Below are positions 1 to 64,000 of a DNA stretch of 64,000 nt, piece by piece. Numbering within the stretch: position 1 is the stretch's first letter; every line of letters starts with the position of its first letter. Where the stretch lies: contig JAPLZK010000003.1 of the NCBI GenBank assembly GCA_026395055.1, positions 99,855 to 163,854 of the forward strand, in the 5' to 3' direction. The notes under the pieces were generated by a model. The model saw only the letters and a program-made list of their open reading frames with translations, made no database searches and was not told the DNA's origin. The stretch is from Candidatus Uhrbacteria bacterium. GTDB taxonomy: Bacteria; Patescibacteriota; Patescibacteriia; UBA9934; GWF2-40-263. The position numbers and the translations under genes were made by a program.

Positions 1-813
1 CTCCTTGGGCGCATCTTAATTGCGAAAGAGGGAATCAATGGAACGGTTGAGGGGCTTGTTGAGAATATTCGCGAGTATGAACGTCGCATGCATACATTTG
101 ATGGGAAACCCGGAACATTCGGTGATTTCTCAGATGTCTGGTTTAAAGGAAGTCCTTCGAATGGAGGTGCGTTTGAGAAGCTCAAGGTGAAGGCACGAAC
201 AGAGATTGTGGCAACGGGATTATCGGATGAAGAAGAACTTGATCCAAACCAAATTACGGGAACACATATTGAAGCAGAGGAATTAAAGCAATGGATTGAA
301 CGTGGAGAAGAATTTGAGATTATCGACATGCGTAATGACTATGAACATGCGGTCGGGCATTTCTCCGGATCTCGTGACAGCGGAATGAAAAACTTCCGAG
401 ATCTTCCAAATATTGCTTCGCTTCATGAAGATATCAAAGAGAAAAAAGTCTTAACGGTTTGTACGTATGGAGTGCGCTGTGAAAAAGCGTCTGGGTATCT
501 GAAACAGAAGGGTTTCAAAAATGTGTATCAATTGCACGGGGGCATTGGTACGTATATGAAGAAATACCCTGGCCAAGATTTTCTTGGATCTCTCTATGTA
601 TTTGATGACCGCATGACGGAACAATTCACAGATCACTATCAAAAGATTGGAACATGTGTGGTCTGTGCCGCTACCAGTGAACGATTCGGAAATTGTGCCT
701 GGTCAGACTGTCACAAACAGCTCATTATTTGCGAGGCGTGTGCGCCAAACAAAACGACCATTTATTGCGGAAAAGACTGCGAATTATCGCACATGAAGGG
801 GGTTGCCAAATAA
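1..813 (+). CDS. trhO: rhodanese-domain tRNA uridine(34) hydroxylase TrhO/YceA family (UPF0176), 5' end cut by window edge
   Basis: ORF 88..813 stays open in frame back to position 1 (LLGRILIAKEGINGTVEG... precedes first Met); rhodanese-like core plus C-terminal Cys-rich tail (CVVCAATSERFGNCAWSDCH...CEAC). Confidence 0.65.
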   Translation, partial: LLGRILIAKEGINGTVEGLVENIREYERRMHTFDGKPGTFGDFSDVWFKGSPSNGGAFEKLKVKARTEIVATGLSDEEELDPNQITGTHIEAEELKQWIERGEEFEIIDMRNDYEHAVGHFSGSRDSGMKNFRDLPNIASLHEDIKEKKVLTVCTYGVRCEKASGYLKQKGFKNVYQLHGGIGTYMKKYPGQDFLGSLYVFDDRMTEQFTDHYQKIGTCVVCAATSERFGNCAWSDCHKQLIICEACAPNKTTIYCGKDCELSHMKGVAK

Positions 814-910
814 CCCTTTTTTTGTTACACTTCCGGCGTCCTTGAGGATTGATGTATTTCAACAATCAAGACAATGGCGCCCTTTCTAATTCACCTAACC
901 GATCTCACCT

Positions 911-1159
911 ATGATGCTTTTTTTCATTGGTCTTGTTGAAATGGTCATTGCGACCACTTGGACAAGATTTGTATCACGGGGACAATTGTTCGCAAGTTCG
1001 TTTATTACGTTTGTGAACATCCTGATCTGGTATTATGTCCTGCGACAAATCATTTCTGATTTGGGCGACTGGTCCATTATCGTGCTTTATGCCGCCGGTT
1101 GCGCAACCGGAACCCTCTTGGCCATGTATTTCCTTGACCGAAATCCGCTCAAAGAATAA
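911..1159 (+). CDS. small hydrophobic membrane protein, function unknown
   Basis: 82-aa ORF with two predicted TM helices; no recognised motif. Confidence 0.35.
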   Translation: MMLFFIGLVEMVIATTWTRFVSRGQLFASSFITFVNILIWYYVLRQIISDLGDWSIIVLYAAGCATGTLLAMYFLDRNPLKE

Positions 1160-1248
1160 TCGCTCCAGAAGTGAATACCTGTTGGACACTTTATGAATCC
1201 AGAACAATCTGCAGACCCTGAGCCCACATAAAAAGACCACTTCAAGCG

Positions 1249-1719
1249 TTAGCGATGAGTGGTCTTTTTGTTTTTCTTTGTGCAGGCTTTGCAGATTCCA
1301 AAGAGTTCCATGGCATGTTCGTGAATAGACGCGAACTTTTTTGTTTGTTTCAAAACACGTTTGATGATCTTCTCAGTTTCACATTCTTCAAAATTTTCGA
1401 CGAGGCCGCAAGAGACGCAGACGAGGTGATGGTGATCGTCTTCATCACGAGCGAGTTCGTAATCGATGTGGCCGTGGCGGAGATTCACCTCACGAATGAT
1501 GCCGGCTTCGAGGAAAGATTGGATAATTCGATAAATAGTTGCTTGATTCGCAACCTGATTGTCGATGCTGTCACAAATTTCTTGGGAGCTGATCGGATGA
1601 ACGATTCCTTTTAACAGAGAAAGAACAGCAAAGCGTGGTTGAGTAATCTTAAAACCATGAAGATTTAAGATTTGTGCTTCAATACTGTCCATGTCCAAAA
1701 GTGGGGAAGCTGATTTCAT
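1249..1719 (-). CDS. zur: Fur-family metalloregulator, probably zinc uptake regulator Zur
   Basis: ORF 1249..1818 trimmed to Met34 (MKSASPLLDMDSIEAQILN...); winged-helix N-terminus, HHHLVCVSCG and C-terminal CxxC metal sites; divergent from znuABC. Confidence 0.75.
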   Translation of the reverse strand: MKSASPLLDMDSIEAQILNLHGFKITQPRFAVLSLLKGIVHPISSQEICDSIDNQVANQATIYRIIQSFLEAGIIREVNLRHGHIDYELARDEDDHHHLVCVSCGLVENFEECETEKIIKRVLKQTKKFASIHEHAMELFGICKACTKKNKKTTHR

Positions 1720-1755
1720 AGTTGACGATATCCTATCAACTGCTATCATATTTGT

Positions 1756-1776
1756 AAATGCGAATGATTCGCATTT
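1756..1776. promoter_or_regulatory. candidate Zur/Fur operator
   Basis: 21-bp palindrome AAATGCGAAT-G-ATTCGCATTT, perfect 10-bp arms, about 37 bp upstream of zur start and in the zur/znuA divergent region. Confidence 0.5.
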
Positions 1777-1953
1777 AGAAAAAGTGCTTTTCGAACAAGA
1801 TACACACAACGATCGCATTTAGTCTCCCTCTTTTTCTATTTTTGATCTAAGCAGATACCCGCCGTTTCAGAACAAACGTCATCGACGTAACAACGATTCT
1901 TTTCTTTTATAAGGCTGTGGCCTTCGCCCCTTCTCGTTCACTAAAAATCTCCT

Positions 1954-2892
1954 ATGAAAAAAAATACAATCGTCATCATGATCCTTTTATGTGTTGCCAG
2001 CCTCTTTATCTGGTTGCTTGCGTCACATCCAACTCCAACACAACACCAAACATCTTTAGAGGCAAAAATACACATCGTCGCCAGCTTTTATCCTGTCGCA
2101 GAATTTGCGCGTGCCGTTGGAGGGGAACTTGTTGATGTAACAACCATTACACCGGCCGGGACAGAGCCCCATGACTACGAACCAAATGCGCAACAGGTCT
2201 CCTCTGTTTATTCATCTGATATTTTTCTGTACAATGGTGGGGGAGTAGACGCATGGGCAACACGCATTGCGTCTGATGTTGCATTACACAGGAGTACTGT
2301 TGTTGAGTTAAGCAAAACAATTCCTGTTGTTCAGCCGGCCGCAGGCAGTGAAGATCCAAATGCAGTCTTCGATCCACACTTCTGGCTTGATCCCGTTCTT
2401 GCTCAGAAAGAAGTTTTGTTGATTGAACAAACACTTGCACAGAAAGATGCATTGCATGCAGAACTCTATAAAAAAAATGCGGACGACTACGTGGCAAAAT
2501 TGATCGAACTCGATCAGTCATACAAGACAGGACTCTCTTCCTGTAAAAATAACACGGTTGTCACATCGCACGCAGCATTTGCTTATCTTGCAAAAGAGTA
2601 TGACTTTGAAGTGATTCCCATTAGCGGATTTTCCCCTGAGGAAGAACCGTCTGCAGGGAGATTAGCGGAGATTGCAAAGCTTGCGAAACAAAAGAACATA
2701 AAATATATCTATTTTGAAACACTTGCGAGTCCAAAACTTTCCGAAACAATTGCGCGAGAGATCGGGGCGAAGACCCTTGTCTTTAATCCGCTTGAGGGTG
2801 TGTCTGCGGAAGATCAAGCACTTGGAAAGAATTATCTGACAATCATGCAGGAGAATTTAACAAATCTTAAAACAGGAATGGTGTGCCAGTAA
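1954..2892 (+). CDS. znuA: ABC transporter periplasmic metal-binding protein, ZnuA/TroA family
   Basis: N-terminal signal/TM, conserved HDYEP motif, TroA-like fold signature. Confidence 0.8.
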   Translation: MKKNTIVIMILLCVASLFIWLLASHPTPTQHQTSLEAKIHIVASFYPVAEFARAVGGELVDVTTITPAGTEPHDYEPNAQQVSSVYSSDIFLYNGGGVDAWATRIASDVALHRSTVVELSKTIPVVQPAAGSEDPNAVFDPHFWLDPVLAQKEVLLIEQTLAQKDALHAELYKKNADDYVAKLIELDQSYKTGLSSCKNNTVVTSHAAFAYLAKEYDFEVIPISGFSPEEEPSAGRLAEIAKLAKQKNIKYIYFETLASPKLSETIAREIGAKTLVFNPLEGVSAEDQALGKNYLTIMQENLTNLKTGMVCQ

Positions 2893-3644
2893 AAAAGAAA
2901 TCGCCAATTATCGCCGTGCATAATTTAACGTTTGAGCGTGGACAAGAACATGTCATCCACGATTTTTCGTTTGAGATTCATGCAGGAGATTACGTTGGGG
3001 TCATTGGGCCAAACGGAGGGGGAAAAACAACCCTTCTGCGTTTGTTGCTCGGACTTTTGGTCCCACATCATGGAGAGATTACTATTTTGGGTGGACGCCC
3101 AACAGACAGATCTGTGCGCAGACAAGTTGGGTATGTTGCACAGCGCGGCGGAAGTATTGATCCGCAATTTCCCGCAACCGTTGAAGAAGTTGTTCGTTCA
3201 GGGAGAACGGCACAGCACGGATTGTTTGGACGCATCGGAAAAAAAGACGAGGCTGCCATTCAACACGCCATTAAAATGATGGGAATTGAACCACTCTTAC
3301 ACAGATCCATTGGAAAACTTTCTGGTGGGGAACGGCAAAAGGTTTTACTTGCACGTGCCCTTGCCGGTGAACCAAAGATTTTATTTCTCGATGAACCTGT
3401 GGATGGTTTAGATCCCACTTCACGTGATGAATTTTACGCACTGCTCAGAAAACTCAACAAAGATGGGCTTACAATCATCTCGGTTTCACATGATGTCCAT
3501 ACCGTTTCACAAGAAGCACGATCTGCGATTTGTTTGAAACACCAACTCGTTTGTCATGGATCAAAGGCGTGTCTCATCGGACAAGAAGAATTAAGAGATC
3601 TTTTTCACAAGGATCGCAAAGAGTTGTTACATCATCACCACTAA
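2883..3644 (+). CDS. znuC: zinc/manganese ABC transporter ATP-binding protein
   Basis: Walker A GPNGGGKTT, signature LSGGERQ, Walker B LFLDEP, His-rich C-terminus. Confidence 0.85.
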   Translation: MPVKKKSPIIAVHNLTFERGQEHVIHDFSFEIHAGDYVGVIGPNGGGKTTLLRLLLGLLVPHHGEITILGGRPTDRSVRRQVGYVAQRGGSIDPQFPATVEEVVRSGRTAQHGLFGRIGKKDEAAIQHAIKMMGIEPLLHRSIGKLSGGERQKVLLARALAGEPKILFLDEPVDGLDPTSRDEFYALLRKLNKDGLTIISVSHDVHTVSQEARSAICLKHQLVCHGSKACLIGQEELRDLFHKDRKELLHHHH

Positions 3645-3645
3645 T

Positions 3646-4449
3646 ATGCTCGAAATTCTTACCTTAGAGTTTATGCGTCGAGCATTTGCCGTCGGACTCG
3701 TGGTGGCACTTGTTGCGCCAACGATCGGCTTATTTTTTGTCGTACGCCGTTACAGTGCGATTGCAGATACGCTTGCGCACATGTCCCTTGCGGGTGTTGC
3801 TCTTGCGCTTGTTACCGGTCTTGCAGCAATCCCAACAGCGCTTGTTGTTTCAGTTGTATCCGTACTTGGAATAGAAAAAATGCGTGAACGGAAAACCCTT
3901 CCGGCAGAAACAATCGTTTCTTTGTTTTTATTTGGTGGTTTGGCTGTTGGTGTTGTTCTTCTTGGTCTTGCTCGAGGAAAAAATGTGAACGTCATGAATT
4001 ATCTTTTCGGAAATATCGTAACGGTTACGAACGCGGATATTCTCTCGGTCAGCATGATTGGGGGAGCGGCGTTTTTCATCGCCCTCATCTTGTGGCGATC
4101 CTTATTTGCGGTTTCCATTGATGAAGACACGGCAGAAGCAAATGGAATTCCTGTGAAGTGGTTGAATCGAATTTTGGCAATCTTGGGGGCGGCAACCATC
4201 GCGATCTCCATGAATGTCGTGGGTGTTCTCTTGATTGGTGCACTTATGGTGATCCCCGTCCTTGCAGCCATGCAATTCAAACAAGGATTTCATACAACAT
4301 GGGTTATTTCTCTTTGTGTTTCCATTCTTTCTGTTGTGAGTGGACTTCTTGCCTCGTATTATTACGATCTCGCAAGCGGAGGAACAATCGTTCTTGGAAC
4401 CATTGCGTGTTTTATTCTTGCTTCCATTTTTTCTAAAGCATCGGTATGA
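3646..4449 (+). CDS. znuB: ABC-3 family metal transporter permease
   Basis: 267 aa polytopic membrane protein directly after znuC; ABC-3 permease-like. Confidence 0.8.
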   Translation: MLEILTLEFMRRAFAVGLVVALVAPTIGLFFVVRRYSAIADTLAHMSLAGVALALVTGLAAIPTALVVSVVSVLGIEKMRERKTLPAETIVSLFLFGGLAVGVVLLGLARGKNVNVMNYLFGNIVTVTNADILSVSMIGGAAFFIALILWRSLFAVSIDEDTAEANGIPVKWLNRILAILGAATIAISMNVVGVLLIGALMVIPVLAAMQFKQGFHTTWVISLCVSILSVVSGLLASYYYDLASGGTIVLGTIACFILASIFSKASV

Positions 4450-4853
4450 AATTTCAAACCGCGTTTGTAGCAATCTTGACGGTTTACCTTGTGAACCAGG
4501 TGTTGAACTCCTTTGGGGTGTATGGGTTTTTTCCAAACATCGATATCCCCATGCATTTCCTTGGCGGTTTTACCATGAGCATGCTTGGTTACGCGCTGTA
4601 TCAGAAGGGAATCAAGAAACAAAAATTACCAGAATGGTTCGCATATCTGTTCATTGTCAGCTTTGGTTTGTTCATCGGAGTCTTCTGGGAAATTCATGAA
4701 TGGATTTTGGATCACACGATTCACACATGGCGACATGTGGCGTTTTCACAGAGTTCAAATGATGACACGATGAAAGATCTATTAGATGATTGGCTTGGTG
4801 CGAGTGTTTCCTATCTCACGTTTCGAAAAAGCAAAATACAGAAACAGCCTTGA
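4446..4853 (+). CDS. hypothetical membrane protein
   Basis: ATGA overlap with znuB; 4 predicted TM helices. Confidence 0.4.
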   Translation: MKFQTAFVAILTVYLVNQVLNSFGVYGFFPNIDIPMHFLGGFTMSMLGYALYQKGIKKQKLPEWFAYLFIVSFGLFIGVFWEIHEWILDHTIHTWRHVAFSQSSNDDTMKDLLDDWLGASVSYLTFRKSKIQKQP

Positions 4854-4936
4854 GGGGCTGTTTTAGCCTGGGAATTCTCGATTGCACAGCATAGCTTGTC
4901 AGATGAAGACGAGACCGCTATACTCACCCCGGTTCA

Positions 4937-5299
4937 TTGACGGAGGAGCTCATGCCGCACGCGCTTAATCTTGTTGTGATCTATACGGCAAAGCTTGAGG
5001 AGGTAAAGGCATTTTACGAAAAGCTTGGGATTAAGTTCGTGGCGGAAAAACATGGGAATGGTCCAGAACATTTCTCCGCCACGTTTGCGAATCGTGTTCT
5101 GTTTGAGATCTACCCTGGGAAGAAAAGCAAGGGCGGTATCGGATTTGAGACGATTCGATACAATGAACTCTCGCTTCGCGTCATCACAGAAGCTATGACG
5201 CCAACATTCGAAATCCACCACGGTCGTCGTTATGTGATCTTGCATGATCCAGATGGCCGCCGCGTTCAGATTGTTGAATCAATATCTTCACCGCGCTAA
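4937..5299 (+). CDS. VOC (glyoxalase/bleomycin-resistance) family protein
   Basis: single betaalphabetabetabeta module, ...VILHDPDGRRVQIVE C-terminus. Confidence 0.55.
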   Translation: MTEELMPHALNLVVIYTAKLEEVKAFYEKLGIKFVAEKHGNGPEHFSATFANRVLFEIYPGKKSKGGIGFETIRYNELSLRVITEAMTPTFEIHHGRRYVILHDPDGRRVQIVESISSPR

Positions 5300-5325
5300 C
5301 TCACCCGAAAGGATGAGTTTTTTCT
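5298..5325 (+). terminator. weak intrinsic terminator after VOC gene
   Basis: stem AACTCA/TGAGTT with 10-nt loop followed by TTTTTTC. Confidence 0.3.
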
Positions 5326-5367
5326 TATCTTTTCTTTGAGGAAAAAACGTGTTAGCATTTCCCTAAC

Positions 5368-5700
5368 ATGAAACATCTTACACTCATGATTCTCGCCGCA
5401 ATCCTCTTTGTTGGACTTACCTATGCAGGGAAGTCGCTTTTTGGCATGGATGACGGAATGCAGATGGGGAATATTGAGTGTGTGAATCACTGTATTGATA
5501 CGTCTGTATTTCCAAGTGTTCCCTCAACAGCGCTCCCGGTTCTCTTGTTCGTTCTTGTATTTCTTGCGCGCGAGATTCTTCGCTGCGCTCAGAATGACAC
5601 AAGTGGACGTTTCAATACGGCACAATATGTCCGTCTGACCGAACCAATACGCCTTTCTCTTCGTGGGAACACATTTTCTCCTGTCATGATCCGAGATTAG
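5368..5700 (+). CDS. hypothetical small secreted/membrane protein (doubtful)
   Basis: 110-aa ORF with N-terminal signal-like and one internal hydrophobic segment; no SD; low support. Confidence 0.2.
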   Translation: MKHLTLMILAAILFVGLTYAGKSLFGMDDGMQMGNIECVNHCIDTSVFPSVPSTALPVLLFVLVFLAREILRCAQNDTSGRFNTAQYVRLTEPIRLSLRGNTFSPVMIRD

Positions 5701-5749
5701 ACCAAACATCTGATTTGTTTTAAGTCATGTATTGTTTGGTTTTTGTTTT

Positions 5750-6808
5750 ATGCAAAGTTTTACGTTTATTTCCGCTCTTTTACTTGGGTTTGTTGCAGGA
5801 AGTTCGTCCTGTCTTGCTGTCTCTGGTGGATTGTTGTTATCCATGATTGGAAAGTCACATGACAGACTAGGCGCCATGTCAAAAAGTGCACGCATGCGTT
5901 TTACGTGGTCTTTTGTGATCGGACGTATTGCGGCGTACACCATTCTTGGTGGAGTGATTGGCATCATTGGCTCCTCGTTTACCTTTTCCCCTTGGGTAAC
6001 CGGTGTGATCACCCTTCTTGCTGCGGCGTACATGATTATCGCTGGACTCGAAATGCTGCAGATGGCGCCGAACTGGTTGAAATGCGCGATTCCACGTCCG
6101 CCAAAGTGGTTGTCGAATAAAATTCTGGATAGTGATGGAAACCCAAATCCATTCGCGCCATTCTTGCTTGGTGCCGCAACATTTTTCTTGCCATGTGGAT
6201 TCACACAATCCTTACAAATTTACGCACTGACGACGGCAAGTTTTACAACAGGCGCTTTGATTCTTGGAGCGTTTGCCATTGGAACCGCGCCTGCACTTCT
6301 TGCGCTTGGATTTGCTTCTGGTGCATTGAACGGAAAAACAGGGAAGTTTGTTCTGAAAATTGCGGGTGTCTTTATTTTATATCTTGCGATGGGAAATATT
6401 CAGAATGGACTCACGCTCCTTGGGCACCCAATCTCATTTGCCTCAGCTGCGCCTTCTGCCGGATACCGTGTCACGTCCACTGGAATTGACGCAGGATCTC
6501 CAACCACAAATACCCAAGCACCCATCTTGGAACAAAATGGTGTTCAACAGTTGCGTCTCGCCATAACAGACACAGCACCTTTTTATGCTCCATCAAATCA
6601 ACTGACCGCAACCGCTGGGAAACCGGTTCATCTTGAAATTGATGGTGTTGCAGGTGGTTGCCGTAGTGTCTTTCAAATTCCAGGCGTTGGAGTTCAAATG
6701 TTATTGAATCAAGAAAAAAATGTTGTCGATTTTACTCCAACAAAACCAGGGTCTTATCCCTTTAGTTGTTCCATGGGTATGTATCGTGGAACGTTAAACG
6801 TACTCTAA
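5750..6808 (+). CDS. polytopic permease (TauE/SafE- or CcdA-like fold, family uncertain) with C-terminal cupredoxin-like domain
   Basis: ORF 5732 (TTG) trimmed to ATG 5750; N-terminal ~230 aa multi-TM with LPCGF motif; C-terminal ~110 aa beta-rich domain ending GSYPFSCSMGMYRGTLNV; immediately upstream of copA. Confidence 0.5.
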   Translation: MQSFTFISALLLGFVAGSSSCLAVSGGLLLSMIGKSHDRLGAMSKSARMRFTWSFVIGRIAAYTILGGVIGIIGSSFTFSPWVTGVITLLAAAYMIIAGLEMLQMAPNWLKCAIPRPPKWLSNKILDSDGNPNPFAPFLLGAATFFLPCGFTQSLQIYALTTASFTTGALILGAFAIGTAPALLALGFASGALNGKTGKFVLKIAGVFILYLAMGNIQNGLTLLGHPISFASAAPSAGYRVTSTGIDAGSPTTNTQAPILEQNGVQQLRLAITDTAPFYAPSNQLTATAGKPVHLEIDGVAGGCRSVFQIPGVGVQMLLNQEKNVVDFTPTKPGSYPFSCSMGMYRGTLNVL

Positions 6809-6809
6809 T

Positions 6810-9116
6810 ATGTCCACCAAAAAAACAGTCGCGATTCGCGGCATGCATTGTGCAAGCTGCTCTCTTACGATTGAACGCGCACTCAAAAAAATGGAAGGGG
6901 TTGAATCAGCAGAGGTAAGTTATGGCACAGAAAAAGCCAAGATTGTTTTTGATGAATTGAAGGTGGATATTGCAAAGATGTCCAAAGTTATTGATCCACT
7001 TGGTTACACGCTCGTTGAAGAACAACCAGCTGCCGCGTCTATGAACATGTCTGCGGAATCCATGGGGATGTCGGAGAGTGAACATGCAGCGCATCTTGGA
7101 TTGAATCAAACCAAAAAAGAAAAGCTTGCAGAGCTTCATCAAATGAAGGTCATGTTGTTTTCTGTCATTCCACTTGCGATTGTTAGCCTCTTTCTCATGG
7201 GTTGGGATCTTTTTGCGCAATTGAAACTTGTTGCGGAGATGTCTTATGCAACAAAAGAATTCTTTCATCATCTGATGCCACTTTTTGCTACGTACACACT
7301 GTTCGTAGTTGGAAAGCCCTATCTTCTCGGATTATATCGATTTATCCGATATGGCAAGGCAAACATGGACACGCTTATTGGAATGGGAACGCTCGCGGCA
7401 TTTATTTATAGTTTTGTCGTGACGGCATTTGAAGAACAGTTGCGTCCATTTTTGAATGTGGATGTGACGTATTACGATGTAACGATTGTTGTAATCGCAT
7501 TCATTGCTCTCGGGAAGTATCTCGAGGTTCGATCTAAGTTGAAGACGGGAGATGCGATTGAGGCGTTGCTGACATTACAGGCAAAGACCGCGCTTGTTGT
7601 TCGAGATGGAATGGAAATGGAGCTTCCGCTCGACCAAGTTGTTCACGGAGATATTCTTATTGTAAAACCCGCAGGAAAGATTCCTGTCGACGGCATCGTT
7701 CTTGAGGGAGCATCGTACGTGGATGAGGCAATGATCACGGGAGAACCGATTCCTGTTTCGAAATCTGTAAACGATCGCGTGATTGCGGGAACGATGAACA
7801 CAACCGGATCAGTTACCATGCGCGCCACAAAGATTGGTGCAGAGACCATGCTCGCGAGAATTATCCAAATGGTAGAGGACGCGCAGGGAAGTAAGGCGCC
7901 TATTCAAGCGCTTGCCGACAAGATCTCTGGTGTGTTTGTTCCGATTGTTCTTGTGATTGCATTTGTCTCGCTCGGTCTTTGGCTTATCCTCGGCACGCGT
8001 GCAATTGGATTCTCACAAGCTCTGTCGATCGGCCTTACGTGTTTTGTAGGTGTGCTTGTCATTGCTTGTCCGTGTGCGCTCGGTCTTGCGACACCAACAG
8101 CAATCATTGTTGGTGTTGGCAAAGGTGCACGCGAAGGAATTCTGATTAAGGATGCTGCTACACTCGAGAAACTGCACCAAGTGAATGTGGTTGTGGTCGA
8201 TAAGACCGGAACGATTACAAAAGGAAAACCTGAGGTTGTTGGAGGAACATCTGATCACGATCATCTTTCAATTCTCGCATCTCTCGAATCAAAGTCTGAG
8301 CATCCTATCGCGACCGCAATCATTGCGCATGCGAAGGCGAACAACATTGGTGTTCAAGCTGTGACGGACTTCGAAGTCATAAAGGGGAAAGGACTTCGTG
8401 GACAGATTGTGGGAAAAGAATATTTTGCTGGGAATACAAAGCTGATGGAAGATTTGAAGTTGCTTCTCGAACGACAATTGATCGAAGCAGCAACGCTCGA
8501 GGGAAAGACGCCCGTTATTCTCGCGACACGTTCCGAGATTCTCGGAATCGTTTACGTTGCGGATGCGATTAAGCCTGAAGCGATTGAAGCCGTTCGTGCA
8601 CTGCACAAACGTGGAATCAAGGTTGTTATGCTCACGGGTGATCATCACAACACCGCACAGTTTATTGCAACACAAGCGGGCATTGATGATGTTGTGTCTG
8701 AAGTTATGCCAGCTGATAAACTTGTGAAGATCAAAGAATTGCAATCACTAGGGAACGTTGTCGCCATGGCGGGCGATGGAATCAATGATGCTCCCGCACT
8801 CGCACAAGCAGATGTCGGGATCGCGATGGGAACGGGAACCGATGTTGCGATCGAATCATCGGGAATCACATTGCTCGGCGGCGACCTCTCGAAGCTTGTG
8901 AAAGCCATTCGTCTTTCCGAGATCACGATGCGAGGAATCAAACAGAATTTATTCTGGGCATTCTTTTATAACATTGTTGGCATCCCACTTGCGGCCGGAT
9001 TATTCTACCCATTCTTCGGATTATTACTGAACCCAATTTTTGCAGGTGCAGCAATGGCATTCTCGAGCGTGAGTGTTGTAGGAAACTCCCTTCGACTAAA
9101 AACAAAAAAACTTTAG
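6810..9116 (+). CDS. copA: copper-translocating P1B-type ATPase
   Basis: N-terminal HMA GMHCASC, TM CPC motif (IACPCALGLATP), DKTGTIT phosphorylation site, GDGINDAP. Confidence 0.9.
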   Translation: MSTKKTVAIRGMHCASCSLTIERALKKMEGVESAEVSYGTEKAKIVFDELKVDIAKMSKVIDPLGYTLVEEQPAAASMNMSAESMGMSESEHAAHLGLNQTKKEKLAELHQMKVMLFSVIPLAIVSLFLMGWDLFAQLKLVAEMSYATKEFFHHLMPLFATYTLFVVGKPYLLGLYRFIRYGKANMDTLIGMGTLAAFIYSFVVTAFEEQLRPFLNVDVTYYDVTIVVIAFIALGKYLEVRSKLKTGDAIEALLTLQAKTALVVRDGMEMELPLDQVVHGDILIVKPAGKIPVDGIVLEGASYVDEAMITGEPIPVSKSVNDRVIAGTMNTTGSVTMRATKIGAETMLARIIQMVEDAQGSKAPIQALADKISGVFVPIVLVIAFVSLGLWLILGTRAIGFSQALSIGLTCFVGVLVIACPCALGLATPTAIIVGVGKGAREGILIKDAATLEKLHQVNVVVVDKTGTITKGKPEVVGGTSDHDHLSILASLESKSEHPIATAIIAHAKANNIGVQAVTDFEVIKGKGLRGQIVGKEYFAGNTKLMEDLKLLLERQLIEAATLEGKTPVILATRSEILGIVYVADAIKPEAIEAVRALHKRGIKVVMLTGDHHNTAQFIATQAGIDDVVSEVMPADKLVKIKELQSLGNVVAMAGDGINDAPALAQADVGIAMGTGTDVAIESSGITLLGGDLSKLVKAIRLSEITMRGIKQNLFWAFFYNIVGIPLAAGLFYPFFGLLLNPIFAGAAMAFSSVSVVGNSLRLKTKKL

Positions 9117-9120
9117 AAAC

Positions 9121-9142
9121 AAAAAACCGCATGAGGATGCGG
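9121..9142 (-). terminator. intrinsic terminator for minus-strand gene 9148..9639 (hairpin also follows copA)
   Basis: CCGCAT-GAGG-ATGCGG hairpin with A6 on + side (T-run on minus strand). Confidence 0.45.
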
Positions 9143-9147
9143 ACAGA

Positions 9148-9639
9148 TCAGTGCATGTCTTGCTCCAGAGAGGAGAAGTTCATGAGTTCTGGTTGAAGAA
9201 AGTTCGTAGCGTAGAAGGTGATACAGAAATCATTGGGACGATTCCTGTTTTTGTGATGCGTTGAGACAACAATTGTTAACTGTTGGTTCCACGCGTCTTC
9301 AAGTTCTCGCATGTATGCTTTCAAGCTCGTGAATCGTCCTTGTCCGAATCGTTTTCGAATCATGTACGGCTCTACGAAAACCCGGTTCCCTAAACCTTGC
9401 AAGGTGTTGTCGACGACGTGTGAAAGAAACGGAGGGAGTTGCCACCAATAGTTTGGTCCATCAAATTCAAGCCAGTTCTGAGAACGGGCGAATCGAACGA
9501 GATGTGGTGGCATGGCGAGAAGAAGATCTCGAGCCAGGTTTTCCCAAAGCCGTCTGTCAAAACCGTTGCGTTCACGATAGGTTGCGTCTGTCTCAAGGAG
9601 CGAAAAGGTGCGTTCAAGTGGTCGCGTTGCAAGGAACAT
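9148..9639 (-). CDS. hypothetical protein
   Basis: ORF 9148..10257 trimmed to Met207 so that it does not overlap the ABC-F gene; no recognised domain. Confidence 0.3.
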   Translation of the reverse strand: MFLATRPLERTFSLLETDATYRERNGFDRRLWENLARDLLLAMPPHLVRFARSQNWLEFDGPNYWWQLPPFLSHVVDNTLQGLGNRVFVEPYMIRKRFGQGRFTSLKAYMRELEDAWNQQLTIVVSTHHKNRNRPNDFCITFYATNFLQPELMNFSSLEQDMH

Positions 9640-9705
9640 GAGAACCCCCAAAGCGAGTGTGTCTGTATCGTAAGAACATTCGATTGATTCGTCAATGAAA
9701 AAAGA

Positions 9706-11535
9706 TTGCGGTATGATGTCGCAACAAAACCTATGGCTGTTCCGCTCCTCGAGGTGAACCACCTCAACAAATCTTACGGAAAACAAATCGTCGTAAAAGA
9801 CGTCTCTTTTGTGGTAACAGAAGGCCAAAAGATCGCTCTGATTGGACGAAACGGTTCTGGGAAGACAACGCTCATGAATATGCTTACGGGCGCAGAAGAG
9901 CGAGATTCTGGTGATTTCAAAGTATTCGATCGTACACGCGTCGGCGTTATCCGTCAGCATGAAGTGTTGCCAAGCGACGTCTCGGTCGCGATGTTTCTTG
10001 AACAACGAACCGGCAAGCCTGTTTGGACGATCGCGAAACTTGCATCCGAGTTCGGATTGCACACGGATCATCTCGAGAAAACAGCAGCGCAACTCTCGGG
10101 TGGTTATCAAATGCGTGTGAAGATTGTGGCCATGCTTCTTGAAGAACCAAACCTGCTTCTTCTCGACGAACCAGTGAACTATCTCGACTTGAATACGTTG
10201 CTTCTCCTCGAGCACTTCTTGAAATCGTATAAAGGAAGTTTCATTCTCGTCGCTCACGACCGCGAGTTCCTTGAAAACACCTGTACAACAACGTTCGAGC
10301 TAGAACGTGGCGAACTTACAACATACTCGGGGACGGTCGAGAATTATTTGGTGTTCAAGGAAGAGCAGCGGGAATATGCGCTCAGAACAAACAAGAAGCT
10401 TGCGCGCGAGATTGAACATCACCAAGAGTTCGTTGATCGATTTGGTGCGAAAGCAACAATGGCGTCACGCGCACAAAGCAAATCAAAGCACATTGCAAAA
10501 CTGCGAAAGAAAATTGCGGGTGTACATGCAGATCTTGCAACAACAAAGATTAAAATTTCTTGCCCAATGGTTCCGCCAGGAACGGCTGTGTATGCAGAGG
10601 AGGTTTCGGTTGGATATGGCGAGAAAGTGATCGTCGACAAAATCAATTTCCACATCAATCGTGGAGACAAGGTTGTGATTGCCGGAGAGAACGGTCAGGG
10701 AAAGACGACATTGTTGAAGACGCTCGCAGGAATTCTCGAGCCGCTTTCGGGAAAGTTAAAGTGGTGGCATCACGCGGACATTGGTTACTACGATCAGAAA
10801 GTAGACGCGACATTAATCGCAAACGAGACGGTCTTGAATTACTTGATGCGCATGGCGCCGCATATCTCGAGCGGCGAACGCATTCTCATGATGGCGGGAA
10901 ACTTTTTGTTTCGCGATGACGATCTCGAAAAGCCTACGAGCGTATTATCGGGAGGCGAACGTGCACGATTGTGTCTCGCGGGTATTTTGCTCCACGAACA
11001 TTCCGTGCTGCTTCTCGATGAGCCTACAAACCATTTAGATGTTGAAACGGCCGAAGCTCTTGCGATCGCTCTGAAACACTATGAAGGAACCGTCATCTTT
11101 GTTTCTCACGCTCGTACGTTCGTAAACGCGCTTTGCGATAAGGTTCTCGAAATCCGATTCGGTACGCTCAGAAACTATCCTGGACCGTATGAGGAGTATG
11201 TAGCGGATCTGGCTGAGTTGATGGCGATGGAAGCGGGTGACTCAAGAACCCCCTCCTTCGTCAAGGAGGGGGCAGGGGGTGGTCGTGCGCAGGAACGTAT
11301 CGAGAAGGCGGAGGCTCGCGCAAAGCTCAAAGAACTCCAGCGTGCTGTCGAGCGTCTCGAAAAGCTCATGAAAGTCCTGGACCGTGAGCGCAGTGAGATT
11401 CTCCAGTTCTATTTCGACAATCCAACCGAGTACGCGCCAGAAAAGGCAACGCGCCTTGGTGAACTTGATGAAGAGTACAAACAAAAAGAAGATGAGTGGT
11501 TCAAATTACAGGAACAGATTGAGGGGTTGTCATAA
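9706..11535 (+). CDS. ABC-F family ATPase (two ABC domains, C-terminal coiled coil)
   Basis: two Walker A (GRNGSGKTT, GENGQGKTT), two LSGG signatures, no TM domain; alternative start Met10 at 9733. Confidence 0.85.
   Translation: MRYDVATKPMAVPLLEVNHLNKSYGKQIVVKDVSFVVTEGQKIALIGRNGSGKTTLMNMLTGAEERDSGDFKVFDRTRVGVIRQHEVLPSDVSVAMFLEQRTGKPVWTIAKLASEFGLHTDHLEKTAAQLSGGYQMRVKIVAMLLEEPNLLLLDEPVNYLDLNTLLLLEHFLKSYKGSFILVAHDREFLENTCTTTFELERGELTTYSGTVENYLVFKEEQREYALRTNKKLAREIEHHQEFVDRFGAKATMASRAQSKSKHIAKLRKKIAGVHADLATTKIKISCPMVPPGTAVYAEEVSVGYGEKVIVDKINFHINRGDKVVIAGENGQGKTTLLKTLAGILEPLSGKLKWWHHADIGYYDQKVDATLIANETVLNYLMRMAPHISSGERILMMAGNFLFRDDDLEKPTSVLSGGERARLCLAGILLHEHSVLLLDEPTNHLDVETAEALAIALKHYEGTVIFVSHARTFVNALCDKVLEIRFGTLRNYPGPYEEYVADLAELMAMEAGDSRTPSFVKEGAGGGRAQERIEKAEARAKLKELQRAVERLEKLMKVLDRERSEILQFYFDNPTEYAPEKATRLGELDEEYKQKEDEWFKLQEQIEGLS
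11249..11272. repeat. GC-rich palindromic element CCCCCTCCTT-CGTC-AAGGAGGGGG, in frame inside ABC-F CDS
   Basis: perfect 10-bp inverted arms; encodes ...PSFVKEGAGGG...; near-identical copy at 34286. Confidence 0.5.
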
Positions 11536-11591
11536 ACCGCTCTTTTTGTTAGGGTCACTTTCGCAAACGCGTGTTTGCTTTGGGGTTTGAA

Positions 11592-12299
11592 ATGCAGAAA
11601 CGTATCGTTCTTGCTGCGGATGAGTTGTCTGTCGAACAATTGTTGCCGTTGTTGAAGCGTGTTGCTTCGCGACTGTACGCTGTGAAGATTCATGATTTGT
11701 ACGATGAACATGGTCCGCAGATCGTTGGTTGGCTCAAGAACTATGACGTGAAAGTTTGGGTGGATGCAAAGTTGCACGACATTCCAGCTACGGTTGCACG
11801 TCGAGCGACTGCATTCAAGAAAGCAGGTGCGGATATTCTCAGTGTGCATGCGTCGGGTCATGTTGACATGATGATGGAGGCGGTCGCATTTGGGCCGGAA
11901 GAAATCTTTGCCATCACCGTCCTGACTTCGTTGAATGAAACAAAGACGAAATCTGTTTATGCACGCAGTGTGCAGGAAACGGTTTCAGATCTCGCACAAA
12001 TGGCCGGATTTTTCAACGGGATCAAGGGGATCGTTTGTTCCCCAAATGAACTTGCGTATCTCAAAGGTCATGAGGATCTGGATCCGCACATGAAATTTGT
12101 CACGCCCGGCATTCGTTCGCTTGGAAAAGACGCACACGATCAACAGCGTATTGCAACGCCAGGTCAAGCGATTCTGAATGGCTCGTCACTTCTCGTGATT
12201 GGTCGTCAGATCACGCAGTCGAAGGATCCGTTGCATGAGATCGAACTTATCGAAGCGGAAATTGAACAAGCTCTTCTTCAAAAAGGAGTGTGGTCATGA
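11592..12299 (+). CDS. pyrF: orotidine 5'-phosphate decarboxylase
   Basis: ORF 11571 trimmed to MQKRIVLAAD; DAKLHDIPATV and VTPGIR motifs. Confidence 0.8.
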   Translation: MQKRIVLAADELSVEQLLPLLKRVASRLYAVKIHDLYDEHGPQIVGWLKNYDVKVWVDAKLHDIPATVARRATAFKKAGADILSVHASGHVDMMMEAVAFGPEEIFAITVLTSLNETKTKSVYARSVQETVSDLAQMAGFFNGIKGIVCSPNELAYLKGHEDLDPHMKFVTPGIRSLGKDAHDQQRIATPGQAILNGSSLLVIGRQITQSKDPLHEIELIEAEIEQALLQKGVWS

Positions 12300-13072
12300 C
12301 GATCATGCAACACATGCCAATTCTTGAGGCAGATCTCAACTATTTGCGTAAGATCCGGTTTGTAGAGTTTCCAACAAGTCCGAATCGTCATCGATCCATC
12401 ACAGATGAAGAATTTGATCACATTTTCCGAACATGTGACGCGCTCTGGCTGCATTCGGGCGATCCGAAAGATCCGCATGCGGAACTGACGTCCGGAAAAT
12501 GTTCGAATGGATTCGTGGATACATTGCGCGTGCTTCGGTACACAGCTCTTTGCAAACTCATGGCAGAGCAGCTCAAGCGTCGCATGATTCAGGAAATGGC
12601 AAAGATTGCTCCGCCAAGTTTCCTGGATCTCAAATCGGATTTCACGTTTGATTGGGCAATCGGCTCAGATCATGCGAGCGCCGTCTTCGCATACGAGATT
12701 GTTCGAAATTGGGAATGCCAATACGACTTTACGGAAAAGGGTGATGGCAAAACGCAAGTGTGGCAACGGTTTCTCATTCAGCCGAACGAAGTCGTTTTGC
12801 AGATTGAGGAACTCGTGACGACCTTGAAGACACTTACGGAAGTGCGCAAAGGTATTCGTGCCGGAACGCCGACTCCCGTGAAATTCGCTCCGTTCGTCTT
12901 TGCGCTCGTGCATCGATCACACGAATACGAATTCGAGGGAACGCCGATTCATTACGTCCGCCACTACGACATCAACTCGTGGGACCAAAAGGATTGTCCG
13001 CTCTGCGCAGCTGGTTCAGAGCGCATCAAGCCGAAGGCAAACTGGGCTAAGCTCACAGGCAAAGCCAAGTAA
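12290..13072 (+). CDS. phosphoribosyltransferase-like protein resembling Thermus-type orotate phosphoribosyltransferase (PyrE) with degenerate PRPP motif
   Basis: LHSGDPKDPHAELTSGKCSNGFVD N-terminal motif, IEELVTTLKT in place of VEDVVTTGES, C-terminal CPLC; follows pyrF. Confidence 0.45.
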   Translation: MVMTIMQHMPILEADLNYLRKIRFVEFPTSPNRHRSITDEEFDHIFRTCDALWLHSGDPKDPHAELTSGKCSNGFVDTLRVLRYTALCKLMAEQLKRRMIQEMAKIAPPSFLDLKSDFTFDWAIGSDHASAVFAYEIVRNWECQYDFTEKGDGKTQVWQRFLIQPNEVVLQIEELVTTLKTLTEVRKGIRAGTPTPVKFAPFVFALVHRSHEYEFEGTPIHYVRHYDINSWDQKDCPLCAAGSERIKPKANWAKLTGKAK

Positions 13073-13076
13073 TCTT

Positions 13077-13103
13077 ACAGACACTTCACGTGTCTGTTTT
13101 TTG
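13077..13103 (+). terminator. intrinsic terminator after pyrE-like gene
   Basis: ACAGACAC-TTCAC-GTGTCTGT followed by TTTTTTGTTTT. Confidence 0.55.
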
Positions 13104-13124
13104 TTTTCTGTTTCTGTTACGATG

Positions 13125-13152
13125 GCGCATGGACGGACAGGTCGCGACCTGT
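13125..13152 (+). promoter_or_regulatory. conserved 5'-UTR stem-loop GGACAGGTCGCGACCTGTCC + CTACAGAC immediately upstream of rluB start
   Basis: perfect 20-nt palindrome; near-identical element upstream of ABC-F gene at 19817..19848 (minus strand); preceded by TGTTACGAT extended -10 at ~13107. Confidence 0.45.
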
Positions 13153-13165
13153 CCCTACAGACGTT

Positions 13166-13909
13166 ATGAAAACACGCATCAATAAATACCTCGCTGACCG
13201 CGGGGTCTGCTCACGCCGCAAAGCCGATGATCTTATTTCATCTGGCAAGGTTGTTGTAAACGGAACGGTTGCTGAACTTGGATTGAAAGTAGACGATTCA
13301 GATGATGTTGTGGTAAACGGCAGCAAACTCATCGTCGACAAGCCAAAAGAAGTTTATCTTGCGTATAACAAGCCGGTTGGGATTATCACATCTGTTGATC
13401 CGAATGCGCATGATAACGTCATTCAACAAATCAATTATCCAGAGCGCGTCTTTCCGATTGGACGACTCGACGTTGCATCTTGTGGACTTTTGTTGCTCAC
13501 AAACGACGGCCGTCTCTCTGAGCGCATCACACATCCGCGCTATGATCACGATAAGGAATATGTCGTCACAGTCGATAAGCTAATTGCGGATAAGGATCTT
13601 GAAACCATGCGACGCGGACTTGTGATCCTCGGCTCCATGACAAAGCCTGCGATCGTTACGCGATCTTCGGACGATACGTTTCACATCACGCTCACAGAAG
13701 GACGTAATCGTCAGATTCGCCGTATGTGTGAAGAGCTTGGTTATGATGTTCGAAAGCTGATGCGTATTCGTGTGATGAACATCGAACTTGGCAATCTCAT
13801 CGTCGGACAGTATCGAGAACTCACGAACACAGAAGTTGCTCAACTGAAAAAGAGTGTAAACATGGATAAGCCTCTTGAAGAATCCGAGAAAAGAATTTCA
13901 TTTGAATAA
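13166..13909 (+). CDS. rluB: 23S rRNA pseudouridine synthase, RsuA/RluB family
   Basis: N-terminal S4 domain, catalytic FPIGRLDVASCGLLLLTNDG. Confidence 0.8.
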   Translation: MKTRINKYLADRGVCSRRKADDLISSGKVVVNGTVAELGLKVDDSDDVVVNGSKLIVDKPKEVYLAYNKPVGIITSVDPNAHDNVIQQINYPERVFPIGRLDVASCGLLLLTNDGRLSERITHPRYDHDKEYVVTVDKLIADKDLETMRRGLVILGSMTKPAIVTRSSDDTFHITLTEGRNRQIRRMCEELGYDVRKLMRIRVMNIELGNLIVGQYRELTNTEVAQLKKSVNMDKPLEESEKRISFE

Positions 13910-13918
13910 AATTTTTCT

Positions 13919-15364
13919 ATGCGCTTCCTTCATCCTTCTGACGCAGAAAAAGAGCTGACGTATCAAGATGTCTTTCTCATGCCGCAATATTCGGATGTTG
14001 TTTCGCGCATGAACGTCGATCTTTCACCACAGGACGGAACGGGAATGACATTACCGATCATTGTTTCGAACATGACGGCGGTTGCAGGAAAGCGTATGTC
14101 TGAAGCGGTGACGCGCAGAGGTGGACTTGTAGTGCTTACACAGGATATGTCGCTTGAGCGTATTGAGGAGATTGTAAAGGCAACCAAAGTTTGCCATCCT
14201 GTTTTTGAAACGCCGATTGTTCTCGACGAACAGGAGTCTGTGCAAACCGCACTCAACTTGATTAACAAACGCGCTCATCGCGCGGTGATTATTGTTGATA
14301 AACAAAATAAGCCTGTAGGAATTTTTACGGAAAAGGACGCGTATCGCCGCGATCGCTATAATCGATTGGTGGATGCGATGACGCGTGATCTGATTACCGT
14401 GCCAAGTTCCATGTCCCCAAAAGAAATTTTTAAAACCTTACATGATCGCAGGCTTTCAATCGTTCCAGTAGTGAATCTCGACGGAAGTCTCGCGGGAGTC
14501 ATGACAAAGAAAGGGTGCGTTCGTGCCGTGCAATACAAACCCGCTTTGAACGCAAGTGGTCACTTGCTTACAGCTGTGGCAGTTCGAATTAGATCAGGTC
14601 TCGACGAAACACTTGATCGACTCAATCAGATTGGCGTAGATATGATCGTTCTCGACACAGCACACGGACATCAGAAGATGATGATTGATGCGGTAAAGAA
14701 GGCTCGATCACTGGTCGGTTCTTCAAAACCTATTATGGCCGGCAATATCGTTGGCGAAGCAGCGGCAAAGGATTTGATTGATGCGGGTGCAACACATTTA
14801 AAAGTGGGAGTTGGCCCGGGGGGTGCGTGTAAAACACGTATGACCACCGGAGTTGGACGTCCACAGTTCTCGGCGGTGTCCGAAGTAGCAAAGTATGCGC
14901 GTGCACATGGTGCATATGTTTGCGCAGACGGTGGCGTAAAGCATCCTCGTGATGTTGCGCTCGCACTTGCGGCCGGCGCACACTCGGTCATGATCGGAAC
15001 TTGGTTCGCGGGAACGTACGAGAGTCCAGCCGATGTTCAGTTCGACGAGAGCGGAAGAATGTATAAAGAACAATTCGGAATGGCATCTCGACGAGCTGTA
15101 ACAAATCGCACTGAGAATACGGATCCATTTGAACAGGCGCAAAAAGAATTTTTTGAAGAAGGAGTGAGTCAGACTCGGATGTATTTGAATCTCGGTCAGG
15201 AAAGCGTTGAAGATATTATCGACGAGATTACTGCGGGAGTTCGCAGTGCATGCACCTACTCGGGCGCGCGTACGCTCGATGAGTTTCACGACAAAGCAAT
15301 CATTGGAGTGCAGACCGCGTCAGGGTATGAAGAAGGGAAGCCGGTAACAAAAAGCTGGACGTAA
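13919..15364 (+). CDS. guaB: IMP dehydrogenase family protein with CBS pair
   Basis: TIM-barrel motifs, CBS domains, catalytic-loop GVGPGGACKTR, GGVKHPRDVALALAAGA. Confidence 0.75.
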   Translation: MRFLHPSDAEKELTYQDVFLMPQYSDVVSRMNVDLSPQDGTGMTLPIIVSNMTAVAGKRMSEAVTRRGGLVVLTQDMSLERIEEIVKATKVCHPVFETPIVLDEQESVQTALNLINKRAHRAVIIVDKQNKPVGIFTEKDAYRRDRYNRLVDAMTRDLITVPSSMSPKEIFKTLHDRRLSIVPVVNLDGSLAGVMTKKGCVRAVQYKPALNASGHLLTAVAVRIRSGLDETLDRLNQIGVDMIVLDTAHGHQKMMIDAVKKARSLVGSSKPIMAGNIVGEAAAKDLIDAGATHLKVGVGPGGACKTRMTTGVGRPQFSAVSEVAKYARAHGAYVCADGGVKHPRDVALALAAGAHSVMIGTWFAGTYESPADVQFDESGRMYKEQFGMASRRAVTNRTENTDPFEQAQKEFFEEGVSQTRMYLNLGQESVEDIIDEITAGVRSACTYSGARTLDEFHDKAIIGVQTASGYEEGKPVTKSWT

Positions 15365-15379
15365 TGTCCAGCTTTTTTG
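15353..15379 (+). terminator. intrinsic terminator of guaB (stop codon in loop)
   Basis: AGCTGGAC-GTAAT-GTCCAGCT followed by TTTTTTG. Confidence 0.55.
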
Positions 15380-15381
15380 TT

Positions 15382-15403
15382 CCACTCCTTCACAAGGAGT
15401 GGG
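15382..15403. repeat. palindromic element CCACTCCTT-CACA-AGGAGTGG, intergenic relative of the CTCCTT-N4-AAGGAG family
   Basis: 9-bp perfect arms, same core as elements at 11249 and 34286. Confidence 0.4.
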
Positions 15404-15419
15404 TTAGGAGGTGGTCGCA

Positions 15420-15932
15420 TCACTTCACCTCGAGAATCGTATAAATCAATTCGTCTCCATGCGTCACAACCGAAATCGTTTCGCCGGCTGTGTGGCCAAT
15501 GAGGTGCGAGCCGAGTGGGGAGAGGTGTGAGATTCTTCCGCGCACCGGGTTTGCCTCTTGTGGCCCCACGATCTCAAACGTAAGTGTGTGATCATTCATG
15601 TTCAGCACAACCGTTGATCCGAGTTGAATACGATCTTTATCGTTTTCATCTTTTTCAATCACGACAACGTTTTTCAATTTCTCTTTAATGATGGTCATGC
15701 GCGACGCCAGGTTGCGCATGCGGTGTTTTGCTTCTTGATATTCGGCATTTTCCGAAAAGTCCCCGAGTTCACCCGTTGTCTGTGTGTCTTTTACCGCCTG
15801 TTTGTGTTGAATTTCAAAATCAATCAACTGATGGTTGAGTTTCTCAAGTCCAGCTTTTGTGAGGTAAACAGGCCCGTCATCGCCCTTAAGCTGATTGTTA
15901 TCGAGTTCTTTTTGTCGGGTTGGGAGACGCAT
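15420..15932 (-). CDS. greA: transcription elongation factor GreA
   Basis: GDFSENAEY motif, C-terminal FKBP-like ISHLSPLGSHLIGHTAGE. Confidence 0.85.
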   Translation of the reverse strand: MRLPTRQKELDNNQLKGDDGPVYLTKAGLEKLNHQLIDFEIQHKQAVKDTQTTGELGDFSENAEYQEAKHRMRNLASRMTIIKEKLKNVVVIEKDENDKDRIQLGSTVVLNMNDHTLTFEIVGPQEANPVRGRISHLSPLGSHLIGHTAGETISVVTHGDELIYTILEVK

Positions 15933-15982
15933 ATGCGGGAAGTATAGCAGGGGAACGGGGTTCGGGGCTAGGGATTAGGAAT

Positions 15983-16005
15983 AAAAAAAGACCCAAGATG
16001 GGTCT
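15983..16005 (-). terminator. intrinsic terminator after acidic-protein gene (minus strand)
   Basis: AGACCCA-AGA-TGGGTCT hairpin overlapping stop, A7 on + side = T-run on minus. Confidence 0.45.
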
Positions 16006-16846
16006 AGACGGGAAGGTTGGCGATGAGAGGCTTCGGAGGATCCTCGTAGCTGGGTTTGGCCCAGGTGTCGAAGACGTAGAAGAAGTCTTCTTCCTTATCT
16101 TCTCCATTTGGGGTGAAACTTGCCGGGAAGACCATGATGAAGATGTCTGAACCTTTGCAGTGCTCAGCGCAGTCATAATCACAGCGAGGGAAGTCTGAGA
16201 TGTAAAAACGGACGTTGTTGCCAAATGCGGCAATGATTTTTGCTACGCGTTCGAGAACACGTGTAGGAACAGGTTCGTCGTATAGTCGGCTGCTCCAGTC
16301 ATTTGAATCGTAATCGTCGTTGCCCCATTCTTGTTCGTTCATTCGATCGAAACTACGCAGTGGGCGCCAGTACCAACCGGATGAATCATCGAAGTACATG
16401 TTTTCCGTCAGCCAATCAATGACGTCCTTGCTTTCCGCGACCCCGATTTGTTCTTGGTTGAAGTAATTGACGAGTTTCGGGTATACCTGTTCAGGCGTAG
16501 CGCAACCAATCGACATCGCGAGGGCGGTGTTTGCTTCCGTTCCTGGAACGGTGACATTTTTGACTGGAACAGTAAATTTGGGAAAAGGCAAATTGTCTTC
16601 CACCGTTTCTTCTTCCTCCTCCTCTTCGTCATCGTCGACATTCTCTTCGTCTTCATCCGTTTCTGGCTCATCATCGTCCACAGCGTCTCGAATCGTGGCG
16701 ACGGATTGAACGCGTGGAATTGGATGATGGACAGGTTCGGTGTGTTGAGTCGTGCTTGGTGCCCGCAGTGCGGACGTTGGTTGATACGCCTCGAGTTGCA
16801 GTGGTGCTTTTCGATTATCTCCCCAGGTCCAGAATCTCCAATTCAT
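16004..16846 (-). CDS. hypothetical acidic protein with poly-Asp/Glu tract
   Basis: 280 aa; DDDEPETDEDEENVDDDEEEEEEETVED run then a Trp/Tyr/Asp-rich C-terminal region; no recognised domain. Confidence 0.45.
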   Translation of the reverse strand: MNWRFWTWGDNRKAPLQLEAYQPTSALRAPSTTQHTEPVHHPIPRVQSVATIRDAVDDDEPETDEDEENVDDDEEEEEEETVEDNLPFPKFTVPVKNVTVPGTEANTALAMSIGCATPEQVYPKLVNYFNQEQIGVAESKDVIDWLTENMYFDDSSGWYWRPLRSFDRMNEQEWGNDDYDSNDWSSRLYDEPVPTRVLERVAKIIAAFGNNVRFYISDFPRCDYDCAEHCKGSDIFIMVFPASFTPNGEDKEEDFFYVFDTWAKPSYEDPPKPLIANLPV

Positions 16847-16952
16847 CGTTTCCTCCTCTTGGATGGTTGTTCCAAGAAAAGGATTCTAAGCGAAAATAGC
16901 GAAAATGTCAATATTCGTCCCCAAACAACCCTTGACAGATTTTCTGGAACCA

Positions 16953-16981
16953 TTGACAAATTTCGGTATTTGGTGTATAGT
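16953..16981 (+). promoter_or_regulatory. sigma70-like promoter of csp (TTGACA-17-TGTATAGT)
   Basis: consensus -35, 17-bp spacer, TG-extended -10; leaves ~80-nt 5' UTR typical of cold-shock genes. Confidence 0.5.
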
Positions 16982-17060
16982 GCAGCCAAGCAAAAGTAAG
17001 CCACACAAACGCGGAGATTCGTCGAATTTCGCAAAGCGGCCATATTTGCGGATAAATAAC

Positions 17061-17273
17061 ATGATGTCAAACATTATGATGGGAACCATCAAAACAATGA
17101 CAGAAAAGGGATTTGGATTCATCACACCAGACGATGGTGGTAAGGATCTTTTCTTTCACTCTTCTGCATTAGTTGACGTTCAATACAATGATCTCTCTGT
17201 AGGAGACAAAGTTTCTTTCGAAACTGAAGCTTCAGACAAGGGACCACGTGCTGTAAACGTTCAACAAGCGTAA
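17061..17273 (+). CDS. cspA: cold-shock protein CspA family
   Basis: KGFGFI RNP1 motif, FFHSSAL RNP2-like; start could also be 17076/17079. Confidence 0.85.
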   Translation: MMSNIMMGTIKTMTEKGFGFITPDDGGKDLFFHSSALVDVQYNDLSVGDKVSFETEASDKGPRAVNVQQA

Positions 17274-17290
17274 TAGCTTGAAAACAAAAA

Positions 17291-17320
17291 CACCTGATTC
17301 GTCAGGTGTTTTTGTTTTTG
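17291..17320 (+). terminator. intrinsic terminator after csp
   Basis: CACCTGA-TTCG-TCAGGTG followed by TTTTTGTTTTTG. Confidence 0.6.
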
Positions 17321-17335
17321 TTATACTTTACTCAT

Positions 17336-18301
17336 ATGCCTACTCCAACAAAACATTACACTGCAGCCAAAGATGTGTTTTCCTATTTACTCATGATCAT
17401 CATGCTCTATATTGGTGTCATTAGTTTTACCGCCATGATCTGGCAGTACATCAATGTTGGGTTCCCAGACACACTCAATCAAGCGTACGGAGCGTATGAC
17501 ATTATTCGTAACTTCATTTCGTGTCTGGTCATTGTGTGGCCCGTCCTCATTTTGGTTTCCTGGATGATTGGGAAAGATTTACGTAAGGAGAAAGAGAAAC
17601 AAAATATTTGGGTCAGAAAATGGCTCATGTACCTCACACTCTTTATTGCATCCATGACCATTATTATTGATCTTATTACGCTCTTAAATAGTTTTTTGAG
17701 CGGAGAGGTCACAACACGATTTATTTTAAAAACTTTGGTTATCTTGATTGTTGCCGCTTTCGTTTTTGGATATTACCTTTGGGACCTCAGACGTGATGCT
17801 TGGAAAAAAACAACGATTTGTCTCATTGTTGCGATTGCAACAAGCGTTCTCATCATCGGATCAATCATTGGAGGATTTTTCCTTGTTGGTTCTCCTGCAC
17901 ATCAACGCACCATCCGAATGGATAATCAGCGCGTTTCTGATTTACAAAATATCCAATCGCAAGTGATTAACTATTGGACACAAAAAAGTTCCGTTCCAAA
18001 AGTCCTTACAGATCTGCAAGATCCAATTAGTGGATTCATTGTTCCAACGGACCCTGTCACAAAAAATGCGTACACGTATCGCGTCAAAGATGTGCATGCG
18101 TTCGAGCTGTGTGCCACATTCACAGAAGCATCTGTGAATGAAGTGGGCGCTGGTTATACGACACCATCATATCCATCTCGCGCCGGAGCGACAGATGTTT
18201 GGACACATAATAAAGGCGAAGTGTGTTTTGAACGAACCATTGATCCAGAATTATACAAACCAAATTCTCAACCCGTGCCTGCACCTGTCATGATCAAATA
18301 G
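17336..18301 (+). CDS. DUF5671-like membrane protein
   Basis: ORF 17306 trimmed to MPTPTKHY; N-terminal AKDVFSYLLM...YINVGFPDTL pattern and 4 TM helices resemble DUF5671; C-terminal soluble domain. Confidence 0.5.
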   Translation: MPTPTKHYTAAKDVFSYLLMIIMLYIGVISFTAMIWQYINVGFPDTLNQAYGAYDIIRNFISCLVIVWPVLILVSWMIGKDLRKEKEKQNIWVRKWLMYLTLFIASMTIIIDLITLLNSFLSGEVTTRFILKTLVILIVAAFVFGYYLWDLRRDAWKKTTICLIVAIATSVLIIGSIIGGFFLVGSPAHQRTIRMDNQRVSDLQNIQSQVINYWTQKSSVPKVLTDLQDPISGFIVPTDPVTKNAYTYRVKDVHAFELCATFTEASVNEVGAGYTTPSYPSRAGATDVWTHNKGEVCFERTIDPELYKPNSQPVPAPVMIK

Positions 18302-18310
18302 AAATAAAAA

Positions 18311-18340
18311 ATCCTCGAGTTGAACTCGAGGATTTTTTTG
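18311..18340. terminator. bidirectional intrinsic terminator (DUF5671 gene / ABC-F 2)
   Basis: ATCCTCGAG-TTGAA-CTCGAGGAT flanked by A-run and T-run. Confidence 0.6.
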
Positions 18341-19816
18341 TTACGCAGACAATGCTTTTTTACGAAGGGCTCCGAGGTCCAGTTCATTATTGAATGAAAT
18401 AGATTTGAGAAACTCCGTGTCGTGACTGACCACAATCATGGCTCCCTTATAATTCTGTAAGGCTTGCGCAATGACTGGCAAGTGACGGAAGTTCACATGG
18501 TTTGTTGGCTCGTCCAAGATCAACAGGTTTGGTTTTTGAATGACGAATCGGGCGAAACAGAGAAGGGCTTTTTGTCCTTCCGAGAGGGAGCCAACGCGGT
18601 TTTGCATGGTTTCTCCTCGGAGAAGAAAACGACCAGCCGTTCCGTAAACCGTTTCGTCATCTCCGACCGCCATGACAGACTTCAGGGATTCAAACGTTGT
18701 TTGTGAGAAATCTAATCCAGAAAAATCTTGTTCGTAATATCCAATGATAACGTCAGCTGGAATGAGAACGCCTTCTTCTGTTCTGGTTGCAAGACGTTTC
18801 AGAAGTGTGGTCTTTCCAATTCCGTTCGGTCCTTTCAAGAGTAATCGATCGCCACGACGGAGTTTGAGGTTCACCGGACAATGAATGGCTTCACCTTGAT
18901 TCCAGACACCAACGGAAGAAACATCACAAATTGCGTCTTTGTATTCTGTTGCTTCAATGTCGAAACGTACGATGGTTTTATCATCTTGTTTCACGTCCAC
19001 CATGTTTGATTCGTCTTCTTCGATTTCTTCTTTCAGCTTTGCGGCAAGCTTACGCATTTTTCCTCCTTTGTTGGCAAAGAAGTTTACCTTTTCTTTTCTG
19101 TCCTGAATATTTTTAAGAAGCTGTGCGTTCTTTCGTTCTTCTGCATCAATACGAGCTTTGATCTGTTCTGTCACGTCGTAATAGTCTCCTTGGTATGCGT
19201 CAACTTCTTGTTTTTGCGCATCGAGATATAACACGGAGTCTGTAAACGTGTTTAAGAAATCTGCATCGTGAGAAATGACGATAACGGTTTTCTCATACAT
19301 CATGAGGAACGTAATGAGGTGACCAATTCCGTCTTCGTCCAAATTGTTGGTAGGCTCGTCGAGCAAAAGAATGTCTGGCTTTTGGATGAGGGCGTAGGCA
19401 AGAAGTAATCGAGCTTGTTGTCCGCCAGAAAGACGATTGAGGGTGATTTTGTGATCAAGCGGATAGTTTACTGCCTCAAGAGCTTGATCAATAAGTAATG
19501 GAAGGTTGCGTGGTCGTTCTGCAAAAGCGGTTGCAAAGTAATCCTCGACGGTTAACTCGAGATACGCACGATCCATGACTTGTTTTGCAATTCCAATTTT
19601 TGCTCCCTGCTTTAAGTGAATTTCTCCCTTAACCGGCTTTGCGTCGCCCATGATCAAATGAAAGATGGTGGATTTTCCGGCACCGTTTTGTCCCATGAGC
19701 GTAACTTTTGCGTTTTCACGAATAGAAAAATTCACGTCTTTGAGAAGCGTGTTTTTATCATGATATCCAAATGTGACATTTTGGAATCGAACAATGACGT
19801 TACCGTGTTCTGCCAT
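18341..19816 (-). CDS. ABC-F family ATPase (second copy)
   Basis: two Walker A (GQNGAGKST, GPNGIGKTT), two LSGG/LSEGQ signatures, no TM. Confidence 0.85.
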   Translation of the reverse strand: MAEHGNVIVRFQNVTFGYHDKNTLLKDVNFSIRENAKVTLMGQNGAGKSTIFHLIMGDAKPVKGEIHLKQGAKIGIAKQVMDRAYLELTVEDYFATAFAERPRNLPLLIDQALEAVNYPLDHKITLNRLSGGQQARLLLAYALIQKPDILLLDEPTNNLDEDGIGHLITFLMMYEKTVIVISHDADFLNTFTDSVLYLDAQKQEVDAYQGDYYDVTEQIKARIDAEERKNAQLLKNIQDRKEKVNFFANKGGKMRKLAAKLKEEIEEDESNMVDVKQDDKTIVRFDIEATEYKDAICDVSSVGVWNQGEAIHCPVNLKLRRGDRLLLKGPNGIGKTTLLKRLATRTEEGVLIPADVIIGYYEQDFSGLDFSQTTFESLKSVMAVGDDETVYGTAGRFLLRGETMQNRVGSLSEGQKALLCFARFVIQKPNLLILDEPTNHVNFRHLPVIAQALQNYKGAMIVVSHDTEFLKSISFNNELDLGALRKKALSA

Positions 19817-19848
19817 AGGTTTGTAGGGAAGGGTCGTGACCCTTCCGC
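19817..19848 (-). promoter_or_regulatory. conserved 5'-UTR stem-loop (minus strand GGAAGGGTCACGACCCTTCC + CTACAAAC) abutting ABC-F 2 start
   Basis: near-identical to element at 13125..13152 upstream of rluB. Confidence 0.4.
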
Positions 19849-19867
19849 TTAGAAGATTTGTATTTAA

Positions 19868-19895
19868 ATTCGTTCGAAGTATAACGGAATTCAGC
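19868..19895 (-). promoter_or_regulatory. sigma70-like promoter for ABC-F 2 (minus strand TTGACT-16-TATACT)
   Basis: read on minus strand: cattgacttttcgctgaattccgttatact. Confidence 0.4.
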
Positions 19896-19936
19896 GAAAA
19901 GTCAATGATTGCAGAGAAACAAAAACACAGCCTTTG

Positions 19937-20920
19937 TTAGACTGCGTAAAGAAGTTGAATTTCTGGTCCGTACGTCAATGTGAGTGTTCGAAGTGGTAGT
20001 GCGTCATCCATTGGCGTTGGCCATTTGTGGAGATCACCATCTAAGAGAAGACGAGGATCTTTTGTCTTGATTTCAACACGTTTGGCGTTATCGTTGAACG
20101 TGTGAAGGTCTGTAAGTGGGGAAGCCCAGCCGTTCCAAATCATGGGAACGCTTGCTGCGAGTGCAGCGAAATTACCCCAGTAAACGTAAAGCGGAAACGA
20201 ATCAGTTCCAGGACTCTTGAGAAATGGACGACATTTTGGCAAAAACTCCGGAACTGTTGCTGCCATGAAGGCCGCATATTGGTCAAAGCCAAGCATATTG
20301 CCGTCGATCGCAACCTTCCCATCAATGGGTTTGATGCGTCCGTGCCGTCCCTGAATCATGTTTTTGGCAAAGTCGCCAATAACCGTTCCAATTAGTTTCA
20401 GGACATCAAAGAGATCTCCTTTGCCAGCTTCTTCATACCATTCAACAAAATCACAAAGGATTCCATTTCCGATCACTGCGCCGTAACGGCGCTCGCCTGA
20501 AAGTGAATCGGTGACACAGACGGGGCGCCATGCCTTTGCCTTGAGCGTGACGCGTCCTGAATCGATGGCGGCAAGATTGACCGCAGGGTCTGTGCTTTTC
20601 AGCCCAACGAACTTACACATGAAGTTGAATTGTCCGCCGCCGACAGGAATCAGTTTAGGACGTTTTTCAACGGGCTGTGTGAGCGCCCAGTTCAACATTT
20701 GATTGAATGTACCGTCTCCGCCAACCACGTAGACTTTTGTGTTCGTAAGCGACTTCTGTGATTTTGCAATCAGCTCAAGGGCTTCGATCACATCCGCCAC
20801 AGTGTCTGCCTCAACGATGGTGCGTTTTCTGCGTCTGATAATTGAGATCAATCGTGCTCGAAGGGTTTTGTCTACGCGTAAACTTCTTGCGTATTGGTTC
20901 ATGATGACAATGTCGTTCAC
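19937..20920 (-). CDS. diacylglycerol/lipid kinase catalytic-domain protein (YegS/DAGK family)
   Basis: YVVGGDGTFNQM nucleotide-binding motif. Confidence 0.7.
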   Translation of the reverse strand: MNDIVIMNQYARSLRVDKTLRARLISIIRRRKRTIVEADTVADVIEALELIAKSQKSLTNTKVYVVGGDGTFNQMLNWALTQPVEKRPKLIPVGGGQFNFMCKFVGLKSTDPAVNLAAIDSGRVTLKAKAWRPVCVTDSLSGERRYGAVIGNGILCDFVEWYEEAGKGDLFDVLKLIGTVIGDFAKNMIQGRHGRIKPIDGKVAIDGNMLGFDQYAAFMAATVPEFLPKCRPFLKSPGTDSFPLYVYWGNFAALAASVPMIWNGWASPLTDLHTFNDNAKRVEIKTKDPRLLLDGDLHKWPTPMDDALPLRTLTLTYGPEIQLLYAV

Positions 20921-20975
20921 GTGTGTCTCCTTCAGGAAAGAACTGGTGAGAGGTTAGGTGTTTTTTGTGAATATG

Positions 20976-21461
20976 TCAATGGCGAGGTGCAGGGCAAATA
21001 TCAATTCCGCCATGTTTTTCAACATAGTTTTGATGGTACTCTTCTGCTGGATAAAATGTTTTTGCTGGGACAATCTCGGTTGCGATGGGGTTTTGAAAGA
21101 GGTGTGTATGCTCGAGTGTGTGCCGAGATGATTCCGCGACTTGTTTTTGATCCTCGTTGTGAAAAAAAATAACGGATCTGTATTGAGAACCTACATCAGG
21201 ACCTTGGCGATTCACTTGTGTTGGGTCATGAAGCTTCCAGAATGCGTCCACAAGTTCTGAATACGAAATGTGTTCAGGGTCAAATACAACCTCAACGGCT
21301 TCTGCATGACCCGTGTTTCCACGACAGACATTTTCGTACGTTGGATTCTCGAGCGTCCCGCCGGTATAACCCGCTCGCGTTGAGACGACGCCGGGAAGTG
21401 CATTAAAAATATATTGCACATGCCAAAAACATCCGGCGGCGAAGGTGGCGAGAGAAGTCAT
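20976..21461 (-). CDS. msrA: peptide methionine sulfoxide reductase MsrA
   Basis: ORF 21515 trimmed to Met19; ATFAAGCFWHVQ active site. Confidence 0.85.
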   Translation of the reverse strand: MTSLATFAAGCFWHVQYIFNALPGVVSTRAGYTGGTLENPTYENVCRGNTGHAEAVEVVFDPEHISYSELVDAFWKLHDPTQVNRQGPDVGSQYRSVIFFHNEDQKQVAESSRHTLEHTHLFQNPIATEIVPAKTFYPAEEYHQNYVEKHGGIDICPAPRH

Positions 21462-21462
21462 A

Positions 21463-21547
21463 TCAAGAAGTCGAGTAGTCAAGTTTATTAATCCTGAGTA
21501 AAATAATCGTAGCATTTTTTCTTTAACTCAACTACTCGACTTCTTGA
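21463..21547. promoter_or_regulatory. 17-bp perfect inverted repeat TCAAGAAGTCGAGTAGT ... ACTACTCGACTTCTTGA bracketing the msrA/msrB divergent start region
   Basis: arms at ~21463-21479 and ~21531-21547, 51-bp AT-rich spacer; each arm lies within 10 bp of one start codon. Confidence 0.45.
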
Positions 21548-21554
21548 CTCCTCG

Positions 21555-21941
21555 ATGACTCATATGTCCCAACCTCTCAATCAAAACCTTACACCTGAAC
21601 AAAAGAATATTTGTTTCTTGAAAGGGACAGAGCCGCCATTCTCGGGCAAGTATGTGGACTTCCATGAGAACGGAATGTTTACCTGCGTGAATTGTGGACA
21701 GACGCTTTTTTCCTCGAGTACAAAGTTTGATTCCGGTTCTGGTTGGCCAAGTTTTTCAGATATTGGGGATCAAGGGCATGTGAAATTGTCGGATGACACC
21801 TCAATTGGCATGCATCGAACAGAAGTAACGTGTGCGAATTGCGGAGCTCATCTCGGGCACGTGTTTGATGATGGGCCAACGCCAACAAGAAAGCGTTATT
21901 GTATCAATTCACTCGCGCTCGATTTTAAAAAGAAGGAATAA
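21555..21941 (+). CDS. msrB: peptide methionine-R-sulfoxide reductase MsrB
   Basis: two CxxC zinc motifs (CVNCGQ, CANCGAH) and RTEVTC active-site region. Confidence 0.85.
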
Positions 21942-21947
21942 AACAAA

Positions 21948-21977
21948 ATCCTCAAGCGTGTGCTTGAGGATTTTTTG
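21948..21977. terminator. bidirectional intrinsic terminator (msrB / DEAD-box helicase)
   Basis: ATCCTCAAGC-GTGT-GCTTGAGGAT followed by TTTTTTG. Confidence 0.6.
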
Positions 21978-23486
21978 TTATCCATGATTCATTGGTCTTG
22001 GATTGTGACCTTGATACCCTTGGCCACCGCCTTGGCGCTTTCGGTCGAAAGGCTTTGAAGCGGTACGTGATTGACTAGAGGTAGTTGATGGACTAGATGA
22101 TGAAGCGCCATCCTTTTTGATATCTTTGTATTGGAATACTTTTTCTTTTGGTTTTCCGCCGTAGGAGCTGTCTTTGGATTTTCCGTAAGAGTTTCCTCCA
22201 CGTGAAGTTCCGTAAGAGCCTCCCTGCCTGCCGGCAGGCGAGGCGCTGCGTGATCCACCTCCGCTGCCGTATCCGCCGCTGCGTCCACCTTTTTGATAAG
22301 ATCCACGACCTCCGCGACGATCATCGCGTTCTGGTTCGTAAACTGGTGCTGCACGGTGAGCGGGTAATTCTGGAAGAGGGGAAACGTTAATCTTTGTACG
22401 AATCAAGCGTTCAATGATTTGCAAATCACGCTTTTGATCTGGTGTTGCAAACGAAATAGCTTTTCCGGTTCGTCCTGCGCGACCTGTTCGACCAATACGG
22501 TGAACGTAATCTTCCGCTTGGTCTGGCAAATCAAAGTTGATAACGAGTTCAATATTTGTGACGTCAATTCCGCGAGATGCAATGTCTGTTGCAACGAGGA
22601 CGCGCGTTCTTCCAGATTTAAATCCAGCGAGCGCCATCTTGCGTTGGTTCAAAGATTTGTTTGAGTGAATTTCGGAAACGGTATGTCCCATTTTCTCAAT
22701 CACGGTTGTGATCTTTTTTGCGCCGTGTTTTGTTCGGCTAAAGACCAAAACAGATCCTTTATAATCGCTAAGTATTTTATCAAGGAGACGCAACTTGTCG
22801 CCTTTTCCAACCATGAAGAATTCTTGTTCCACGTTTGCGTTCGCTGTTCCTTGGCGAGCCATTTCAATACGAAGTGGCTTTTTCATGTATTTTTCTGCGA
22901 TTTGAGAAATCTTTTCTGGCATGGTTGCAGAGAACAACATGGTTTGGCGTTCTTTTGGTACTGCCGCAAGAATCTTTTTGATTTGTGGTTCAAATCCCAT
23001 GTCGAGCATTCGATCTGCTTCATCAAGGACCAAAACTTTTACGTTTTGCAAACCAAGAATTTTTTGCTCCATGTGATCAAGTAAACGACCTGGAGTTGCA
23101 ACAATAACATGTGGCTTATTGCGAAGTGCTTTGATCTGCAAACTCATGGCAGCTCCACCAATAAGAACAGCGGTTCTGAGACCAAATGGTTTTGAAAGCT
23201 TTTGAAGGGTTTCTTCAACTTGAAGCGCAAGTTCACGTGTAGGAAGCAAAATAAGCCCCTGACCTTTGTTCACGGAAATTTGCTGCATCATTGGAATAGA
23301 AAACGCAAGTGTTTTTCCGGTTCCTGTTTGGGCGATTCCGATAAGGTCTTCACCTGTTACTCCGATTGGAATCGCTTTTTCTTGAATAGGGGTTGGATTG
23401 TGAAATCCAAGTTTACTCAAGTGGGTAAGAAGATCTGGAAAGATCCCGAGTCCGTCAAAAGACGGTTTTTTTTCTGTCTCTGTCAT
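21978..23486 (-). CDS. DEAD-box ATP-dependent RNA helicase with Gly/Arg/Ser-rich C-terminal tail
   Basis: Q-motif, AQTGTGKT, PTRELA, DEAD, SAT, HRIGRTGRAG; ~120-aa RGG/GS low-complexity tail. Confidence 0.85.
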   Translation of the reverse strand: MTETEKKPSFDGLGIFPDLLTHLSKLGFHNPTPIQEKAIPIGVTGEDLIGIAQTGTGKTLAFSIPMMQQISVNKGQGLILLPTRELALQVEETLQKLSKPFGLRTAVLIGGAAMSLQIKALRNKPHVIVATPGRLLDHMEQKILGLQNVKVLVLDEADRMLDMGFEPQIKKILAAVPKERQTMLFSATMPEKISQIAEKYMKKPLRIEMARQGTANANVEQEFFMVGKGDKLRLLDKILSDYKGSVLVFSRTKHGAKKITTVIEKMGHTVSEIHSNKSLNQRKMALAGFKSGRTRVLVATDIASRGIDVTNIELVINFDLPDQAEDYVHRIGRTGRAGRTGKAISFATPDQKRDLQIIERLIRTKINVSPLPELPAHRAAPVYEPERDDRRGGRGSYQKGGRSGGYGSGGGSRSASPAGRQGGSYGTSRGGNSYGKSKDSSYGGKPKEKVFQYKDIKKDGASSSSPSTTSSQSRTASKPFDRKRQGGGQGYQGHNPRPMNHG

Positions 23487-23763
23487 AAGATAAGGCAGCC
23501 AAAGACGCTTATGGAAACCAAAAGGTGACCAAAGGCCATGGAAGCGTTAAAAAAATTACGACCCGTTTTTCCATCAGGTCGTAATACAGACAAGAGGCCA
23601 CGAGTCATGCTCGAATGATGTCGAGCGAAATTATGTTGAAAGACTATCAGGAAAAGCCCGCTCTGTCAATGAATCGAGGTGAATCCAGAGTAATCATTGA
23701 CATTATGCGCCTTTTGACGTAGGTTCATCTCTTCATCATTGGTGGTGAAGACGTGAGGAACAT

Positions 23764-24153
23764 ATGAAAAAGGCTTGGATTGCTGGTGCGATTGTTCTCA
23801 TCACTGCGGGCGTGAGCCTGTGGAGCTATAATAAAGCGGTCGGACTCGCAGTATTTGTGGGCTCCAAGGCGGATGCCGAGGAGAATTTGGCAACGTACGC
23901 GAAGGACATGAACGTCAAAGTGGTGGGCAAGAGCTGCGCGGAGACGGATTCGGATGGAGATCACTACATTTCCTGCACGGCACGTTTTCAGGAAACCGAT
24001 GGCGGACCTGTGACGGAGCGCTATCTCGAATGTGGTTCTGGCGCATGGGGTGCGCGTACGGGCGGGTGTAAGCCCAAGCTTGGCGCTTACCCAATGATGC
24101 CTGCTCCCGCAGCGGTTGCTCCGGCACCTGTGCCGCCATCCGCGCAGAAGTAA
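23764..24153 (+). CDS. small Cys-rich exported protein, paralog A (TM-anchored), DSDGD motif
   Basis: N-terminal TM; C-x12-C-x18-C-x11-C pattern with TDSDGDHYISC; paralogous to 24592..24939. Confidence 0.5.
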   Translation: MKKAWIAGAIVLITAGVSLWSYNKAVGLAVFVGSKADAEENLATYAKDMNVKVVGKSCAETDSDGDHYISCTARFQETDGGPVTERYLECGSGAWGARTGGCKPKLGAYPMMPAPAAVAPAPVPPSAQK

Positions 24154-24156
24154 GTC

Positions 24157-24462
24157 ATGAGAAGTCTCGTCATTTTTCTTCTCGTTCTCGTAAGTTGCGG
24201 AAAACCTCGGTCTTCGAATGAAACCGCCCATTCAAATATTCACCGTTACGTTCATGGGACCCATCTGCAGATCAACATGATCAACTGTAATGAAGAAGGT
24301 CCAACGAACGATGATCATGTTTACTGTGTTGCGATGGTTCGCGATGAAATCGAAGGAAGCGAATCTGAGGTTCATCTCAAATGTGATCAGACACGCATGG
24401 TCGGATCCAAATATCGTCAACGCCACGAATCAACGGGCTGCGTTCTCAATATGCCGCCTTAG
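24157..24462 (+). CDS. small Cys-rich lipoprotein, divergent paralog B
   Basis: signal peptide with lipobox LVSC; same C-x12-C-x18-C spacing as neighbours. Confidence 0.45.
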   Translation: MRSLVIFLLVLVSCGKPRSSNETAHSNIHRYVHGTHLQINMINCNEEGPTNDDHVYCVAMVRDEIEGSESEVHLKCDQTRMVGSKYRQRHESTGCVLNMPP

Positions 24463-24471
24463 TCTTTCTCA

Positions 24472-24498
24472 ATCGAGCAGATGCTCGATTTTTTGTTT
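24472..24498 (+). terminator. intrinsic terminator after paralog B
   Basis: ATCGAGCA-GA-TGCTCGAT followed by TTTTTTG. Confidence 0.5.
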
Positions 24499-24504
24499 GA
24501 TCTC

Positions 24505-24533
24505 TTGACAATTTGGGATATTTCAGGTATATT
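24505..24533 (+). promoter_or_regulatory. sigma70-like promoter (TTGACA-17-TATATT) for pilin-like gene
   Basis: consensus -35, 17-bp spacer, -10 TATATT; AGGAGG SD 5 nt before GTG start. Confidence 0.5.
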
Positions 24534-24591
24534 CCGACGTCTGAATCGTGAGCAGTTTGCGAGGAGGACGTGGTTTTTTCAGGAGGTTCCC

Positions 24592-24939
24592 GTGAAGAAA
24601 GGTTTTACGCTGATCGAACTCATGATCGTTCTTGCGATCATCTCAATCCTTGCAGTCGTGGTGGGTGGCATGTTCCGTGGCTGTTCGGCTGTTTCCGGTA
24701 GCAAGCAGGAGGCCATGGCCACCATGCGCACCTACGCGACGGAAATGGGTTGGAAGATGGTTGGTGGCACGTGTGCCGACACCGATTCCGACGGTGACGG
24801 TTACATCAGCTGTACCATCAATGTCCAGGAAGTCGAAGGTGCGCCTCCGGTCGCAAAAGCCCTTCAGTGCGCTTCCGGCGCCGCGATTTCTCGTACGGGC
24901 GGCTGTAAGCTGGCCCAAGGTGTCTATCAGCAGCAGTAG
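24592..24939 (+). CDS. type IV pilin-like (prepilin N-terminal methylation motif) Cys-rich protein, paralog C
   Basis: GTG start after AGGAGG; KKGFTLIELMIVLAIISILA class III signal; C-terminal domain TDSDGDGYISC... paralogous to 23764 gene. Confidence 0.6.
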   Translation: MKKGFTLIELMIVLAIISILAVVVGGMFRGCSAVSGSKQEAMATMRTYATEMGWKMVGGTCADTDSDGDGYISCTINVQEVEGAPPVAKALQCASGAAISRTGGCKLAQGVYQQQ

Positions 24940-24971
24940 TTTCTCCGGCGATTCACTTCGCCAAACTCAAA

Positions 24972-24997
24972 ACGAGCTATCAGAGCTCGTTTTTTTC
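24972..24997. terminator. bidirectional intrinsic terminator (pilin-like / cfa)
   Basis: ACGAGCT-ATCAG-AGCTCGT flanked by A-run and T7. Confidence 0.6.
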
Positions 24998-24998
24998 T

Positions 24999-26117
24999 TT
25001 ATCGAATAGATTGATACCCACCAACAACGCCTTTTTTTGAAAGCACAATTTGCCACAACTGATTTCGTCGAGAGCGAAATGAAGCGGCGCATGTGAGGAG
25101 ATAAAATTTCCACATGCGGTAAAAACGTTCGCTGTATTGATCTTTTAGAAGTGGCCACGCGTTCTCAAAGTTCGCAAACCAATGCATGAGCGTCGTGTCG
25201 TAATCCGCACTGAAGTTGTGAATGTCTTCGATGATAAACAAGGGTTCAACGGTTTTTGTGATTTGCGCGAGCGAGGGAAGCATGGAGTTTGGAAAGATGT
25301 ATTTTTCTATCCATGGATCTGTTGATGTGACGGATTGTGTTGCACCAATTGTGTGAAGTAAAAAGAGTCCGTCATCTTTTAAACATCTGTTTGCAACTCG
25401 CATGTAGTCGCGATAATTTTTATATCCAACGTGTTCGAACATGCCAAGAGAAACAATGTGATCAAATTTTTCATCGACTTCACGGTAATCTTGATAGCGT
25501 AATTCAACATCTAGTCCCTCGCAAGATTTTTGTGCAAGGGCGAGTTGTTCTTGGGAAATGGTAATGCCGACTACATGCGCGCCATATTTTTCTGCGGCAA
25601 ATTTTGCAAAGCTGCCCCAACCACAGCCGATATCAAGAACACGATCACCAGCCTTTAATCCAATTTTTCGACAGACGAGATCTAGTTTTGCTTCTTGAGC
25701 AGAGTCAAGATCGGATGCATTTGGCCAGTATCCACAGGTATAGACCATTCGTTTGTCGAGCATGGCCTCATATAATTTATTTCCGACATCGTAATGCACT
25801 TCACCAACTTCGAATGCGCGTTTTTGCGATTGGCGATTGAGAAGAGATGATGCAAGCAAAAGCGCAATCTCTTTTCTGTTTTTTCGTAGTCTAGATTGAA
25901 CATCGATAGAAAAAATTCTGGTAATGAATTCGTCAATGGCTGCACATTCCCACCAGCCGTCCATGTAGCTTTCGCCGAGGCCAAGTGAACCTTGTGACAG
26001 AACACGGTTATAAAATCGTTCATTCAATACGTGAATATCCCAGGGATTATTTCCATTCATGGTAATTCCTGTTCCGAGAAGGAGTGTTTGAATTTGGGAT
26101 TGTGTTTTTGAAGACAT
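24999..26117 (-). CDS. cfa: cyclopropane-fatty-acyl-phospholipid synthase family SAM methyltransferase
   Basis: VLDIGCGWG SAM motif, CFA synthase-like length and C-terminal region. Confidence 0.8.
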   Translation of the reverse strand: MSSKTQSQIQTLLLGTGITMNGNNPWDIHVLNERFYNRVLSQGSLGLGESYMDGWWECAAIDEFITRIFSIDVQSRLRKNRKEIALLLASSLLNRQSQKRAFEVGEVHYDVGNKLYEAMLDKRMVYTCGYWPNASDLDSAQEAKLDLVCRKIGLKAGDRVLDIGCGWGSFAKFAAEKYGAHVVGITISQEQLALAQKSCEGLDVELRYQDYREVDEKFDHIVSLGMFEHVGYKNYRDYMRVANRCLKDDGLFLLHTIGATQSVTSTDPWIEKYIFPNSMLPSLAQITKTVEPLFIIEDIHNFSADYDTTLMHWFANFENAWPLLKDQYSERFYRMWKFYLLTCAASFRSRRNQLWQIVLSKKGVVGGYQSIR

Positions 26118-26211
26118 AAGAATGCTTAGTACAAGTACTCTAGCACATCTTGGCTAAATGCAACCATTCTAGGTAGAATACGATGTAATTGTTGAATGAA
26201 TAATTATTTAT

Positions 26212-27504
26212 ATGTCTTTATTTAAAAAAGAATTATTGAAAGAAGGAGACAATCGATCATTTTTGGTCGGACTCTTGGGTGGCGTCTGCGGAAGCGTTAT
26301 GACGTTTGTGCTTGTATTTATTGTCATGCACACAATGATCTCAAGATTTCAGCCGCTTTTTAACTCTGTCTCAAGACCAATTTCTTCGCTTCCCATGTTT
26401 GCAGGAACAAAAGAGTTGTCAAAGAATGTTTCAAAAAACGTAAAGCAATCACAAGACTCTGCAGGATTTCAGCACTCACCTGATGTGAGCGATATTGTGG
26501 CAAAGGTGAATCCAGCCGTTGTCTCTATTGTTATTTCAAAAGACGTTCCCGTCATGGAGCAATATTTTGTAAACCCGTTTGGAAGCAATAGCCCATTTGG
26601 AAATGTTCAAATTCCACAATACCGACAGCACGGTACACAATCCAAAGAGGTGGGGGGTGGTTCCGGGTTTATTATTTCCACAGATGGATACATTGTAAGT
26701 AATGCGCACGTCGTGAATGATCCAAATGCTAAGTACACCGTCTTTTTAAATGGGGGAAAAAAATATGACGCACAGGTAACGGCGTTAGACGACACGCTTG
26801 ATATCGCTCTTTTAAAAATTGATGCAAAAGATCTTCCGTACGTAGAATTTGGAAATTCAGATCAACTTAAGCTTGGGCAGTCCGTCATCGCAATCGGAAA
26901 TGCGCTCGGGGAATTTCGTAACACCGTCTCAACAGGCGTTGTCTCTGGTCTTGCTCGATCCATCACGGCACAAGACGGACAAGGTTCCGAGAATCTCGAC
27001 AATCTGATCCAAACGGATGCAGCTATTAATCCAGGAAACTCCGGTGGACCATTGTTGAATCTCGATGGCCAAGTTGTTGGGGTGGATGTGGCAATTGCAC
27101 AAGGTTCCGAGAACGTCGGATTTGCATTGCCAATCAACATGATTAAGTCCTCGATTGAATCCATGAAAACAAACGGACGAAGCATTCATCCATTCCTTGG
27201 CATCCGCTATATTCCAATCACGGCTGATTTGCAGAAACAAAATCATTTGAGTGTAGATTACGGAATCCTGGTTGTGCGCGGTGAACAACAAACGGACCTC
27301 GCCGTTGTTCCTGGTTCTCCAGCAAATAAGGCAGGAATTGTTGAATACGATATTATTTTAGAGGCAGATGGAAAAAAGATTGATGCTGATCATCCGCTCA
27401 CAACGCTCATGAGACAAAAGAAAGTGGGAGATCAACTTAAACTAAAAGTGGTCCACGGCGGAGTACAAAAGGATGTCGTGGTTACACTAGAGGAAGCAAA
27501 ATAA
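26212..27504 (+). CDS. htrA: HtrA/DegP family serine protease with PDZ domain
   Basis: N-terminal TM, catalytic H/D/S (GNSGGPLLN), C-terminal PDZ. Confidence 0.85.
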   Translation: MSLFKKELLKEGDNRSFLVGLLGGVCGSVMTFVLVFIVMHTMISRFQPLFNSVSRPISSLPMFAGTKELSKNVSKNVKQSQDSAGFQHSPDVSDIVAKVNPAVVSIVISKDVPVMEQYFVNPFGSNSPFGNVQIPQYRQHGTQSKEVGGGSGFIISTDGYIVSNAHVVNDPNAKYTVFLNGGKKYDAQVTALDDTLDIALLKIDAKDLPYVEFGNSDQLKLGQSVIAIGNALGEFRNTVSTGVVSGLARSITAQDGQGSENLDNLIQTDAAINPGNSGGPLLNLDGQVVGVDVAIAQGSENVGFALPINMIKSSIESMKTNGRSIHPFLGIRYIPITADLQKQNHLSVDYGILVVRGEQQTDLAVVPGSPANKAGIVEYDIILEADGKKIDADHPLTTLMRQKKVGDQLKLKVVHGGVQKDVVVTLEEAK

Positions 27505-27507
27505 AAA

Positions 27508-27532
27508 CCTCCAGATCATGATGATCCGGAGG
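27508..27532 (-). terminator. intrinsic terminator for minus-strand phosphatidyltransferase gene (hairpin also follows htrA)
   Basis: 25-nt palindrome CCTCCAGATCAT-G-ATGATCCGGAGG with T-run on minus side. Confidence 0.45.
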
Positions 27533-27551
27533 TAAGAAGAGAAAAAGCGAG

Positions 27552-28358
27552 TCAGGGTTCTGTTTTGTGAACAGTTCCTTTGCTACGCTTTTTTTCTTTG
27601 CGTGCAAGTCGTTTGGCAACACGCTTCACTTTCATGTCCGCGTATTTTGCGAGAAAGAGATGTGCAGAAAGCGAGAGGAATCCGAAGATCATTGCCCCAA
27701 CCAAGAGCGTGTTTGAGATGATCTGTGTTGTCTCGTTGTGAGGGACAAGGACGATCACCGCAACCACAGCCACTTCGATGAAGATTTTGTATTTGCCTGC
27801 GCGATTCGCGGCAGCATCGCCAATCTTGAAATAGCGTTTGATCGGACGAACGAGCGTGAGCGCAATCGCTGTTACGAAACTGATGATGATGAGTGTGGTT
27901 GAGACATAGCCCCAACCGCGTGTGAAAAGAGCGACGTAGTATTTCACTTTGTCGGCAAAGGGATCCAGTGCCGTACCAAGGTTTGATGAGCCTCTCAGGA
28001 AAAATCGACGCCAAATTGGGATGAGGCGCTCTTCTTCAAGCGAAAGCTTTTTGAGCCCGTACTTTTTGTCTTGATAGCGCGCAAGTGCTCCATCAAGCCA
28101 ATCGCACAGGAAACAGATGATGGTGATGACGGCACCAATCGCGGTCGAGAGCAAGTCTGTCTGGAGAAAGAAGTATGCCATCGGAAGGCATAAAACCATT
28201 CCAGTCATGGTAATGAGATTCGGCCTGGTCCAATCAAACCAGGAAGCTACGCGATTGGAAAATCCACTCACCTGCGAGAATTCAGGTTTTGAGAGCCATT
28301 CGGCAGCTTCGTGGACTTCAGGCGCGTCTAGCAAATCTTCGTTTTCATCTTGGGTCAT
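27552..28358 (-). CDS. CDP-alcohol phosphatidyltransferase family protein
   Basis: DG..AR ... G...D...D motif (DWLDGALAR ... GTALDPFAD), polytopic membrane protein. Confidence 0.65.
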   Translation of the reverse strand: MTQDENEDLLDAPEVHEAAEWLSKPEFSQVSGFSNRVASWFDWTRPNLITMTGMVLCLPMAYFFLQTDLLSTAIGAVITIICFLCDWLDGALARYQDKKYGLKKLSLEEERLIPIWRRFFLRGSSNLGTALDPFADKVKYYVALFTRGWGYVSTTLIIISFVTAIALTLVRPIKRYFKIGDAAANRAGKYKIFIEVAVVAVIVLVPHNETTQIISNTLLVGAMIFGFLSLSAHLFLAKYADMKVKRVAKRLARKEKKRSKGTVHKTEP

Positions 28359-28462
28359 GTTTGCCTCCTACCAAGGTTGGTAGAGTAGCAAAAAAGTGAT
28401 GAATTGTCAATGTTCGAAATCAAAAAAACGGAGTATACTCTGTGTATTCTTAACTTTTTCTT

Positions 28463-29242
28463 ATGTCCTTCTTTCCAATTTGGCAGGAAAACAAATTGTT
28501 TACCACCGTGCTATCGCTTGTGTGTCTCGCCCTGTTTGTTTTTCTTGGGGTCAAAACGTATTCTTCTGTTCAGGCAACGCGTCATCTTGATAAACCGGTT
28601 CCAGTGGAACACACGATCGTCATCGAGGGGCTTGGAAAGGCAAACATGTCCCCAGACATTGCCGTTATGACATTTGGTATTTCTTCAACCGCAAAGTCTG
28701 TTTCTGATGCGCAAAAGCAAAATACAGCGCTTATGAATACGCTGATTGCAAAAATTAAAGATGTTGGGATTGTTGACGCAGATTTGCAGACAAAAGATTA
28801 CAGCGCTTATGAGAAGACTGAGTGGAATGCTCAGACACAGAAATCAGAAAGTGCAGGTTGGATCGTCTCTCAGTCGCTTGATGTAAAGATTCGAGATGTA
28901 CAAAAAGTTTCAACAATCGTCGAGATTGGTGGTCAAAATGGATCAACCTCCATCAGTGGTCCTGTGTTTACCATCGATGACCAGACAGCCTATGAAGCAA
29001 CGGCTCGTCAAAAAGCTCTTGCGGACGCAAGACAAAAAGCAGACAGTATTGCGCAGTCACTTGGGTTGAAGATTGATCACGTTGTTAGTTACAACGAATA
29101 TAATGAAAGTACGGGAGGTCCGATGCCATATCTGAGTGCAAAAGACGTCGGGGGTGGAATCGCTGCCCCAGCCCCTATGATCCAATCGGGAACTCAAGAA
29201 TTACGTCTTCACTCCACCGTCACGTATCTTCTTTCAAACTAG
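28463..29242 (+). CDS. SIMPL/DUF541 family periplasmic protein
   Basis: N-terminal TM then SIMPL-like pattern. Confidence 0.65.
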   Translation: MSFFPIWQENKLFTTVLSLVCLALFVFLGVKTYSSVQATRHLDKPVPVEHTIVIEGLGKANMSPDIAVMTFGISSTAKSVSDAQKQNTALMNTLIAKIKDVGIVDADLQTKDYSAYEKTEWNAQTQKSESAGWIVSQSLDVKIRDVQKVSTIVEIGGQNGSTSISGPVFTIDDQTAYEATARQKALADARQKADSIAQSLGLKIDHVVSYNEYNESTGGPMPYLSAKDVGGGIAAPAPMIQSGTQELRLHSTVTYLLSN

Positions 29243-29251
29243 GTTTAAAAA

Positions 29252-29276
29252 AGACTCCATTTTTGGAGTCTTTTTG
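29252..29276 (+). terminator. intrinsic terminator after SIMPL gene
   Basis: AGACTCCA-TTTT-TGGAGTCT followed by TTTTG. Confidence 0.55.
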
Positions 29277-29369
29277 TTATTCGCATCAAAAACAGGTTGT
29301 GCTATACTGTCGGACACTCGGGAAGGAGACGGTTTGAAAAGGAAGAAATAGAATAAATGAACTATTGCT

Positions 29370-29960
29370 ATGAAACGTATTTCAAAGTGGATCGGATTGT
29401 TCGGACTTATTGCTGTGCTGGGATTTGGATGTGTAAACACGGCAAAACCAACAACAGAACAAAAACAAGTGATTGATCGTTCTCAAATTTTGCTTGATGC
29501 AAAAAGTCAGGGGCTTATTATGGATTCAGGTGAAATTGAACACATGAAAGATCCTTCCATTTTGATTGCAGATGATAAGAAAGAAACTGCCCCTATTTTT
29601 TCAACGTATGCGGCAGCGGATTTTAAAACCTGGCACGCAGCTGCTCTTGCAGATGTGACAGGTGGAACAAGTTATGGTCTCGCGTATCTCAAGCTATCTA
29701 CAGGAACCTTCCAGATTGCTGCAACACTTGGTGATTTACCAAAGACCACAGATGGATCTTCGTATAATGTATGGTTAGTTAAAAGAGGGGATGGAATGAA
29801 AGTCTTGAATCTTGGGCAAGTGACCCCAGCAGATAAACTTATGACATTCACCTATTCATCTAAGACGGATTTAAGTGAGTATGATTTCTTTGTTGTTACG
29901 CTCCAGGCGCCAAGTACAACAACTCCTGGAGAGCATTTACTGGAGGGAATGATTCGTTAA
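29370..29960 (+). CDS. hypothetical exported (possibly lipo)protein
   Basis: signal peptide with Cys at +21 (AVLGFGC); beta-rich; no recognised domain. Confidence 0.45.
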   Translation: MKRISKWIGLFGLIAVLGFGCVNTAKPTTEQKQVIDRSQILLDAKSQGLIMDSGEIEHMKDPSILIADDKKETAPIFSTYAAADFKTWHAAALADVTGGTSYGLAYLKLSTGTFQIAATLGDLPKTTDGSSYNVWLVKRGDGMKVLNLGQVTPADKLMTFTYSSKTDLSEYDFFVVTLQAPSTTTPGEHLLEGMIR

Positions 29961-30007
29961 ATGAATCATGGAAACAAAAAAGCCCGACGTACAGTCAGGG
30001 CTTTTTT

Positions 30008-30120
30008 TATTTTGTTGCGGCAGCCTTTGCAAGACGAACGGCTTTCTGCTTGCGATTGCTTGCAAGTTGAACTTTGCGTTCTGCCTTCCATTTGGTGCGA
30101 ATCATTTTTCGTTTTGCCAT
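30008..30120 (-). CDS. very basic 37-aa protein (ribosomal-protein-like composition), unassigned
   Basis: MAKRKMIRTKWKAERKVQLASNRKQKAVRLAKAAATK; stop abuts bidirectional hairpin+T-run at ~29975-30007. Confidence 0.3.
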
Positions 30121-30240
30121 AGGATGGGTTCAAGGATTGGAAAGGATTGATAACAGGAGAAGGATACGATTTATCAAATAGTTTGTCAAGAAATTGGGGA
30201 TGTGTGCGTAAAGCGGATTGATGATGTATAATTTTTGCAT

Positions 30241-30696
30241 ATGCACGGCTATTTTCTTACCGCACAACCCTTTTTACGTATTTTTTTTCTTGAGCCGGGC
30301 GCAATCCTGTTTGGATGCTTGCTTATGCTCATGAGCGCCACGCTTGTTCTTGCGTTTCTTGTAAAACAAAGTTCCTCTATTACGAGTGCACTTATTGGAA
30401 GTTTAGTCACTGTCCATTTGATTCTAGATGGAATTTTAGCGTTTGATTTGGTGGGAAGCGTGAATCATGTTTATACAGATTCATCGTCAAGTGTGATCTC
30501 AGAACTTTTCTCCACGCATCGTTGGCTTTTGATCCAAGTACCAATTTTGTTTACCTTGATGGCAATTCTTCTTGCGCTTGTTTGTCGCGGTCATGAGCGA
30601 GAGACACACGCAAAGACGTATGTCTTTGCCGTGCAGTTTTGTGTTGTTGTGAGTTTTTTGACTGTTCTCCTCATTGGATACGAATCGCTGATCTAA
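30241..30696 (+). CDS. hypothetical membrane protein
   Basis: ORF 30235 (TTG) trimmed to ATG 30241; 4-5 TM; TGTATAAT -10 about 8 bp upstream (leaderless-like). Confidence 0.4.
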   Translation: MHGYFLTAQPFLRIFFLEPGAILFGCLLMLMSATLVLAFLVKQSSSITSALIGSLVTVHLILDGILAFDLVGSVNHVYTDSSSSVISELFSTHRWLLIQVPILFTLMAILLALVCRGHERETHAKTYVFAVQFCVVVSFLTVLLIGYESLI

Positions 30697-30700
30697 TTAT

Positions 30701-31051
30701 ATGCTTCATCTTTTTTCGAAAAATCGTTTTCATGAATCTGTTGCGTGTGCGGCATTGCTTGCAGGTTCCATCACACTTCAAGTGATGTGGATCGTGAATT
30801 TGCTGGTTGTGCGTATTCCTTTTATCGCGCAATTGTATTCAATCGTTCCTTCTGTTGGACCAATTTCTGGAATGTATCTCAAAGCCGTTTTGACGTTTGT
30901 TCTCGTTTTTCTTATTGCCGCCTTGTATTGGCGAGGGAAAGATTGTTCACATCACAGAACATCTCTCTTGAACTTCTTTCTTTTTTCTACGGTGATCTTT
31001 TTTGTCATGACACTCCCGTTTGTGTATTCGTTTTCTGTGATGTTTGAATAA
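30701..31051 (+). CDS. hypothetical membrane protein
   Basis: 116 aa, 3 TM; follows previous gene by 4 bp. Confidence 0.4.
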   Translation: MLHLFSKNRFHESVACAALLAGSITLQVMWIVNLLVVRIPFIAQLYSIVPSVGPISGMYLKAVLTFVLVFLIAALYWRGKDCSHHRTSLLNFFLFSTVIFFVMTLPFVYSFSVMFE

Positions 31052-31097
31052 TTTAAGGAACACAGGTAAGCTCGGACAAAGCTTATCTTTTTATTTT

Positions 31098-32588
31098 ATG
31101 GAAATACACATCCGAAAATCCGATTTGGTCTCAGAAACAAGTGATGTCCTTGTTTTAAGTGTTTATCAAGAAAAACAAACGTTTGCTTCTTCTGCGGCTG
31201 TGGAAAAACTCGACGCACGTCTTGGAGGTCTTTTGACGCAAATCGCAAAGGAAGAATCTTTCGTTGGAAAGGCGAATCAAACCATGTGGGCACGGATCCC
31301 AGATCAACTCGCCTCAAAGCGCATCTTGCTTGTTGGGCTCGGAAAAAAGGAAGAGTGTGATCTTGAGACTATTCGTTTAGCCGCAGCAACCGTTTTGAAC
31401 AGCATGAAACAAACAACCACACAATCCGTGAGCTGTTTATTGTTCGGTGAAACTTCGGAAGTTCGTGAGCGTGCGCATGCCATGATTGAAGGTGTTCGAT
31501 TGGCAGATTACGGATTTGGACGCTATAAGAAACAAAAGAAAATGCATTTGAAATCATTCGACCTTCTTCTTGAGGATGGACGAGATTTGGTTGCGGCAAA
31601 AAAGGGAGTGGAACAAGCAGAGCAATTTGCAAAAGGAACGCTCTTTGTTCGAGACTTGGTGAATACACCAGGACTTCACATGGCGCCACAACACCTCGTT
31701 GATGAAGCGAATAACATCGCGAAGAATAATAAGCAGATTAAAATAAAAGTTTATAATGAAGAGAAGCTTGCAAAGATGGGAGCTGGCGGAATTCTCGGCG
31801 TCTCACAAGGATCCGATCATCCATCGTTTCTTGTACACATGACGTATACGCCTGTAACGAAGTCAAAGAAACGCATTGCCCTTGTTGGGAAAGGAGTCAC
31901 GTTCGATTCTGGTGGACTTTCGCTCAAACCATCTGCATACATGGCAACCATGAAGTGTGATATGGCAGGAGCGGCTGACGTGCTTGGTGTTTTCTCGGTT
32001 CTTTCTGCGATTGCGCCAAAGGTTGAGGTTCACGGAATCTTCGCTGCGGTCGAGAATATGCCATCCGGAAAAGCCATGCGCCCAGGCGACATCATTGAAT
32101 TCATGAATAAAAAAACAGCAGAAGTGTTGGATACGGATGCGGAAGGCCGACTCATCCTTGCGGACGCACTTGTATACGCGACGCGACAGAAGCCAGATGC
32201 GATTATCGATCTTGCAACGCTCACAGGTGCTTGTGTTGTAGCTCTCGGAGAAGAAATCACCGGAGTCATGTCTAATACACCAGCACTTTCAAACGCATTA
32301 TTGAGTGCGGCCGCATCGGCGGGTGAAAAAATGTGGGAGTTGCCACTCGAGAAAAACTATCGCAAGCAAATTTCTGGAGACTTCTCTGATTTGAAAAATA
32401 TTGGACCACGTTACGGCGGCGCACTTACAGCGGGATTATTTCTCGAAGAGTTCGTCGACAAGACACCATGGGCACACCTAGACATCGCAGGCCCAGCATT
32501 TGCGGAGCGTGATTACAATGCATATGAAAAAAAAGGGGCAACGGGGCATGGGGTGCGCACATTGTTGAAATACCTCCTGTCCTTCTAG
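31098..32588 (+). CDS. pepA: leucyl aminopeptidase (M17 family)
   Basis: ORF 31044 trimmed to MEIHIRKS; NTPGLHMAP, VGKGVTFDSGG, NTDAEGRLILADAL motifs. Confidence 0.85.
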   Translation: MEIHIRKSDLVSETSDVLVLSVYQEKQTFASSAAVEKLDARLGGLLTQIAKEESFVGKANQTMWARIPDQLASKRILLVGLGKKEECDLETIRLAAATVLNSMKQTTTQSVSCLLFGETSEVRERAHAMIEGVRLADYGFGRYKKQKKMHLKSFDLLLEDGRDLVAAKKGVEQAEQFAKGTLFVRDLVNTPGLHMAPQHLVDEANNIAKNNKQIKIKVYNEEKLAKMGAGGILGVSQGSDHPSFLVHMTYTPVTKSKKRIALVGKGVTFDSGGLSLKPSAYMATMKCDMAGAADVLGVFSVLSAIAPKVEVHGIFAAVENMPSGKAMRPGDIIEFMNKKTAEVLDTDAEGRLILADALVYATRQKPDAIIDLATLTGACVVALGEEITGVMSNTPALSNALLSAAASAGEKMWELPLEKNYRKQISGDFSDLKNIGPRYGGALTAGLFLEEFVDKTPWAHLDIAGPAFAERDYNAYEKKGATGHGVRTLLKYLLSF

Positions 32589-32590
32589 AT

Positions 32591-32866
32591 ATGCGATTAT
32601 CAAACATTCAGTTTTCCAAACTCGTGCTGGTCTGCACAAACGAGCGCACGGATGGACGATCTTGCTGTGCGCATAAAGCATCACCTGAGTTTTATCATGC
32701 AATGAAAGTGGCAGTCGCAGGAATGGATCCGACCATTCGTGTGTCAAAGACAGGATGTCTTGGCAATTGTGAGTCTGGTGCAACTGTTGCGATCATGCCA
32801 AAAAATCTGTACCTCGGTGAGGTGAAGGAGAGTGATATTCCAGAGATTCTCGAAATGTTAAAGTAA
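32591..32866 (+). CDS. thioredoxin-like [2Fe-2S] ferredoxin
   Basis: LVCTNERTDGRSCC ... TGCLGNCESGATV Cys pattern. Confidence 0.65.
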   Translation: MRLSNIQFSKLVLVCTNERTDGRSCCAHKASPEFYHAMKVAVAGMDPTIRVSKTGCLGNCESGATVAIMPKNLYLGEVKESDIPEILEMLK

Positions 32867-32872
32867 ACAAAA

Positions 32873-32902
32873 ACATCGCGATCATATCGCGATGTTTTTT
32901 TG
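32873..32902. terminator. bidirectional intrinsic terminator (ferredoxin / peroxiredoxin)
   Basis: ACATCGCGAT-CAT-ATCGCGATGT flanked by A-run and T7. Confidence 0.6.
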
Positions 32903-32904
32903 TT

Positions 32905-33435
32905 TTACGCTTTTCCAAGCGTCTTTCCGCCTTCTGACCATTCTATTGGACAAAGTTCTCCGGTCTGCAGTGCCTTCAGAACGCGAATCGTCTCTGTAAC
33001 CGATCGACCGACCGATCCGGAACTAATCAATGCATATCGAATCACTCCTTCTGGATCAATGATGAAGCTGCCGCGTTCTGCGAGGCCATCGACTTCGTTG
33101 TAGACATCGTAAGCTTTTGCGATGTTGTGTGTGTTGTCAGCTAAGATTGGATAGTCAACATCTGGTAGATCTTTTTCGAACCAGTTTTTGTGTGACCATT
33201 CGGAATCCGTGGAACATGCAAGGACTTCTGCGTTCAAGGCTTCGAACTCTGCTTTATGTTGCGCAAAGCCTTTTAACTCTGTTGGACAGATGAATGTAAA
33301 GTCTCTTGGGTAAAAGAAGAACACGAGCCATTTGCCTTTGTAATCACCAAGACTAATTTTTACGAAATCGGGCGAACTTTTTTTATAAGCCGGCACATTC
33401 TCGAAAGAGGGTGCAAGTTGTGAAATGCGAATCAT
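32905..33435 (-). CDS. peroxiredoxin (AhpC/TSA family)
   Basis: FFFYPRDFTFICPTEL peroxidatic Cys motif. Confidence 0.85.
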   Translation of the reverse strand: MIRISQLAPSFENVPAYKKSSPDFVKISLGDYKGKWLVFFFYPRDFTFICPTELKGFAQHKAEFEALNAEVLACSTDSEWSHKNWFEKDLPDVDYPILADNTHNIAKAYDVYNEVDGLAERGSFIIDPEGVIRYALISSGSVGRSVTETIRVLKALQTGELCPIEWSEGGKTLGKA

Positions 33436-33462
33436 AGAATGACAGTTAATACGGAATCGAGT

Positions 33463-34086
33463 TTAGAGTGTATAGGTTTTTACCTTGTCGAACAAGGTAT
33501 TCGCTGCATCCCAGTTGAGGTTCTTCCAGAAGTCTGCAATGTACACAGGGCGATCTGATCCGTAATCTATAAAGTACGCATGTTCGTAGACATCAAGAAC
33601 AATAAGTGGAACACATCCCCAAATTCCACCTTGGTTATGAGAATCACATCCGTAGATTTTTAAACGACCAAGTTGTATGTCGAATCCAAGGACGACCCAT
33701 CCACGAACAGCCATTCCGGTTGCCGAGAAGAATGCGATGAATTTTTCGAGAGAACCGTATTTCTCGATAAGCGCATCGACAAGTGATCCACTTGCCGCAC
33801 CATCACCGCCGAGAACGTTGAAATAATATTCATGCAAATAAACTCCGTTCGTGGCAAACGATTCTCCCATACGAAGTGCGCGAAGATCAGAGTAGCTTTG
33901 GTTTGCTTTGTCGAGACCAACACCACTTTCATTCATTTCTTTTAGTTTTACCGCGATCTCTTTCATTTTATTTACGTAGCCGACATAAAGCTTGTCATGA
34001 TGAATGGCAATGGTTTTGTCTGAGATGCCTGTAAGCGATTTGTTGAAAGGGAGTGGCTTTGGTTCGTATTCAGTTGCAGAGGACAT
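33463..34086 (-). CDS. sodA: Fe/Mn superoxide dismutase
   Basis: metal ligand motifs incl. DVYEHAYFIDYG. Confidence 0.85.
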   Translation of the reverse strand: MSSATEYEPKPLPFNKSLTGISDKTIAIHHDKLYVGYVNKMKEIAVKLKEMNESGVGLDKANQSYSDLRALRMGESFATNGVYLHEYYFNVLGGDGAASGSLVDALIEKYGSLEKFIAFFSATGMAVRGWVVLGFDIQLGRLKIYGCDSHNQGGIWGCVPLIVLDVYEHAYFIDYGSDRPVYIADFWKNLNWDAANTLFDKVKTYTL

Positions 34087-34134
34087 AGGAAAATGTAAGG
34101 AATTAGGTTTCTCGCTACGAATTTATGGATAAGA

Positions 34135-34143
34135 TGTTACAAT
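34135..34143 (+). promoter_or_regulatory. extended -10 element TGTTACAAT upstream of DUF3179 gene
   Basis: same 9-mer precedes uvrD-like gene at ~59195; ~30 bp before ATG. Confidence 0.35.
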
Positions 34144-34173
34144 ATTATCCGATCAGAAAGGATCAAACAAGCT

Positions 34174-35145
34174 ATGCGAAACAAACGACCATTTCCAAAA
34201 ATTCCTGTGCTTTTGTGCCTGGTCGTCATTGCCGTGGTCGTTTTTCAGTATCGAGCCTATCGTTTGCCGTACGACCACCCCCTAACCCCCTCCTTGATGA
34301 AGGAGGGGGGAGTAGATCTGGTTTCCGGAATGCTGCTTCCAGACTCTGTTCCCGCCATTGATCATCCAAAATTTGAATCAACATCGGTTGCAGATCAATA
34401 TTTGAACAACGACGGGCTTGGAATCTCTGTTGAATCAAATGGAGCCTCACGATTTTATCCGTATCAGATTCTTGTCTGGCATCATGTTGTGAACGATGTT
34501 ATCTCTGGACAGCCTCTTCTTGTTTCATACAATCCGTTTGCGATGAGTGGGGCTGTGTATCAACGAACAACCCAAGGAACGGTTCTTGATTTCGGACTTT
34601 CTGATAAACTCGCAAACAGCAATCTTTTGTTGTATGATCGCGCCACGCATTCGCTTTGGGATCCGATGACGCATTCTGCGATCGATGGTGAGAAAAAAGG
34701 AACAGTGCTCGCGCGATATCCATCGACCGTGATGTTGTGGAATACGTACAAAACAGTTCATCCAGATGGTCAGGTCCTTTCTCGAGACACGGGCTTCTCG
34801 CGTGATTATACACACGACCCTTACGGAGATTATGTTTACAGCGAAAAAATTCTTTTTCCCGTAACACATAAAGACGATCGTCTCGCGTCAAAGGTTCTTG
34901 TGTACGGGATTGAATGGAATCAGAAACAGAAAGCGTATCCAATCATGCTTCTTGAGAAACAAAACACAGTCCGTGATTCGATTGACGGAGCGAATATATC
35001 CGTTGAGTATGATGCAAAGTCGCATGTTGTCCACGCTTATCAGCTCGACGCAAGTGGAAATCACCAAAACGAAATTCCCGTGACCGAATCATTTTGGTTT
35101 GCGTGGGTGGCAGGGTTTCCAAACACAGACCTTTATCATTCCTAA
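34174..35145 (+). CDS. DUF3179 family protein
   Basis: N-terminal TM, conserved ...SRFYPYQILVWHHVVND..., LLLYDRATHSLW, FWFAWVAGFPNTDLY pattern. Confidence 0.6.
   Translation: MRNKRPFPKIPVLLCLVVIAVVVFQYRAYRLPYDHPLTPSLMKEGGVDLVSGMLLPDSVPAIDHPKFESTSVADQYLNNDGLGISVESNGASRFYPYQILVWHHVVNDVISGQPLLVSYNPFAMSGAVYQRTTQGTVLDFGLSDKLANSNLLLYDRATHSLWDPMTHSAIDGEKKGTVLARYPSTVMLWNTYKTVHPDGQVLSRDTGFSRDYTHDPYGDYVYSEKILFPVTHKDDRLASKVLVYGIEWNQKQKAYPIMLLEKQNTVRDSIDGANISVEYDAKSHVVHAYQLDASGNHQNEIPVTESFWFAWVAGFPNTDLYHS
34286..34309. repeat. GC-rich palindromic element CCCCCTCCTT-GATG-AAGGAGGGGG, in frame inside DUF3179 CDS
   Basis: perfect 10-bp arms identical to copy at 11249; encodes ...PLTPSLMKEGGVD...; preceded by CCACCCCCTAACCCC tract. 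Confidence 0.5.
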
Positions 35146-35151
35146 TATTGT

Positions 35152-35835
35152 ATGCTCGGAAAACTTTTTATTGTTGGAACGCCGATTGGAAATCTTTCGG
35201 ATATCACGGATCGCGCAAAGCAGACGTTTGAACTCGTCGACGCGATTTTGTGCGAGGATACGCGTGTTACGCAAAATCTTTTGCGTTCCATCAATGTTAT
35301 AAAACCGCTTGTTGCATACCATCAACATTCGGATGATCTTCGCGTAAAAGATATTTCAAGGATGCTCGAGGAAGGAAAGTCTCTTGCGCTTGTAACGGAC
35401 GCCGGTACGCCAGGTATCTCAGATCCTGGTGGTAAGTTGGTCGAGGCGATGCTGAAGATGTTTGGTGACGAGCTCGAGATTATTCCCATTCCGGGAGCAA
35501 GTGCGGTGATTGCCGCACTCTCGATCAGTGGATTTCCTGCAGATGAGTTTCTCTTTCTCGGATTTCCTCCACACAAGAAGGGAAGACAAACCTATTTCAA
35601 ACGACTCAATACAATCACCTCAACGATCGCGTATTACGAGAGTACACACAGAATCGAGAAATCCATGCAGGAACTCGCAGATGTGATCGGAGATCGATCG
35701 GTTGTTGTCTGTCGTGAGTTGACCAAGATCTACGAAACCATTTATCGTGGGACAGCTCTCGAGATTCTCGCAAAACTTAAATCCACAAGCTTGAAAGGCG
35801 AATTTGTCGTCGTGATTGGACCGAAACGAAAATAA
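35152..35835 (+). CDS. rsmI: 16S rRNA (cytidine1402-2'-O)-methyltransferase
   Basis: LFIVGTPIGNLSDIT ... CEDTR tetrapyrrole-methylase fold motifs. Confidence 0.85.
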   Translation: MLGKLFIVGTPIGNLSDITDRAKQTFELVDAILCEDTRVTQNLLRSINVIKPLVAYHQHSDDLRVKDISRMLEEGKSLALVTDAGTPGISDPGGKLVEAMLKMFGDELEIIPIPGASAVIAALSISGFPADEFLFLGFPPHKKGRQTYFKRLNTITSTIAYYESTHRIEKSMQELADVIGDRSVVVCRELTKIYETIYRGTALEILAKLKSTSLKGEFVVVIGPKRK

Positions 35836-35836
35836 T

Positions 35837-37264
35837 ATGCCAAATAAATATTACATCACGACAACTCTGCCATACGTCAACGCAAAACCGCACATTGGCT
35901 TTGCGCTCGAGATTGTTCAGGCAGATATGATTGCACGTTATCGCCGCACACTTGGCGATGAAGTGATTTTTAATACGGGAACAGATGAGCACGGACAAAA
36001 GATTTATGAAAAGGCGATTGCGGAAGGAAAAGAGCCGCAAGCATACACTGATGAATACGCAGCGCAGTTTGATGATCTGAAGCGATCGCTGAATTTGAGT
36101 TACGATCATTTCATTCGTACAACAAATCCAAATCACAAAGCAGCGGCCCAAGAATTTTGGAAGCGTTGTCTCGCGAATGACGACATTTATAAAAAACAAT
36201 ATCAGGTGAAGTATTGTGTTGGGTGTGAACTCGAGAAAACAGATTCCGAACTTGTGAATGAGAAGTGTCCCATTCATCCAAACATGGATCTGCAATTCAT
36301 TGATGAAGAGAATTACTTTTTTCGTTTCTCGAAGTACCAACAACCTCTTCTTGATCTATATGCAAAGCGCCCAGATTTTGTCATGCCAGATTTTCGTTTG
36401 CACGAAATCAAAAACTTTGTCGAGGGCGGATTGAATGACTTTAGTATTTCAAGATTGAAAGAAAAAATGCCGTGGGGCGTTCCCGTTCCAGATGACGAAA
36501 ATCAAGTCATGTATGTTTGGTTTGATGCGCTCGTGAATTACATCTCAACCTTAGGGTGGCCTGATACTTCCGGTGAATTCTCGTTTTGGCCAGGTGTTCA
36601 GGTTGCGGGGAAAGATAACCTTCGCCAGCAGTCTGCGATGTGGCAGGCCATGCTCATGTCCGCAAAGATTGAACCATCACGACAGATCTTTATTCACGGA
36701 TTTATTACGGCAAATGGTCAAAAGATGAGTAAGAGTCTGGGAAATGTTGTAGATCCATTCGAGGAAGTAAAAGAATATGGAACAGACGCCATTCGGTATT
36801 ATCTTCTTCGCGAGATTCCTCCAGGAGACGATGGTGACTTCTCGCGCACTCGTCTTGAGGAACGCTATACCGAACTCGCAAACCGTTTAGGAAATTTGGT
36901 TGGTCGCGTCGCGGCCATGACGCAAAAATATTTCGCGGGTGATGTCGGATCGTTCGACTTTGAACACGCTTCGATCGAGAAAGAACTCGAGGTTTGCATG
37001 TCGACCTACAATTTTAAAGCGTACATCGATCGCGTGTTCATGATTGTTGACGAAGCGAATGAACTCATTGATAAGAAAGCTCCGTTCAAGTTGATTAAAG
37101 AAGACGAAGCTGCGGCAAAAGCAGTGCTTGCAGAAGCTTCCGAGATGATTCGCTTTGTTGCGCGTTCACTCACGTGTGTTCTTCCACAGGCGTCCGAGGA
37201 AATTTTGCGCCGATATGGTACGATAATCGAAACAGGGGATCCTTTATTTCCCCGTAGAGATTAA
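35837..37264 (+). CDS. metG: methionyl-tRNA synthetase
   Basis: ORF 35816 trimmed to MPNKYYITT; PYVNAKPHIGF (HIGH) and KMSKS motifs; CxxC zinc knuckle. Confidence 0.9.
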   Translation: MPNKYYITTTLPYVNAKPHIGFALEIVQADMIARYRRTLGDEVIFNTGTDEHGQKIYEKAIAEGKEPQAYTDEYAAQFDDLKRSLNLSYDHFIRTTNPNHKAAAQEFWKRCLANDDIYKKQYQVKYCVGCELEKTDSELVNEKCPIHPNMDLQFIDEENYFFRFSKYQQPLLDLYAKRPDFVMPDFRLHEIKNFVEGGLNDFSISRLKEKMPWGVPVPDDENQVMYVWFDALVNYISTLGWPDTSGEFSFWPGVQVAGKDNLRQQSAMWQAMLMSAKIEPSRQIFIHGFITANGQKMSKSLGNVVDPFEEVKEYGTDAIRYYLLREIPPGDDGDFSRTRLEERYTELANRLGNLVGRVAAMTQKYFAGDVGSFDFEHASIEKELEVCMSTYNFKAYIDRVFMIVDEANELIDKKAPFKLIKEDEAAAKAVLAEASEMIRFVARSLTCVLPQASEEILRRYGTIIETGDPLFPRRD

Positions 37265-37270
37265 TCTCGT

Positions 37271-37831
37271 ATGAACTACGCAGATATAGCGCTCATTATT
37301 ATCGTTGGAAGTTTTGTTGCGGGCGGAGTTTGGTATGGATTGTTTCGTTCCCTTGGATCCTTAGTTGGAACCATCGTTGCAGCAATTTTTACCGGGAGTG
37401 TCATTGACTTCATGACACACAAGTTCGGATTTTTATTTGGAGGAGGGGAAATCGCACGTGTGGTCATTTATTTGATCGTGTTCATGATTATCTCCCGTTT
37501 GGTCGGCTTGGTGTTCTGGATTATAAGTAAGTTACTTGGAATTGTTCTCTGGATGCCGTTTCTTAAAACCATTGATCATCTTCTTGGTGGGCTCTTTGGA
37601 TTCATTGAAGGAATCATTGTTGTGGGATTTGTTTTGCTTTACGCATCGCACATCTTCTCGCCAGAGCTCATGCACAAGTTACTCATCGATCATTCCGCGT
37701 TTGCAAAATATGTTTTGCAAACCGTAACAACACTCGAATTATTCTTGCCAGACATCATCCGAAATTTCATTTTCAAATACGCGAACGTGACAACAGACAC
37801 CATTTCAAAAGGAATTCCAAAAATGCCCTAG
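37271..37831 (+). CDS. CvpA family membrane protein
   Basis: 4 TM helices, CvpA-like pattern and size. Confidence 0.55.
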   Translation: MNYADIALIIIVGSFVAGGVWYGLFRSLGSLVGTIVAAIFTGSVIDFMTHKFGFLFGGGEIARVVIYLIVFMIISRLVGLVFWIISKLLGIVLWMPFLKTIDHLLGGLFGFIEGIIVVGFVLLYASHIFSPELMHKLLIDHSAFAKYVLQTVTTLELFLPDIIRNFIFKYANVTTDTISKGIPKMP

Positions 37832-37832
37832 T

Positions 37833-38699
37833 ATGTTTGTAGACTCTCATTGCCATGTGCATTTTCGCGCGTATAAAGATGAACAAGACGAACTCATAAA
37901 AAAAACCCTAGAGAGTGGGGTTTTTATGGTTACGGTTGGAACAGACAAGGAAACAAGTTGTGAGGCAATCGAATGTGCAGAGAAATACAATGGTGTGTTT
38001 GCGACCATTGGATTGCATCCAGAGCACGTCATTGATCAAACGTTTTTTGACGAGAATGAATCTGCCGAACATCATCCAGCCGAAACATTTGATCCAGATT
38101 TTTATCGAACACTCGCAAAAAGCAAAAAGTGTGTTGCGATCGGCGAATGTGGACTCGATTATTATCGCATGCCAGAAGGGATCGATCGGGATGCGGCGAT
38201 CATAAAGCAAAAACAAACGGTACGCGCACACTTTGACTTGGCAGACGAACTCGGTCTCCCTGTTGTCGTCCATTGTCGAGATGCGTACGCCGATCAACTT
38301 GCAATTAATCAAGAATATTTGGACGCAGGAAAATTAAAACGTCGCGGAGTGATTCATTGCTTCGCGGGTACGCTTGAGAATGCGCGAGCGTTTATTGCGC
38401 AAGGGTTTTATTTGGGATTTACAGGTGTGATTACATTTCCCGCTCGAAAAACAGATGTTCTTGTTGATGGACTTACAGAGACACAACAAATTATTCGTGA
38501 AATGCCGATTGATCAAATGTTCATTGAAACAGATTCGCCGTATCTCACACCTATTCCATTTCGTGGAAAACGCAACGAACCATCGTATGTAAAATACGTT
38601 GCGCAAAAGATTGCAGAGATTCGTGGTGTCTCAATAGAAGAAATAGAACATGCAACAACAGACAATGCAAAACGCCTTTTTCGCTTGGCGATAGAATAA
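37833..38699 (+). CDS. tatD: TatD family metal-dependent hydrolase
   Basis: MFVDSHCHVHF start, HxH/E/H/H/D TIM-barrel metal ligands. Confidence 0.85.
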   Translation: MFVDSHCHVHFRAYKDEQDELIKKTLESGVFMVTVGTDKETSCEAIECAEKYNGVFATIGLHPEHVIDQTFFDENESAEHHPAETFDPDFYRTLAKSKKCVAIGECGLDYYRMPEGIDRDAAIIKQKQTVRAHFDLADELGLPVVVHCRDAYADQLAINQEYLDAGKLKRRGVIHCFAGTLENARAFIAQGFYLGFTGVITFPARKTDVLVDGLTETQQIIREMPIDQMFIETDSPYLTPIPFRGKRNEPSYVKYVAQKIAEIRGVSIEEIEHATTDNAKRLFRLAIE

Positions 38700-38702
38700 A
38701 AA

Positions 38703-38724
38703 AACTCGAGAATCTTCTCGAGTT
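38703..38724. terminator. hairpin terminator shared by tatD (+) and hypothetical gene (-)
   Basis: AACTCGAGA-ATCT-TCTCGAGTT with A6 on + side. Confidence 0.45.
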
Positions 38725-39616
38725 AGGGGCCGACGTAGTAACGGATGTAGTCGGTGGATTTTGGATCTGCGCCGTTTAGGAGGTCGTAGATGCATTTCTG
38801 AAGGAGGCTTCCGTGCGGTTTGAATTCAGGACCTGTACAACCTTCTTTCTGTTCACGCGCACGACGTTTCCATCCCTCAAAGTGTTGTTCGCCCCATTTG
38901 CGTGTATCGGGATCTTCATCATCGCACGCGGCAAAGGCTTCTTCCATTTTCTGTCGTATCATTTGATAGTATTCGTCCTTGTGGAGTCTTTGAATCCAAA
39001 TGGGAACATTCAGATTTTTGACTACAGGAGGAACATCGATCACGAGTGGCTCGAAAGGGGGAGGTATCTCAAGATCTGGTGAGGGGCCGTCTGTGTCCTT
39101 ATCCGCCATGGTGGTCTTTTTTTTGCCCCCCGTTTTTGCGGCAGCGAGCATACCTTCCAGATTGGCTGGATTCACGGCACGAATATAGGGAACACGTCCT
39201 TCGTCACGCTCAGCATCTGTTTGAGGTTTGGGTATGACCATTTCAGGAATACCTCTCTGTGCTGCCCTGAGGGCATCAATATTGATTGTTCCTCCGGCGG
39301 GTTTGGCGATTTCCATCGGAATTGGTGGAGGCTCGGCCTCGGCTTCCGGTGGTTCTTCCAGCTCTTCCATAGATTCACTCTCGGTCAAGTCCGCAAGGAG
39401 TGCTTTCTGGGCTGTATGATCGAGGCTGTCGACGTATAGTGAACGATCTTCCGCAAAGGTGCGGTATCGATTTACGGCACTTTCCGCAATACTCATGAAT
39501 TGTTGATCATCCAGAGCATCAATGTTTTGATTTGCTTGGAAAAGCTCGAGAGCCTCCTGGGTTGCAAGACTTGGGTCGTCTCCAAAGAGCTGATTATATG
39601 CTTCTGCGAGTTCCAT
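38723..39616 (-). CDS. hypothetical acidic, Pro-rich protein
   Basis: ORF to 39664 trimmed to MELAEAYNQ; EELEEPPEAEAEPPPIP tracts; no recognised domain; divergent from P1. Confidence 0.4.
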   Translation of the reverse strand: MELAEAYNQLFGDDPSLATQEALELFQANQNIDALDDQQFMSIAESAVNRYRTFAEDRSLYVDSLDHTAQKALLADLTESESMEELEEPPEAEAEPPPIPMEIAKPAGGTINIDALRAAQRGIPEMVIPKPQTDAERDEGRVPYIRAVNPANLEGMLAAAKTGGKKKTTMADKDTDGPSPDLEIPPPFEPLVIDVPPVVKNLNVPIWIQRLHKDEYYQMIRQKMEEAFAACDDEDPDTRKWGEQHFEGWKRRAREQKEGCTGPEFKPHGSLLQKCIYDLLNGADPKSTDYIRYYVGP

Positions 39617-39748
39617 GGAACCTCCTGTAGGTGTGTTTGAGAAGCTTGTGAATATAGCATGCAAAACTCATTTTGTCAACGAAAAGTGACAGGTATTTGG
39701 AAATAATCATTCTGCTCTTTATTTGTCAGGACTTTACATCAATTTTTT

Positions 39749-39852
39749 TGCTAAAATGTCTTGACATTCTTTGAAATTCTTGTTAGTTTACCTCCTCAAA
39801 GTGGCAACGGTGTCGCGGAGAGAAGAGGGTTTTTTCGAGCGAGATCTCTCGC
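39749..39852 (+). promoter_or_regulatory. AT-rich control region of P1: TGCTAAAAT extended -10, TTGACA box and 14-bp palindrome GCGAGATCTCTCGC before SD GAGG
   Basis: 250-bp AT-rich intergenic; palindrome ends ~15 bp before ATG 39868. Confidence 0.35.
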
Positions 39853-39867
39853 TTGCGAGGTTAGACG

Positions 39868-41397
39868 ATGAGTCGTTTGAGCAAATTGCTTGCGGATCTT
39901 GGCATGAACATTCCGATCGTTGATGAAACGACGGGTACGAGTTCGAATACGGGCACGGCGCTTGCCATGCCACAGAAGAACGCTGCCGCAAAGCGCGTCA
40001 TTGACGAAGGGGTCGACATGGCCTCAATAGTATACGCGGACCTCCCTCCGGAGGTGGCGCGTAGCCGCATGCGCGAACGTCTCGTCGAAGTCGGCGAAAT
40101 GGTGATCTTCCCAATCGACTTCACTGCGGGTGTTGTGGAGAAGGAAGATGGTAGCCCGGATCTGAAGATCTATGCCACCATGAACATTCCGGGCGTTGGG
40201 CACGTGGAAGTGCAGCCGCTCATCACGCTTGGCGTGAATTACATCGGTCAGACGAAGGAAGGCAAGTTCCGGACGTTGCAAACGTTCCAGTGCTTGGTCT
40301 TCCGGCCGAGGTTCGTGGATCCGAAGAAGCCGAAGGAAAATCCGTACAAGGCGTTTCCGATCAACTTCCTCAGTCCGAGTGTCCTCGACACCTGGAATTT
40401 CATTGCGACCCAGATGCCGAGCCTGAATTGGCCAACGATTGATCACATTCCGAATACTCTCCGCAAGGCGGGAACGCGGACGCTCACGTTTGCGCCACGG
40501 TGTCTGAAGACGTTGTCGTTCACGAATGACAAGCGTGTGAAGCGCAAGGGTCAGTGGGTGAATGAGCCTGTGACGGATTCGTTCCGGATCGTGGGTTACC
40601 TCTTTGGCCAGATGCTGAAGTTGCACGCGTTGTCGGATGAACCGGTCACTCCCGCGCTCGACGCAGATGGAAAGCAGCGTGAGAACAAGGAAGGCTATCA
40701 GCTGGTCGAGCTCGATCGGCGGGAATACGTCTGGAGCGTGAAGCTTGGCGAAGGTTCGCTCGAGTTGTCGCTCATTGATCTCGCGGAGAACTACAAGGGT
40801 GACGCGCGCGTTCCGATCGTGGAAGTGCGCAATGAAATGGATCCGTTCGCGGTCCTTGGCACGACGCCGCTCAAGATGGACATCAATACGGTTGGTGATC
40901 TCACGCGTGCGTGGGTCATGCGTGTGTACGATGAAACGAATCCGCTGTACGTGTATGCACGTGACGCGGGTCTCGTGAACATTCAGGACTCGCAGGAGAC
41001 CATGCGGCCGATCATCGAAGATCTCGGCCGTACGGCTGTGGAAAAGGGAATTGAGGATATGAAGGCGACCTACGCCGAAGTTACCTCGCGTCTCTCGACC
41101 GCATCGGACAAGCCGAGTATTGAGGAAGTGTTGAATGGGCGCCTGCTCAAGGCGATCCTGTTTCGCATGAACAAGGACGATGCTGCGGCTACGTGGATTG
41201 ATTCCAAGATCGAAGGCAGCTTTGATCCGAAGAGTCCGTTCCACATGGCAGTACGTCGGTACGTGATCGAGATGATCGCGACGAAAGCGAATTACAAGGA
41301 TCCGGAGCCGAAGAAGCCCGAAGCTCCGAAACCTCCTGTGGTCGAAGCGGCAGTTCTGCCTCCTACGACCGAGAACGCGGCGACTCCGCCTGCGTAA
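39868..41397 (+). CDS. large conserved hypothetical protein P1 (paralog of 41519..43300)
   Basis: 509 aa; shared blocks with P2 (QCLVF...KAFP, NPLY, QTM..I.EDL, FDPKSP); Pro-rich C-terminal tail; no enzymatic motif recognised. Confidence 0.55.
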   Translation: MSRLSKLLADLGMNIPIVDETTGTSSNTGTALAMPQKNAAAKRVIDEGVDMASIVYADLPPEVARSRMRERLVEVGEMVIFPIDFTAGVVEKEDGSPDLKIYATMNIPGVGHVEVQPLITLGVNYIGQTKEGKFRTLQTFQCLVFRPRFVDPKKPKENPYKAFPINFLSPSVLDTWNFIATQMPSLNWPTIDHIPNTLRKAGTRTLTFAPRCLKTLSFTNDKRVKRKGQWVNEPVTDSFRIVGYLFGQMLKLHALSDEPVTPALDADGKQRENKEGYQLVELDRREYVWSVKLGEGSLELSLIDLAENYKGDARVPIVEVRNEMDPFAVLGTTPLKMDINTVGDLTRAWVMRVYDETNPLYVYARDAGLVNIQDSQETMRPIIEDLGRTAVEKGIEDMKATYAEVTSRLSTASDKPSIEEVLNGRLLKAILFRMNKDDAAATWIDSKIEGSFDPKSPFHMAVRRYVIEMIATKANYKDPEPKKPEAPKPPVVEAAVLPPTTENAATPPA

Positions 41398-41408
41398 GCA
41401 CATCTCTT

Positions 41409-41434
41409 ACTGATCCTAACCAGGTCAGTTTTTT
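41409..41434 (+). terminator. intrinsic terminator of P1
   Basis: CTGATCCT..AGGTCAG hairpin followed by TTTTTTGTTTTG. Confidence 0.45.
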
Positions 41435-41486
41435 GTTTTGTTCGACAACATCTTTTGAAGCCTCGGTGAAGAAGGATACAAACAAA

Positions 41487-41511
41487 GAAAAAACCGATCA
41501 AGTTGATCGGT
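41487..41511 (-). terminator. intrinsic terminator of P2 (minus strand)
   Basis: ACCGATCA-AGT-TGATCGGT preceded by A6 on + side. Confidence 0.45.
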
Positions 41512-41518
41512 TCGAGCG

Positions 41519-43300
41519 TTATTGTTTGTCTGTCCTGTATGCAACTTTGTATTCACCTCTATTCAGGATGGATCCGTGGTTCACACGCATGGGTGGGCCC
41601 GGATCATCCTCTCCTGCGGGTGGAATGACGCCATTCATTCCTGTCGGATCCCAAACGGTTGGATCAACGAATGGCAGTTCTTCATCGACGATGAGATCGA
41701 CGGTCGTCGCTTCTGCTTCGATGAACTCTTCGAGGTCATCGTCGCCCAAAATGATTTCTTCGTCGGCTGTATGCGGAACCGCTGTAGGTTTTGGCATTGG
41801 GACAAATGCATCGCTTGCGCGAAACGCCGGAGAACTTGATTCGCGATGACTCACGGGAAGTGAGGAGATCGGAATCTGTTTTGGAACGGGGGTGAGCTCT
41901 GGAATCAGGATGCTGACTTGAGAGATTTCTGGAATGGGTGGCGGTGTTACTCGTCCATACGAATTGATGAGCCATGAACGCAAGTGCATGAGCAGCGGAC
42001 TTTTTGGATCAAAGGGCATGTCGAGGACACGACTGATCCAAAGAGACGCAGCGTCTTCTGGTTGATTCATGCGCAGTGCGGCAACACGAATGTCTCTTCC
42101 GCCGAGCATGGCTTCTGCTGTTGGCTTATTTGGCGCAATCGTGAGCATGCGAATCATTTGAACAGAGGCTGCGGAGATTTGCAGTTTGATCTGTTTGATC
42201 GCGTCGAGCATCAGATCTTCAAGGATGGCATGCATGGTCTGCTGCGGATCACTCGGAAAGATCAGTTTCATTTCGATACCCGCAAGATACAACGGGTTTC
42301 GATGATCGAACGCTCGATTGAGATAGCCTCGCGCCGTTTGATCGATCGTTTTCCAATCAACCTTGAGCGGCGAGGTGTTGAGAACGGCGTATGGGTTGAT
42401 TGCGTCATGTACATCAAGAACGGCAAGACGCTGGTCTATTTTGACTTTGCCCTCTGGACCAAGCCAAAACACTTCAAGTGGACCTTCATTCAGTTTCACG
42501 CGGAAGATGTGTTTTGAAACGAATCGTTTTTCTCCATCCACGTCATCCGGTTCCGGAATTTGTGATTTGGAAGAGAGAAACAGCTTTTGTCCAAAGCGTG
42601 TTCCAATCAAGAGGCGTTTGCGAGATCCTCGTTCACGCTTGAACAATGGATCAAACGTTGGAATGAATTCAACAACGCGAACGCCGGGGCGCATCAAATT
42701 GTTGCGGATCACTTCAATGAGTGGCCAAAGCTCGTCTTTGTTTTTCGTAACGGCATTGCGACGTTTTGCAACGTCGTTCCAAACGTGAATTGTGCTTGGA
42801 TCCGCAAGTCCGAGCGGGAACGCTTTGAATGGCCCGGTCTTTGTGTTCGATTTGAAGACAAGACACTGGATGGAACCACCGCTTGTGTATTTCCCATTTT
42901 CGATCGCAATCAAATATTCGGGTCCGACATAGATGAGCGGAACGATTTCTTGTTCCGCGTCATAGCCGGGAAGGGTCGCTTTCGCGAATACGTGAACGTC
43001 CCCATTCGGTTGTTCACGACCTTCGAAGATGAGATTGGCAATATGTGCTCGACCATTCAATTCTCGCACAAGGCGTGCGCGCATGTCTGATCGTGCAGCT
43101 TCACGATTCGGATTTGGATCCACGAGTGCGGCGCGATTGATCGCGTCTGCGATCAATCGATTCGCTCCCGGAACACTGTCTGGGATCGCGGGAAGGTAAG
43201 CGCTTTTTCGGCCAGACAATTCTGGACTGATTTCCTGCACGTGCGGGATCGAAAGCCCGAGTTCGAGCAGGGTGACAGCGCTCAGCTGCGTCTCATCCAT
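41519..43300 (-). CDS. large conserved hypothetical protein P2 (paralog of P1) with long Pro/acidic C-terminal tail
   Basis: 593 aa; ~25% identity to P1 over ~450 aa; convergent orientation. Confidence 0.55.
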   Translation of the reverse strand: MDETQLSAVTLLELGLSIPHVQEISPELSGRKSAYLPAIPDSVPGANRLIADAINRAALVDPNPNREAARSDMRARLVRELNGRAHIANLIFEGREQPNGDVHVFAKATLPGYDAEQEIVPLIYVGPEYLIAIENGKYTSGGSIQCLVFKSNTKTGPFKAFPLGLADPSTIHVWNDVAKRRNAVTKNKDELWPLIEVIRNNLMRPGVRVVEFIPTFDPLFKRERGSRKRLLIGTRFGQKLFLSSKSQIPEPDDVDGEKRFVSKHIFRVKLNEGPLEVFWLGPEGKVKIDQRLAVLDVHDAINPYAVLNTSPLKVDWKTIDQTARGYLNRAFDHRNPLYLAGIEMKLIFPSDPQQTMHAILEDLMLDAIKQIKLQISAASVQMIRMLTIAPNKPTAEAMLGGRDIRVAALRMNQPEDAASLWISRVLDMPFDPKSPLLMHLRSWLINSYGRVTPPPIPEISQVSILIPELTPVPKQIPISSLPVSHRESSSPAFRASDAFVPMPKPTAVPHTADEEIILGDDDLEEFIEAEATTVDLIVDEELPFVDPTVWDPTGMNGVIPPAGEDDPGPPMRVNHGSILNRGEYKVAYRTDKQ

Positions 43301-43396
43301 CCGTTCCTCCTGTCTGATCTTTGGGTCTTCAATACACAGCGCATTGAAGGACAGAGGTTATCATACGATAATTCGGGGGTCAATTCAAAAAAACGA

Positions 43397-43425
43397 TTGA
43401 CCTCTTTTCAAAAAACCTATACACT
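43397..43425 (+). promoter_or_regulatory. candidate promoter of atp operon (TTGACC-17-TACACT)
   Basis: located 14-40 bp upstream of atpZ start. Confidence 0.4.
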
Positions 43426-43438
43426 ATCGGCGTCTTTT

Positions 43439-43678
43439 ATGAATACAGATGCGGCGTATTATCGCCTTGCGCTCCGAATCTTTGCCGACTTTAGCGGATC
43501 CATCGCGGTTCCGGCCGTTTTGGCCGCATTACTCGGTAAATGGCTAGATGATAAGCAGCAGACCGGCCCTAGATTTCTCATCCTTTTTCTTTTATTGGCG
43601 TTGTTGATGACGGCTTGGATGATCGTGAAGAAGGCAAAGAAGTACCAAAAAGCGTATGACGCTTTAAATAAAACGTAG
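43439..43678 (+). CDS. atpZ: AtpZ/AtpI-like small membrane protein of ATP synthase operon
   Basis: ORF 43241 trimmed to MNTDAAYY; 79 aa, 2 TM, first gene of operon. Confidence 0.45.
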   Translation: MNTDAAYYRLALRIFADFSGSIAVPAVLAALLGKWLDDKQQTGPRFLILFLLLALLMTAWMIVKKAKKYQKAYDALNKT

Positions 43679-43681
43679 ACT

Positions 43682-44521
43682 ATGCAATTTTCCATTCCTC
43701 CTGCTGCCGCTGAAACAATTTTCCATCTCGGGGGGTTTTCTGTTACAAATACCATTATCAACAGCTGGATTGCTGTTGTTTTTTTTGTCATCATCGTCAT
43801 GTTGCTTAACCGCAAGCAAACACGTGTTCCAAAAGGATTGCGCAACATTGCAGAAGGGTTAGTTGAGTTCATGCTCGCAGAAATTCAAAAAGTTACAGGA
43901 GATGCAAAGCGCTCACGACAGTTTTTGCCGATCGTGGGAACAATCTTCTTGTTTATTTTATTTTCAAACTGGATCGGACTTTTCCCTGGAGTTGGTTCCA
44001 TCGGAGTGTGGGAAATAAAAGAGGGGACAAAGGAATTTATTCCCTTGTTACGTTCTGCCGCATCTGATTTGAACTTAACGCTCGCGATTGCCGCTTTTGC
44101 TGTTTTTACGTCGCACTTCATTGGTTTGCGGTCCGTTGGGCTTGTGAATCACTTCAGCAAATTCTTTAACATTCGTGGAATTTGGCGTTCGCTTAAGAAA
44201 GGACCGATCGCCATCATTGTTGCGGTGATTGAATTTGGTGTTGGACTCATTGAAATCGTAAGTGAGCTCGCAAAAGTTGTTTCACTTTCTCTTCGTTTAT
44301 TCGGAAATGTCTTTGCGGGAGAAGTGCTCATGACCGTGATGCTCGGATTGTTTTCCTATTTCCTTCCAATTCCATTCATCTTTCTTGAAATTCTTGTTGG
44401 TGTTGTTCAAGCAACCGTCTTTGCCATGCTTACGCTTGCGTATCTCACGGTTGCAACAACTTCGCATGAAGAGCATGAAGAAGAACATCATGAACCAGAT
44501 CACGTCCGTGCCCACGCATAG
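43682..44521 (+). CDS. atpB: F0F1 ATP synthase subunit a
   Basis: RLFGNVFAGE motif with conserved Arg, 5-6 TM. Confidence 0.9.
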   Translation: MQFSIPPAAAETIFHLGGFSVTNTIINSWIAVVFFVIIVMLLNRKQTRVPKGLRNIAEGLVEFMLAEIQKVTGDAKRSRQFLPIVGTIFLFILFSNWIGLFPGVGSIGVWEIKEGTKEFIPLLRSAASDLNLTLAIAAFAVFTSHFIGLRSVGLVNHFSKFFNIRGIWRSLKKGPIAIIVAVIEFGVGLIEIVSELAKVVSLSLRLFGNVFAGEVLMTVMLGLFSYFLPIPFIFLEILVGVVQATVFAMLTLAYLTVATTSHEEHEEEHHEPDHVRAHA

Positions 44522-44613
44522 GTTCGCGCAGGGCGTTGCTCCTCGAGATTCTCGACGATCAACGTTCATCGCGAAACGATGGAATCAATTTATTTATTCT
44601 TAAGGAAACTTTT

Positions 44614-44832
44614 ATGGACGCAGCAAGCATCATTGCCCTTGCAAAAGGACTTACGATTGCGATCGGCGGATTTGGTCCAGCGATCGGAATTGGTTTAATT
44701 GGATTTAAAGCGATGGAAGCGATTGGTCGCAATCCAGAAGCTGCAGGAAAATTGTTCGTGCCAATGCTTCTTGGAATGGCCTTCGCAGAAGCCGTTGCTA
44801 TTTACGCCCTCGTTGTTTCGTTTACCCTTTAA
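44614..44832 (+). CDS. atpE: F0F1 ATP synthase subunit c
   Basis: ORF 44536 trimmed to MDAAS; hairpin GRNPEA loop, carboxylate E in helix 2 (AEAVAIY); no Na+ Q/ES/T signature. Confidence 0.9.
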   Translation: MDAASIIALAKGLTIAIGGFGPAIGIGLIGFKAMEAIGRNPEAAGKLFVPMLLGMAFAEAVAIYALVVSFTL

Positions 44833-44889
44833 ACGACGCATCACGACAGGTTGTCGAGATTCGACGACCTTTGTGAGTTGTTGTTTCGT

Positions 44890-44986
44890 GAGGGGTAAGG
44901 GGCTAGAGGCAAGGGACTAGATTGAAATAATTTTCGTTCTTGTACCACCCTTTGTCTCGTCCCTCGCCCCTTGCCCCTAACCCCTT
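44890..44986. repeat. long imperfect G-rich/C-rich inverted repeat in atpE-atpF intergenic spacer
   Basis: left arm GAGGGGTAAGGGGCTAGAGGCAAGGGAC, right arm GTCCCTCGCCCCTTGCCCCTAACCCCTT (23/28 complementary), ~40-nt loop. Confidence 0.45.
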
Positions 44987-44992
44987 TTCTAT

Positions 44993-45499
44993 ATGTCAGA
45001 ACCTACAGGTGGCATCGCCACACTCGGAATCAATGTGAATATTTTTATCGCGCAGCTCGTCAACTTTCTTGTTGTCTTGCTTGTGCTTTGGAAATTTGCG
45101 TACAAGCCACTCGTCAAAATTTTGGATGATCGATCACAAAAAATTGAAGACAGCCTGAAGCAATCTGATGCGGTTGAGCTTCGTGTGAAACAACTTGAGG
45201 TTGAGCAAAAACAAATTATTGCAACGGCAAAAGGTGAAGCCATGCAAATTCTCGAAACAGCAAAAGCAGATGCAGATGTTCGTAAGCAAGAATTGCTTGC
45301 AGCGGCAAAGAAAGAGGTTGAGCGCGTCGTTGCTCAAGGCAAAGAACAACTTCAGGCAGAGAAAGCACAAATGCTTCATGAAGCAAAAGCAGAACTCGTG
45401 AATATGGCGGTTAGCGCTACAAAGAAAATTCTTGAATCAGAGGTTGATGAAAAAGCATCACATAAGATTGCGACAGACGTTATTCAAAAAATGTCCTAG
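44993..45499 (+). CDS. atpF: F0F1 ATP synthase subunit b
   Basis: N-terminal TM then long coiled-coil (KQLEVEQKQ...). Confidence 0.8.
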   Translation: MSEPTGGIATLGINVNIFIAQLVNFLVVLLVLWKFAYKPLVKILDDRSQKIEDSLKQSDAVELRVKQLEVEQKQIIATAKGEAMQILETAKADADVRKQELLAAAKKEVERVVAQGKEQLQAEKAQMLHEAKAELVNMAVSATKKILESEVDEKASHKIATDVIQKMS

Positions 45500-45503
45500 G
45501 CGT

Positions 45504-45887
45504 ATGAACGTTTCACCTAAACAATTAGCACGCCTGTTCGTTGAATCTGTCGAAGACGCTTCAGAGAAGCATCTCGAAGAAGCCGCGACAGAATTGATTA
45601 CGTGGCTTCACGCTCGTGGTGAGTTGAAGAAGCTGAAGGACGTCATTCGCTCCATTGATCAAATTTGGAAAGAAAAACATGGAATGGCAACGCTTACGAT
45701 TGAAACTGCGCATCCACTTACAAAAACAATGAAAGACGCACTCACGAGTCTTGCGGCTGGCGCAGAGGTTCGAGAGGTTGTTGATCCGACATTGATTGGT
45801 GGCGCAAGACTTCGCATCGACGAGCGCATTATTGACGGATCCTTGAAAGGCGCCCTTGAACAACTTACACAAAAACTTTCACGATAA
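45504..45887 (+). CDS. atpH: F0F1 ATP synthase subunit delta (short, 127 aa)
   Basis: ORF 45432 trimmed to MNVSPKQ; OSCP-like C-terminal GGARLRIDERIIDGSLKG. Confidence 0.65.
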   Translation: MNVSPKQLARLFVESVEDASEKHLEEAATELITWLHARGELKKLKDVIRSIDQIWKEKHGMATLTIETAHPLTKTMKDALTSLAAGAEVREVVDPTLIGGARLRIDERIIDGSLKGALEQLTQKLSR

Positions 45888-45896
45888 TTTTACAAC

Positions 45897-45940
45897 GCGA
45901 GAAAAGATTGCTTCGTCGATGACTCCTCGCAATGACAAAA
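45897..45940. repeat. intergenic repeat AAAGATTGCTTCGTCG..ACTCCTCGCAATGACAA before atpA
   Basis: near-identical copy before atpG (47497..47541). Confidence 0.4.
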
Positions 45941-45944
45941 CTTT

Positions 45945-47447
45945 ATGAATACTAAAACAGATATCGTCGACGCGCTTAAAAAGTCGCTCGAAACATTTCA
46001 AACAAGCACGTCTGAAGAACAAGTAGGAACTGTTCTCTCTGTTTCTGATGGAACCGCTCGCATGAGTGGACTTTCGAATGCAAAATCATCCGAGATGCTT
46101 GAATTTCCTGGCGGAGTCTTTGGCGTGGTGTTGAACCTCGAAGAAGATACGGTCGGAGCTGTTATTCTTGGAGACACAACAAAAATTAAAGAAGGGGACA
46201 CGGTTCGTGCCCTTGGACGTATTCTTTCTGTTCCTGTATCAGATGAGATTATTGGACGCGTCGTAGATCCACTTGGAAATCCCATTGATGGCAAAGGAGC
46301 ATTTCGTGCTTCTACATTTTTTCCGATTGAAAAAGTTGCTCCAGGTGTTATGACACGTAAATCCGTTGGAGTTCCACTTCAAACGGGAATTAAAGCGATT
46401 GATGCCCTTATTCCAATCGGTCGTGGTCAGCGTGAGCTCATCATCGGAGATCGCCAAGTGGGAAAGACGGCAATTGCCATCGACACAATCATCAACCAAA
46501 AAGGACAGGGGGTGAAATGTATTTATGTTGCGATTGGTCAAAAGGAATCTAAGATCGCAAAGATTGTTGCAAAGCTCGAAGAAGCAGGTGCTATGGAATA
46601 CACAACCGTTGTTGTGGCTGGTGCATCTGATCCAGCAGCGCTTTCTTACATCGCTCCGTACACTGGTTGTACGATTGGAGAATACTTCATGGCAAAGGGC
46701 GAAGATGCGCTCGTTGTGTATGACGATTTGTCGAAACACGCTTGGGCTTATCGTGAAATTTCTCTTCTTCTTCGCCGCCCACCAGGACGTGAAGCGTATC
46801 CAGGAGATGTTTTTTATCTTCACTCTCGTTTGCTTGAACGCGCAGCGCGTTTGAATGAAGAGAATGGTGGAGGATCACTTACAGCTTTGCCGATCATCGA
46901 AACACAAGCGGGTGATGTGTCTGCTTACATTCCAACAAACGTTATTTCTATTACAGACGGACAGATTTATCTTGAAAGCGATTTATTCTATCGTGGAATT
47001 CGCCCAGCGCTCAACGTTGGTCTCTCTGTTTCTCGTGTGGGATCCGCTGCGCAAACAAAGGCTATGAAAAAAGTGGCGGGAAAGTTGCGTCTCGACCTTG
47101 CGCAATTCCGTGAGCTCGAAGCGTTCGCACAATTTGCGACGGACCTCGATGCAGGAACGCGTGCACAAATTGAACTTGGACGCCGCACAACAGAATTGCT
47201 CAAGCAATTGCAGTACCAACCACTTCCATTCGAGGAACAAGTTGCGGTGATCTTTTCGGTAACAAACGGGTTCTTGAATGCGGTCGCCATCGAAAAAGTT
47301 GTGCAATGGGAAACAGATTTTCGTTCCTATATGAACTCGGTCGGCGCAGATGTTTTGAAGTCATTGCGTGACGAGAAAGCCCTTACAGATGAAATTGTTG
47401 TATCGCTTAAAGAAGCCATTACAGGATTTAATGAACAGTGGAAATAA
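45945..47447 (+). CDS. atpA: F0F1 ATP synthase subunit alpha
   Basis: GDRQVGKT Walker A, full-length alpha. Confidence 0.95.
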
Positions 47448-47452
47448 GTTTT

Positions 47453-47541
47453 GTGTCATTGCGAGCGAAGCGCGGCAATCTTTCTAGGGAGTTTATCTCA
47501 AGGAAAAAGATTGCTTCGTCGTCGAACTCCTCGTAATGACA
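47453..47541. repeat. intergenic hairpin/repeat before atpG (TTGTCATTGCGAG...GCAATCTTT // AAAGATTGCTTCGTCGTCGAACTCCTCGTAATGACAA)
   Basis: outer and inner inverted arms; right half repeats the element before atpA. Confidence 0.4.
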
Positions 47542-47551
47542 ATAAAAATAT

Positions 47552-49856
<2,305 letters not shown>

Positions 49857-49945
49857 ATAATAAATCCGAATATCGAATAACGAAATTCGAAAACAGAGTA
49901 AGGTTTTCGACATTCGGATTTTGTCTTCATTTCGAATTTTATCTT
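49857..49945. repeat. 7-bp periodic CGAAnnn repeat element between atpD and atpC
   Basis: TCCGAAT ATCGAAT AACGAAA TTCGAAA ... TTTTCGACATTCGGATTT ... ATTTCGAATTTTAT; homologous copy at 62144..62234. Confidence 0.45.
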
Positions 49946-50371
49946 ATGTATTTGAATTTAAAGATCGTCACCCCAGAACGCATTGTCTATGAAGACGATG
50001 TTGATTCTGTTTCTCTCATGACAGAAATGGGTGAAGTCACGATTTTGCCAAATCACGTTCCCTTGGTATCAAATCTTCGCGCGGGTGAAGTTCGATTGAA
50101 AAAGAATGGGGAAGAGTCACATCTTGTTGCGTCAACTGGATTTCTCGAGGTGCGTCCCGGAAATCAGGTCGTGATCCTCGCAGACACAGCAGAACGTTCA
50201 GAAGAACTTGAACTCGAGAAGATTGAGGAAGCAAAGGAACGTGCTCGTAAATTCCTTACGGAAACCAAGCATAAAGACGACGTGGCGTTTGCGGATGCGG
50301 CAGTTCACCTAGAAAGAGAGCTCGCCCGATATCACGTTGCGCTTAAACGAAAGAAATCACATAAAAACTAG
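49946..50371 (+). CDS. atpC: F0F1 ATP synthase subunit epsilon
   Basis: N-terminal beta-sandwich pattern LKIVTPERIVYEDDV, C-terminal helices. Confidence 0.85.
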   Translation: MYLNLKIVTPERIVYEDDVDSVSLMTEMGEVTILPNHVPLVSNLRAGEVRLKKNGEESHLVASTGFLEVRPGNQVVILADTAERSEELELEKIEEAKERARKFLTETKHKDDVAFADAAVHLERELARYHVALKRKKSHKN

Positions 50372-50501
50372 AAAAAGATATCCACCGCTGAACGCGGTGG
50401 ATTTTTATTTAGCCTTGACGGAAAGGATGACTGGAGGTATCATCGTGTTCTCCAAGTGAGTATTTGGAGACGTTCTTTGATCGTAAACCCTTACAAGGAG
50501 T

Positions 50502-51143
50502 TTGCCCATGCCGAATCGTGCAGAAGATGTGCGTCTTATTCGCCTCTTGCGTGAAGCCAATGTTCTCGTCAATGTTGACGGACACAAACTGCATGCGCCA
50601 AATGGTGTCATTCCCGTCGTCTGTCCTGATTGCGATCAAGTCGATGACATCGATAACCATATCCGCAAGTTGCTCGATGAGTCCGGTGGGAGAATTCGTC
50701 CGCACATGCTGAAGCAGCACGGTGGAGGCATGCTCATTTCTGAAGCGTGTCCGCTCGATCGCGAATTCAACATCGACAGGTACCTGTTGAAGCACATCGG
50801 TATCGCGCGCAACTTGAAGGATATCAATACGATCATTCTGTACGTGCACGCGCCGTGTGGTGCTGCACAACTTGAAGGACTGAACGTTGTCGAGATTCTG
50901 TATCACGTTGTGGAAGCAAAGAAGCGCGTCAAGGCCATGTGGCCCACGGATCGCATCAGTTGCTACATCCACGTGGACTACGCAAACGAAAAGAAGCGCA
51001 CGTACTTTCTGAGTCGTGAAGCATTCGAACGTTGGTTTCACGACAACAACGGCGAACAATATGTGAAGCACATGAACAAAGGGAACGGATCCAGTCCTGA
51101 TCACAAGACTGAGTTTGAACCTGCTGCCCCTGCGTCTTCGTAG
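50502..51143 (+). CDS. hypothetical protein P56 (paralog of 58555..59151)
   Basis: shared blocks RLI.LL.EA.VL, L..LHGG, KKRTYFLSREAFERWFHDN vs NRTYTLQINTPEFHAWYNDY; alternative start 50508. Confidence 0.5.
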   Translation: MPMPNRAEDVRLIRLLREANVLVNVDGHKLHAPNGVIPVVCPDCDQVDDIDNHIRKLLDESGGRIRPHMLKQHGGGMLISEACPLDREFNIDRYLLKHIGIARNLKDINTIILYVHAPCGAAQLEGLNVVEILYHVVEAKKRVKAMWPTDRISCYIHVDYANEKKRTYFLSREAFERWFHDNNGEQYVKHMNKGNGSSPDHKTEFEPAAPASS

Positions 51144-51152
51144 ATCCTCTAA

Positions 51153-51175
51153 CCGGACTTACCTCCGGTTTTTTA
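51153..51175 (+). terminator. intrinsic terminator after P56
   Basis: CCGGA-CTTACC-TCCGG followed by TTTTTTATTTTG. Confidence 0.45.
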
Positions 51176-51316
51176 TTTTGCTTCACAGCAAAATAACCAC
51201 CCATAGCTCGCACCGAGCAACGGATGGTCCATCTTGTGAACGCATGTATCTGTGCAAAAAGAACCTTGACGCTCTTTCATGCCAGGAGTAAATTATCCGA
51301 GATCAATTAATATCAT

Positions 51317-51856
51317 ATGAGCTTTCCAAAATTACTGAAGCGACTTTTTCTTGGACCACGTGTTACTGAAAAACAGGAATCTTTTTTAAAAACAGATAAA
51401 GAATTTGAAGCTGTCGGCGCGGAATTAAAATCCATCGTGCAATCTTTATATGGAGGACGATCCCTTCGTATTCGTGCGGTTGATGGAGGTTCAACAAATG
51501 CAGAAGAGAACGAGCTCACCGCTCTTAGCAATGCCTACTACGATATTGATCGTTTTGGGTTGAGTTTCGTTGCGTCTCCACGTCATGCAGACATGGTTTG
51601 GGTAACAGGTTGTGTGACGCGCAACCTTGAGCGTGCGGTGAAAACAACCTATGAAGCCGCACCAGAGCCATGCATTGTTGTCGCCATTGGTGACGGAGCT
51701 TGCACGGGAGGAATCTGGAAAGATTCTTATGCGGTAGTTGGAGCTCTTGAAAATGTTATTCCGGTTCACATCAAGATTCCTGGAGATCCGCCAACGCCAA
51801 CGCAAATCTTGCGTGGAGTTTTAAACGCGCTCAAACAATCATCCTCAAAATCTTAA
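51317..51856 (+). CDS. NuoB/HycG-like small subunit lacking three of four N2 cluster cysteines
   Basis: aligns to NuoB SPRxAD...GxCAxxGG...PGCPP but CCxxE -> GGSTNAEE and PGCPP -> PGDPP; only GDGACTGG Cys retained. Confidence 0.75.
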   Translation: MSFPKLLKRLFLGPRVTEKQESFLKTDKEFEAVGAELKSIVQSLYGGRSLRIRAVDGGSTNAEENELTALSNAYYDIDRFGLSFVASPRHADMVWVTGCVTRNLERAVKTTYEAAPEPCIVVAIGDGACTGGIWKDSYAVVGALENVIPVHIKIPGDPPTPTQILRGVLNALKQSSSKS

Positions 51857-51857
51857 T

Positions 51858-53840
51858 ATGAATCTTTCGTTTTTTGTTGTGCTGTCTTTGTCTGGAGTAT
51901 TCCTTTCTGCACTTATTTCATTTATCAGCGCAAAAGGGCAGGGGCACCGCGCAGTCGTGACGCTCCTCGCGTTGTCTACGGGACTTGGAGCCTTTTCAAG
52001 TGCGGCTTTTTTGTTGAGTGGTCAATCTCAACTCACAATCACTCAATCTGCGTGGCTTTTTGGAACACCATTCGTTTTATCTGTTCTCTCAGCACTATTC
52101 TTTTTTCTTTTAAACACAGTCGCTTGTCTCGCATCTGTTTACGCCATGAAGTATGTGGAACAGTATACGGAAGTCTATAACGTTCGCGTTCTCGATGGTC
52201 TCATGGCTATTTTCGTGCTCGGCATGCAAGGCGTCCTTCTTGCGGGCACACCGTTTGGATTTCTTGTGTTCTGGGAAATCATGTCGCTGTCATCCTTCTT
52301 TCTTGTCATGGCAGACAAAGAAGCGGCATCCGTTCGCGCAGCGCTCTTTTATCTCATCATGACACATCTTGGGGCAGGAGCGATCCTTGCTGGATTTATG
52401 ATCCTCTCGAACGGATCATTACTTGAATCATTCACGCGCCTCGCCATTCTCGCGCAACATCTTCCACCTTCAACACTGTTTGGTGTATTTCTTTTATTTC
52501 TCTTTGGCTTTGGCTCAAAGGCGGGACTTGTTCCGTTTCATGTCTGGCTTCCAGAAGCTCACCCACAAGCTCCATCGCACATTTCCGCACTCATGTCTGG
52601 AGTGATGTTAAAAATGGCGCTTTACGGTTTTTTGGTAATGACCTTCACTGTCCTTCCAATCGGAAGCTCGACCGCAGCCCTTATTGTGATTGCGCTTGGA
52701 CTTCTCTCGGCTGTTTACGGAGTGATTTACGCCGTGATTGAACGTGATGTGAAGCGTGTCCTTGCGTTTAGTAGTATTGAAAACATGGGAATTATTTTCA
52801 CCATGCTTGGTGTTGCCATGCTCACACAATCACAAGGAATGTCTGCATTCTCACACGTTGCCCTCGGCGCAGCGTTGTTGTTTGCCATTGCACACGCCTT
52901 TTTTAAGTCCGGATTGTTTATGGGGGCTGGAGTCATGGTTCATGCCGCACATTCGAGATCGCTCGAAGTGATGGGGGGATTATCAAAGCGTATGCCAGCA
53001 TTTTCTGGCGCAATGCTCATCCTTGCGCTTGCAGCCGCAGCACTTCCTCCATTCTCCGCATTTATGGCGGAATGGACGTTTGTGCAAAATCTCGTTGCAA
53101 ATTTGTCGACCATGTCGCCATTTATTCAGGGTGTTCTTGTCTTGGTTCTTGTGACCATGGCACTTGTTGGGGGTCTCGCGTTATTCGCCATGATCAAGTT
53201 GTTCGGGATCGGATTCCTTGCTGAGCCTCGTTCAGAACATGTTGCACACGCTAAAGCTCCTGGAAAACTCATCGCAATTCCAATTTATCTTCTTGCAGCC
53301 TGTTCCGTTCTGGTCGGACTTCTTGCACCAGCGATTTTAAGAACGATCGGATACGGGGATCTCACGGTTAATTACGACTTGCACACAAACATAGTTCTTG
53401 GAGGAGGATCCATGAATCCAGGTAAACTCCTCGCGCTTCTTGTCGCAACGTTCTTCCTCGTTCTTCTTTTACGTCGTGTGCTCTCGAACGTTAAGCACGA
53501 ACGTGAATATCACACGTGGGACTGCGGACAGCCAATCACTCCAGGAATGGAATTCACCGCAACAGCTTTCTCCGCATCGATTCGATTCTTCTTCCGTGTG
53601 ATTACACGCACAAAAAAGAATGTGATTACAACTCCGATCATTGCAAGTAATCCATGGATTGCAAGCCGAACATTCTCTCTCGAGCTTCGACAAATTTGGT
53701 ACGACGATCTTTACGTGCCAATCCAAAACGCGTGTCTCTGGACGTCTACCCAAGTTCGTAAACTCCAAAACGGTGTCATTCAATTCTATATCGCCCTTAT
53801 CTTCATTGCCCTCGTAGTAACGCTCGCGATCGCCCTATGA
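51858..53840 (+). CDS. NuoL/MrpA/HyfB-like antiporter-type membrane subunit
   Basis: 660 aa, ~16 TM, conserved proton-pumping-subunit core. Confidence 0.75.
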   Translation: MNLSFFVVLSLSGVFLSALISFISAKGQGHRAVVTLLALSTGLGAFSSAAFLLSGQSQLTITQSAWLFGTPFVLSVLSALFFFLLNTVACLASVYAMKYVEQYTEVYNVRVLDGLMAIFVLGMQGVLLAGTPFGFLVFWEIMSLSSFFLVMADKEAASVRAALFYLIMTHLGAGAILAGFMILSNGSLLESFTRLAILAQHLPPSTLFGVFLLFLFGFGSKAGLVPFHVWLPEAHPQAPSHISALMSGVMLKMALYGFLVMTFTVLPIGSSTAALIVIALGLLSAVYGVIYAVIERDVKRVLAFSSIENMGIIFTMLGVAMLTQSQGMSAFSHVALGAALLFAIAHAFFKSGLFMGAGVMVHAAHSRSLEVMGGLSKRMPAFSGAMLILALAAAALPPFSAFMAEWTFVQNLVANLSTMSPFIQGVLVLVLVTMALVGGLALFAMIKLFGIGFLAEPRSEHVAHAKAPGKLIAIPIYLLAACSVLVGLLAPAILRTIGYGDLTVNYDLHTNIVLGGGSMNPGKLLALLVATFFLVLLLRRVLSNVKHEREYHTWDCGQPITPGMEFTATAFSASIRFFFRVITRTKKNVITTPIIASNPWIASRTFSLELRQIWYDDLYVPIQNACLWTSTQVRKLQNGVIQFYIALIFIALVVTLAIAL

Positions 53841-54772
53841 ATTCCTTTCTCCTAACTCTCGTCCAATTCATCGCTGTCATTCTCGTCGCACCATTCGTGA
53901 CGGGGCTGGTTCGCATGTGCAAGGCGCGATTCCAAGGCCGACACGGTGCTTCACCATTTTTGCCGTACATCACGTATGCAACACTTCTCAAGAAACAAAT
54001 GGTTATTTCGAAAAGCACCTCTTGGGTTTTTCGTTTGGTTCCATTTGTTGTTCTTGCGACGACGTTGTTTCTTGTTTGCGTTTTACCACTTCTTGTTTTC
54101 GGCGGAGCCTTTGTATCACTCGGTCACTTCATGATTGTTGCCGGTGTTCTCGCACTCGGTGCGGCATTTCTTGTTATGGGTGGACTTGAAAGTGCAAGTG
54201 CATTCGGAGGAATGGGCGCATCTCGTGAAATGACGTTAGCGTCCCTCGTCGAGCCAGCCATGATCGCAACATTCGCAACATTTTCCATCGTCACCGGCGC
54301 ATTCACCGTCGACGCGATGTTTGCAAACGCGCATATTCTCACTTCACCCGCATTGATTCCAGCAATCGCTGCGCTTATCATGGTCGCGCTTGCGGAGAAT
54401 GCGCGTTATCCGGTCGACAACCCAGCAACACACCTTGAACTTACAATGGTTCACGAGGCGATGGTTCTTGAATACTCTGGACCTTATCTTGCGATGCTTG
54501 AATACGCATCCGCAGTGAAACTCACCATTTTTTCTTTGCTTGTTGCAAACATCTTGTTTCCCATGACTCTTGCGGTTGATGCAACTCTTGTTGCGATCTT
54601 GATTACGATTGCGTACATGATCGTGAAAGTCATCGTTGTTTCATTCTTGCTCGCGCTGCTTGAATCATTGATTGCCAAAATGCGTTTTTATAGAATGCAA
54701 GAATACATGACCATTGCGTTCTTCTTTGCGCTTGCTGGCCTTGTCTTTGCTCTCATCCACATCACCCTATGA
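53837..54772 (+). CDS. NuoH/HycD/HyfC-like membrane subunit
   Basis: GLVRMCKARFQGRHGASPFLPY and AENARYPVDNPATHLELTMVHEA correspond to NuoH conserved loops. Confidence 0.65.
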   Translation: MNSFLLTLVQFIAVILVAPFVTGLVRMCKARFQGRHGASPFLPYITYATLLKKQMVISKSTSWVFRLVPFVVLATTLFLVCVLPLLVFGGAFVSLGHFMIVAGVLALGAAFLVMGGLESASAFGGMGASREMTLASLVEPAMIATFATFSIVTGAFTVDAMFANAHILTSPALIPAIAALIMVALAENARYPVDNPATHLELTMVHEAMVLEYSGPYLAMLEYASAVKLTIFSLLVANILFPMTLAVDATLVAILITIAYMIVKVIVVSFLLALLESLIAKMRFYRMQEYMTIAFFFALAGLVFALIHITL

Positions 54773-55398
54773 TCTCACTTTCTCTTTGGAATAATATCTT
54801 CATGGGCGGAACGCTTTTGTTTGCGATCGTCATGATGGGAATGCCACGGCTCCCAGCGATGCTTCGCTTCTTCGCGTTGTCCTCACTTTGTCTCGCGGGA
54901 CTCATTGTCACGTCATCTCTCATGAAAGGGGATGAACAGCCGTACGCAATCGCGATCATCAATATTGTGTTCAAGGTAATCCTTGCTCCAAGCATTTTGT
55001 TTTTTGCTGCACGCAAGGTTCGCGCATCCATGGCGCTCAAGTTTTATTTGCGTCCAACCGCAACCTACTTCGCTGCGCTCCTCGTGTTGCTCATCTCTGT
55101 ATTCGTTTCGTTGCGCATGCCGGGCGTTCCATATCTTTCGATCGCCCTTGTTCTTCTTGGGCTCGTATTCATGATGGTTCGAAAAGATTTGTACTCACAA
55201 ATCATTGGATTCATGACCATGGAAAATGGAATTGCCGCTTACGGTGTACTCATGATTGGCGGTTTTCCCTTCATGATTGAAACAGGAATCTTGTTCGTTG
55301 TGATCACCGGAGCAATCTTGATGGCAATCTTAAGTCGTCATGTGCAAGAGCTCTACGCAACGGGCGACACGGAATCCTTAACCGAGCTCACCGAATAA
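54769..55398 (+). CDS. HyfE/NuoK-like small membrane subunit
   Basis: 209 aa, 6 TM, C-terminal MENGIAAYG...ETGI NuoK-like segment. Confidence 0.5.
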   Translation: MISLSLWNNIFMGGTLLFAIVMMGMPRLPAMLRFFALSSLCLAGLIVTSSLMKGDEQPYAIAIINIVFKVILAPSILFFAARKVRASMALKFYLRPTATYFAALLVLLISVFVSLRMPGVPYLSIALVLLGLVFMMVRKDLYSQIIGFMTMENGIAAYGVLMIGGFPFMIETGILFVVITGAILMAILSRHVQELYATGDTESLTELTE

Positions 55399-55399
55399 T

Positions 55400-56857
55400 A
55401 TGCCAACTATTTTCATCCTATTTCTTTTTGCAGCCGCAAGCGCATACATTGCTCGAACGGAAAAACAGATTCGTGTAAGCGCACTCGTGTTTGCGATTCT
55501 TGGTGGTGGTTCAAGTCTTTACCTCGCAGTCATGAGACTTCTTGTAAGTCCATACACACCCGTCTCAGGTTGGTTTCGTGCGGACATGTACACCTGGTTC
55601 ATGATTGCGCTTGTTTCATTTGTGTATATCACTGCAACGATTGCGAGCGTTCGCTATACAGGCGAGGAATCTCGCGAAGGATTGCTTACGATCGAGAAAC
55701 TCCGTGTCTACTTTTTCTCCATTCCACTCTTTATCCTTGCCATGCTTGTTTCTGTTCTCGCAAACCACCTTGGTTTGCTTTGGATTGGACTTGAAGGCAC
55801 AACTCTTACGACAACCTTGCTCGTTGCGCTGTATCGTAAGGATGCATCCATTGAGGCGGCTTGGAAGTTCATCATGCTCTGCTCCATTGGTATCGGACTT
55901 GGAATGATTGGAATGCTCATGTTTGTGCACGCCGGAGTTGTCGCTGGACTCAACGTGTTTGATGCGTTCTCATACTCAACGCTTCGAACGAGTGCACATC
56001 TTCTTGACCCAGCATCGATGAAGCTCGCTTTCGTCTTTCTTCTCGTTGGAATTGGAACCAAAGTTGGTTTTGTCCCAATGCACACATGGCTTCCGGATGC
56101 TCACAGTAAAACTCCCTCGCCAATTAGCGCACTTCTTTCAGGGGTACTCTTGAACGTTGCGTTCTTTGTCTTGCTACGTTGCAAAGTTCTCACCGATCTT
56201 TCGATCGGAAGTTCTGCATGGTCTGATCACCTTATGATCGGCTTTGGCGTGCTCTCCGTTGTTGTTGCCGCATTTTTCTTACTCCAACAACGCAACTACA
56301 AGCGCATGCTTGCGTATTCGAGTGTTGAACACATGGGACTCATGGGCTTTGCGTCTGGACTCGGTCCTGTTGGAATGCTGGCACTTACGATCCATGCTGT
56401 CTTTCACACCCTTACAAAATCCGCATTGTTCTTCACATCGGGTGAAATTTTGCTTTCTCAAAAAACAACAAAGATTGCCGGAATCAAAAATTTGATGAAG
56501 AAAACTCCGATCACGGCAACGTTGTTCCTCCTCGGCATTCTTGCGATCATCGCCGTCCCACCATCCGGACTCTTTACGAGTGAGTTCATGATTGTCGGTG
56601 CTGGACTCCAATCCGCTCGCGGGCTCACACTCGTCCTGCTTCTCGCTCTCACCATGATTGCGTTTAGTATGTTGAAGAGTACGACGTCCATGCTTTACAC
56701 AGCAGATGATGGAGTCGTCGAACATACACATAAAGAAAAATGGACGCTCACACACGCGGTCGTCATCGTTCAGTTGATTCTGATCGTTGTGCTCGGACTT
56801 TTCATCACCACCGCGCCAGTCCTCGACTTTTTCAAGTCAATTTCACAATCGATCTAA
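55400..56857 (+). CDS. NuoN/NuoM/HyfF-like antiporter-type membrane subunit
   Basis: 485 aa, ~14 TM, conserved core of complex I antiporter subunits. Confidence 0.7.
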   Translation: MPTIFILFLFAAASAYIARTEKQIRVSALVFAILGGGSSLYLAVMRLLVSPYTPVSGWFRADMYTWFMIALVSFVYITATIASVRYTGEESREGLLTIEKLRVYFFSIPLFILAMLVSVLANHLGLLWIGLEGTTLTTTLLVALYRKDASIEAAWKFIMLCSIGIGLGMIGMLMFVHAGVVAGLNVFDAFSYSTLRTSAHLLDPASMKLAFVFLLVGIGTKVGFVPMHTWLPDAHSKTPSPISALLSGVLLNVAFFVLLRCKVLTDLSIGSSAWSDHLMIGFGVLSVVVAAFFLLQQRNYKRMLAYSSVEHMGLMGFASGLGPVGMLALTIHAVFHTLTKSALFFTSGEILLSQKTTKIAGIKNLMKKTPITATLFLLGILAIIAVPPSGLFTSEFMIVGAGLQSARGLTLVLLLALTMIAFSMLKSTTSMLYTADDGVVEHTHKEKWTLTHAVVIVQLILIVVLGLFITTAPVLDFFKSISQSI

Positions 56858-56858
56858 T

Positions 56859-58415
56859 ATGAACGCACAAGAAATTCTTCACACTATCAAATTGTCCGGC
56901 CACACCCATGGCTCTCTTGTGACGCTTGAGTCTGTTTCACCGGAATGGTTCACCCCGTTGTGCAATCGATTGTCCGCTGAGTTCAAACTTCCGCTTTCTT
57001 TGTTGTATGCAACAGATGATCGCAAAGAGGGAAAGGGGTTCGGTATTCATGTGTTGTTTGCGCTTGATGCGTCACACGAGTGGCTGCTTGTTGAGACAAC
57101 ATTGTCCGAAGAGAACCCAAGTTATGAATCTCTGACAAAAACAATCATGGAAGCGCATTGGTATGAGCGTTATGCCATGGATATGTTTGGCATTAAGGCA
57201 GAAGGTCATCCAGATCCACGTCGTTTGGTTCATCATGAGAACGTTCCGGCAAACACACATCCACTTCGTAAAGATTTTGCGTGGAATACAAAGATGGAGC
57301 ATGCAAATGAACCTTATCCAATGCATCACATTGAAGGCGAAGGAATCTTTGAGATTCCGGTCGGTCCAATTCACGCAGGTGTGATTGAGCCCGGACATTT
57401 TCGCTTTAACGTTGCGGGTGAACGTATTATTACCCTCGAAGGAAAGTTGTTCTTCACACACAAGGGTGTTGAGAAACTCCTTGAAGGAAAGACAGTTGCA
57501 CAAGCACTTCCATTCATTGAACGTATCTCAGGCGACATGTCTGCGTCACACACACTTGCATTTGCTCAAGCGATCGAGCAGATCTCAAGCGTGACGGTTC
57601 CAAAGCGTGCGCAAGAACTGCGTGTACTGATTACAGAACTTGAACGCATTACAATGCATACATTCGACATTGGAAACATGGCGGGAAACGGAACCGGATT
57701 TACGGTTGAAGCAGCTCATGGATTCCGTGTGAAAGAAAAAATCATGCGATTGTCTGAACGTGTGTTCGGAAATCGTTTTTGGCGCGGATTCGTTGTGCCG
57801 GGCGGAGTCTCGAAGACGTTGTCACAAGAAGAACTTCTCGATATTGTAAAAACAACAAAGGAAGTTGTTCAAGAGATGGAAGATCTCTTTCAGCTTGGTC
57901 GACACTCAGATGGACTTCGCGAGCGTCTCGAGACAACAGGTGTCCTCGCAAAAGAAGTCGCCGTAGCATTTGGTGCGCTTGGACTTCCAGCTCGTGGATC
58001 TGGAGTGGATCGTGACGTTCGTCGTGATCATCCTTATGCAGCGTATGCCGAGATGCAACCGGAAGTATTCACCTTTGAGAAAGGCGATGTCTATGCACGT
58101 TGGAAACTGCGCGCACTTGAGATGGTCGAATCAATGAAGCTCATCGAAAAGATTTGTGCCTCAAAGAACGACGGCTCTGTGCGTGTCGACGTACACGTAA
58201 AAGACGGCATGGCGATCGGTGCGGTCGAATCATGGCGTGGTGAGCTATTGAACGTGGTCTACGTCAGGAATGGTGTGATTGCACGCTGCGTTCCACGTGA
58301 TCCATCCTTCTGCAACTGGGCGCTCTTTGGAGCGATTGGCCCTGGAAACATCATTCCGGACTTTCCCTTGTGTAACAAATCATTGAACTTAAGTTATTCC
58401 GGAACCGATTTGTAA
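56859..58415 (+). CDS. fused NuoC-NuoD / HycE-like large subunit lacking NiFe-ligand cysteines
   Basis: ORF 56787 trimmed to MNAQEIL; NuoC-like WYERYAMDMFGI..GHPD; GPIHAGVIEPGHFRF; L1 motif RxCGxCxxxH replaced by RISGDMSASH; C-terminal DPCxxC replaced by DPSFCN. Confidence 0.8.
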   Translation: MNAQEILHTIKLSGHTHGSLVTLESVSPEWFTPLCNRLSAEFKLPLSLLYATDDRKEGKGFGIHVLFALDASHEWLLVETTLSEENPSYESLTKTIMEAHWYERYAMDMFGIKAEGHPDPRRLVHHENVPANTHPLRKDFAWNTKMEHANEPYPMHHIEGEGIFEIPVGPIHAGVIEPGHFRFNVAGERIITLEGKLFFTHKGVEKLLEGKTVAQALPFIERISGDMSASHTLAFAQAIEQISSVTVPKRAQELRVLITELERITMHTFDIGNMAGNGTGFTVEAAHGFRVKEKIMRLSERVFGNRFWRGFVVPGGVSKTLSQEELLDIVKTTKEVVQEMEDLFQLGRHSDGLRERLETTGVLAKEVAVAFGALGLPARGSGVDRDVRRDHPYAAYAEMQPEVFTFEKGDVYARWKLRALEMVESMKLIEKICASKNDGSVRVDVHVKDGMAIGAVESWRGELLNVVYVRNGVIARCVPRDPSFCNWALFGAIGPGNIIPDFPLCNKSLNLSYSGTDL

Positions 58416-58428
58416 AGCTCCAAATCAA

Positions 58429-58471
58429 AAATCCCAAATTCCAAATGATTGGAGCTTGGGATTTTCTTTTT
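58429..58471 (+). terminator. hairpin cluster/terminator after large subunit gene
   Basis: AAATCCCA..TGGGATTT stem followed by TCTTTTTGG; overlapping AGCTCCAA..TTGGAGCT stem. Confidence 0.35.
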
Positions 58472-58554
58472 GGTGCTTTACGCTTGACGCTCGCGTCATT
58501 CTCGAGTAGTCTCTCCACATCGTCACCTCAACTTCGACGATACAAGGATAGCTC

Positions 58555-59151
58555 ATGCCCGTTTCTCCTCTCTCTTTTGGTGATCAACGTTTGATCGAGT
58601 TGCTGTACGAAGCGCGTGTCTTGTACGAAAAGAAATTGGAATTCGATCTTTCGAAAACACTCGTTGTCACAGATCTTGCAAATCCAAATCCGGAAATTTC
58701 CGTAAACACGCAAGTCGAGCCCGCTCAGATCCTGCGGGTTTTGCACGGTGGCTGTGCCTTGCACACCGTGACATCCAACGTGAATCACGAAGAACGGCGT
58801 GAACGCATCATTGAGAGAATGAAGACGTTGTTGTTCGGCTCATTCATTCAGACGATTGCTCTCGTTGCGGCTGCACCTTCCCTTGATCCGCCGCTTTCGC
58901 TCGTCGACACCATCGACTATCTGCGTTCGGCAGAAGAGTACGTCTGTCTGATGTTCGGAAAGAAATTGCAGGTGTACAACTTCATCTGCGTGAAATTTCC
59001 AGACAATCGAACGTACACGTTGCAGATCAACACTCCCGAATTTCACGCGTGGTACAACGACTACGAACGCGATGTGCTTGGACGTGATGACCGCGCTGTA
59101 GAAGACGACAGCGATGGCATCGACGGCCGTAGTGGTATGACGATTCCGTAG
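58555..59151 (+). CDS. hypothetical protein P58 (paralog of P56)
   Basis: 198 aa; ~25% identity with P56 across full length; acidic C-terminus. Confidence 0.5.
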   Translation: MPVSPLSFGDQRLIELLYEARVLYEKKLEFDLSKTLVVTDLANPNPEISVNTQVEPAQILRVLHGGCALHTVTSNVNHEERRERIIERMKTLLFGSFIQTIALVAAAPSLDPPLSLVDTIDYLRSAEEYVCLMFGKKLQVYNFICVKFPDNRTYTLQINTPEFHAWYNDYERDVLGRDDRAVEDDSDGIDGRSGMTIP

Positions 59152-59156
59152 ACCCT

Positions 59157-59183
59157 GACACTCATTTGAGTGTCTTTTTTGTT
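59157..59183 (+). terminator. intrinsic terminator after P58
   Basis: GACACTCA-TT-TGAGTGTC followed by TTTTTTG. Confidence 0.5.
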
Positions 59184-59194
59184 TCCGAAACCCC

Positions 59195-59203
59195 TGTTAC
59201 AAT
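59195..59203 (+). promoter_or_regulatory. extended -10 element TGTTACAAT ~9 bp upstream of helicase-nuclease ATG (leaderless-type)
   Basis: identical 9-mer upstream of DUF3179 gene; TGTTACGAT variant upstream of rluB. Confidence 0.35.
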
Positions 59204-59212
59204 GGCGCCAAT

Positions 59213-62143
59213 ATGAATCTCCTTGAAGACCTGAATCCAGAACAAATCTCCGCTGTAACCCACACGACAGGGCCGCTTATGATTGTGGCTGGGGCCGGAA
59301 CAGGGAAGACAACGGTGGTAACCAAACGTATTGCATGGCTTATCGAACAAGGGCTCGCAAAACCTGAGCAGATTCTTTCGCTTACATTTACGGACAAGGC
59401 GGCCGGTGAAATGGAAGAGCGTGTTGATCTGTTGTTGCCGTATGGGTATGTAGATCTTCAGATATCGACCTTCCACGCGTTTTGTGAACGTCTGCTTAGA
59501 GAATATGGAGCGGAAATTGGACTCGCACGCGACTTTAAGCTTTCGACAGAACTCGACACCTGGCTTTTGATGCGTCAGCATTTTGATAAGTTCATTCTCG
59601 ATTACTATCGTCCACTCGGAAACCCAACCAAGTATCTCAAGGGTTTCCTTTCACATTTTTCGAGATTAAAGGATCAAGCCATTGATCCGGATTTTTATCT
59701 TAAGTTCGTCGAAGAGCATGTTCTCGACAAGGATGACAAACAATCTGATGAAGATATCGAATCGGAAATGAAACGTTTAAGTGAGCTTGCGAATGCGTAT
59801 CAGACACATCAATCTATTCTTCAAGAGCACGATGCGCTCGACTTTGGTGATCTTATTTTGTATGCATTGAAACTCCTCCGTGATCGACCACGTATTTTAA
59901 AACTCGTTCGTGACAAGTTTCGTTTCGTGCTTGTCGATGAGTTTCAGGACACAAACCACGCGCAGTATGAACTCGTAAAACTGATCGCGGCGCCAAGCAA
60001 TAACCTGACCATTGTTGGAGATGATGATCAATCGATCTATCATTTTCGAGGTGCGTCCCTCGAGAATATCTTACGTTTTGAAACAGACTTCCCAGATACC
60101 GTTCGAGTTGTACTAACCAAGAACTACCGATCCACTCAATCTATTCTCGATCACGCGCACACCTTCATCCAGATGAACAATCCATACCGTCTTGAGACAA
60201 GAAGCGGATTAACCAAACGTTTAATCGCACATTCTGAGAAGACGGGAACGATTGAACACATTCATTGCTCAACACTTGAAGACGAAGTTCTCTCTGTTGT
60301 GAAGAAGATCGATGAGCTAAAAGAACAAGATCCCAATTTAGGTTGGGACGATTTTGCGATTCTCGTCCGATCAAACAGTGCTGGCGACGATTTTGCAACC
60401 GCATTTGATCGTCACGGAATCCCATTTCAGTTTCTGGCTCTCTCAGGACTTTATACAAAGCCGGTCATTCTCGACCTGCTCGCGTTCATGCAGGTGATTG
60501 ATCGACCATTTGAGAGCCCAAGCTTCTATCGTGTCCTCACGTCGCCCATGTACGGAATCGATGCGCGTTCAATCGCCGAACTAAATCTTCTTGCTCAAAT
60601 GAAGGGGAAGTCACTTTTCGAGGCATGTGAAATGGCTTCGTCGATCTCTGCGCTTACACCTGAGATTCTCGAGAAACTTCGAACGATCCTCACGCAACTA
60701 AATGAACTTAGAACTTCCTTGAAAGGAAAGCCTGCAACAGAATGTTTTAAACAACTCGTTCGAAAGCTTGGTTATATTGAATATCTGAGCGCACGACCAG
60801 AGGCGGAGAAAATGGAGTCTTTTCGTTATCTCAATCAATTCCTAGAACGTGTAAAATCGTTTGAAACGCGTAACGATCAAAAGACGTTGCACGCTTTTCT
60901 TGAAGAGTTTGCACACGAGCGTGATGCGGGTGAGGAAGGCTCGCTCTCGGTTGATTTTGAAACAGGGCCAGAACTTGTACGCATCATGACGGTTCATGCT
61001 TCAAAAGGTCTTGAGTTTAAACACGTATTCATCGTAAATCTTGTTGACAGAAGATTCCCAGCGCAGGCACGTGGGGAAACGATTCCGATTCCGGATGGGC
61101 TCTTCGAGAACGCAAACGAACATGACGATGCGCACATACACGAGGAGCGCCGGTTATTTTATGTTGCGATGACACGTGCCAAAGAAGGATTGTATTTCAC
61201 TTCTGCGGATGATTATGGCGGATCGAGGGCGCGTAAGCTATCAAGATTCCTTCACGAACTCGGGTACGAGAAACCGGATGGAAAGGATCGCTCGCTCGTG
61301 CACTTGTTTGACGAGGATCGGGGGGAACAAGAGGAGCACATTTCGAAAACCGAGATTTCCATTCCGGTACCAAAACAATTCTCGTTTACACAACTTGCTG
61401 CATTTAAAACGTGTCCGTATCAATACAAATTCGCCCATATTCTGAAAGTGCCCGTCTTTGGTCGCTGGACGTTTTCATTTGGAAAAACCATGCACAACAC
61501 GCTGCAAAACTTTTTTACGCTTTGGCTTGAACGTACGGGGATGAAGCAAGCGTCATTGTTCGGTACAACCTCGAATGCAACAAATCCAATACCTGTCACA
61601 GAAAAGGACCTTCTCGACCTTTATACACATGCTTGGATTGATGATTGGTATGAAGATGATAGACAACGTGAAGAGTATCGCACAAAAGGAAAAGAGTCTC
61701 TGCTTGCGTATTTCCGATCGTTTGCCGAGCATCGACCAAGTCCGCTCTTTCTCGAACAAGGATTCACCCTGAAGTTCGGCGATGTTGTGTTGAAAGGACG
61801 GATCGACCGTATGGATGCGTTTGAAGATGGGGTTGAGATTATTGATTATAAAACAGGTTCACCAAAGACGGAGAAGACGCTGAAACCGGAAGATCGCGAA
61901 CAGTTGTATTTGTATCAAATGGCTGCAATCGACGTGCTCGGACTCAAGCCAATGAAACTCACGTATCACTATCTTGAAGACAACTCAGACGTTTCGTTTA
62001 TTGGAACAGACGATCAGCTTGCTGTTTTGCGACAAAACATTATTGATCGCGTCCAAATGATTCGCAAAAGCCAATTCGAAGCGACTCCGGGTTTTCATTG
62101 TCGTTTTTGTGACTTCGCGGATATTTGTGAATTCAGACAGTAG
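59213..62143 (+). CDS. UvrD/PcrA-type SF1 helicase fused to C-terminal Cas4/AddB-like PD-(D/E)xK nuclease with Fe-S cysteines
   Basis: GAGTGKT Walker A, helicase motifs I-VI; C-terminal ...TCPYQYKF...DRMD...IIDYKTG...CRFCDFADIC (4 Cys). Confidence 0.85.
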   Translation: MNLLEDLNPEQISAVTHTTGPLMIVAGAGTGKTTVVTKRIAWLIEQGLAKPEQILSLTFTDKAAGEMEERVDLLLPYGYVDLQISTFHAFCERLLREYGAEIGLARDFKLSTELDTWLLMRQHFDKFILDYYRPLGNPTKYLKGFLSHFSRLKDQAIDPDFYLKFVEEHVLDKDDKQSDEDIESEMKRLSELANAYQTHQSILQEHDALDFGDLILYALKLLRDRPRILKLVRDKFRFVLVDEFQDTNHAQYELVKLIAAPSNNLTIVGDDDQSIYHFRGASLENILRFETDFPDTVRVVLTKNYRSTQSILDHAHTFIQMNNPYRLETRSGLTKRLIAHSEKTGTIEHIHCSTLEDEVLSVVKKIDELKEQDPNLGWDDFAILVRSNSAGDDFATAFDRHGIPFQFLALSGLYTKPVILDLLAFMQVIDRPFESPSFYRVLTSPMYGIDARSIAELNLLAQMKGKSLFEACEMASSISALTPEILEKLRTILTQLNELRTSLKGKPATECFKQLVRKLGYIEYLSARPEAEKMESFRYLNQFLERVKSFETRNDQKTLHAFLEEFAHERDAGEEGSLSVDFETGPELVRIMTVHASKGLEFKHVFIVNLVDRRFPAQARGETIPIPDGLFENANEHDDAHIHEERRLFYVAMTRAKEGLYFTSADDYGGSRARKLSRFLHELGYEKPDGKDRSLVHLFDEDRGEQEEHISKTEISIPVPKQFSFTQLAAFKTCPYQYKFAHILKVPVFGRWTFSFGKTMHNTLQNFFTLWLERTGMKQASLFGTTSNATNPIPVTEKDLLDLYTHAWIDDWYEDDRQREEYRTKGKESLLAYFRSFAEHRPSPLFLEQGFTLKFGDVVLKGRIDRMDAFEDGVEIIDYKTGSPKTEKTLKPEDREQLYLYQMAAIDVLGLKPMKLTYHYLEDNSDVSFIGTDDQLAVLRQNIIDRVQMIRKSQFEATPGFHCRFCDFADICEFRQ

Positions 62144-62234
62144 AAATAAAGACGAGTATCGAAAGACGAAATCCGAAAACCAGTCTTCGATTTTCGATAT
62201 TCTGATTTCGAATTTTATGTTATCCTTTCTGCGT
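62144..62234. repeat. 7-bp periodic CGAnnnn repeat element (second copy) between helicase-nuclease and DUF721 genes
   Basis: CGAGTAT CGAAAGA CGAAATC CGAAAAC CAGTCTT CGATTTT CGATATT CTGATTT CGAATTT; ~75% identical to 49857..49945. Confidence 0.45.
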
Positions 62235-62558
62235 ATGGGAATGTCTTCAATGAAACAGTTGGTTCGACGACAAATCACAAGAAAACAATTTGGAACTGCC
62301 ATCACTTCGTCACAGATTGTTGGATGGGGGAATGAGTTTTTGCGCGATGTCTTGCCGTTTGATAAAGATGCAGATGCTCGAGTAGTGTCTTACAAAGACG
62401 GCATGCTAAAAATTGTGACAAAGAGCGGTTCCACAACACAATACCTAAAGGAGTTTGAGGAAGAACTCAGAAATCGGATGATGGAAAAATTTCAAGATAC
62501 GAAGCTAGATAAAATTATTTTCCAAATCAATCGCGCTCTCCTAGAAGAATCTCTATGA
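62235..62558 (+). CDS. DUF721 (DciA-like) family protein
   Basis: ORF 62109 trimmed to MGMSSMKQ; pattern ...QIVGWGNEFLRDVLPF...GMLKIVTKSGSTTQYLKEFEEEL... resembles DUF721. Confidence 0.45.
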   Translation: MGMSSMKQLVRRQITRKQFGTAITSSQIVGWGNEFLRDVLPFDKDADARVVSYKDGMLKIVTKSGSTTQYLKEFEEELRNRMMEKFQDTKLDKIIFQINRALLEESL

Positions 62559-62935
62559 GTTTACGTCTGTACCTTATTATCATGGCTCTTGTAAGCATCT
62601 GTGCCTGGATCGCCTGGTTCATTGTGATCCACGCGATTGATCCAACCAAGTCTGGATTTCTTGGATTCTTTTTATTTTTTGTTACGCTTGCCGTCTCTTT
62701 CCTATCAAGTGTAACACTGCTTGGAACGCTTGTTCGTGTCTGGCTCAAAAAAGATCAGGTTGTTTATAGACATGTTATACGTTCCCTTAGACAGGGGATC
62801 ATTCTCACATCGCTCTTTTTAGTTGCAATCATCTTGTCAGGGGTGGGTCTTTTGGTCTGGTGGGTACTCATGCTTCTTGTCCTTATTGCGACGGTTTTAG
62901 AGCTTATCTTTCTTGGTTCCACAGAACCTTCTTGA
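62555..62935 (+). CDS. hypothetical membrane protein
   Basis: 126 aa, 4 TM, ATGA overlap with previous gene. Confidence 0.4.
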   Translation: MSLRLYLIIMALVSICAWIAWFIVIHAIDPTKSGFLGFFLFFVTLAVSFLSSVTLLGTLVRVWLKKDQVVYRHVIRSLRQGIILTSLFLVAIILSGVGLLVWWVLMLLVLIATVLELIFLGSTEPS

Positions 62936-63022
62936 ACACGAAAATTATCGTTGATGTGTCTTGATGGATCCGCCAATATTTTGTAAAATAGATGAACAAA
63001 TGTCATCTTTTTTGTTCTCACT

Positions 63023-64000
63023 ATGTTTGATAAATTCTTCGGACAATTCTCAAGAGATCTTGGAATTGATCTTGGTACATCGCACACACTTGTTTATTCA
63101 AAAGAAGGTGGAATCATTATTAATGAACCATCCATTGTTGCGGTAAACACAAGAACAGATCAAATTTTAGCCGTGGGAAAAGATGCAAAGGACATGCTTG
63201 GAAAAACTCCGCCACACATCTCCATCACAAAACCATTGCAAAAAGGAGTCATCTCAGATTTTGAAGTCACAGAAAAGATGTTGAAGTATTTTATTGATAA
63301 AGCCTACACGGATTCTTTTACGTTCGTTCCGCGTCCACGTATTGTTATCGGTGTTCCTCTTGAAACAACAGAGGTTGAACGCAAGGCTGTTGAAGATGCA
63401 GCGTTGTCAGCCGGAGCGCGTAAAGTGTATCTCGTTGAAAATCCCATGCTTGCAGCTCTTGGTGCGCGTCTCCCACTTTCTGAATCTATCGGAATGATGA
63501 TTGTAGACCTAGGCGGGGGAACAACAGAAATTGCGGTCATGTCGCTTGCAGGAATTGTAACCTGGAAATCTTTAGACATTGCCGGAGACGAGTTGAATAA
63601 AAATATTATTCAATACGCGAGAGACATGTTTAATCTTTTACTTGGAGAACGCGTGGCAGAAAAAGTGAAGATGCGTATTGGTTCTGCAATTCCACAAGAA
63701 ACACCGCTTGTCATGGAAATGCGCGGTCGTGACCTTATTACAGGTCTTCCAAAAGAAATCATCGTGACAGACACGCAGATTCGTGAAGCCATGGATCGTT
63801 CCATTCGCACCATTATTGAACAAATCAAAGCAACACTTGAAAAAACCCCACCGGAACTTGTGGCGGATATTTATGAGCGGGGAATTGTCCTCACGGGTGG
63901 CGGTGCACTTTTGCGGGGATTAGACGTGCTTATTAGTCGTCACGCAGAAATTCCCGTACGTGTTGCAGAAGATCCTGTTACATCTGTTGTTCGCGGAGCG
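63023..64000 (+). CDS. mreB: rod-shape determining actin homolog MreB (3' end beyond window)
   Basis: not in ORF track because no stop in window; ATG ~63023; DLGTSHTLVY, LVENPMLAALGA, DLGGGTTEIAV, LTGGGALL motifs. Confidence 0.85.
   Translation, partial: MFDKFFGQFSRDLGIDLGTSHTLVYSKEGGIIINEPSIVAVNTRTDQILAVGKDAKDMLGKTPPHISITKPLQKGVISDFEVTEKMLKYFIDKAYTDSFTFVPRPRIVIGVPLETTEVERKAVEDAALSAGARKVYLVENPMLAALGARLPLSESIGMMIVDLGGGTTEIAVMSLAGIVTWKSLDIAGDELNKNIIQYARDMFNLLLGERVAEKVKMRIGSAIPQETPLVMEMRGRDLITGLPKEIIVTDTQIREAMDRSIRTIIEQIKATLEKTPPELVADIYERGIVLTGGGALLRGLDVLISRHAEIPVRVAEDPVTSVVRGA

Follow-up and report, generated by a model that had tools for sequence, protein, structure and literature searches.

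We present evidence that a GC-rich palindrome lying in frame within an ABC-F family ATPase gene of Candidatus Uhrbacteria is probably the Watson-Crick hairpin of an approximately 36-nt class II purine-motif intrastrand triplex repeat of the BoxC/PIT/TM kind, a dispersed, structure-constrained and quickly turned-over element. The repeat has a distinctive architecture in which arm and tail covary; it is distributed across phyla, is conserved as DNA at synonymous sites, differs in presence and absence among relatives, and is associated with genes for DUF559 proteins. By the window we mean throughout the whole stretch of DNA analysed, which is 64 kb long.

Three copies of the repeat were recovered in the window (Table 1). 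As the preliminary description had stated, the palindrome at 11249-11272 has perfect 10-bp arms around a 4-nt loop (CCCCCTCCTT-CGTC-AAGGAGGGGG) and is in frame after the second ABC domain; the near-identical in-frame element at 34286 in the DUF3179 gene (CCCCCTCCTT-GATG-AAGGAGGGGG) is likewise real, and the intergenic palindrome at 15382, with its 9-bp arms and 3-nt loop CAC, belongs to the same family. The hairpin was then taken for the entire element, at 24 nt, and this extent does not hold: the actual unit is oriented, about 36 nt long, and continues into a mirror-image G/T tail, conserved as GG(G/A)GGTGGTC in the window copies and placed 2-4 nt past the hairpin. This tail mirrors the purine arm under a rule whereby G corresponds to G and A to T or A, which is obeyed at 9/10 positions in copy 1 and in 9/10 triads in copy 2, whose linker reads TTA on its own strand. 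In copy 3 the pairing of the stem is kept via a double change (C to A and G to T); a T lies within the purine arm, the tail is out of register and the mirror relation is lost. Copy 1 is translated across its whole length as TPSFVKEGAGGGR, with the peptide GDSRTPSFVKEGAGGGRAQE at about residues 515-526 of the ABC-F protein, between the second ABC domain and a C-terminal coiled-coil segment (the ORF is listed from a TTG at 9706; ortholog alignment suggests an ATG at 9733 as the real start). Copy 2 is read as DHPLTPSLMKEGG directly after the N-terminal hydrophobic segment of the DUF3179 protein, and a further in-frame copy occurs in the copper ATPase of a related locus (L121), in agreement with the earlier suggestion that translation of the element is tolerated. 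Copy 3 is located between the convergent IMPDH-like and GreA-like ORFs, after a terminator-like hairpin and before the greA stop codon. Every reading frame through the motif is open, and the motif can seed spurious ORFs.

Table 1. Repeat units in the 64-kb window with their parts, host genes and neighbouring features
Feature	Position	Strand	Description
Copy 1, unit	11249..11284	+	Complete class II triplex-type unit; in frame in ABC-F gene
Copy 1, pyrimidine arm	11249-11258		CCCCCTCCTT
Copy 1, loop	11259-11262		CGTC
Copy 1, purine arm	11263-11272		AAGGAGGGGG
Copy 1, linker	11273-11274		CA
Copy 1, mirror tail	11275-11284		GGGGGTGGTC
Copy 2, unit	34273..34309	-	Same architecture as copy 1; in frame in DUF3179 gene
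Copy 2, tail complement (plus strand)	34273-34282		GACCACCCCC, followed by TAA linker
Copy 2, hairpin (plus strand)	34286-34309		CCCCCTCCTT-GATG-AAGGAGGGGG
Copy 3, unit	15382..15416	+	Variant, partly degenerate; intergenic
Copy 3, hairpin	15382-15402		CCACTCCTT-CAC-AAGGAGTGG; 9-bp arms, 3-nt loop
Copy 3, linker and tail			GTTA; GGAGGTGGTC
ABC-F family ATPase, host of copy 1	9706..11535	+	609 aa; Pfam ABC_tran (two) and ABC_tran_Xtn
DUF3179 protein, host of copy 2	34174..35145	+	Pfam DUF3179
IMPDH-like gene, left of copy 3	13919..15364	+	Named from Pfam match of L120 ortholog
Terminator-like hairpin of IMPDH-like gene	15349-15377		Precedes copy 3
GreA-like gene, right of copy 3	15420..15932	-	Named from Pfam match of L120 ortholog

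A scan of the window for hairpin plus tail returned these three matches versus none in five shuffles, while CTCCTT-N4-AAGGAG and the complete 20-base pattern, allowing three mismatches at most, each gave zero matches in 100 dinucleotide-preserving shuffles; hence, the window palindromes are not due to chance. As DNA, the hairpin folds at -11 to -12 kcal/mol (ViennaRNA), a value that covers the Watson-Crick pairs only, the third strand not being modelled. When compared with the definition of class II repeats, copies 1 and 2 display fully complementary arms of which the 3' one is homopurine, their 4-nt loop is within the permitted 1-6 nt, and both have a third strand with no more than one mismatch (for loops of 1-6 nt and stems of 6-15 nt), whereas copy 3, with its 9-bp stem and single T, lacks such a third strand. 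The repetition that defines the class is likewise beyond chance in the window and is seen at further loci.

The preliminary description had called for a genome-wide search for additional copies. In a genome collection the exact hairpin is present at more than 119 loci from many phyla, including Patescibacteria, Terriglobia, Ignavibacteria, Bacteroidota, Desulfuromonadales, Erythrobacter, Leptospira and others. Although the query did not include the tail, 111/128 copies among the matches listed carry it, and within these tails the position opposite the arm's internal A is A or T in 93% and that opposite the next A in 99%. Approximately 80% of the genome copies among the same matches lie outside long ORFs, in either orientation. 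The loci with DUF559 genes (L124-L203) contain 40 different purine arms with matching mirror tails, such as AAGGAAGGAGA/AGAGGATGGTT (11/11) and AAAGGGGAGGGGA/AGGGGTGGGGTTT (13/13). The mirror rule is followed with a mean agreement of 0.687, and exchanging tails among elements lowers this to 0.618 +/- 0.005; when the linker length is fixed, the best agreement is obtained at 3 nt. A direct-repeat relation of the purine arm to the tail, considered as a control, is weaker than the mirror relation. Only two viral contigs possess the exact hairpin, and a phage origin was rejected. No Rfam family reached its gathering score in the window, and at E <= 1 a search of eight loci returned over the repeats nothing beyond weak, chance microRNA- or snoRNA-like matches far below that score; two tRNAs elsewhere in these eight loci did reach it. 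Arm and tail strings sought in the full-text literature matched eukaryotic primers and genes only.

The class II purine-motif intrastrand triplex architecture has been described for the BoxC/PIT/TMECO repeats of E. coli (Holder et al. 2015, NAR, PMC4666352), where earlier studies of BoxC/PIT by Bachellier and by Hoyne and Maher are cited. The resemblance to the window unit is extensive: a C-rich arm, a loop of 3-6 nt, a complementary G-rich purine arm, a linker of about 3 nt (often TTA) and a mirroring G-rich segment, making up a class II purine-motif unit of about 35 nt that is present in multiple copies, singly or as inverted pairs, and is marked by local indels between close relatives. At the level of consensus, however, the window pattern CCCCCTCCTT-N4-AAGGAGGGGG-N2-3-GGGGGTGGT does not match that of TMECO proper (CCCTCNCCC-N3-6-GGGNGAGGG-N3-GGGNGAGGG), indicating the same class but another sequence family. 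The TMECO triplex has been demonstrated in vitro by CD and NMR; it went undetected by DMS footprinting in E. coli, and the double-stranded form remains B-DNA (PMC4666352). As this E. coli member is the only one for which the fold has been demonstrated in vitro, that of the window units is a prediction from sequence. TMECO was reported to be always intergenic in E. coli K-12 (PMC4666352), whereas the window unit is hosted by a member of the Patescibacteria and two of its three copies are translated inside coding sequences. Thus, the window repeat joins a known repeat class, and its being translated is an unusual trait.

Orthologs of the host genes reveal both constraint and rapid turnover. Between the ABC-F gene of the window and its 95%-identical ortholog (L120), 134 of the 261 four-fold sites outside the element differ (51%), as opposed to none of the eight in the arms, linker and tail of copy 1, which are identical throughout (P ~ 0.003 over 10 degenerate sites in the element); conversely, the loop differs at all four bases. 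This perfect conservation could instead come from gene conversion or re-insertion, and not from selection. In three other ABC-F orthologs (L207, L208 and L121) the same linker holds a covarying motif in reverse orientation, and in another (L123) it has no motif. The preliminary description saw the copy in the ABC-F gene as inserted codons; there is no recent insertion at this site, motifs of this kind occupying the linker even in orthologs with identities as low as 64%. The DUF3179 copy is missing from all 15 orthologs compared (53-89% identity), with 36 nt replaced by 51 nt relative to one of them (L122), and copy 3 falls inside a 45-nt stretch (~15377-15421) that is missing between the IMPDH and greA genes of L120. 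This 45-nt indel lacks terminal inverted repeats accompanied by a target duplication; more generally, neither target-site duplication nor defined ends were seen, and the DUF3179 and ATPase sites look like replacements. Of the earlier proposal of a mobile or recombinogenic mini-element, then, what stands is a dispersed repeat whose copies differ among close relatives, two of its sites having the appearance of replacement and not of a clean insertion.

These comparisons bear on the simplest alternative, namely that we are dealing with an ordinary linker or a protein-selected peptide motif (PSxxKEG) whose codons are palindromic by accident. Both coding copies do have the hairpin translated in one and the same frame, giving P-S-(F/L)-x-K-E-G, a frame also used where certain DUF559 ORFs run through the motif. 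Nevertheless, identical DNA is found in intergenic positions and in both orientations, chance predicts no matches at all, and the synonymous positions are frozen to the last one against the 51% four-fold divergence of the flanking gene. The comparison of orthologs, which the preliminary description had put forward as the test for an ordinary linker, is equally telling: the linker peptides differ (EPPPTPPSKGGGS, APSWKEGEV), yet in the motif-bearing orthologs all are encoded by DNA with the hairpin-plus-mirror-tail architecture. We therefore reject this explanation, to which scarcely any probability can be assigned.

Another reading places the function in the mRNA: the hairpin, together with the Shine-Dalgarno-like AAGGAGG and GGGGGUGG, would pause ribosomes or stabilise the ABC-F and DUF3179 transcripts. 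The arms do resemble Shine-Dalgarno and anti-Shine-Dalgarno sequences, the tail GGGGGUGGUC could on sequence grounds pair with the 3' end of 16S rRNA via G-U wobbles, the region folds as RNA at -26 to -31 kcal/mol (z ~ -2 to -2.6), and the synonymous sites of the element are conserved. We nonetheless consider such a regulator very improbable, given that copy 2 is antisense to its DUF3179 host, so that the mRNA bears the C-rich complement, that copy 3 lies between convergent genes past a terminator-like hairpin, and that the motif is inverted in ABC-F orthologs; the predominance of genome copies outside long ORFs in either orientation and the lack of an Rfam match also speak against it. Moreover, RNA pairing cannot account for the mirror rule of the tail, and the purine-motif triplex is reported to be unable to form in RNA (PMC4666352). 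A hairpin sequestering the Shine-Dalgarno or anti-Shine-Dalgarno sequence, or mimicking 16S rRNA, was rejected on account of the two orientations, the convergent-gene site and the lack of downstream start codons. The Shine-Dalgarno-like core pointed out earlier is better seen as a by-product of the polypurine arm, with copies in both orientations relative to genes and some between convergent ones. No special tie to ABC-F genes was found either: when the 119 loci were searched with the ABC-F protein by tblastn, only one terminator case and one upstream case came up.

Several other known kinds of element were compared. The Rickettsia palindromic elements (RPEs) are palindromic repeats found in frame in protein-coding genes, where they are tolerated as extra peptide segments; they are ~100-150 bp long, are restricted to Rickettsia and do not have a mirror G/T tail. 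The window unit shares no sequence similarity with them, measures 36 nt (45 nt as an indel), ranges over many phyla, is mostly outside genes and, in the present case, resides in Uhrbacteria, not Rickettsia; its nearer relatives are not the RPEs invoked at first but the BoxC/PIT/TM intrastrand-triplex repeats (PMC4666352). An intrinsic terminator was dismissed, as the hairpin is followed by a G-run, not a T-run, two copies are inside ORFs, and a separate terminator-like hairpin precedes copy 3. With H-DNA the repeat has in common the purine-motif triads and the mirror relation of the purine tract to the third strand; however, H-DNA needs a homopurine-homopyrimidine mirror repeat in duplex DNA, whereas here a single strand supplies all three segments, and the use of T opposite A in the third strand means that the duplex is no homopurine mirror repeat.

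A survey of 833 ORFs within 300 nt of copies identified DUF559 (PF04480, E = 2e-31) as the sole gene family that recurs beside the repeat across unrelated taxa, the other neighbour clusters being due either to relatedness of the genomes or to the repeat itself being translated. At L060, L026, L066, L095 and L012 the distance between the motif and a DUF559 gene is 11-65 nt, and several of these loci have the motif on both sides of the gene. Within 200 nt of 81 metagenomic DUF559 genes the motif occurs 2.45 times per kb, versus 0.156 times per kb elsewhere (16-fold), and the genes are regularly bracketed by inverted copies. The association is far from complete: a strict detector placed no motif at 30/62 DUF559 genes, among the matches listed a DUF559 gene stands beside 5/128 genome copies only, and neither tblastn nor an HMM built from the 81 genes picked up a DUF559 gene in the 64-kb window or in L120-L123. 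Classical REP/REPIN elements with a RAYT (Y1 transposase), or a MITE with a DDE transposase, might be entertained for repeats that are short, GC-rich, palindromic, dispersed and at times arranged as inverted pairs. The parallel with REPIN/RAYT systems, known as REPtrons, extends to one small nuclease-type gene flanked by inverted copies and to a copy number that tracks the presence of the gene (in E. coli, as set out below, uncorrected for phylogeny). Yet none of the 12 largest neighbour clusters is a transposase family, the recurrent neighbour is a DUF559 protein, a predicted Vsr-like PD-(D/E)xK nuclease by its sequence and not an HUH/Y1 transposase, and the conserved feature is a triplex-type mirror tail in place of a GTAG-type REP head. 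Membership in the MITEs is further contradicted by the 45-nt indel and by the replacements at the DUF3179 and ATPase sites. We accordingly judge both classical alternatives extremely improbable.

In E. coli K-12 the DUF559 gene ycjD has a TMECO copy ~165 nt downstream. Among 60 E. coli chromosomes sampled at even spacing, the median number of TMECO-like places is 18 where ycjD is present (range 11-27) and 5 where it is absent (range 1-18; Mann-Whitney p = 2e-9, a statistic that ignores phylogeny), while genomes of the O157:H7 type keep 12 copies without ycjD. The TMECO paper found no mobility functions nearby and makes no mention of a DUF559 association (PMC4666352). Across the literature on DUF559, Vsr-like nucleases, BoxC and ycjD we found no report of a link between DUF559 and triplex repeats; subscription journals were thinly covered, and an earlier description may exist.

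On these grounds, we envisage the triplex-type repeat as behaving as follows. In transiently single-stranded DNA the G-rich strand would fold into the hairpin, and the tail would lie antiparallel on the purine arm to form G*G-C and T*A-T or A*A-T triads; such a triplex, if formed in vivo, may provoke stalling and repair, and consequently indels. On this view the units are selfish, or at least non-coding, DNA, whose copies appear, disappear, change orientation and become homogenised among near relatives, and some copies may survive inside the genes of a gene-dense genome because they are located in variable linkers, where the Pro/Ser/Lys/Glu/Gly peptide is presumably harmless to the host protein. 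With regard to their spread, we tentatively posit, by analogy with REP/RAYT, that the DUF559 nuclease might recognise or nick the structure and thereby drive its copying. The wider proposal that triplex repeats and DUF559 nucleases constitute a REPIN/RAYT-like partnership in many phyla, whereby the hairpin-plus-third-strand fold would be recognised and the 36-nt units copied, flipped and homogenised, even into coding sequences, is a more speculative extension, of which we are rather doubtful.

A competing possibility, which we take seriously while placing it below an even chance, is that the motifs are passive structural hot spots served by no dedicated enzyme: stalled replication followed by slippage, template switching, illegitimate recombination or gene conversion would copy, delete and flip them, and the adjacency of DUF559 would have some other cause, such as a cassette insertion site, use as a terminator or regulator, or a host repair nuclease. 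This is consistent with the tie of TMECO to local instability with no mobility genes nearby (Holder et al., PMC4666352), with the replacement-like DUF3179 and ATPase sites devoid of target duplication, with the copies retained in O157-type genomes and with a window lacking any DUF559 gene. Likewise, the DUF559 gene of L060 is flanked by two directly repeated hairpins that share the loop AGTC, an arrangement expected of a duplicated target. Left unexplained by passive hot spots are the near-identical 30-nt sequences common to several phyla, the inverted copies that regularly bracket DUF559 genes, and the fact that no sampled ycjD-positive E. coli falls below 11 copies.

The BoxC/PIT/TM repeats have been known for decades, and their triplex is well characterised in vitro; to our knowledge, no function, origin or spreading mechanism has been established for them. 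The present observations extend the triplex-repeat class to the minimal-genome Patescibacteria and indicate that copies can reside in essential-type genes as translated segments that remain constant at synonymous sites. For genome annotation, this implies that where a conserved protein is interrupted by a Pro/Ser/Gly-rich insert such as PSxxKEGxGGG, the insert can be repeat DNA and not a protein feature. The bracketing of DUF559 genes and the tracking of TMECO by ycjD make the question of spreading directly testable in E. coli. If true, the partnership with DUF559 nucleases would provide the first function for DUF559/YcjD as well as an explanation for the spread of BoxC.

The window carries three copies of a unit of about 36 nt, composed of a pyrimidine arm, a loop, a purine arm, a linker of 2-4 nt and a G/T tail. 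The tail is present on all three copies, and neither the hairpin nor the hairpin-plus-tail unit found a match in shuffled sequence. The preliminary description had pointed to a palindrome in frame within an ABC-F gene, a near-identical element in a DUF3179 gene and a related intergenic palindrome, and had seen in them a small repeat able to tolerate translation. The sequence and reading frame of the first, the twin hairpin of the second and the position of the third between convergent genes bear this out, and we judge the intuition to be right. The fixed bases of the motif contain no stop codon in any reading frame, and TAA arises in one frame only if the loop ends in T. By the names of its homologs, the host belongs to Patescibacteria, close to Candidatus Uhrbacteria. 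Across window positions 1-64000, no tRNA, rRNA, riboswitch or other Rfam model was matched at gathering score. Elsewhere, the 40-42 kb bin has a GC content of 54% as against about 45% in the remaining window; here and in the adjoining bin, within 39868-43300, are two large convergent ORFs of 509 aa (plus strand) and 593 aa (minus strand), which appear to be mutually diverged paralogues.

Hairpin-plus-tail units in the window
Unit	Hairpin	Strand	Hairpin sequence	Tail layout	Context
Copy 1	11249-11272	+	CCCCCTCCTT-CGTC-AAGGAGGGGG	hairpin-CA-GGGGGTGGTC	in frame in a 609-aa ABC-F ORF, residues ~515-526
Copy 2	34286-34309	-	loop GATG, twin of copy 1	hairpin-TTA-GGGGGTGGTC	within a DUF3179 ORF
Copy 3	15382-15402	+	CCACTCCTT-CAC-AAGGAGTGG	hairpin-GTTA-GGAGGTGGTC	between convergent IMPDH-like and GreA-like genes

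The tail is a mirror of the purine arm: it reads the arm in reverse order, with G answered by G and A by T or A. This is the purine-motif triplex code, with G·G-C, T·A-T or A·A-T triads and a third strand that runs antiparallel to the purine strand. Arm and tail covary at loci of DUF559, a family of small nucleases that includes E. coli ycjD, where the hairpin sequences differ and the tails change along with them, giving 40 distinct purine arms with matching tails (such as AAGGAGAGGG/GGGTGTGGTT, AAGGAAGGGG/GGGGATGGTT and AAAGGGGAGGGG/GGGGTGGGGTTT). At these loci agreement with the mirror rule is 0.687 as against 0.618 +/- 0.005 with tails exchanged among elements (the motif detector thresholds being arbitrary); with a fixed linker it is maximal at 3 nt, and a direct-repeat relation of arm to tail scores below the mirror relation. 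At the genome loci, with the register fixed from G positions alone, the first and second internal A of the arm lay opposite A or T in 93% and 99%, respectively, of the 111 copies. An mRNA regulatory or Shine-Dalgarno-like element fits neither this rule nor the mixed orientations of the copies.

The hairpin was searched for across species, with one genome per species and loci chosen by its 20 fixed bases. At least 119 loci carry the exact hairpin, for which we calculate a chance expectation of about one match in 596 Gb. Hosts among the matches listed include Patescibacteria, Terriglobia, Ignavibacteria, Bacteroidota, Desulfuromonadales, Erythrobacter, Leptospira and others. In these matches GGGGGTGGT lies 2-3 nt from most hairpins, on one side (reading ACCACCCCC in the opposite orientation); the tail was no part of the search query. 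About 80% of 128 genome copies among the matches listed lie outside long open stretches, and hence the family is mainly intergenic. The exact hairpin is also seen on two IMG/VR viral contigs, L204 at 144-167 with tails (ACCACCCCC-TAA-hairpin...GGGGGAGGT) and L205 at 9104-9127 with a tail (hairpin-TTA-GGGGTGGTT).

The same architecture was reported for class II intrastrand triplex motifs by Holder et al. 2015 (PMC4666352). Their E. coli member TMECO, 5'-CCCTCNCCC-N3-6-GGGNGAGGG-N3-GGGNGAGGG, earlier named BoxC or PIT elements, numbers 3,610 in 262 proteobacterial genomes; CD and NMR show its isolated strand to fold into a stable triplex, which its duplex does not form, in vivo footprinting was negative, rearrangement between E. 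coli strains was greater at TMECO than at control sites, no transposase or integrase remnants were found nearby, and RNA is noted not to form purine-motif triplexes (PMC4666352). The window elements satisfy the same structural definition, but their consensus is not that of TMECO and they include translated copies, whereas TMECO in K-12 is stated to be always intergenic (PMC4666352). Judged by sequence, we take them to be new members of the class II motifs and not TMECO itself; among known kinds the BoxC/PIT/TM intrastrand triplex repeat comes closest, and the window adds to it a new, translated member in a new phylum. They lack the defining features of REP/RAYT, MITE, terminator and Rfam families.

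In the relative L120, the ABC-F ortholog (95% identical) carries the element at the corresponding position, with arms, linker and tail identical at all 32 nt. The loop differs at 4/4 bases (CGTC at window 11259-11262, TATA at L120 4191-4194), which points to mutation confined to the loop, replacement through conversion or an insertion made independently. Between these two genes, four-fold sites differ at 134/261 outside the element and 0/8 inside it (P ~0.003 over 10 degenerate sites), and hence something acts on the DNA itself, which might be selection on structure, conversion by copies elsewhere or renewed insertion. These frozen synonymous sites, together with the intergenic copies, exclude a motif selected at the protein level. 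The 85% ortholog L123 has no element, and L121, L207 and L208 (78%, 64% and 65% identity) carry triplex-type units in the same linker in opposite orientation, with covarying arms and tails (AAGGAGGGG/GGGGAGGTT and AAGAGGGGG/GGGGGAGT); the linker has thus hosted such units for a long time or repeatedly. In L208, a Uhrbacteria-like contig, a diversity-generating-retroelement-like pair, bAvd and an RVT_1 reverse transcriptase (8357-9819), directly precedes the ABC-F ortholog.

Copy 3 lies inside a 45-nt stretch missing from L120, with no target duplication at this indel. IMPDH and greA are adjacent in the window and L120 and separated in L121 by a small HNH endonuclease gene and a PNP_UDP_1 gene (13981-14283); this intergenic spot is thus variable in several ways. 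Copy 2 is missing from all 15 DUF3179 orthologs aligned, 36 nt being replaced by 51 nt between the window and the closest ortholog. The copper ATPase of L121 has an extra in-frame unit (SVLPLLSKERD) directly after the DKTGT...PEVV segment, absent in the window and L120, and translated copies are therefore recurrent in the clade.

At two genome loci, L060 and L026, a 115-aa gene between two copies of the same motif belongs to DUF559 (PF04480, E = 2e-31), a family with the Vsr-like PD-(D/E)xK nuclease fold. When ORFs up to 300 nt from copies in the matches listed were clustered, DUF559 was the sole family recurring in unrelated taxa, 11-65 nt from the motif in five loci. In the reverse approach from 81 metagenomic DUF559 genes (loci being the best 80 of 589 confirmed), triplex-type units reach a density of 2.45 per kb up to 200 nt from the gene, and of 0.156 per kb in the remainder of these loci; by strict criteria, with the same arbitrary detector thresholds, 32/62 genes in these best 80 of 589 loci are flanked by a unit on one side or more, and 18/62 on both. 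The commonest arrangement is an inverted pair, in which most upstream units point the same way as the gene and most downstream units the other way. Among the papers searched, none links DUF559 or YcjD to these repeats. A repeat of ~170 nt in a Terriglobia genome, hairpin-tail ... tail'-hairpin, looks like a DUF559-type cassette without the gene. This composite (L022, L027, L040, L068, L096, L102, L105 and L108 of MAG JBGOVH01) combines two unlike triplex-type hairpins, CCCCCTCCTT... and CCCCCCTT-GTCT-AAGGGGGG, with tails facing; inverted segments on the outside, TGAAAATGACGT / ACGATTATTTTCA, enclose both, and drawn out, the whole is reminiscent of a four-way junction.

The end of the DUF559 gene ycjD of E. 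coli K-12 is a degenerate motif. Beyond it, part of the gene's 3' end is repeated and followed by a second degenerate motif, and an intact TMECO comes last, some 165 nt past the ycjD stop; the region looks like the scar of cassette duplication or conversion. The ~40-nt duplicate reads ggagacggtgctggagaatattc...ctgaaccg (L206, the ycjD region, 4200-4420; NC_000913.3, about 1351200-1351420), and both 3'-end copies are followed by a degenerate triplex-type motif. The gene is present in 3,378/5,426 complete E. coli genomes (62%), and TMECO-like places number 1 to 29 per genome. Among 60 evenly spaced chromosomes, the 37 with ycjD have 11-27 such places (median 18) and the 23 without it 1-18 (median 5; Mann-Whitney p = 2e-9, raw and uncorrected for phylogeny). 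All sampled genomes with fewer than 10 copies lack ycjD, and O157:H7-type genomes have 12 though they too are without it.

The analysis establishes the architecture, the covariation of arm and tail, the spread over phyla, the constraint at the DNA level, the turnover among relatives and the association with DUF559. Beyond this, we posit that where DNA is single-stranded, as in the lagging-strand template, a transcription bubble or intermediates of repair, its G-rich strand may fold into a hairpin plus third strand, which would hinder polymerases and lead to repair, whereby the unit could be deleted, copied or flipped. The DUF559 nuclease might recognize this fold and promote copying, by analogy with REP/RAYT; this step is the weakest of the mechanism, and we regard it as somewhat doubtful. 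The main rival explanation takes the motifs for passive hot spots of instability, with DUF559 adjoining them for some other reason. We consider the inferred DUF559 link, found beyond the window, the most interesting product of this analysis. The unit probably rides in its host genes as neutral cargo, placed in variable linkers in either orientation, and the recurrence of translated copies is in keeping with a compact genome in which intergenic space is scarce.

Follow-up and report, generated by a model that had tools for sequence, protein, structure and literature searches.

Organization of the three-gene locus

Three small genes lie in tandem within the window, the whole 64-kb stretch analysed here out of a contig of 367,614 bp, at the positions where a first-pass annotation of the sequence had placed them. 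The genes and the transcription and translation signals that can be read around them are as follows.

23764..24153, forward strand: ORF1, 129 aa; public record MCX6714815.1, 'hypothetical protein'
24157..24462, forward strand: ORF2, 101 aa; absent from the public gene calls
24471..24500, forward strand: terminator-like hairpin and T-run, at the 3' end of the putative ORF1-ORF2 operon
24505..24533, forward strand: candidate sigma-70-type promoter of ORF3, TTGACA-17 nt-TATATT, with 11/12 consensus matches
24581..24586, forward strand: Shine-Dalgarno element AGGAGG, 5 nt ahead of the ORF3 GTG at 24592
24592..24939, forward strand: ORF3, 115 aa, GTG start; identical to P0001, whose source record is named 'type II secretion system protein'
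24969..25003, forward strand: terminator-like hairpin with a 10-bp stem, and T-run, 3' of ORF3

ORF2 starts 3 nt beyond the stop codon of ORF1, and the pair is followed in order by a terminator, the promoter, the Shine-Dalgarno element, ORF3 and a second terminator, signals that support ORF3 as a transcription unit of its own, apart from ORF1-ORF2. The near-consensus promoter, the AGGAGG element and the GTG start previously attributed to the third gene are all in place. In locus L001 the -35 box and 5'UTR of ORF3 are kept, and a hairpin with a T-run occupies the position equivalent to 24471..24500. No Rfam match falls within 23300-25200. GC3 reaches 0.655 in ORF3 against 0.35-0.43 in the neighbours and is likewise high in ORF1; as sufficient proof of recent horizontal transfer this was rejected, because GC3 stays high in L001 despite near-saturated synonymous divergence. 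A spanin pair was also considered for ORF1/ORF2 and discarded, the two products having homologous globular domains, no lysis cassette being present and the locus being chromosomal.

Paralogy of the three genes and coding status of ORF2

All three translations carry the spacing C-x12-C-x18-C-x(11-18)-C on which the first-pass annotation had built its case, ORF1 and ORF3 with C-x12-C-x18-C-x11-C and ORF2 with C-x12-C-x18-C-x18-C. ORF1 and ORF3 are clearly paralogs, sharing 42% identity over 113 aa (E=6e-28) and 53% when the comparison is restricted to the 76-aa domain. ORF2 is far more diverged: BLASTP aligns it to ORF1 at 22% identity across 58 aa (E=3e-5) and returns no match between ORF2 and ORF3. 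By hhalign, the ORF2 pair matches the family profile with a probability of 94.3% (E=9.7e-8, 75 columns), and a family HMM built without ORF2 recovers it from 4,520 six-frame ORFs at E=1.2e-6, the same HMM giving E=1.1e-25 for ORF1 and E=0.26 for the next unrelated match. In the multiple alignment, all four domain cysteines of ORF2 fall in invariant columns. The likeness in cysteine spacing thus survives alignment statistics, and BLASTP, hhalign, HMM search and alignment agree on tandem paralogs of one Cys-rich domain bearing three different signals, with ORF2 supported as a third, highly diverged copy.

Conservation in related loci bears on whether ORF2 is a gene at all. The complete cassette is syntenic in L001-L003, and ORF1 and ORF2 are syntenic in L024, from which ORF3 is absent. 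Values of dN/dS range from 0.09 to 0.21 across the genes, and synonymous sites are almost saturated (ORF1 versus L024, 0.09; ORF3, 0.15). For ORF2, pN of 0.20-0.27 lies well under pS of 0.66-0.75, and the open frame, the lipobox and the cysteines are retained in three related genomes, where the gene is under purifying selection. The earlier assumption that ORF2 is coding is therefore borne out, and ORF2 represents a conserved gene overlooked by automatic annotation in every genome examined.

A rival view would place ORF2 outside the family, its cysteine spacing arising by chance or its frame being non-coding. It can draw on the poor BLASTP relationship to ORF1 and the missing one to ORF3, on the loss of the DSDGDG motif described below and on the gap in the public gene calls. 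Against it stand the hhalign result, an HMM score well separated from the best noise match, the placement of the lipobox cysteine as well as the four domain cysteines in conserved columns, the selection data from three genomes, and the same predicted secondary-structure order, though the alignment behind that model is dominated by family members. This view is largely refuted and hardly credible.

N-terminal signals

The three domain copies are preceded by different N-terminal signals, two of which involve the following features.

24187..24198, forward strand: candidate ORF2 lipobox L-V-S-C, residues 11-14
24682..24684, forward strand: ORF3 Cys31 (FRGC), the fifth cysteine, at the outer end of the hydrophobic helix

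The ORF3 leader reads MKKG/FTLIELMIV... (MKKG/FTLIELMIVLAIISILAVVVGGMF, the slash marking the predicted cleavage site), with a hydrophobic helix extending to residue 28 and followed by Cys31 and the four-cysteine domain. It conforms to the class III rule, having Gly at -1, Phe at +1, Glu at +5 and about 20 hydrophobic residues, and exceeds the curated cut-offs of both PF07963 (35.3 bits; cut-off 21.2) and TIGR02532 (38.1 bits; cut-off 16.3), upholding the class III prepilin signal assigned to it at the outset. ORF1 and ORF2 match neither model. ORF2 instead presents a lipoprotein-type signal, MRSLVIFLLVLVS directly followed by the lipobox cysteine, which combines a basic n-region, a hydrophobic h-region and [LVI]-[ASTVI]-[GAS]-C, with Cys14 at the short end of the usual position 15-35. 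The LVSC lipobox read earlier is present and conserved among three orthologues (LVGC, VVGC); the PS51257-like rule matches ORF2 and its L024 orthologue, whereas FRGC of ORF3 fails it. Cys31 of ORF3 nevertheless aligns with the lipobox cysteine of ORF2 and of lipoprotein-type family members.

ORF1 carries a hydrophobic stretch of 17-18 residues at positions 4-21. Its description as a simple hydrophobic anchor holds for the stretch itself and requires one correction: the segment can be aligned, position by position, with the prepilin leader of ORF3, while its N-terminus, KKA/WIAGA, is devoid of G(-1), F(+1) and E(+5), so that the anchor looks like a degenerate copy of a prepilin leader. Beyond the four-cysteine domain, ORF1 continues into a Pro/Ala-rich C-terminal tail of ~20 aa that also occurs in its orthologues.

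Predicted fold and the calcium-type loop

The AlphaFold model of ORF3 (pLDDT 89.2) places helices at residues 7-34 and 38-52, followed by four strands, and the ORF2 model (pLDDT 75.9), computed from an input alignment dominated by family members, has its elements in the same order, in agreement with the shared fold anticipated earlier. The domain of ~75 residues is predicted to consist of an amphipathic helix packed on a four-stranded antiparallel sheet, its four invariant cysteines presumably forming two disulfides. Foldseek with either model retrieves neither pilins nor anything else (best E=1.5, 0.23 (PDB) and 0.17 (BFVD)), so that the models resemble the pilin fold in topology only.

Between two of the cysteines lies a short acidic loop.

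23947..23973, forward strand: ORF1 loop DSDGDHYIS, between Cys58 and Cys71; last Gly of the Ca-type motif replaced by His
24784..24810, forward strand: ORF3 loop DSDGDGYIS, read as Dx[DN]xDG Ca-type, between Cys61 and Cys74

The motif TDSDGD(H/G)YISCT is shared by ORF1 and ORF3, as noticed at first sight, and ORF2 has NEEGPTNDDHVYC at this place (PTNDDH at the motif). ORF3 has the linear Dx[DN]xDG motif; ORF1 (DSDGDH) and ORF2 lack it. Across the family, the DSDGDG columns are invariant or at least 90% conserved, and a domain-only profile run against PDB sequences matches EF-hand loops only, the best being EhCaBP (E=0.0025). At least 12 structural contexts are known in which Dx[DN]xDG coordinates Ca2+, among them strand-flanked settings and the pilus factor PilY1 (PMC3123361), and to judge from its sequence the loop probably holds Ca2+. 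The original assignment of a Ca2+-binding DxDxDG motif thus stands for ORF3, whose loop is EF-hand-like, and lapses for ORF1, which has lost the terminal Gly, and for ORF2, which is without the motif; Ca2+ binding is therefore not essential for all three.

Compared with known calcium loops, the near-invariant D-S-D-G-D-G-Y-[IV]-S loop of the family fits the Dx[DN]xDG linear motif and, as in calcium blades, is strand-flanked in the model, but it differs from Dx[DN]xDG proteins in being clamped between two invariant cysteines. An EF-hand was rejected: the modelled loop runs between two strands with no helix-loop-helix and no Glu at loop position 12, and Pfam EF-hand_1 matches 5/36 family members weakly and under threshold (best E=0.0099). 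The resemblance to Excalibur that had been suggested does not hold either, as neither the three ORFs nor 36 domains from the family match PF05901 at E<=1; compared with DxDxDGxxCE, the motif here, DSDGDGY[IV]SC, has its cysteine one residue later and no following Glu. Sublancin, ShK and toxin-like peptides were dismissed, as the Pfam matches are at noise level only. No match in Pfam, NCBIfam, PHROG, PADLOC or PDB covers the domain, and in PHROGs the pilin leader is the sole part matched.

These searches bear on the proposal of a surface adhesin or sensor set, in which three routes would bring the same binding module to different cell-surface layers. Each ORF does carry a predicted export or anchoring signal, the Pro/Ala-rich tail of ORF1 orthologues could act as a spacer, and CPR bacteria are reported to attach to their hosts by type IV pili (PMC9894109, PMC11623550). 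However, Pfam, NCBIfam and PDB reveal no likeness to an adhesin or sensor domain, a domain of ~75 aa offers no obvious binding module, and the lytic-looking giant phage contigs that carry the family (see below) are hard to explain in such terms. The proposal is improbable and unsupported.

A large family with recurrent exchange of export signals

The three genes are members of a family that has no annotation and comprises, at 50% identity, at least 783 clusters. The profile search gives 329 family matches; 1,540 clusters are obtained with E<=1e-3 as the limit and 783 with E<=1e-10. No description of the family was found in the literature on phage-encoded prepilins or prepilin-plus-lipobox proteins. 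Few surface proteins are as widespread as type IV pilins, yet to our knowledge their globular parts are poorly catalogued beyond model organisms. The analysis delimits a sizeable family for which a compact fold is predicted and a Ca2+ site is likely.

Signal types were assigned in 237 sampled members, a prepilin-type signal being defined by G/A(-1), E(+5) and a hydrophobic stretch. By this definition 164/237 (~69%) are prepilin-type and the remainder have lipoprotein signals or plain anchors; within the prepilin-type group G(-1) is found in 154/164 and F(+1) in 113/164. Retention of Glu5 within a membrane helix argues that such members truly use the pilin machinery. The 37 strictly lipoprotein-type members have differing closest prepilin-type relatives, at 47-64% domain identity, and export-signal exchange in the family is recurrent. 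The use of a single module on more than one export route, first described as unusual, is not peculiar to this locus and recurs in the family. Family-wide, the domain would then be the functional unit and the tether the exchangeable part.

Among the closest known systems are the type IV pilins and the pseudopilins of type II secretion, especially small ones such as ComGC and GspG. Like them, ORF3 and ~69% of the family have a short, basic leader with Gly at its end, Phe at +1, Glu at +5 and a ~20-residue hydrophobic helix, and they are likewise predicted to be helix-on-sheet proteins, ~110 aa long overall and with paired cysteines close to the C-terminus. The major pseudopilin GspG binds Ca2+, so that a stabilising Ca2+ site has a precedent there. 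In contrast, neither sequence comparison nor Foldseek detects any similarity between the globular part and solved pilins, a fifth cysteine follows the helix, and about a third of the family swaps the leader for a lipoprotein signal or plain anchor, with no assembly genes nearby. Also against a pilin reading, the predicted N-terminal helix of ORF3 is broken at residues 35-37 by a Gly/Ser linker, whereas alpha1 runs uninterrupted in classical pilins. The Pam pili found in CPR bacteria, built from Ig-like pilin folds by donor-strand exchange (bioRxiv 10.64898/2026.03.03.709456), are on that account unrelated to the trio.

The position of the fifth cysteine raises the question of whether it is itself a lipobox cysteine, in which case most 'prepilin-type' members would be lipoproteins with unusually long signals, or be routed either way. 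The cysteine is present in 183/237 members, including 123/164 with the prepilin motif; it aligns with the true lipobox cysteines noted above; and its -1 position is G, S or A in 82% of cases versus 31-60% at flanking positions, with -3 mostly hydrophobic. Yet -2 is Arg or Lys in 30%, including FRGC of ORF3, which fails the PS51257-like rule, 41 prepilin-type members are without the cysteine, no description of a lipidated type IV pilin was found in the literature, and the residue could make an intermolecular disulfide instead. Wholesale lipidation of this kind appears quite improbable. In a related and speculative scenario, a long shot in our estimation, the prepilin site and lipobox-like cysteine that flank one helix in about half of the members would make them 'switchable' envelope proteins routed to a filament or a lipid anchor, through which phages, giant ones included, plug into the pilus machine of the host and disable it or turn it to new uses, with pilin, lipoprotein and plain anchor fixed next to one another in Uhrbacteria as interacting partners. 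If true, one precursor, or one lineage after very few mutations, could be sent either way.

Alternatively, the prepilin-like leader could be a pure membrane tether, an N-in/C-out anchor with no filament entry, the phage proteins being envelope 'morons' for superinfection exclusion or receptor masking and the Uhrbacteria copies their domesticated relics. Interchangeable, repeatedly switched tethers are consistent with this, as are the single-copy genes amid auxiliary and replication genes of phage-like contigs, the moron-like layout of ORF3, with its own promoter, own terminator and elevated GC3, and the ORF3-less syntenic locus L024. A plain anchor, however, needs none of G(-1), F(+1) and E(+5), which are strongly conserved in the prepilin-type majority and have been lost precisely in ORF1, now a plain anchor; the high GC3 of ORF3, shared with L001, is no simple sign of recent transfer. 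A purely anchoring role is rather unlikely.

Phage carriage and a proposed role at the cell envelope

The family is carried by 23 distinct viral contigs in IMG/VR, four of them 363-479 kb long, and the neighbourhoods of L005, L006, L020-23, L047 and L048 are phage-like. At 30 long metagenome loci, neighbouring genes mostly belong to primase, helicase, exonuclease, methylase and thymidylate-synthase PHROGs. Three family members used as tblastn queries gave no match in 50,697 GenBank phage records. Because cellular genomes were scanned with the narrower pattern DSDGDGY[IG]S, the counts give no fair phage-versus-cell balance. What sets the family apart is the repeated exchange of prepilin, lipoprotein and plain-anchor signals together with carriage by uncultivated phages, including contigs of >350 kb.

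The reading that we favour, and to which we give an even chance of being right, is a three-gene paralog cluster from an undescribed, pilin-derived family of exported domains with an envelope role linked to type IV pili. ORF3, a monocistronic and strongly signalled gene, would encode a type IV pilin-like precursor inserted N-in/C-out, cut after Gly4 by prepilin peptidase and able to engage the type IV filament machine. ORF1 and ORF2 would form a translationally coupled operon whose products anchor diverged domain copies on the external side of the cytoplasmic membrane, ORF1 by a decayed prepilin helix now serving as a signal-anchor and ORF2 by an N-terminal lipid anchor. Many family members appear to reside on uncultivated phages among replication and auxiliary genes, and it is from the exchangeable tether and phage carriage that we infer an envelope role tied to type IV pili, which may consist in tuning or obstructing the working of pili or of the cell surface. 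Models that require polymerisation are weakened by the members with lipoprotein signals or plain anchors, which cannot serve as subunits of a filament. The 64-kb window contains no type IV pilus assembly gene and no second prepilin, and neither is among the top 25 families listed for the neighbours of other family loci.

On phages, the role would probably be superinfection exclusion or host take-over. T5 Llp and Cor of phi80/N15 are phage-encoded exclusion lipoproteins. Family members are also small, phage-carried and predicted to be envelope-located, and ORF2 and many phage-borne members have the n-region, h-region and [LV]-x-[GAS]-C of bacterial lipoproteins, but beyond the leader the family has no sequence relationship to Llp, Cor or PHROGs. 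Some phage proteins, such as Tip of D3112, Aqs1 of DMS3 and PfsE of Pf phages, inactivate the type IV pili of the host through PilB or PilC, and are not prepilins. As small, phage-encoded and pilus-directed proteins they may offer, by analogy, a rationale for a phage-borne pilin look-alike; homology of the family to them was not found. Superinfection exclusion by phage members may occur, an argument from analogy since there is no cultured GenBank phage carrier and no PADLOC match.

CPR bacteria depend on pili for episymbiotic life. If the link to pili is real, the family would provide a handle both on the means by which phages manipulate the pili of their hosts or the cell envelope and on how CPR bacteria build their surface. 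The Uhrbacteria trio would represent a set that has long been resident and has become domesticated, possibly made up of a pilin with partners bound to the membrane. An anchored copy and a prepilin-type copy are paired also at two unrelated loci, L053 and L128.

Organization and expression of the ORF1-ORF3 locus

The window derives from a metagenome-assembled genome of Candidatus Uhrbacteria (CPR/Patescibacteria). Its three adjacent same-strand genes ORF1, ORF2 and ORF3, each encoding one four-cysteine domain behind a different export or anchoring signal, are flanked by a divergent DEAD-box helicase gene and a convergent cyclopropane-fatty-acid-synthase-like gene.

Features of the locus (window coordinates)
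23764-24153, +, ORF1, 129 aa; MCX6714815.1, 'hypothetical protein NTX72_03300'
24157-24462, +, ORF2, 101 aa; first base 3 bases past the ORF1 stop
24471-24490, +, hairpin and T-run directly after ORF2
24505-24533, +, promoter TTGACA-17-TATATT upstream of ORF3
24592-24939, +, ORF3, 115 aa, GTG start; identical to a database protein named 'type II secretion system protein' (source contig, 367,614 bp)
24969-24993, +, terminator with a 10-bp hairpin after ORF3

Because the ORF1-ORF2 gap is so short, a hairpin and T-run follow ORF2, and ORF3 has its own promoter, terminator and Shine-Dalgarno sequence (AGGAGG, 5 bases upstream of the GTG), ORF1-ORF2 form a bicistronic operon and ORF3 is monocistronic. 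The ORF3 promoter and approximately 60 nt of 5'UTR are kept between the window (24505-24591) and the 46.8-kb groundwater contig L001 (~9870-9955), reading GTCTGAATCGTGA...GTTT.CGAGGAGGACGT, though synonymous sites between the two are near saturation. The region matched no Rfam family; the conserved 5'UTR may be a regulatory leader.

GC3 reaches 0.60 in ORF1 and 0.655 in ORF3, with 0.44 in ORF2 and 0.35-0.43 in neighbouring genes. The L001 orthologue of ORF3 (9956-10321) stays at 0.648 despite near-saturated synonymous divergence from the window, and the high GC3 of ORF3 is therefore maintained rather than simply a remnant of recent transfer or un-ameliorated foreign DNA. Expression-linked codon bias is one possible cause and would fit the near-consensus promoter. 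An antisense ORF (23725-24231, -, 168 aa) that covers ORF1 and the beginning of ORF2 most likely reflects locally high G+C content rather than a gene.

L001 is syntenic across MsrA, MsrB, helicase, ORF1', ORF2', ORF3', CMAS and HtrA, its orthologues of the three ORFs showing 62-70% identity, and the same trio lies on two short contigs (L002 and L003). A further related genome, L024, carries ORF1' and ORF2' at the same site and lacks the block of ORF3, CMAS-like and HtrA-like protease genes (L024 6385-6790 vs window 24463-27504). Thus, the coupled ORF1-ORF2 pair is the core, and ORF3 sits in a separate indel block, gained or lost together with the CMAS and HtrA genes.

ORF2 is a diverged and overlooked member of the family

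The first-pass annotation described three tandem paralogs, and both the Cys spacing (C-x12-C-x18-C-x(11-18)-C) and the TDSDGD(H/G)YISCT motif are exactly as it gave them. ORF1 and ORF3 are unambiguous paralogs: identity is 42% across 113 aa (E=6e-28) and rises to 53% within the domain. ORF2 is much more diverged than these two are from each other: BLASTP aligns it with ORF1 at 22% identity (E=3e-5) and finds no match with ORF3. That ORF2 is unrelated to the family, as pairwise comparison alone might suggest, is nevertheless extremely improbable, as its kinship, for which alignment statistics had been named as the possible refutation, survives profile statistics. The ORF2 pair aligns with the family in hhalign at 94.3% probability (E=9.7e-8, 75 columns), and a family HMM built without any ORF2 sequence picks ORF2 out of 4,520 six-frame ORFs at E=1.2e-6, the top unrelated ORF reaching E=0.26. 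In a 52-sequence alignment, all four ORF2 domain cysteines occupy invariant columns, while its lipobox Cys falls in the column of the fifth Cys, a residue following the hydrophobic helix.

Gene callers leave ORF2 uncalled in every genome examined, namely the window genome, L001 and L024, and a collection of 15 billion proteins holds only a 61-aa fragment and one 103-aa orthologue.

ORF2 and its orthologues
window 24157-24462, ORF2
L001 9527-9838, orthologue
L024 6388-6705, orthologue

All three of these diverged genomes retain the reading frame, the lipobox (LVSC / LVGC / VVGC) and the cysteines. Differences per site amount to 0.20-0.27 at non-synonymous vs 0.66-0.75 at synonymous positions, with dN/dS of 0.15-0.21 where computable. 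These observations contradict a non-coding ORF2, and its substitution pattern marks it as a real, conserved lipoprotein gene under purifying selection, which also acts on ORF1 (dN/dS 0.09) and ORF3 (dN/dS 0.15).

Export signals and their exchange

The prepilin leader of ORF3, MKKG followed after the cleavage site by FTLIELMIVLAIISILAVVVGGMF, scores above the curated thresholds of PF07963 and TIGR02532. The ORF2 lipobox L-V-S-C, preceded by a basic n-region and a nine-residue hydrophobic core, satisfies a PS51257-like rule. Both signals are as first annotated. The ORF1 N-terminus (MKKAWIAGAIVLITAGVSLW...) matches that of ORF3 in length and in its 'KK + small residue' start, and the two leaders align; it lacks Gly-1, Phe+1 and Glu+5, and is probably a decayed prepilin leader now serving as a signal-anchor. 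ORF1 orthologues have in common a Pro/Ala-rich C-terminal tail of ~20 residues.

Single-sequence search of 5.8 billion proteins returns only 16 relatives of ORF3 and 2 of ORF2, and a profile search 329. Exhaustive comparison of an HMM with 1.84 billion cluster representatives retrieves 1,540 at E<=1e-3, 783 of them at E<=1e-10. Members are 90-130 aa long, with the four Cys and D-x-D-x-D invariant or nearly so (consensus C-x3-DSDGDGY[IV]SC...EC...GC[RK]). The domain itself lies outside every Pfam, NCBIfam, PHROG and PADLOC model, the pilin leader alone being recognised.

A class III-type leader, a class defined by Glu+5 and hence carrying it in all cases, is present in 164 of 237 sampled members (69%), with Gly-1 in 154 and Phe+1 in 113; the remaining 73 start with a lipoprotein-type signal or a plain hydrophobic anchor. 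Among 310 non-redundant domains, the 37 that are strictly lipoprotein-type are dispersed across the family, and the prepilin-type proteins closest to them, at 47-64% domain identity, are many and varied. Signal type has therefore switched several times, and the use of one module on several export routes, initially regarded as a local oddity, is instead a family-wide habit.

Multi-copy loci are rare, occurring among 128 loci only in the Uhrbacteria lineage and in two unrelated metagenome loci whose arrangement resembles it. In L053 (5592-6345), an anchored copy, whose Ca loop is decayed, lies directly ahead of a prepilin-type copy; in L128 (1565-2056 and 5890-6336), a lipoprotein-type and a prepilin-type copy lie 4 kb apart. 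This recurrent pairing hints that anchored and pilin forms work together.

The fifth cysteine right after the hydrophobic helix is found in 183 of 237 members (77%), including ORF3 Cys31 (window 24682-24684), and in 123 of the 164 with a prepilin motif, at a median of 27 residues past Gly-1. It aligns with the lipobox Cys of ORF2 and of lipoprotein-type members, and may thereby explain the easy interconversion of signal types. In prepilin-type members, it may provide a putative dual signal, being lipidated, or an intermolecular disulfide. Position -1 is G/S/A in 82%, vs 31-60% at neighbouring positions, and position -3 is mostly hydrophobic, as a dual-signal lipoprotein would have it; Arg/Lys at position -2 in 30% is atypical for a lipobox, ORF3 FRGC does not satisfy the PROSITE-like rule, and such a dual-signal protein is very unlikely.

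Predicted structure and calcium loop

The AlphaFold2 model of ORF3 (96-sequence alignment; mean pLDDT 89.2) is confident. Its hydrophobic helix (7-34) is separated by a short Gly/Ser break from an amphipathic helix (38-52), after which come strands 55-61, 71-79, 87-94 and 105-107, with the DSDGDG loop between strands 1 and 2. The ORF2 model, which leans on family sequences in its alignment, has the same element order (pLDDT 75.9). Both predicted topologies resemble that of a minimal pilin, but Foldseek finds no significant neighbour for either model (best hits: ORF3 vs PDB, E=1.5; ORF2 vs PDB, E=0.23; ORF3 vs BFVD, E=0.17), and the pilin fold is a candidate assignment.

With a domain-only profile, EF-hand proteins are the sole PDB matches, through the loop (best E=0.0025), and Pfam EF-hand_1 is touched by 5 of 36 members, below threshold. 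The ORF3 loop fits Dx[DN]xDG, a motif that binds Ca2+ near-identically in at least 12 structural settings, among them strand-flanked 'calcium blades' and the pilus factor PilY1 (PMC3123361), which makes Ca2+ binding by ORF3 a reasonable expectation from its sequence. For ORF1, with DSDGDH, binding is doubtful, and for ORF2 it is unlikely.

Phage and cellular contexts

The family is recurrently phage-borne. Two scans of IMG/VR yield 23 distinct viral contigs, four of 363-479 kb and seven more of 100-200 kb. Six inspected long contigs are phage-like, with dense co-directional arrays of small unannotated genes and recognisable genes for Prim-Pol, DNA methylases, PD-(D/E)XK nuclease, RNA ligase, EF-Tu, NAD synthase, sigma factor, dCMP deaminase and Band_7. 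Across 30 long metagenome loci, most large neighbouring genes match phage primase, helicase, exonuclease, methyltransferase, thymidylate-synthase and RNA-ligase PHROGs, and a few are clearly cellular (SpoVR/DUF444, SecDF); pilus assembly families are absent among the 25 most frequent Pfam families of neighbours. The family has clearly cellular surroundings in the Uhrbacteria lineage, L004 and L007, and no cultured GenBank phage carries it. Cellular genomes were scanned with a narrower peptide pattern than the family consensus, and the statement on phages covers recurrence rather than a phage:cell ratio. Two giant-phage-like loci, L020 (1934-3154) and L048 (1611-3539), have a Band_7/SPFH-domain gene 6-8 kb upstream of the family gene; L020 additionally carries EF-Tu, NAD synthase and RNA ligase genes.

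Proposed mode of action

ORF1-ORF3 would all be inserted N-in/C-out with the domain facing outward. Since CPR cells are usually regarded as lacking an outer membrane, the three proteins would share one compartment. Prepilin peptidase would cut ORF3 after Gly4, ORF2 would be lipid-anchored, and ORF1 would remain a bitopic membrane protein. Two disulfides would stabilise the domain, as would Ca2+ in copies with an intact loop, and the domain would act on pilus or envelope function. The best argument that ORF3 could enter a type IV filament machine is the family-wide Glu5 kept inside the membrane helix, a residue that ORF1 has lost together with its pilin signature. The same helices could serve purely as tethers with no filament involvement, which the retained Glu5 renders unlikely. 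We regard the overall picture, an outward-facing tethered domain with a pilin-like ORF3 and a pilus or envelope role, as evenly balanced. In phages, the domain might block or re-purpose pili or another surface structure, giving superinfection exclusion or host take-over; this specific pilus interference is a tentative suggestion. In Uhrbacteria, the genes would be a long-resident set, perhaps a pilin and two membrane-bound partners. A surface adhesin or sensor set, originally proposed from the three display routes, is quite improbable.

The prepilin leader, the lipobox and the Ca-type loop are already known elements; a literature search found no paper describing the family. New are a domain family without library coverage, the repeated exchange of export signals, a prepilin site and lipobox-like Cys often on one helix, and carriage by phages, including giant ones.

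Other features of the window

Three large ORFs, 38723-39664 (-; 313 aa), 39868-41397 (+; 509 aa) and 41519-43300 (-; 593 aa), match no Pfam family at E<=1e-5; a DKDTDG motif occurs in the first. Neighbours at 5732-9116 are a membrane protein that joins a DsbD_2 (CcdA-like) part to a cupredoxin-like domain, and an HMA-containing heavy-metal P-type ATPase of the CopA type. They resemble a pair for copper handling and thiol redox, which may bear on disulfide-rich exported proteins. The span 45945-49856 contains ATP synthase alpha/beta-like genes. Clustered at 51858-58415 are Mrp-antiporter/complex-I-like membrane subunits (Proton_antipo_M x2, NADHdh) and a fused 30-kDa/49-kDa subunit weakly matching NiFe hydrogenase. 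Together they resemble a module of the group-4 membrane-bound hydrogenase type, which is worth noting for a CPR genome.

Follow-up and report, generated by a model that had tools for sequence, protein, structure and literature searches.

A putative triplex-type DNA repeat residing in frame in two gene linkers of an Uhrbacteria-like genome

In the 64,000-nucleotide stretch of Candidatus Uhrbacteria DNA that was analysed (the window), a gene encoding a DUF3179 protein contains a palindromic segment that is translated as part of the protein. The locus raises the question of what such a segment is: a feature of the protein, a structure of the mRNA, or a piece of DNA that the gene has come to accommodate.

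Architecture of the element in the window

The initial annotation described the segment as the second window copy of a palindrome, with arms identical to those of the first and only the 4-nt loop different, preceded by a separate C-tract motif. The 41-nt string quoted there is present at 34272-34312 (the start given for it, 34274, falls 2 nt inside) and contains the palindrome CCCCCTCCTT-GATG-AAGGAGGGGG at 34286-34309 (copy 2). A search that allowed up to 3 mismatches gave a sole other match in the window, at 11249-11272 with loop CGTC (copy 1), and 100 dinucleotide-preserving shuffles of the window gave 0 matches. Hence, there are exactly two copies, as annotated. Their arms are indeed identical, but the loop is not the only difference. 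When copy 1 was reverse-complemented and aligned with copy 2, the copies proved to be oppositely oriented, with loops that differ by 1 nt and with about 13 more flanking bases beyond the stem in common. The core given by this alignment, ACGACCACCCCCT-(AA/G)-CCCCCTCCTTGA(T/C)GAAGGAGGGGG, is longer than the palindrome and asymmetric.

Read on its G-rich strand the complete element is 5'-CCCCCTCCTT-N4-AAGGAGGGGG-N2-3-GGGGGTGGT-3', that is, a pyrimidine domain (Y), loop 1, a purine domain (R), loop 2 and a third (reverse-Hoogsteen, RH) domain (Table 1). Copy 2 reads CCCCCTCCTT CATC AAGGAGGGGG TTA GGGGGTGGT on the minus strand (the 36-mer CCCCCTCCTTCATCAAGGAGGGGGTTAGGGGGTGGT). The tail GGGGGTGGT mirrors the purine arm, with G kept as G and A replaced by T, and gives nine perfect G.G-C or T.A-T triplets. 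An antiparallel intramolecular triplex of the reverse-Hoogsteen purine-motif kind needs precisely this: a purine arm and, after it, a mirror copy in which G faces G and either T or A faces A. The C-tract CCCCTAACCCC proved not to be a motif of its own. It is the complement of the third domain plus loop 2, made up of the conserved flank ACCACCCCC, a spacer of 2-3 nt and the start of the stem, and is the junction of hairpin and third domain.

Table 1 Features of the two host genes and element copies in the window
Feature	Position	Strand	Remarks
ABC-F ATPase gene, 609 aa	9706..11535	+	Pfam-supported; hosts copy 1
Copy 1, whole element	11249..11283	+	G-rich strand is plus; translated TPSFVKEGAGGG
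Copy 1, Y domain	11249..11258	+	CCCCCTCCTT
Copy 1, loop 1	11259..11262	+	CGTC
Copy 1, R domain	11263..11272	+	AAGGAGGGGG
Copy 1, loop 2	11273..11274	+	CA
Copy 1, RH domain	11275..11283	+	GGGGGTGGT
DUF3179 protein gene, 323 aa	34174..35145	+	Pfam E 2e-74, domain from residue 57; hosts copy 2
Copy 2, whole element	34274..34309	-	G-rich strand is minus
Copy 2, RH domain	34274..34282	-	GGGGGTGGT minus (ACCACCCCC plus); mirror of purine arm, A replaced by T
Copy 2, loop 2	34283..34285	-	TTA minus (TAA plus, within C-TAA-C = Leu-Thr); with both neighbours makes CCCCTAACCCC
Copy 2, R domain	34286..34295	-	AAGGAGGGGG minus (CCCCCTCCTT plus)
Copy 2, loop 1	34296..34299	-	CATC minus, GATG plus
Copy 2, Y domain	34300..34309	-	CCCCCTCCTT minus (AAGGAGGGGG plus)

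We compared both copies with the ITxF definition of a class II purine-motif intrastrand triplex motif, after Holder et al. 2015. For a stem of 6-15 nt with at most 1 mismatch and a loop of 1-6 nt, each copy has 10/10 Watson-Crick pairs, a 4-nt loop and a purine-only R domain. For a third domain that lies antiparallel to R in G.G-C and A/T.A-T triplets, with a loop 2 of 1-6 nt, each gives 9/9. The recurrence that the definition calls for, non-random and with conserved stems and variable loops, was also found (see below). An ITxF-like scan of the window (stem of at least 8, at most 1 mismatch in total) returned only these two copies, both class II with 9/9 allowed triplets; mononucleotide-shuffled windows gave 0-2 hits even at stem 7. 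Single-strand DNA folding with ViennaRNA, which models hairpins only, gave a 10-bp hairpin of -11.3 to -11.9 kcal/mol with the tail unpaired and predicted the hairpin on both strands, hence in both mRNAs. For the window sequence the triplex is thus a predicted structure, and that of the related TMECO motif was seen on isolated single strands only (PMC4666352). The whole-window scan with Rfam 15 gave no gathering-score match at the element (two tRNAs and noise were the only hits overall), and permissive Rfam scans covering the site plus 8 loci with the element gave only noise, with E values of at least 0.09 and bit scores far below the cut-offs. An assembly artefact is excluded, since two independent public assemblies (L120 and L121) contain the same copy 2 segment.

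The C-tract had also been taken to tie the palindrome to the inverted repeat between atpE and atpF. The 11-mer CCCCTAACCCC is in fact exact at both 34279 and 44974, and at up to 1 mismatch the window holds 4 occurrences versus 0.12 expected. At 44974 the 11-mer is part of an inverted repeat, an imperfect one built from G-tract heptads. The kinship itself was rejected: the arms of that repeat mix pyrimidines and purines, it has no mirror third domain, its triplex-motif scan was negative and there is no likeness beyond the 11-mer. We therefore treat it as what appears to be a separate feature. The G-tract clusters at 15950 and 32535 likewise failed the triplex-motif scan and have at most an 11-mer in common with the element.

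Recurrence and coding location in other genomes

One genome per species was scanned for the bare palindrome, the tail being absent from the search pattern. At least 119 genome loci in many phyla were recovered. Among the loci listed, Patescibacteria are represented by Uhr-, Nomura-, Magasanik-, Shapiro- and Saccharibacteria and others. The other taxa include Terriglobia, Ignavibacteria/Melioribacter, Desulfuromonadales/Geobacter, Erythrobacter/Novosphingobium (Alphaproteobacteria), Gammaproteobacteria, Bacteroidota, Leptospira, Armatimonadota, Chthonomonadaceae, Binatia and more. The loci were gathered by means of the exact palindrome, so that the sampling itself accounts for part of the stem conservation seen from phylum to phylum.

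The tail recurs with the palindrome in a decidedly non-random manner. Among the matches listed, 108 of 130 copies have a G5-(T/A/C)-GG-(T/A) tail within 0-9 nt, on one side in 95 and on both sides in 13, mostly after a spacer of 2-3 nt; within 1-6 nt the tail was seen in 104 copies, against about 0.2 expected from its background density. The tail bases facing the two A residues of the arm were T 86, A 28 and C 7 at the first position and T 110 and A 11 at the second, where G or C was never seen among the matches listed. This preference for T or A opposite A is the purine-motif rule. C at the middle tail position in 6% of the tails listed counts against the triplex reading, as do the palindromes lacking the tail, 22 of the 130 listed, some of which resemble ordinary terminators. 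Loops were variable among the matches listed, and some copies had a whole additional hairpin between stem and tail. The commonest forms of loop 2 in the same matches were TT (17), TTA (12), TCG (6), TCA (6), CCG (5) and CA (5); the TTA of copy 2 is thus the second commonest form, as well as that of the E. coli BoxC/TMECO type A. Among the matches listed, copies occur in both orientations and form clusters and inverted pairs.

The mirror relation is not tied to the sequence by which the loci were found. In the fetched loci 33 of 88 G-rich purine hairpin arms of other sequence were followed by a mirror tail, 22 of them perfect, whereas 200 composition-preserving permutations gave 9.8 on average and 17 at most. 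Such variant pairs of arm and mirror tail include AAGGGGAGGG with GGGTGGGGT, AAGGGGGAGA with AGAGGGGGTT and GGGAGAGGGG with GGGGTGAGGG. Hence, R and RH covary as mirror images across several sequence variants, and the rule is not peculiar to one sequence.

The initial annotation suspected a family spread over coding and non-coding DNA, and the wider sample bears this out for the element. Among the matches listed, most copies are intergenic, and an ORF open for 60 codons or more in both directions surrounds 29 of the 115 copies that could be evaluated, compared with 63% of random positions; the coding share is 25% in Patescibacteria-labelled and in other loci alike. The repeat is therefore depleted in genes, yet far from excluded. 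A Pfam check of 8 coding copies showed real genes in which domains flank the insert or one domain is interrupted by it. These encode RNase R (L007), an Uhrbacterium asparagine synthase (L018), UvrB (L064, with two adjacent inserts), a DUF255 thioredoxin-like protein (L080), an Eco57I/MmeI-type methylase (L084), RpiB (L035), QueG (L031) and TatD (L011). Across genes the palindrome is read in all three frames (as xPSLxKEG, PLLxKGGG or PPPxxRRG) and in both orientations, which argues for a DNA-level passenger filtered by tolerance and not for a selected peptide.

Carriage by phages was considered and rejected, the full motif having matched once in 2.9 million viral contigs. A full-text literature search for the literal sequence strings returned only unrelated primer and human-gene matches, and a search for literature on in-frame palindromic elements in CPR found nothing relevant.

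Site history in the two host linkers

The annotated in-frame translation after an N-terminal helix was confirmed. Copy 2 encodes residues 34-46 of the DUF3179 protein (DHPLTPSLMKEGG; the translation quoted earlier, ...YDHPLTPSLMKEGGVDL..., lies in this ORF), within a variable linker between an N-terminal hydrophobic stretch (residues 9-26) and the DUF3179 domain. In the ABC-F protein, copy 1 occupies the linker that joins the second ABC domain to the C-terminal coiled coil. Thus, both copies reside in frame inside Pfam-supported genes, and being inverted they encode different flanking peptides, DHPLTPSLMKEGG versus TPSFVKEGAGGGR.

In 19 DUF3179 orthologues (88-42% identity) the linker is short and variable and the segment is missing, the alignment being LPYDHPLTPSLMKEGGVDLVSG in the window versus LPFQ-----TTMQQNAPDIISG in the closest orthologue. 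This comparison, which the initial annotation had proposed, turned up no relative that kept the segment as protein with the palindrome gone. At the DNA level the site has about 42 nt with the element versus about 27 unalignable nt in relatives, a net gain of 15 nt. Neither clean insertion boundaries nor a target-site duplication was found at the DUF3179 site because the linker is unalignable there. As this copy is not a clean insertion, mobility is something we infer and did not see. The inverted orientation of copies with different flanking peptides and the lack of the segment in orthologues of up to 88% identity argue that the element belongs to the DNA level rather than to the protein level.

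The ABC-F site has a richer record. An orthologue of 91% identity (L125) has a decayed copy of the same length, CTTCCTCTATCACAAAGAACGGGTCGGGGGCAGATC; another (L132) has a copy of the same type that is read in a different frame and whose stem shows paired changes, C to T and G to A, and three others (L126, L133 and L129) have remnants of the element. In the same place an orthologue of 78% identity (L127) has a perfect motif of different sequence, CTCCCGCCCT TCG AGGGAGGGAG TCG GAGGGAGGGT, with 10/10 triplets. The linkers of L130, L135 and L136 contained no motif. The ABC-F linker as a general host of such motifs was rejected: only 2 of 76 further metagenome orthologues had one, and occupancy was limited to a close Uhrbacteria-like clade plus one other group. 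Presence of the element is thus lineage-specific, with turnover at the site. The linker is thus a long-occupied, unstable site within one clade. Such turnover fits the instability reported for TMECO loci, although the comparison does not reveal the manner of turnover.

Relatives, rival explanations and meaning of the element

The closest relatives that we found are the G/C-rich class II intrastrand triplex motifs of Holder et al. 2015 (PMC4666352), the prototype of which was known first as BoxC in E. coli, then as PIT (potential intrastrand triplex) elements (Hoyne & Maher 2000, 2002) and then as TMECO. TMECO has the pattern CCCTCNCCC-N3-6-GGGNGAGGG-N3-GGGNGAGGG, with 3610 copies in 262 proteobacterial genomes (PMC4666352). 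CD and NMR showed a very stable triplex for the isolated strand, whereas DMS footprinting did not detect the triplex in vivo (PMC4666352). The same source describes TMECO and PIT elements as lacking promoter, terminator or RNA-polymerase effects, and TMECO as always intergenic in E. coli K-12 without strand bias, as having TTA and CCG types of loop 2 and as not found associated with mobile elements. It also reports that TM loci are unusually variable between strains, with local instability, and that purine-motif triplexes do not form in RNA (PMC4666352). An E. coli copy that we read directly, CCCTCTCCC TGA GGGAGAGGG TTA GGGTGAGGG, lies beside lldD; the median number of matches to the E. coli query was 18 per genome, and none of the matches listed overlapped an annotated feature.

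The element resembles BoxC/PIT/TMECO in the order and size of its parts (Y of 9-10, loop 1 of 3-6, R of 9-10, loop 2 of 2-3 and RH of 9), in a G-rich purine-only R mirrored by RH with T or A opposite A, in a loop 2 that is often TTA or CCG, and in its conserved stems, variable loops, dispersed multi-copy nature, lack of strand bias, occasional inverted pairs and variable loci. It differs in sequence (CCCCCTCCTT / AAGGAGGGGG / GGGGGTGGT versus CCCTCNCCC / GGGNGAGGG / GGGNGAGGG), in having only two tracts of at least three G residues and hence no three-tetrad G-quadruplex (G4) alternative, in its occurrence in Patescibacteria and many non-proteobacterial phyla, and in having about a quarter of its copies in frame inside genes. 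Because the window element does not have the exact TMECO pattern and both window copies lie in genes and not between them, it is best classed as a sibling family of BoxC and not as BoxC itself. By its sequence architecture it belongs to the G/C-rich intrastrand-triplex repeats, a known class, as a member with a sequence of its own.

Other known repeats have less in common with it. Rickettsia palindromic elements (RPEs) are palindromic, are inserted in frame in genes and add a peptide at tolerated sites. They are about 100-150 bp long, are restricted to Rickettsia and have no mirror or triplex domain; the 36-nt element, with an Uhrbacteria-like host and an unrelated sequence, has only the in-frame behaviour in common with them and does not belong to that family. 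REP/BIME sequences are likewise short (20-40 nt), GC-rich, palindromic dispersed repeats found singly or clustered in both orientations, but REPs are imperfect palindromes with a conserved 5' tetranucleotide and a Y1 transposase and have no mirror third domain, which the element has. The repetitive PQS plus C-tract elements of Methanomicrobiaceae form a hairpin, triplex or G4 in vitro and switch between triplex and G4 in K+ (PMC8044849). Theirs too is a GC hairpin with an antiparallel G-rich third strand in vitro, but the C-tract lies 3' of the G-rich part (a class I-like order), and these intergenic repeats of archaea contain four G-runs from which a G4 can form (PMC8044849).

We consider it probable (about 75%) that the segment is a copy of a dispersed DNA repeat of about 36 nt that is non-coding in origin, is of the class II intrastrand-triplex type, acts if at all at the DNA level and is tolerated in linkers. 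When the G-rich strand is transiently single-stranded, Y and R would pair to form a 10-bp hairpin, and the RH tail would turn back into the major groove, running antiparallel to R, to give seven G.G-C and two T.A-T triplets. The hairpin with its third strand may stall polymerases and promote local change. Any such action would take place on DNA during replication, repair or transcription and would entail no function in the host proteins, which presumably just tolerate 12-13 extra residues in flexible linkers. The repeat would have survived in both genes because its landing sites were unstructured linkers of variable length and its reading frame there had no stop codons. It probably causes local instability in these linkers, which has also been reported for the TMECO loci of E. 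coli. Only 2 copies are found in 64 kb, which we count against this explanation. We know of no gene or mechanism that mobilises the repeat.

One rival reading concerns the peptide, as xPS[LF]xKEG recurs in several proteins and might be a selected motif or a chance coincidence of low complexity. This reading is effectively refuted by the use of all three frames and both orientations in different genes, by orthologues that lack the peptide, by the intergenic location of most copies among the matches listed and by an expectation of zero chance matches. Another rival is an RNA-level hairpin. If only the 10-bp stem mattered, the perfect Shine-Dalgarno (SD) sequence AAGGAGG would pair with the anti-SD-like CCUCCUU and could modulate the speed of translation, mask an internal SD or stabilise the transcript. 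The stem does contain AAGGAGG and CCTCCTT, the predicted hairpin folds from both strands and so in both mRNAs, and in other genomes some copies immediately precede a start codon (L079, for example). Nevertheless, such a hairpin leaves the conserved third domain and the mirror covariation unexplained, and copies lie in both orientations relative to genes, also in Bacteroidota. Bacteroidota rarely use SD sequences. Sibling stems lack SD similarity (for example, AGGGAGGGAG and AAGGGGGAGA), for which reason the stem as a functional SD/anti-SD device was dropped. The element has no Rfam match, and PIT elements were without promoter, terminator or RNA-polymerase effects (PMC4666352). As purine-motif triplexes are absent in RNA (PMC4666352), the two mRNAs carry opposite strands and sibling stems are not SD sequences, a role of the element in RNA is unlikely, and we hold the hairpin account in particular to be quite improbable.

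A G-rich strand that toggles between hairpin and G4 has been suggested for BoxC-like sequences of E. coli (Kaplan et al. 2016, as cited in PMC8044849) and for archaeal repeats. The four G-tracts of that strand, GG-A-GGGGG-TTA-GGGGG-T-GG, and the triplex/G4 switch of the related archaeal repeats in K+ (PMC8044849) would suit such a toggle. We judge it very improbable for the element: just two tracts have three or more G residues, so that no canonical three-tetrad G4 is available, and what the variants preserve is not a set of four G3 tracts but mirror symmetry in which A faces T or A. A different proposal concerns the spread of the repeat and could coexist with the triplex-type DNA repeat favoured above, namely a REP-like element mobilised by an HUH/Y1 transposase (RAYT-like) or another specific enzyme, the tail being a protein recognition or guide sequence. 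Dispersal in multiple copies, both orientations, clusters and inverted pairs like those of BIMEs and lineage-specific presence speak for it. However, there is no conserved GTAG-type 5' tetranucleotide (no GTAG-like 5' flank was visible beside the palindrome in the element loci inspected), the full motif is nearly absent from viral contigs, TMECO was not found associated with mobile elements (PMC4666352) and a mirror rule that holds across different sequences is not predicted by a sequence-specific enzyme. We therefore regard this proposal as unlikely.

The BoxC/PIT/TM repeats have been known since the 1990s, have been little studied and have been described as strictly intergenic. To our knowledge they have no accepted function or spreading mechanism. 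What sets the present element apart is its residence in frame inside genes and its spread over very distant phyla, Patescibacteria included. Housekeeping genes can host such repeats in frame, here ABC-F and DUF3179 and elsewhere UvrB, RNase R, asparagine synthase, TatD and RpiB. The element is probably a repeat dispersed at the DNA level, which variable linkers can tolerate, and as such would account for the recurrent low-complexity insert 'PSLxKEG / GGG' in metagenome-predicted proteins, segments of this kind then being DNA-level passengers and not protein features. Far more speculative, and in our estimate rather doubtful, is a general picture in which G/C-rich intrastrand-triplex repeats are ancient, cross-phylum, non-autonomous mobile DNA, with the three-stranded fold and not the sequence recognised by host machinery. 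Such repeats could colonise coding sequence in frame (as RPEs do) and re-target or replace one another at one permissive linker, as with the ABC-F linker, which carries the AAGGAGGGGG type in the window and the AGGGAGGGAG type in L127. In the streamlined Patescibacteria genomes they could be an inherent source of variation in the length and sequence of linkers. The filled, empty and decayed natural sites offer material for asking how repeats of this class arise and whether they destabilise their surroundings.

Triplex-motif segments within conserved domains and linkers

Two genes of other genomes, encoding a Nomurabacteria UvrB and a Magasanikiibacteriota TatD, each carry two adjacent segments derived from the triplex motif, in frame and inside a conserved domain. 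Those of UvrB fall in the UvrB interaction domain and read ...TPSLIKEGAGGGN...PSSIRRGGSP..., and those of TatD read ...LPPPLQRRGDDDSPPLRKGEGEGG... In the ABC-F orthologue of locus L130, the place where the triplex motif would stand is taken by a short tandem repeat, GACTCCA(G/A)AG, present three times and encoding the peptide TPEDSKGLQ; the ABC-F linker therefore gathers further simple repeats besides triplex motifs.

Variation among family members

Seven loci hold family members whose purine arm is separated from the GGGGGTGGT tail by an additional, unrelated hairpin 10-30 nt long; the tail is retained in spite of this long spacer. A loop limit of 1-6 nt, as in the ITxF definition of the motif, would overlook these members. 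Locus L051 has three triplex motifs within 8 kb, each different in sequence (AGGGGGAG, GGGGAGGG and AAGGAGGGGG types). The record of its assembly is titled 'uncultured Gammaproteobacteria', but as the closest Uhrbacteria-like orthologues of the window genes are present there, the bin is probably mislabelled.

Other G-tract clusters of the window

The atpE-atpF spacer holds an imperfect inverted repeat of G-tract heptads, GGGGTAA GGGGCTA GAGGCAA GGGAC ... GTCCCTC GCCCCTT GCCCCTA ACCCC, in which the G/C tracts of both arms pair and the spacers are mismatched (DNA fold, -22.4 kcal/mol, z = -4.3). This repeat does not constitute a triplex motif. GGGGAACGGGGTTCGGGGCTAGGG has four tracts of at least three G separated by 3-nt loops, the canonical G-quadruplex pattern; its heptad style matches the atpE-atpF spacer repeat. 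GGGGCAACGGGGCATGGGG, the third such heptad cluster, follows an A8 run and may be coding or lie slightly beyond the true stop of its ORF.

Coordinates of the features discussed
Feature	Sequence	Position	Strand	Setting
Loci of the probably mislabelled bin	L127; L051	4798-4832 (L127)		GCA_964355525.1, CAYHDY01
ABC-F orthologue	L130	1296-2138		
UvrB gene	L064	4095-6275		Nomurabacteria
TatD gene	L011	4137-5105		Magasanikiibacteriota
Extra-hairpin members	L019; L022; L060; L066; L093; L117; L038	+6122; +100; -2927; -6677; -6274; +6351; -3721		
GGGGAACGGGGTTCGGGGCTAGGG	window	15950-15973	+	spacer between minus-strand ORFs 15420-15932 and 16004-16846
GGGGCAACGGGGCATGGGG	window	32535-32553		near 3' end of ORF 31044-32588
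Inverted repeat	window	44890-44986		atpE-atpF spacer
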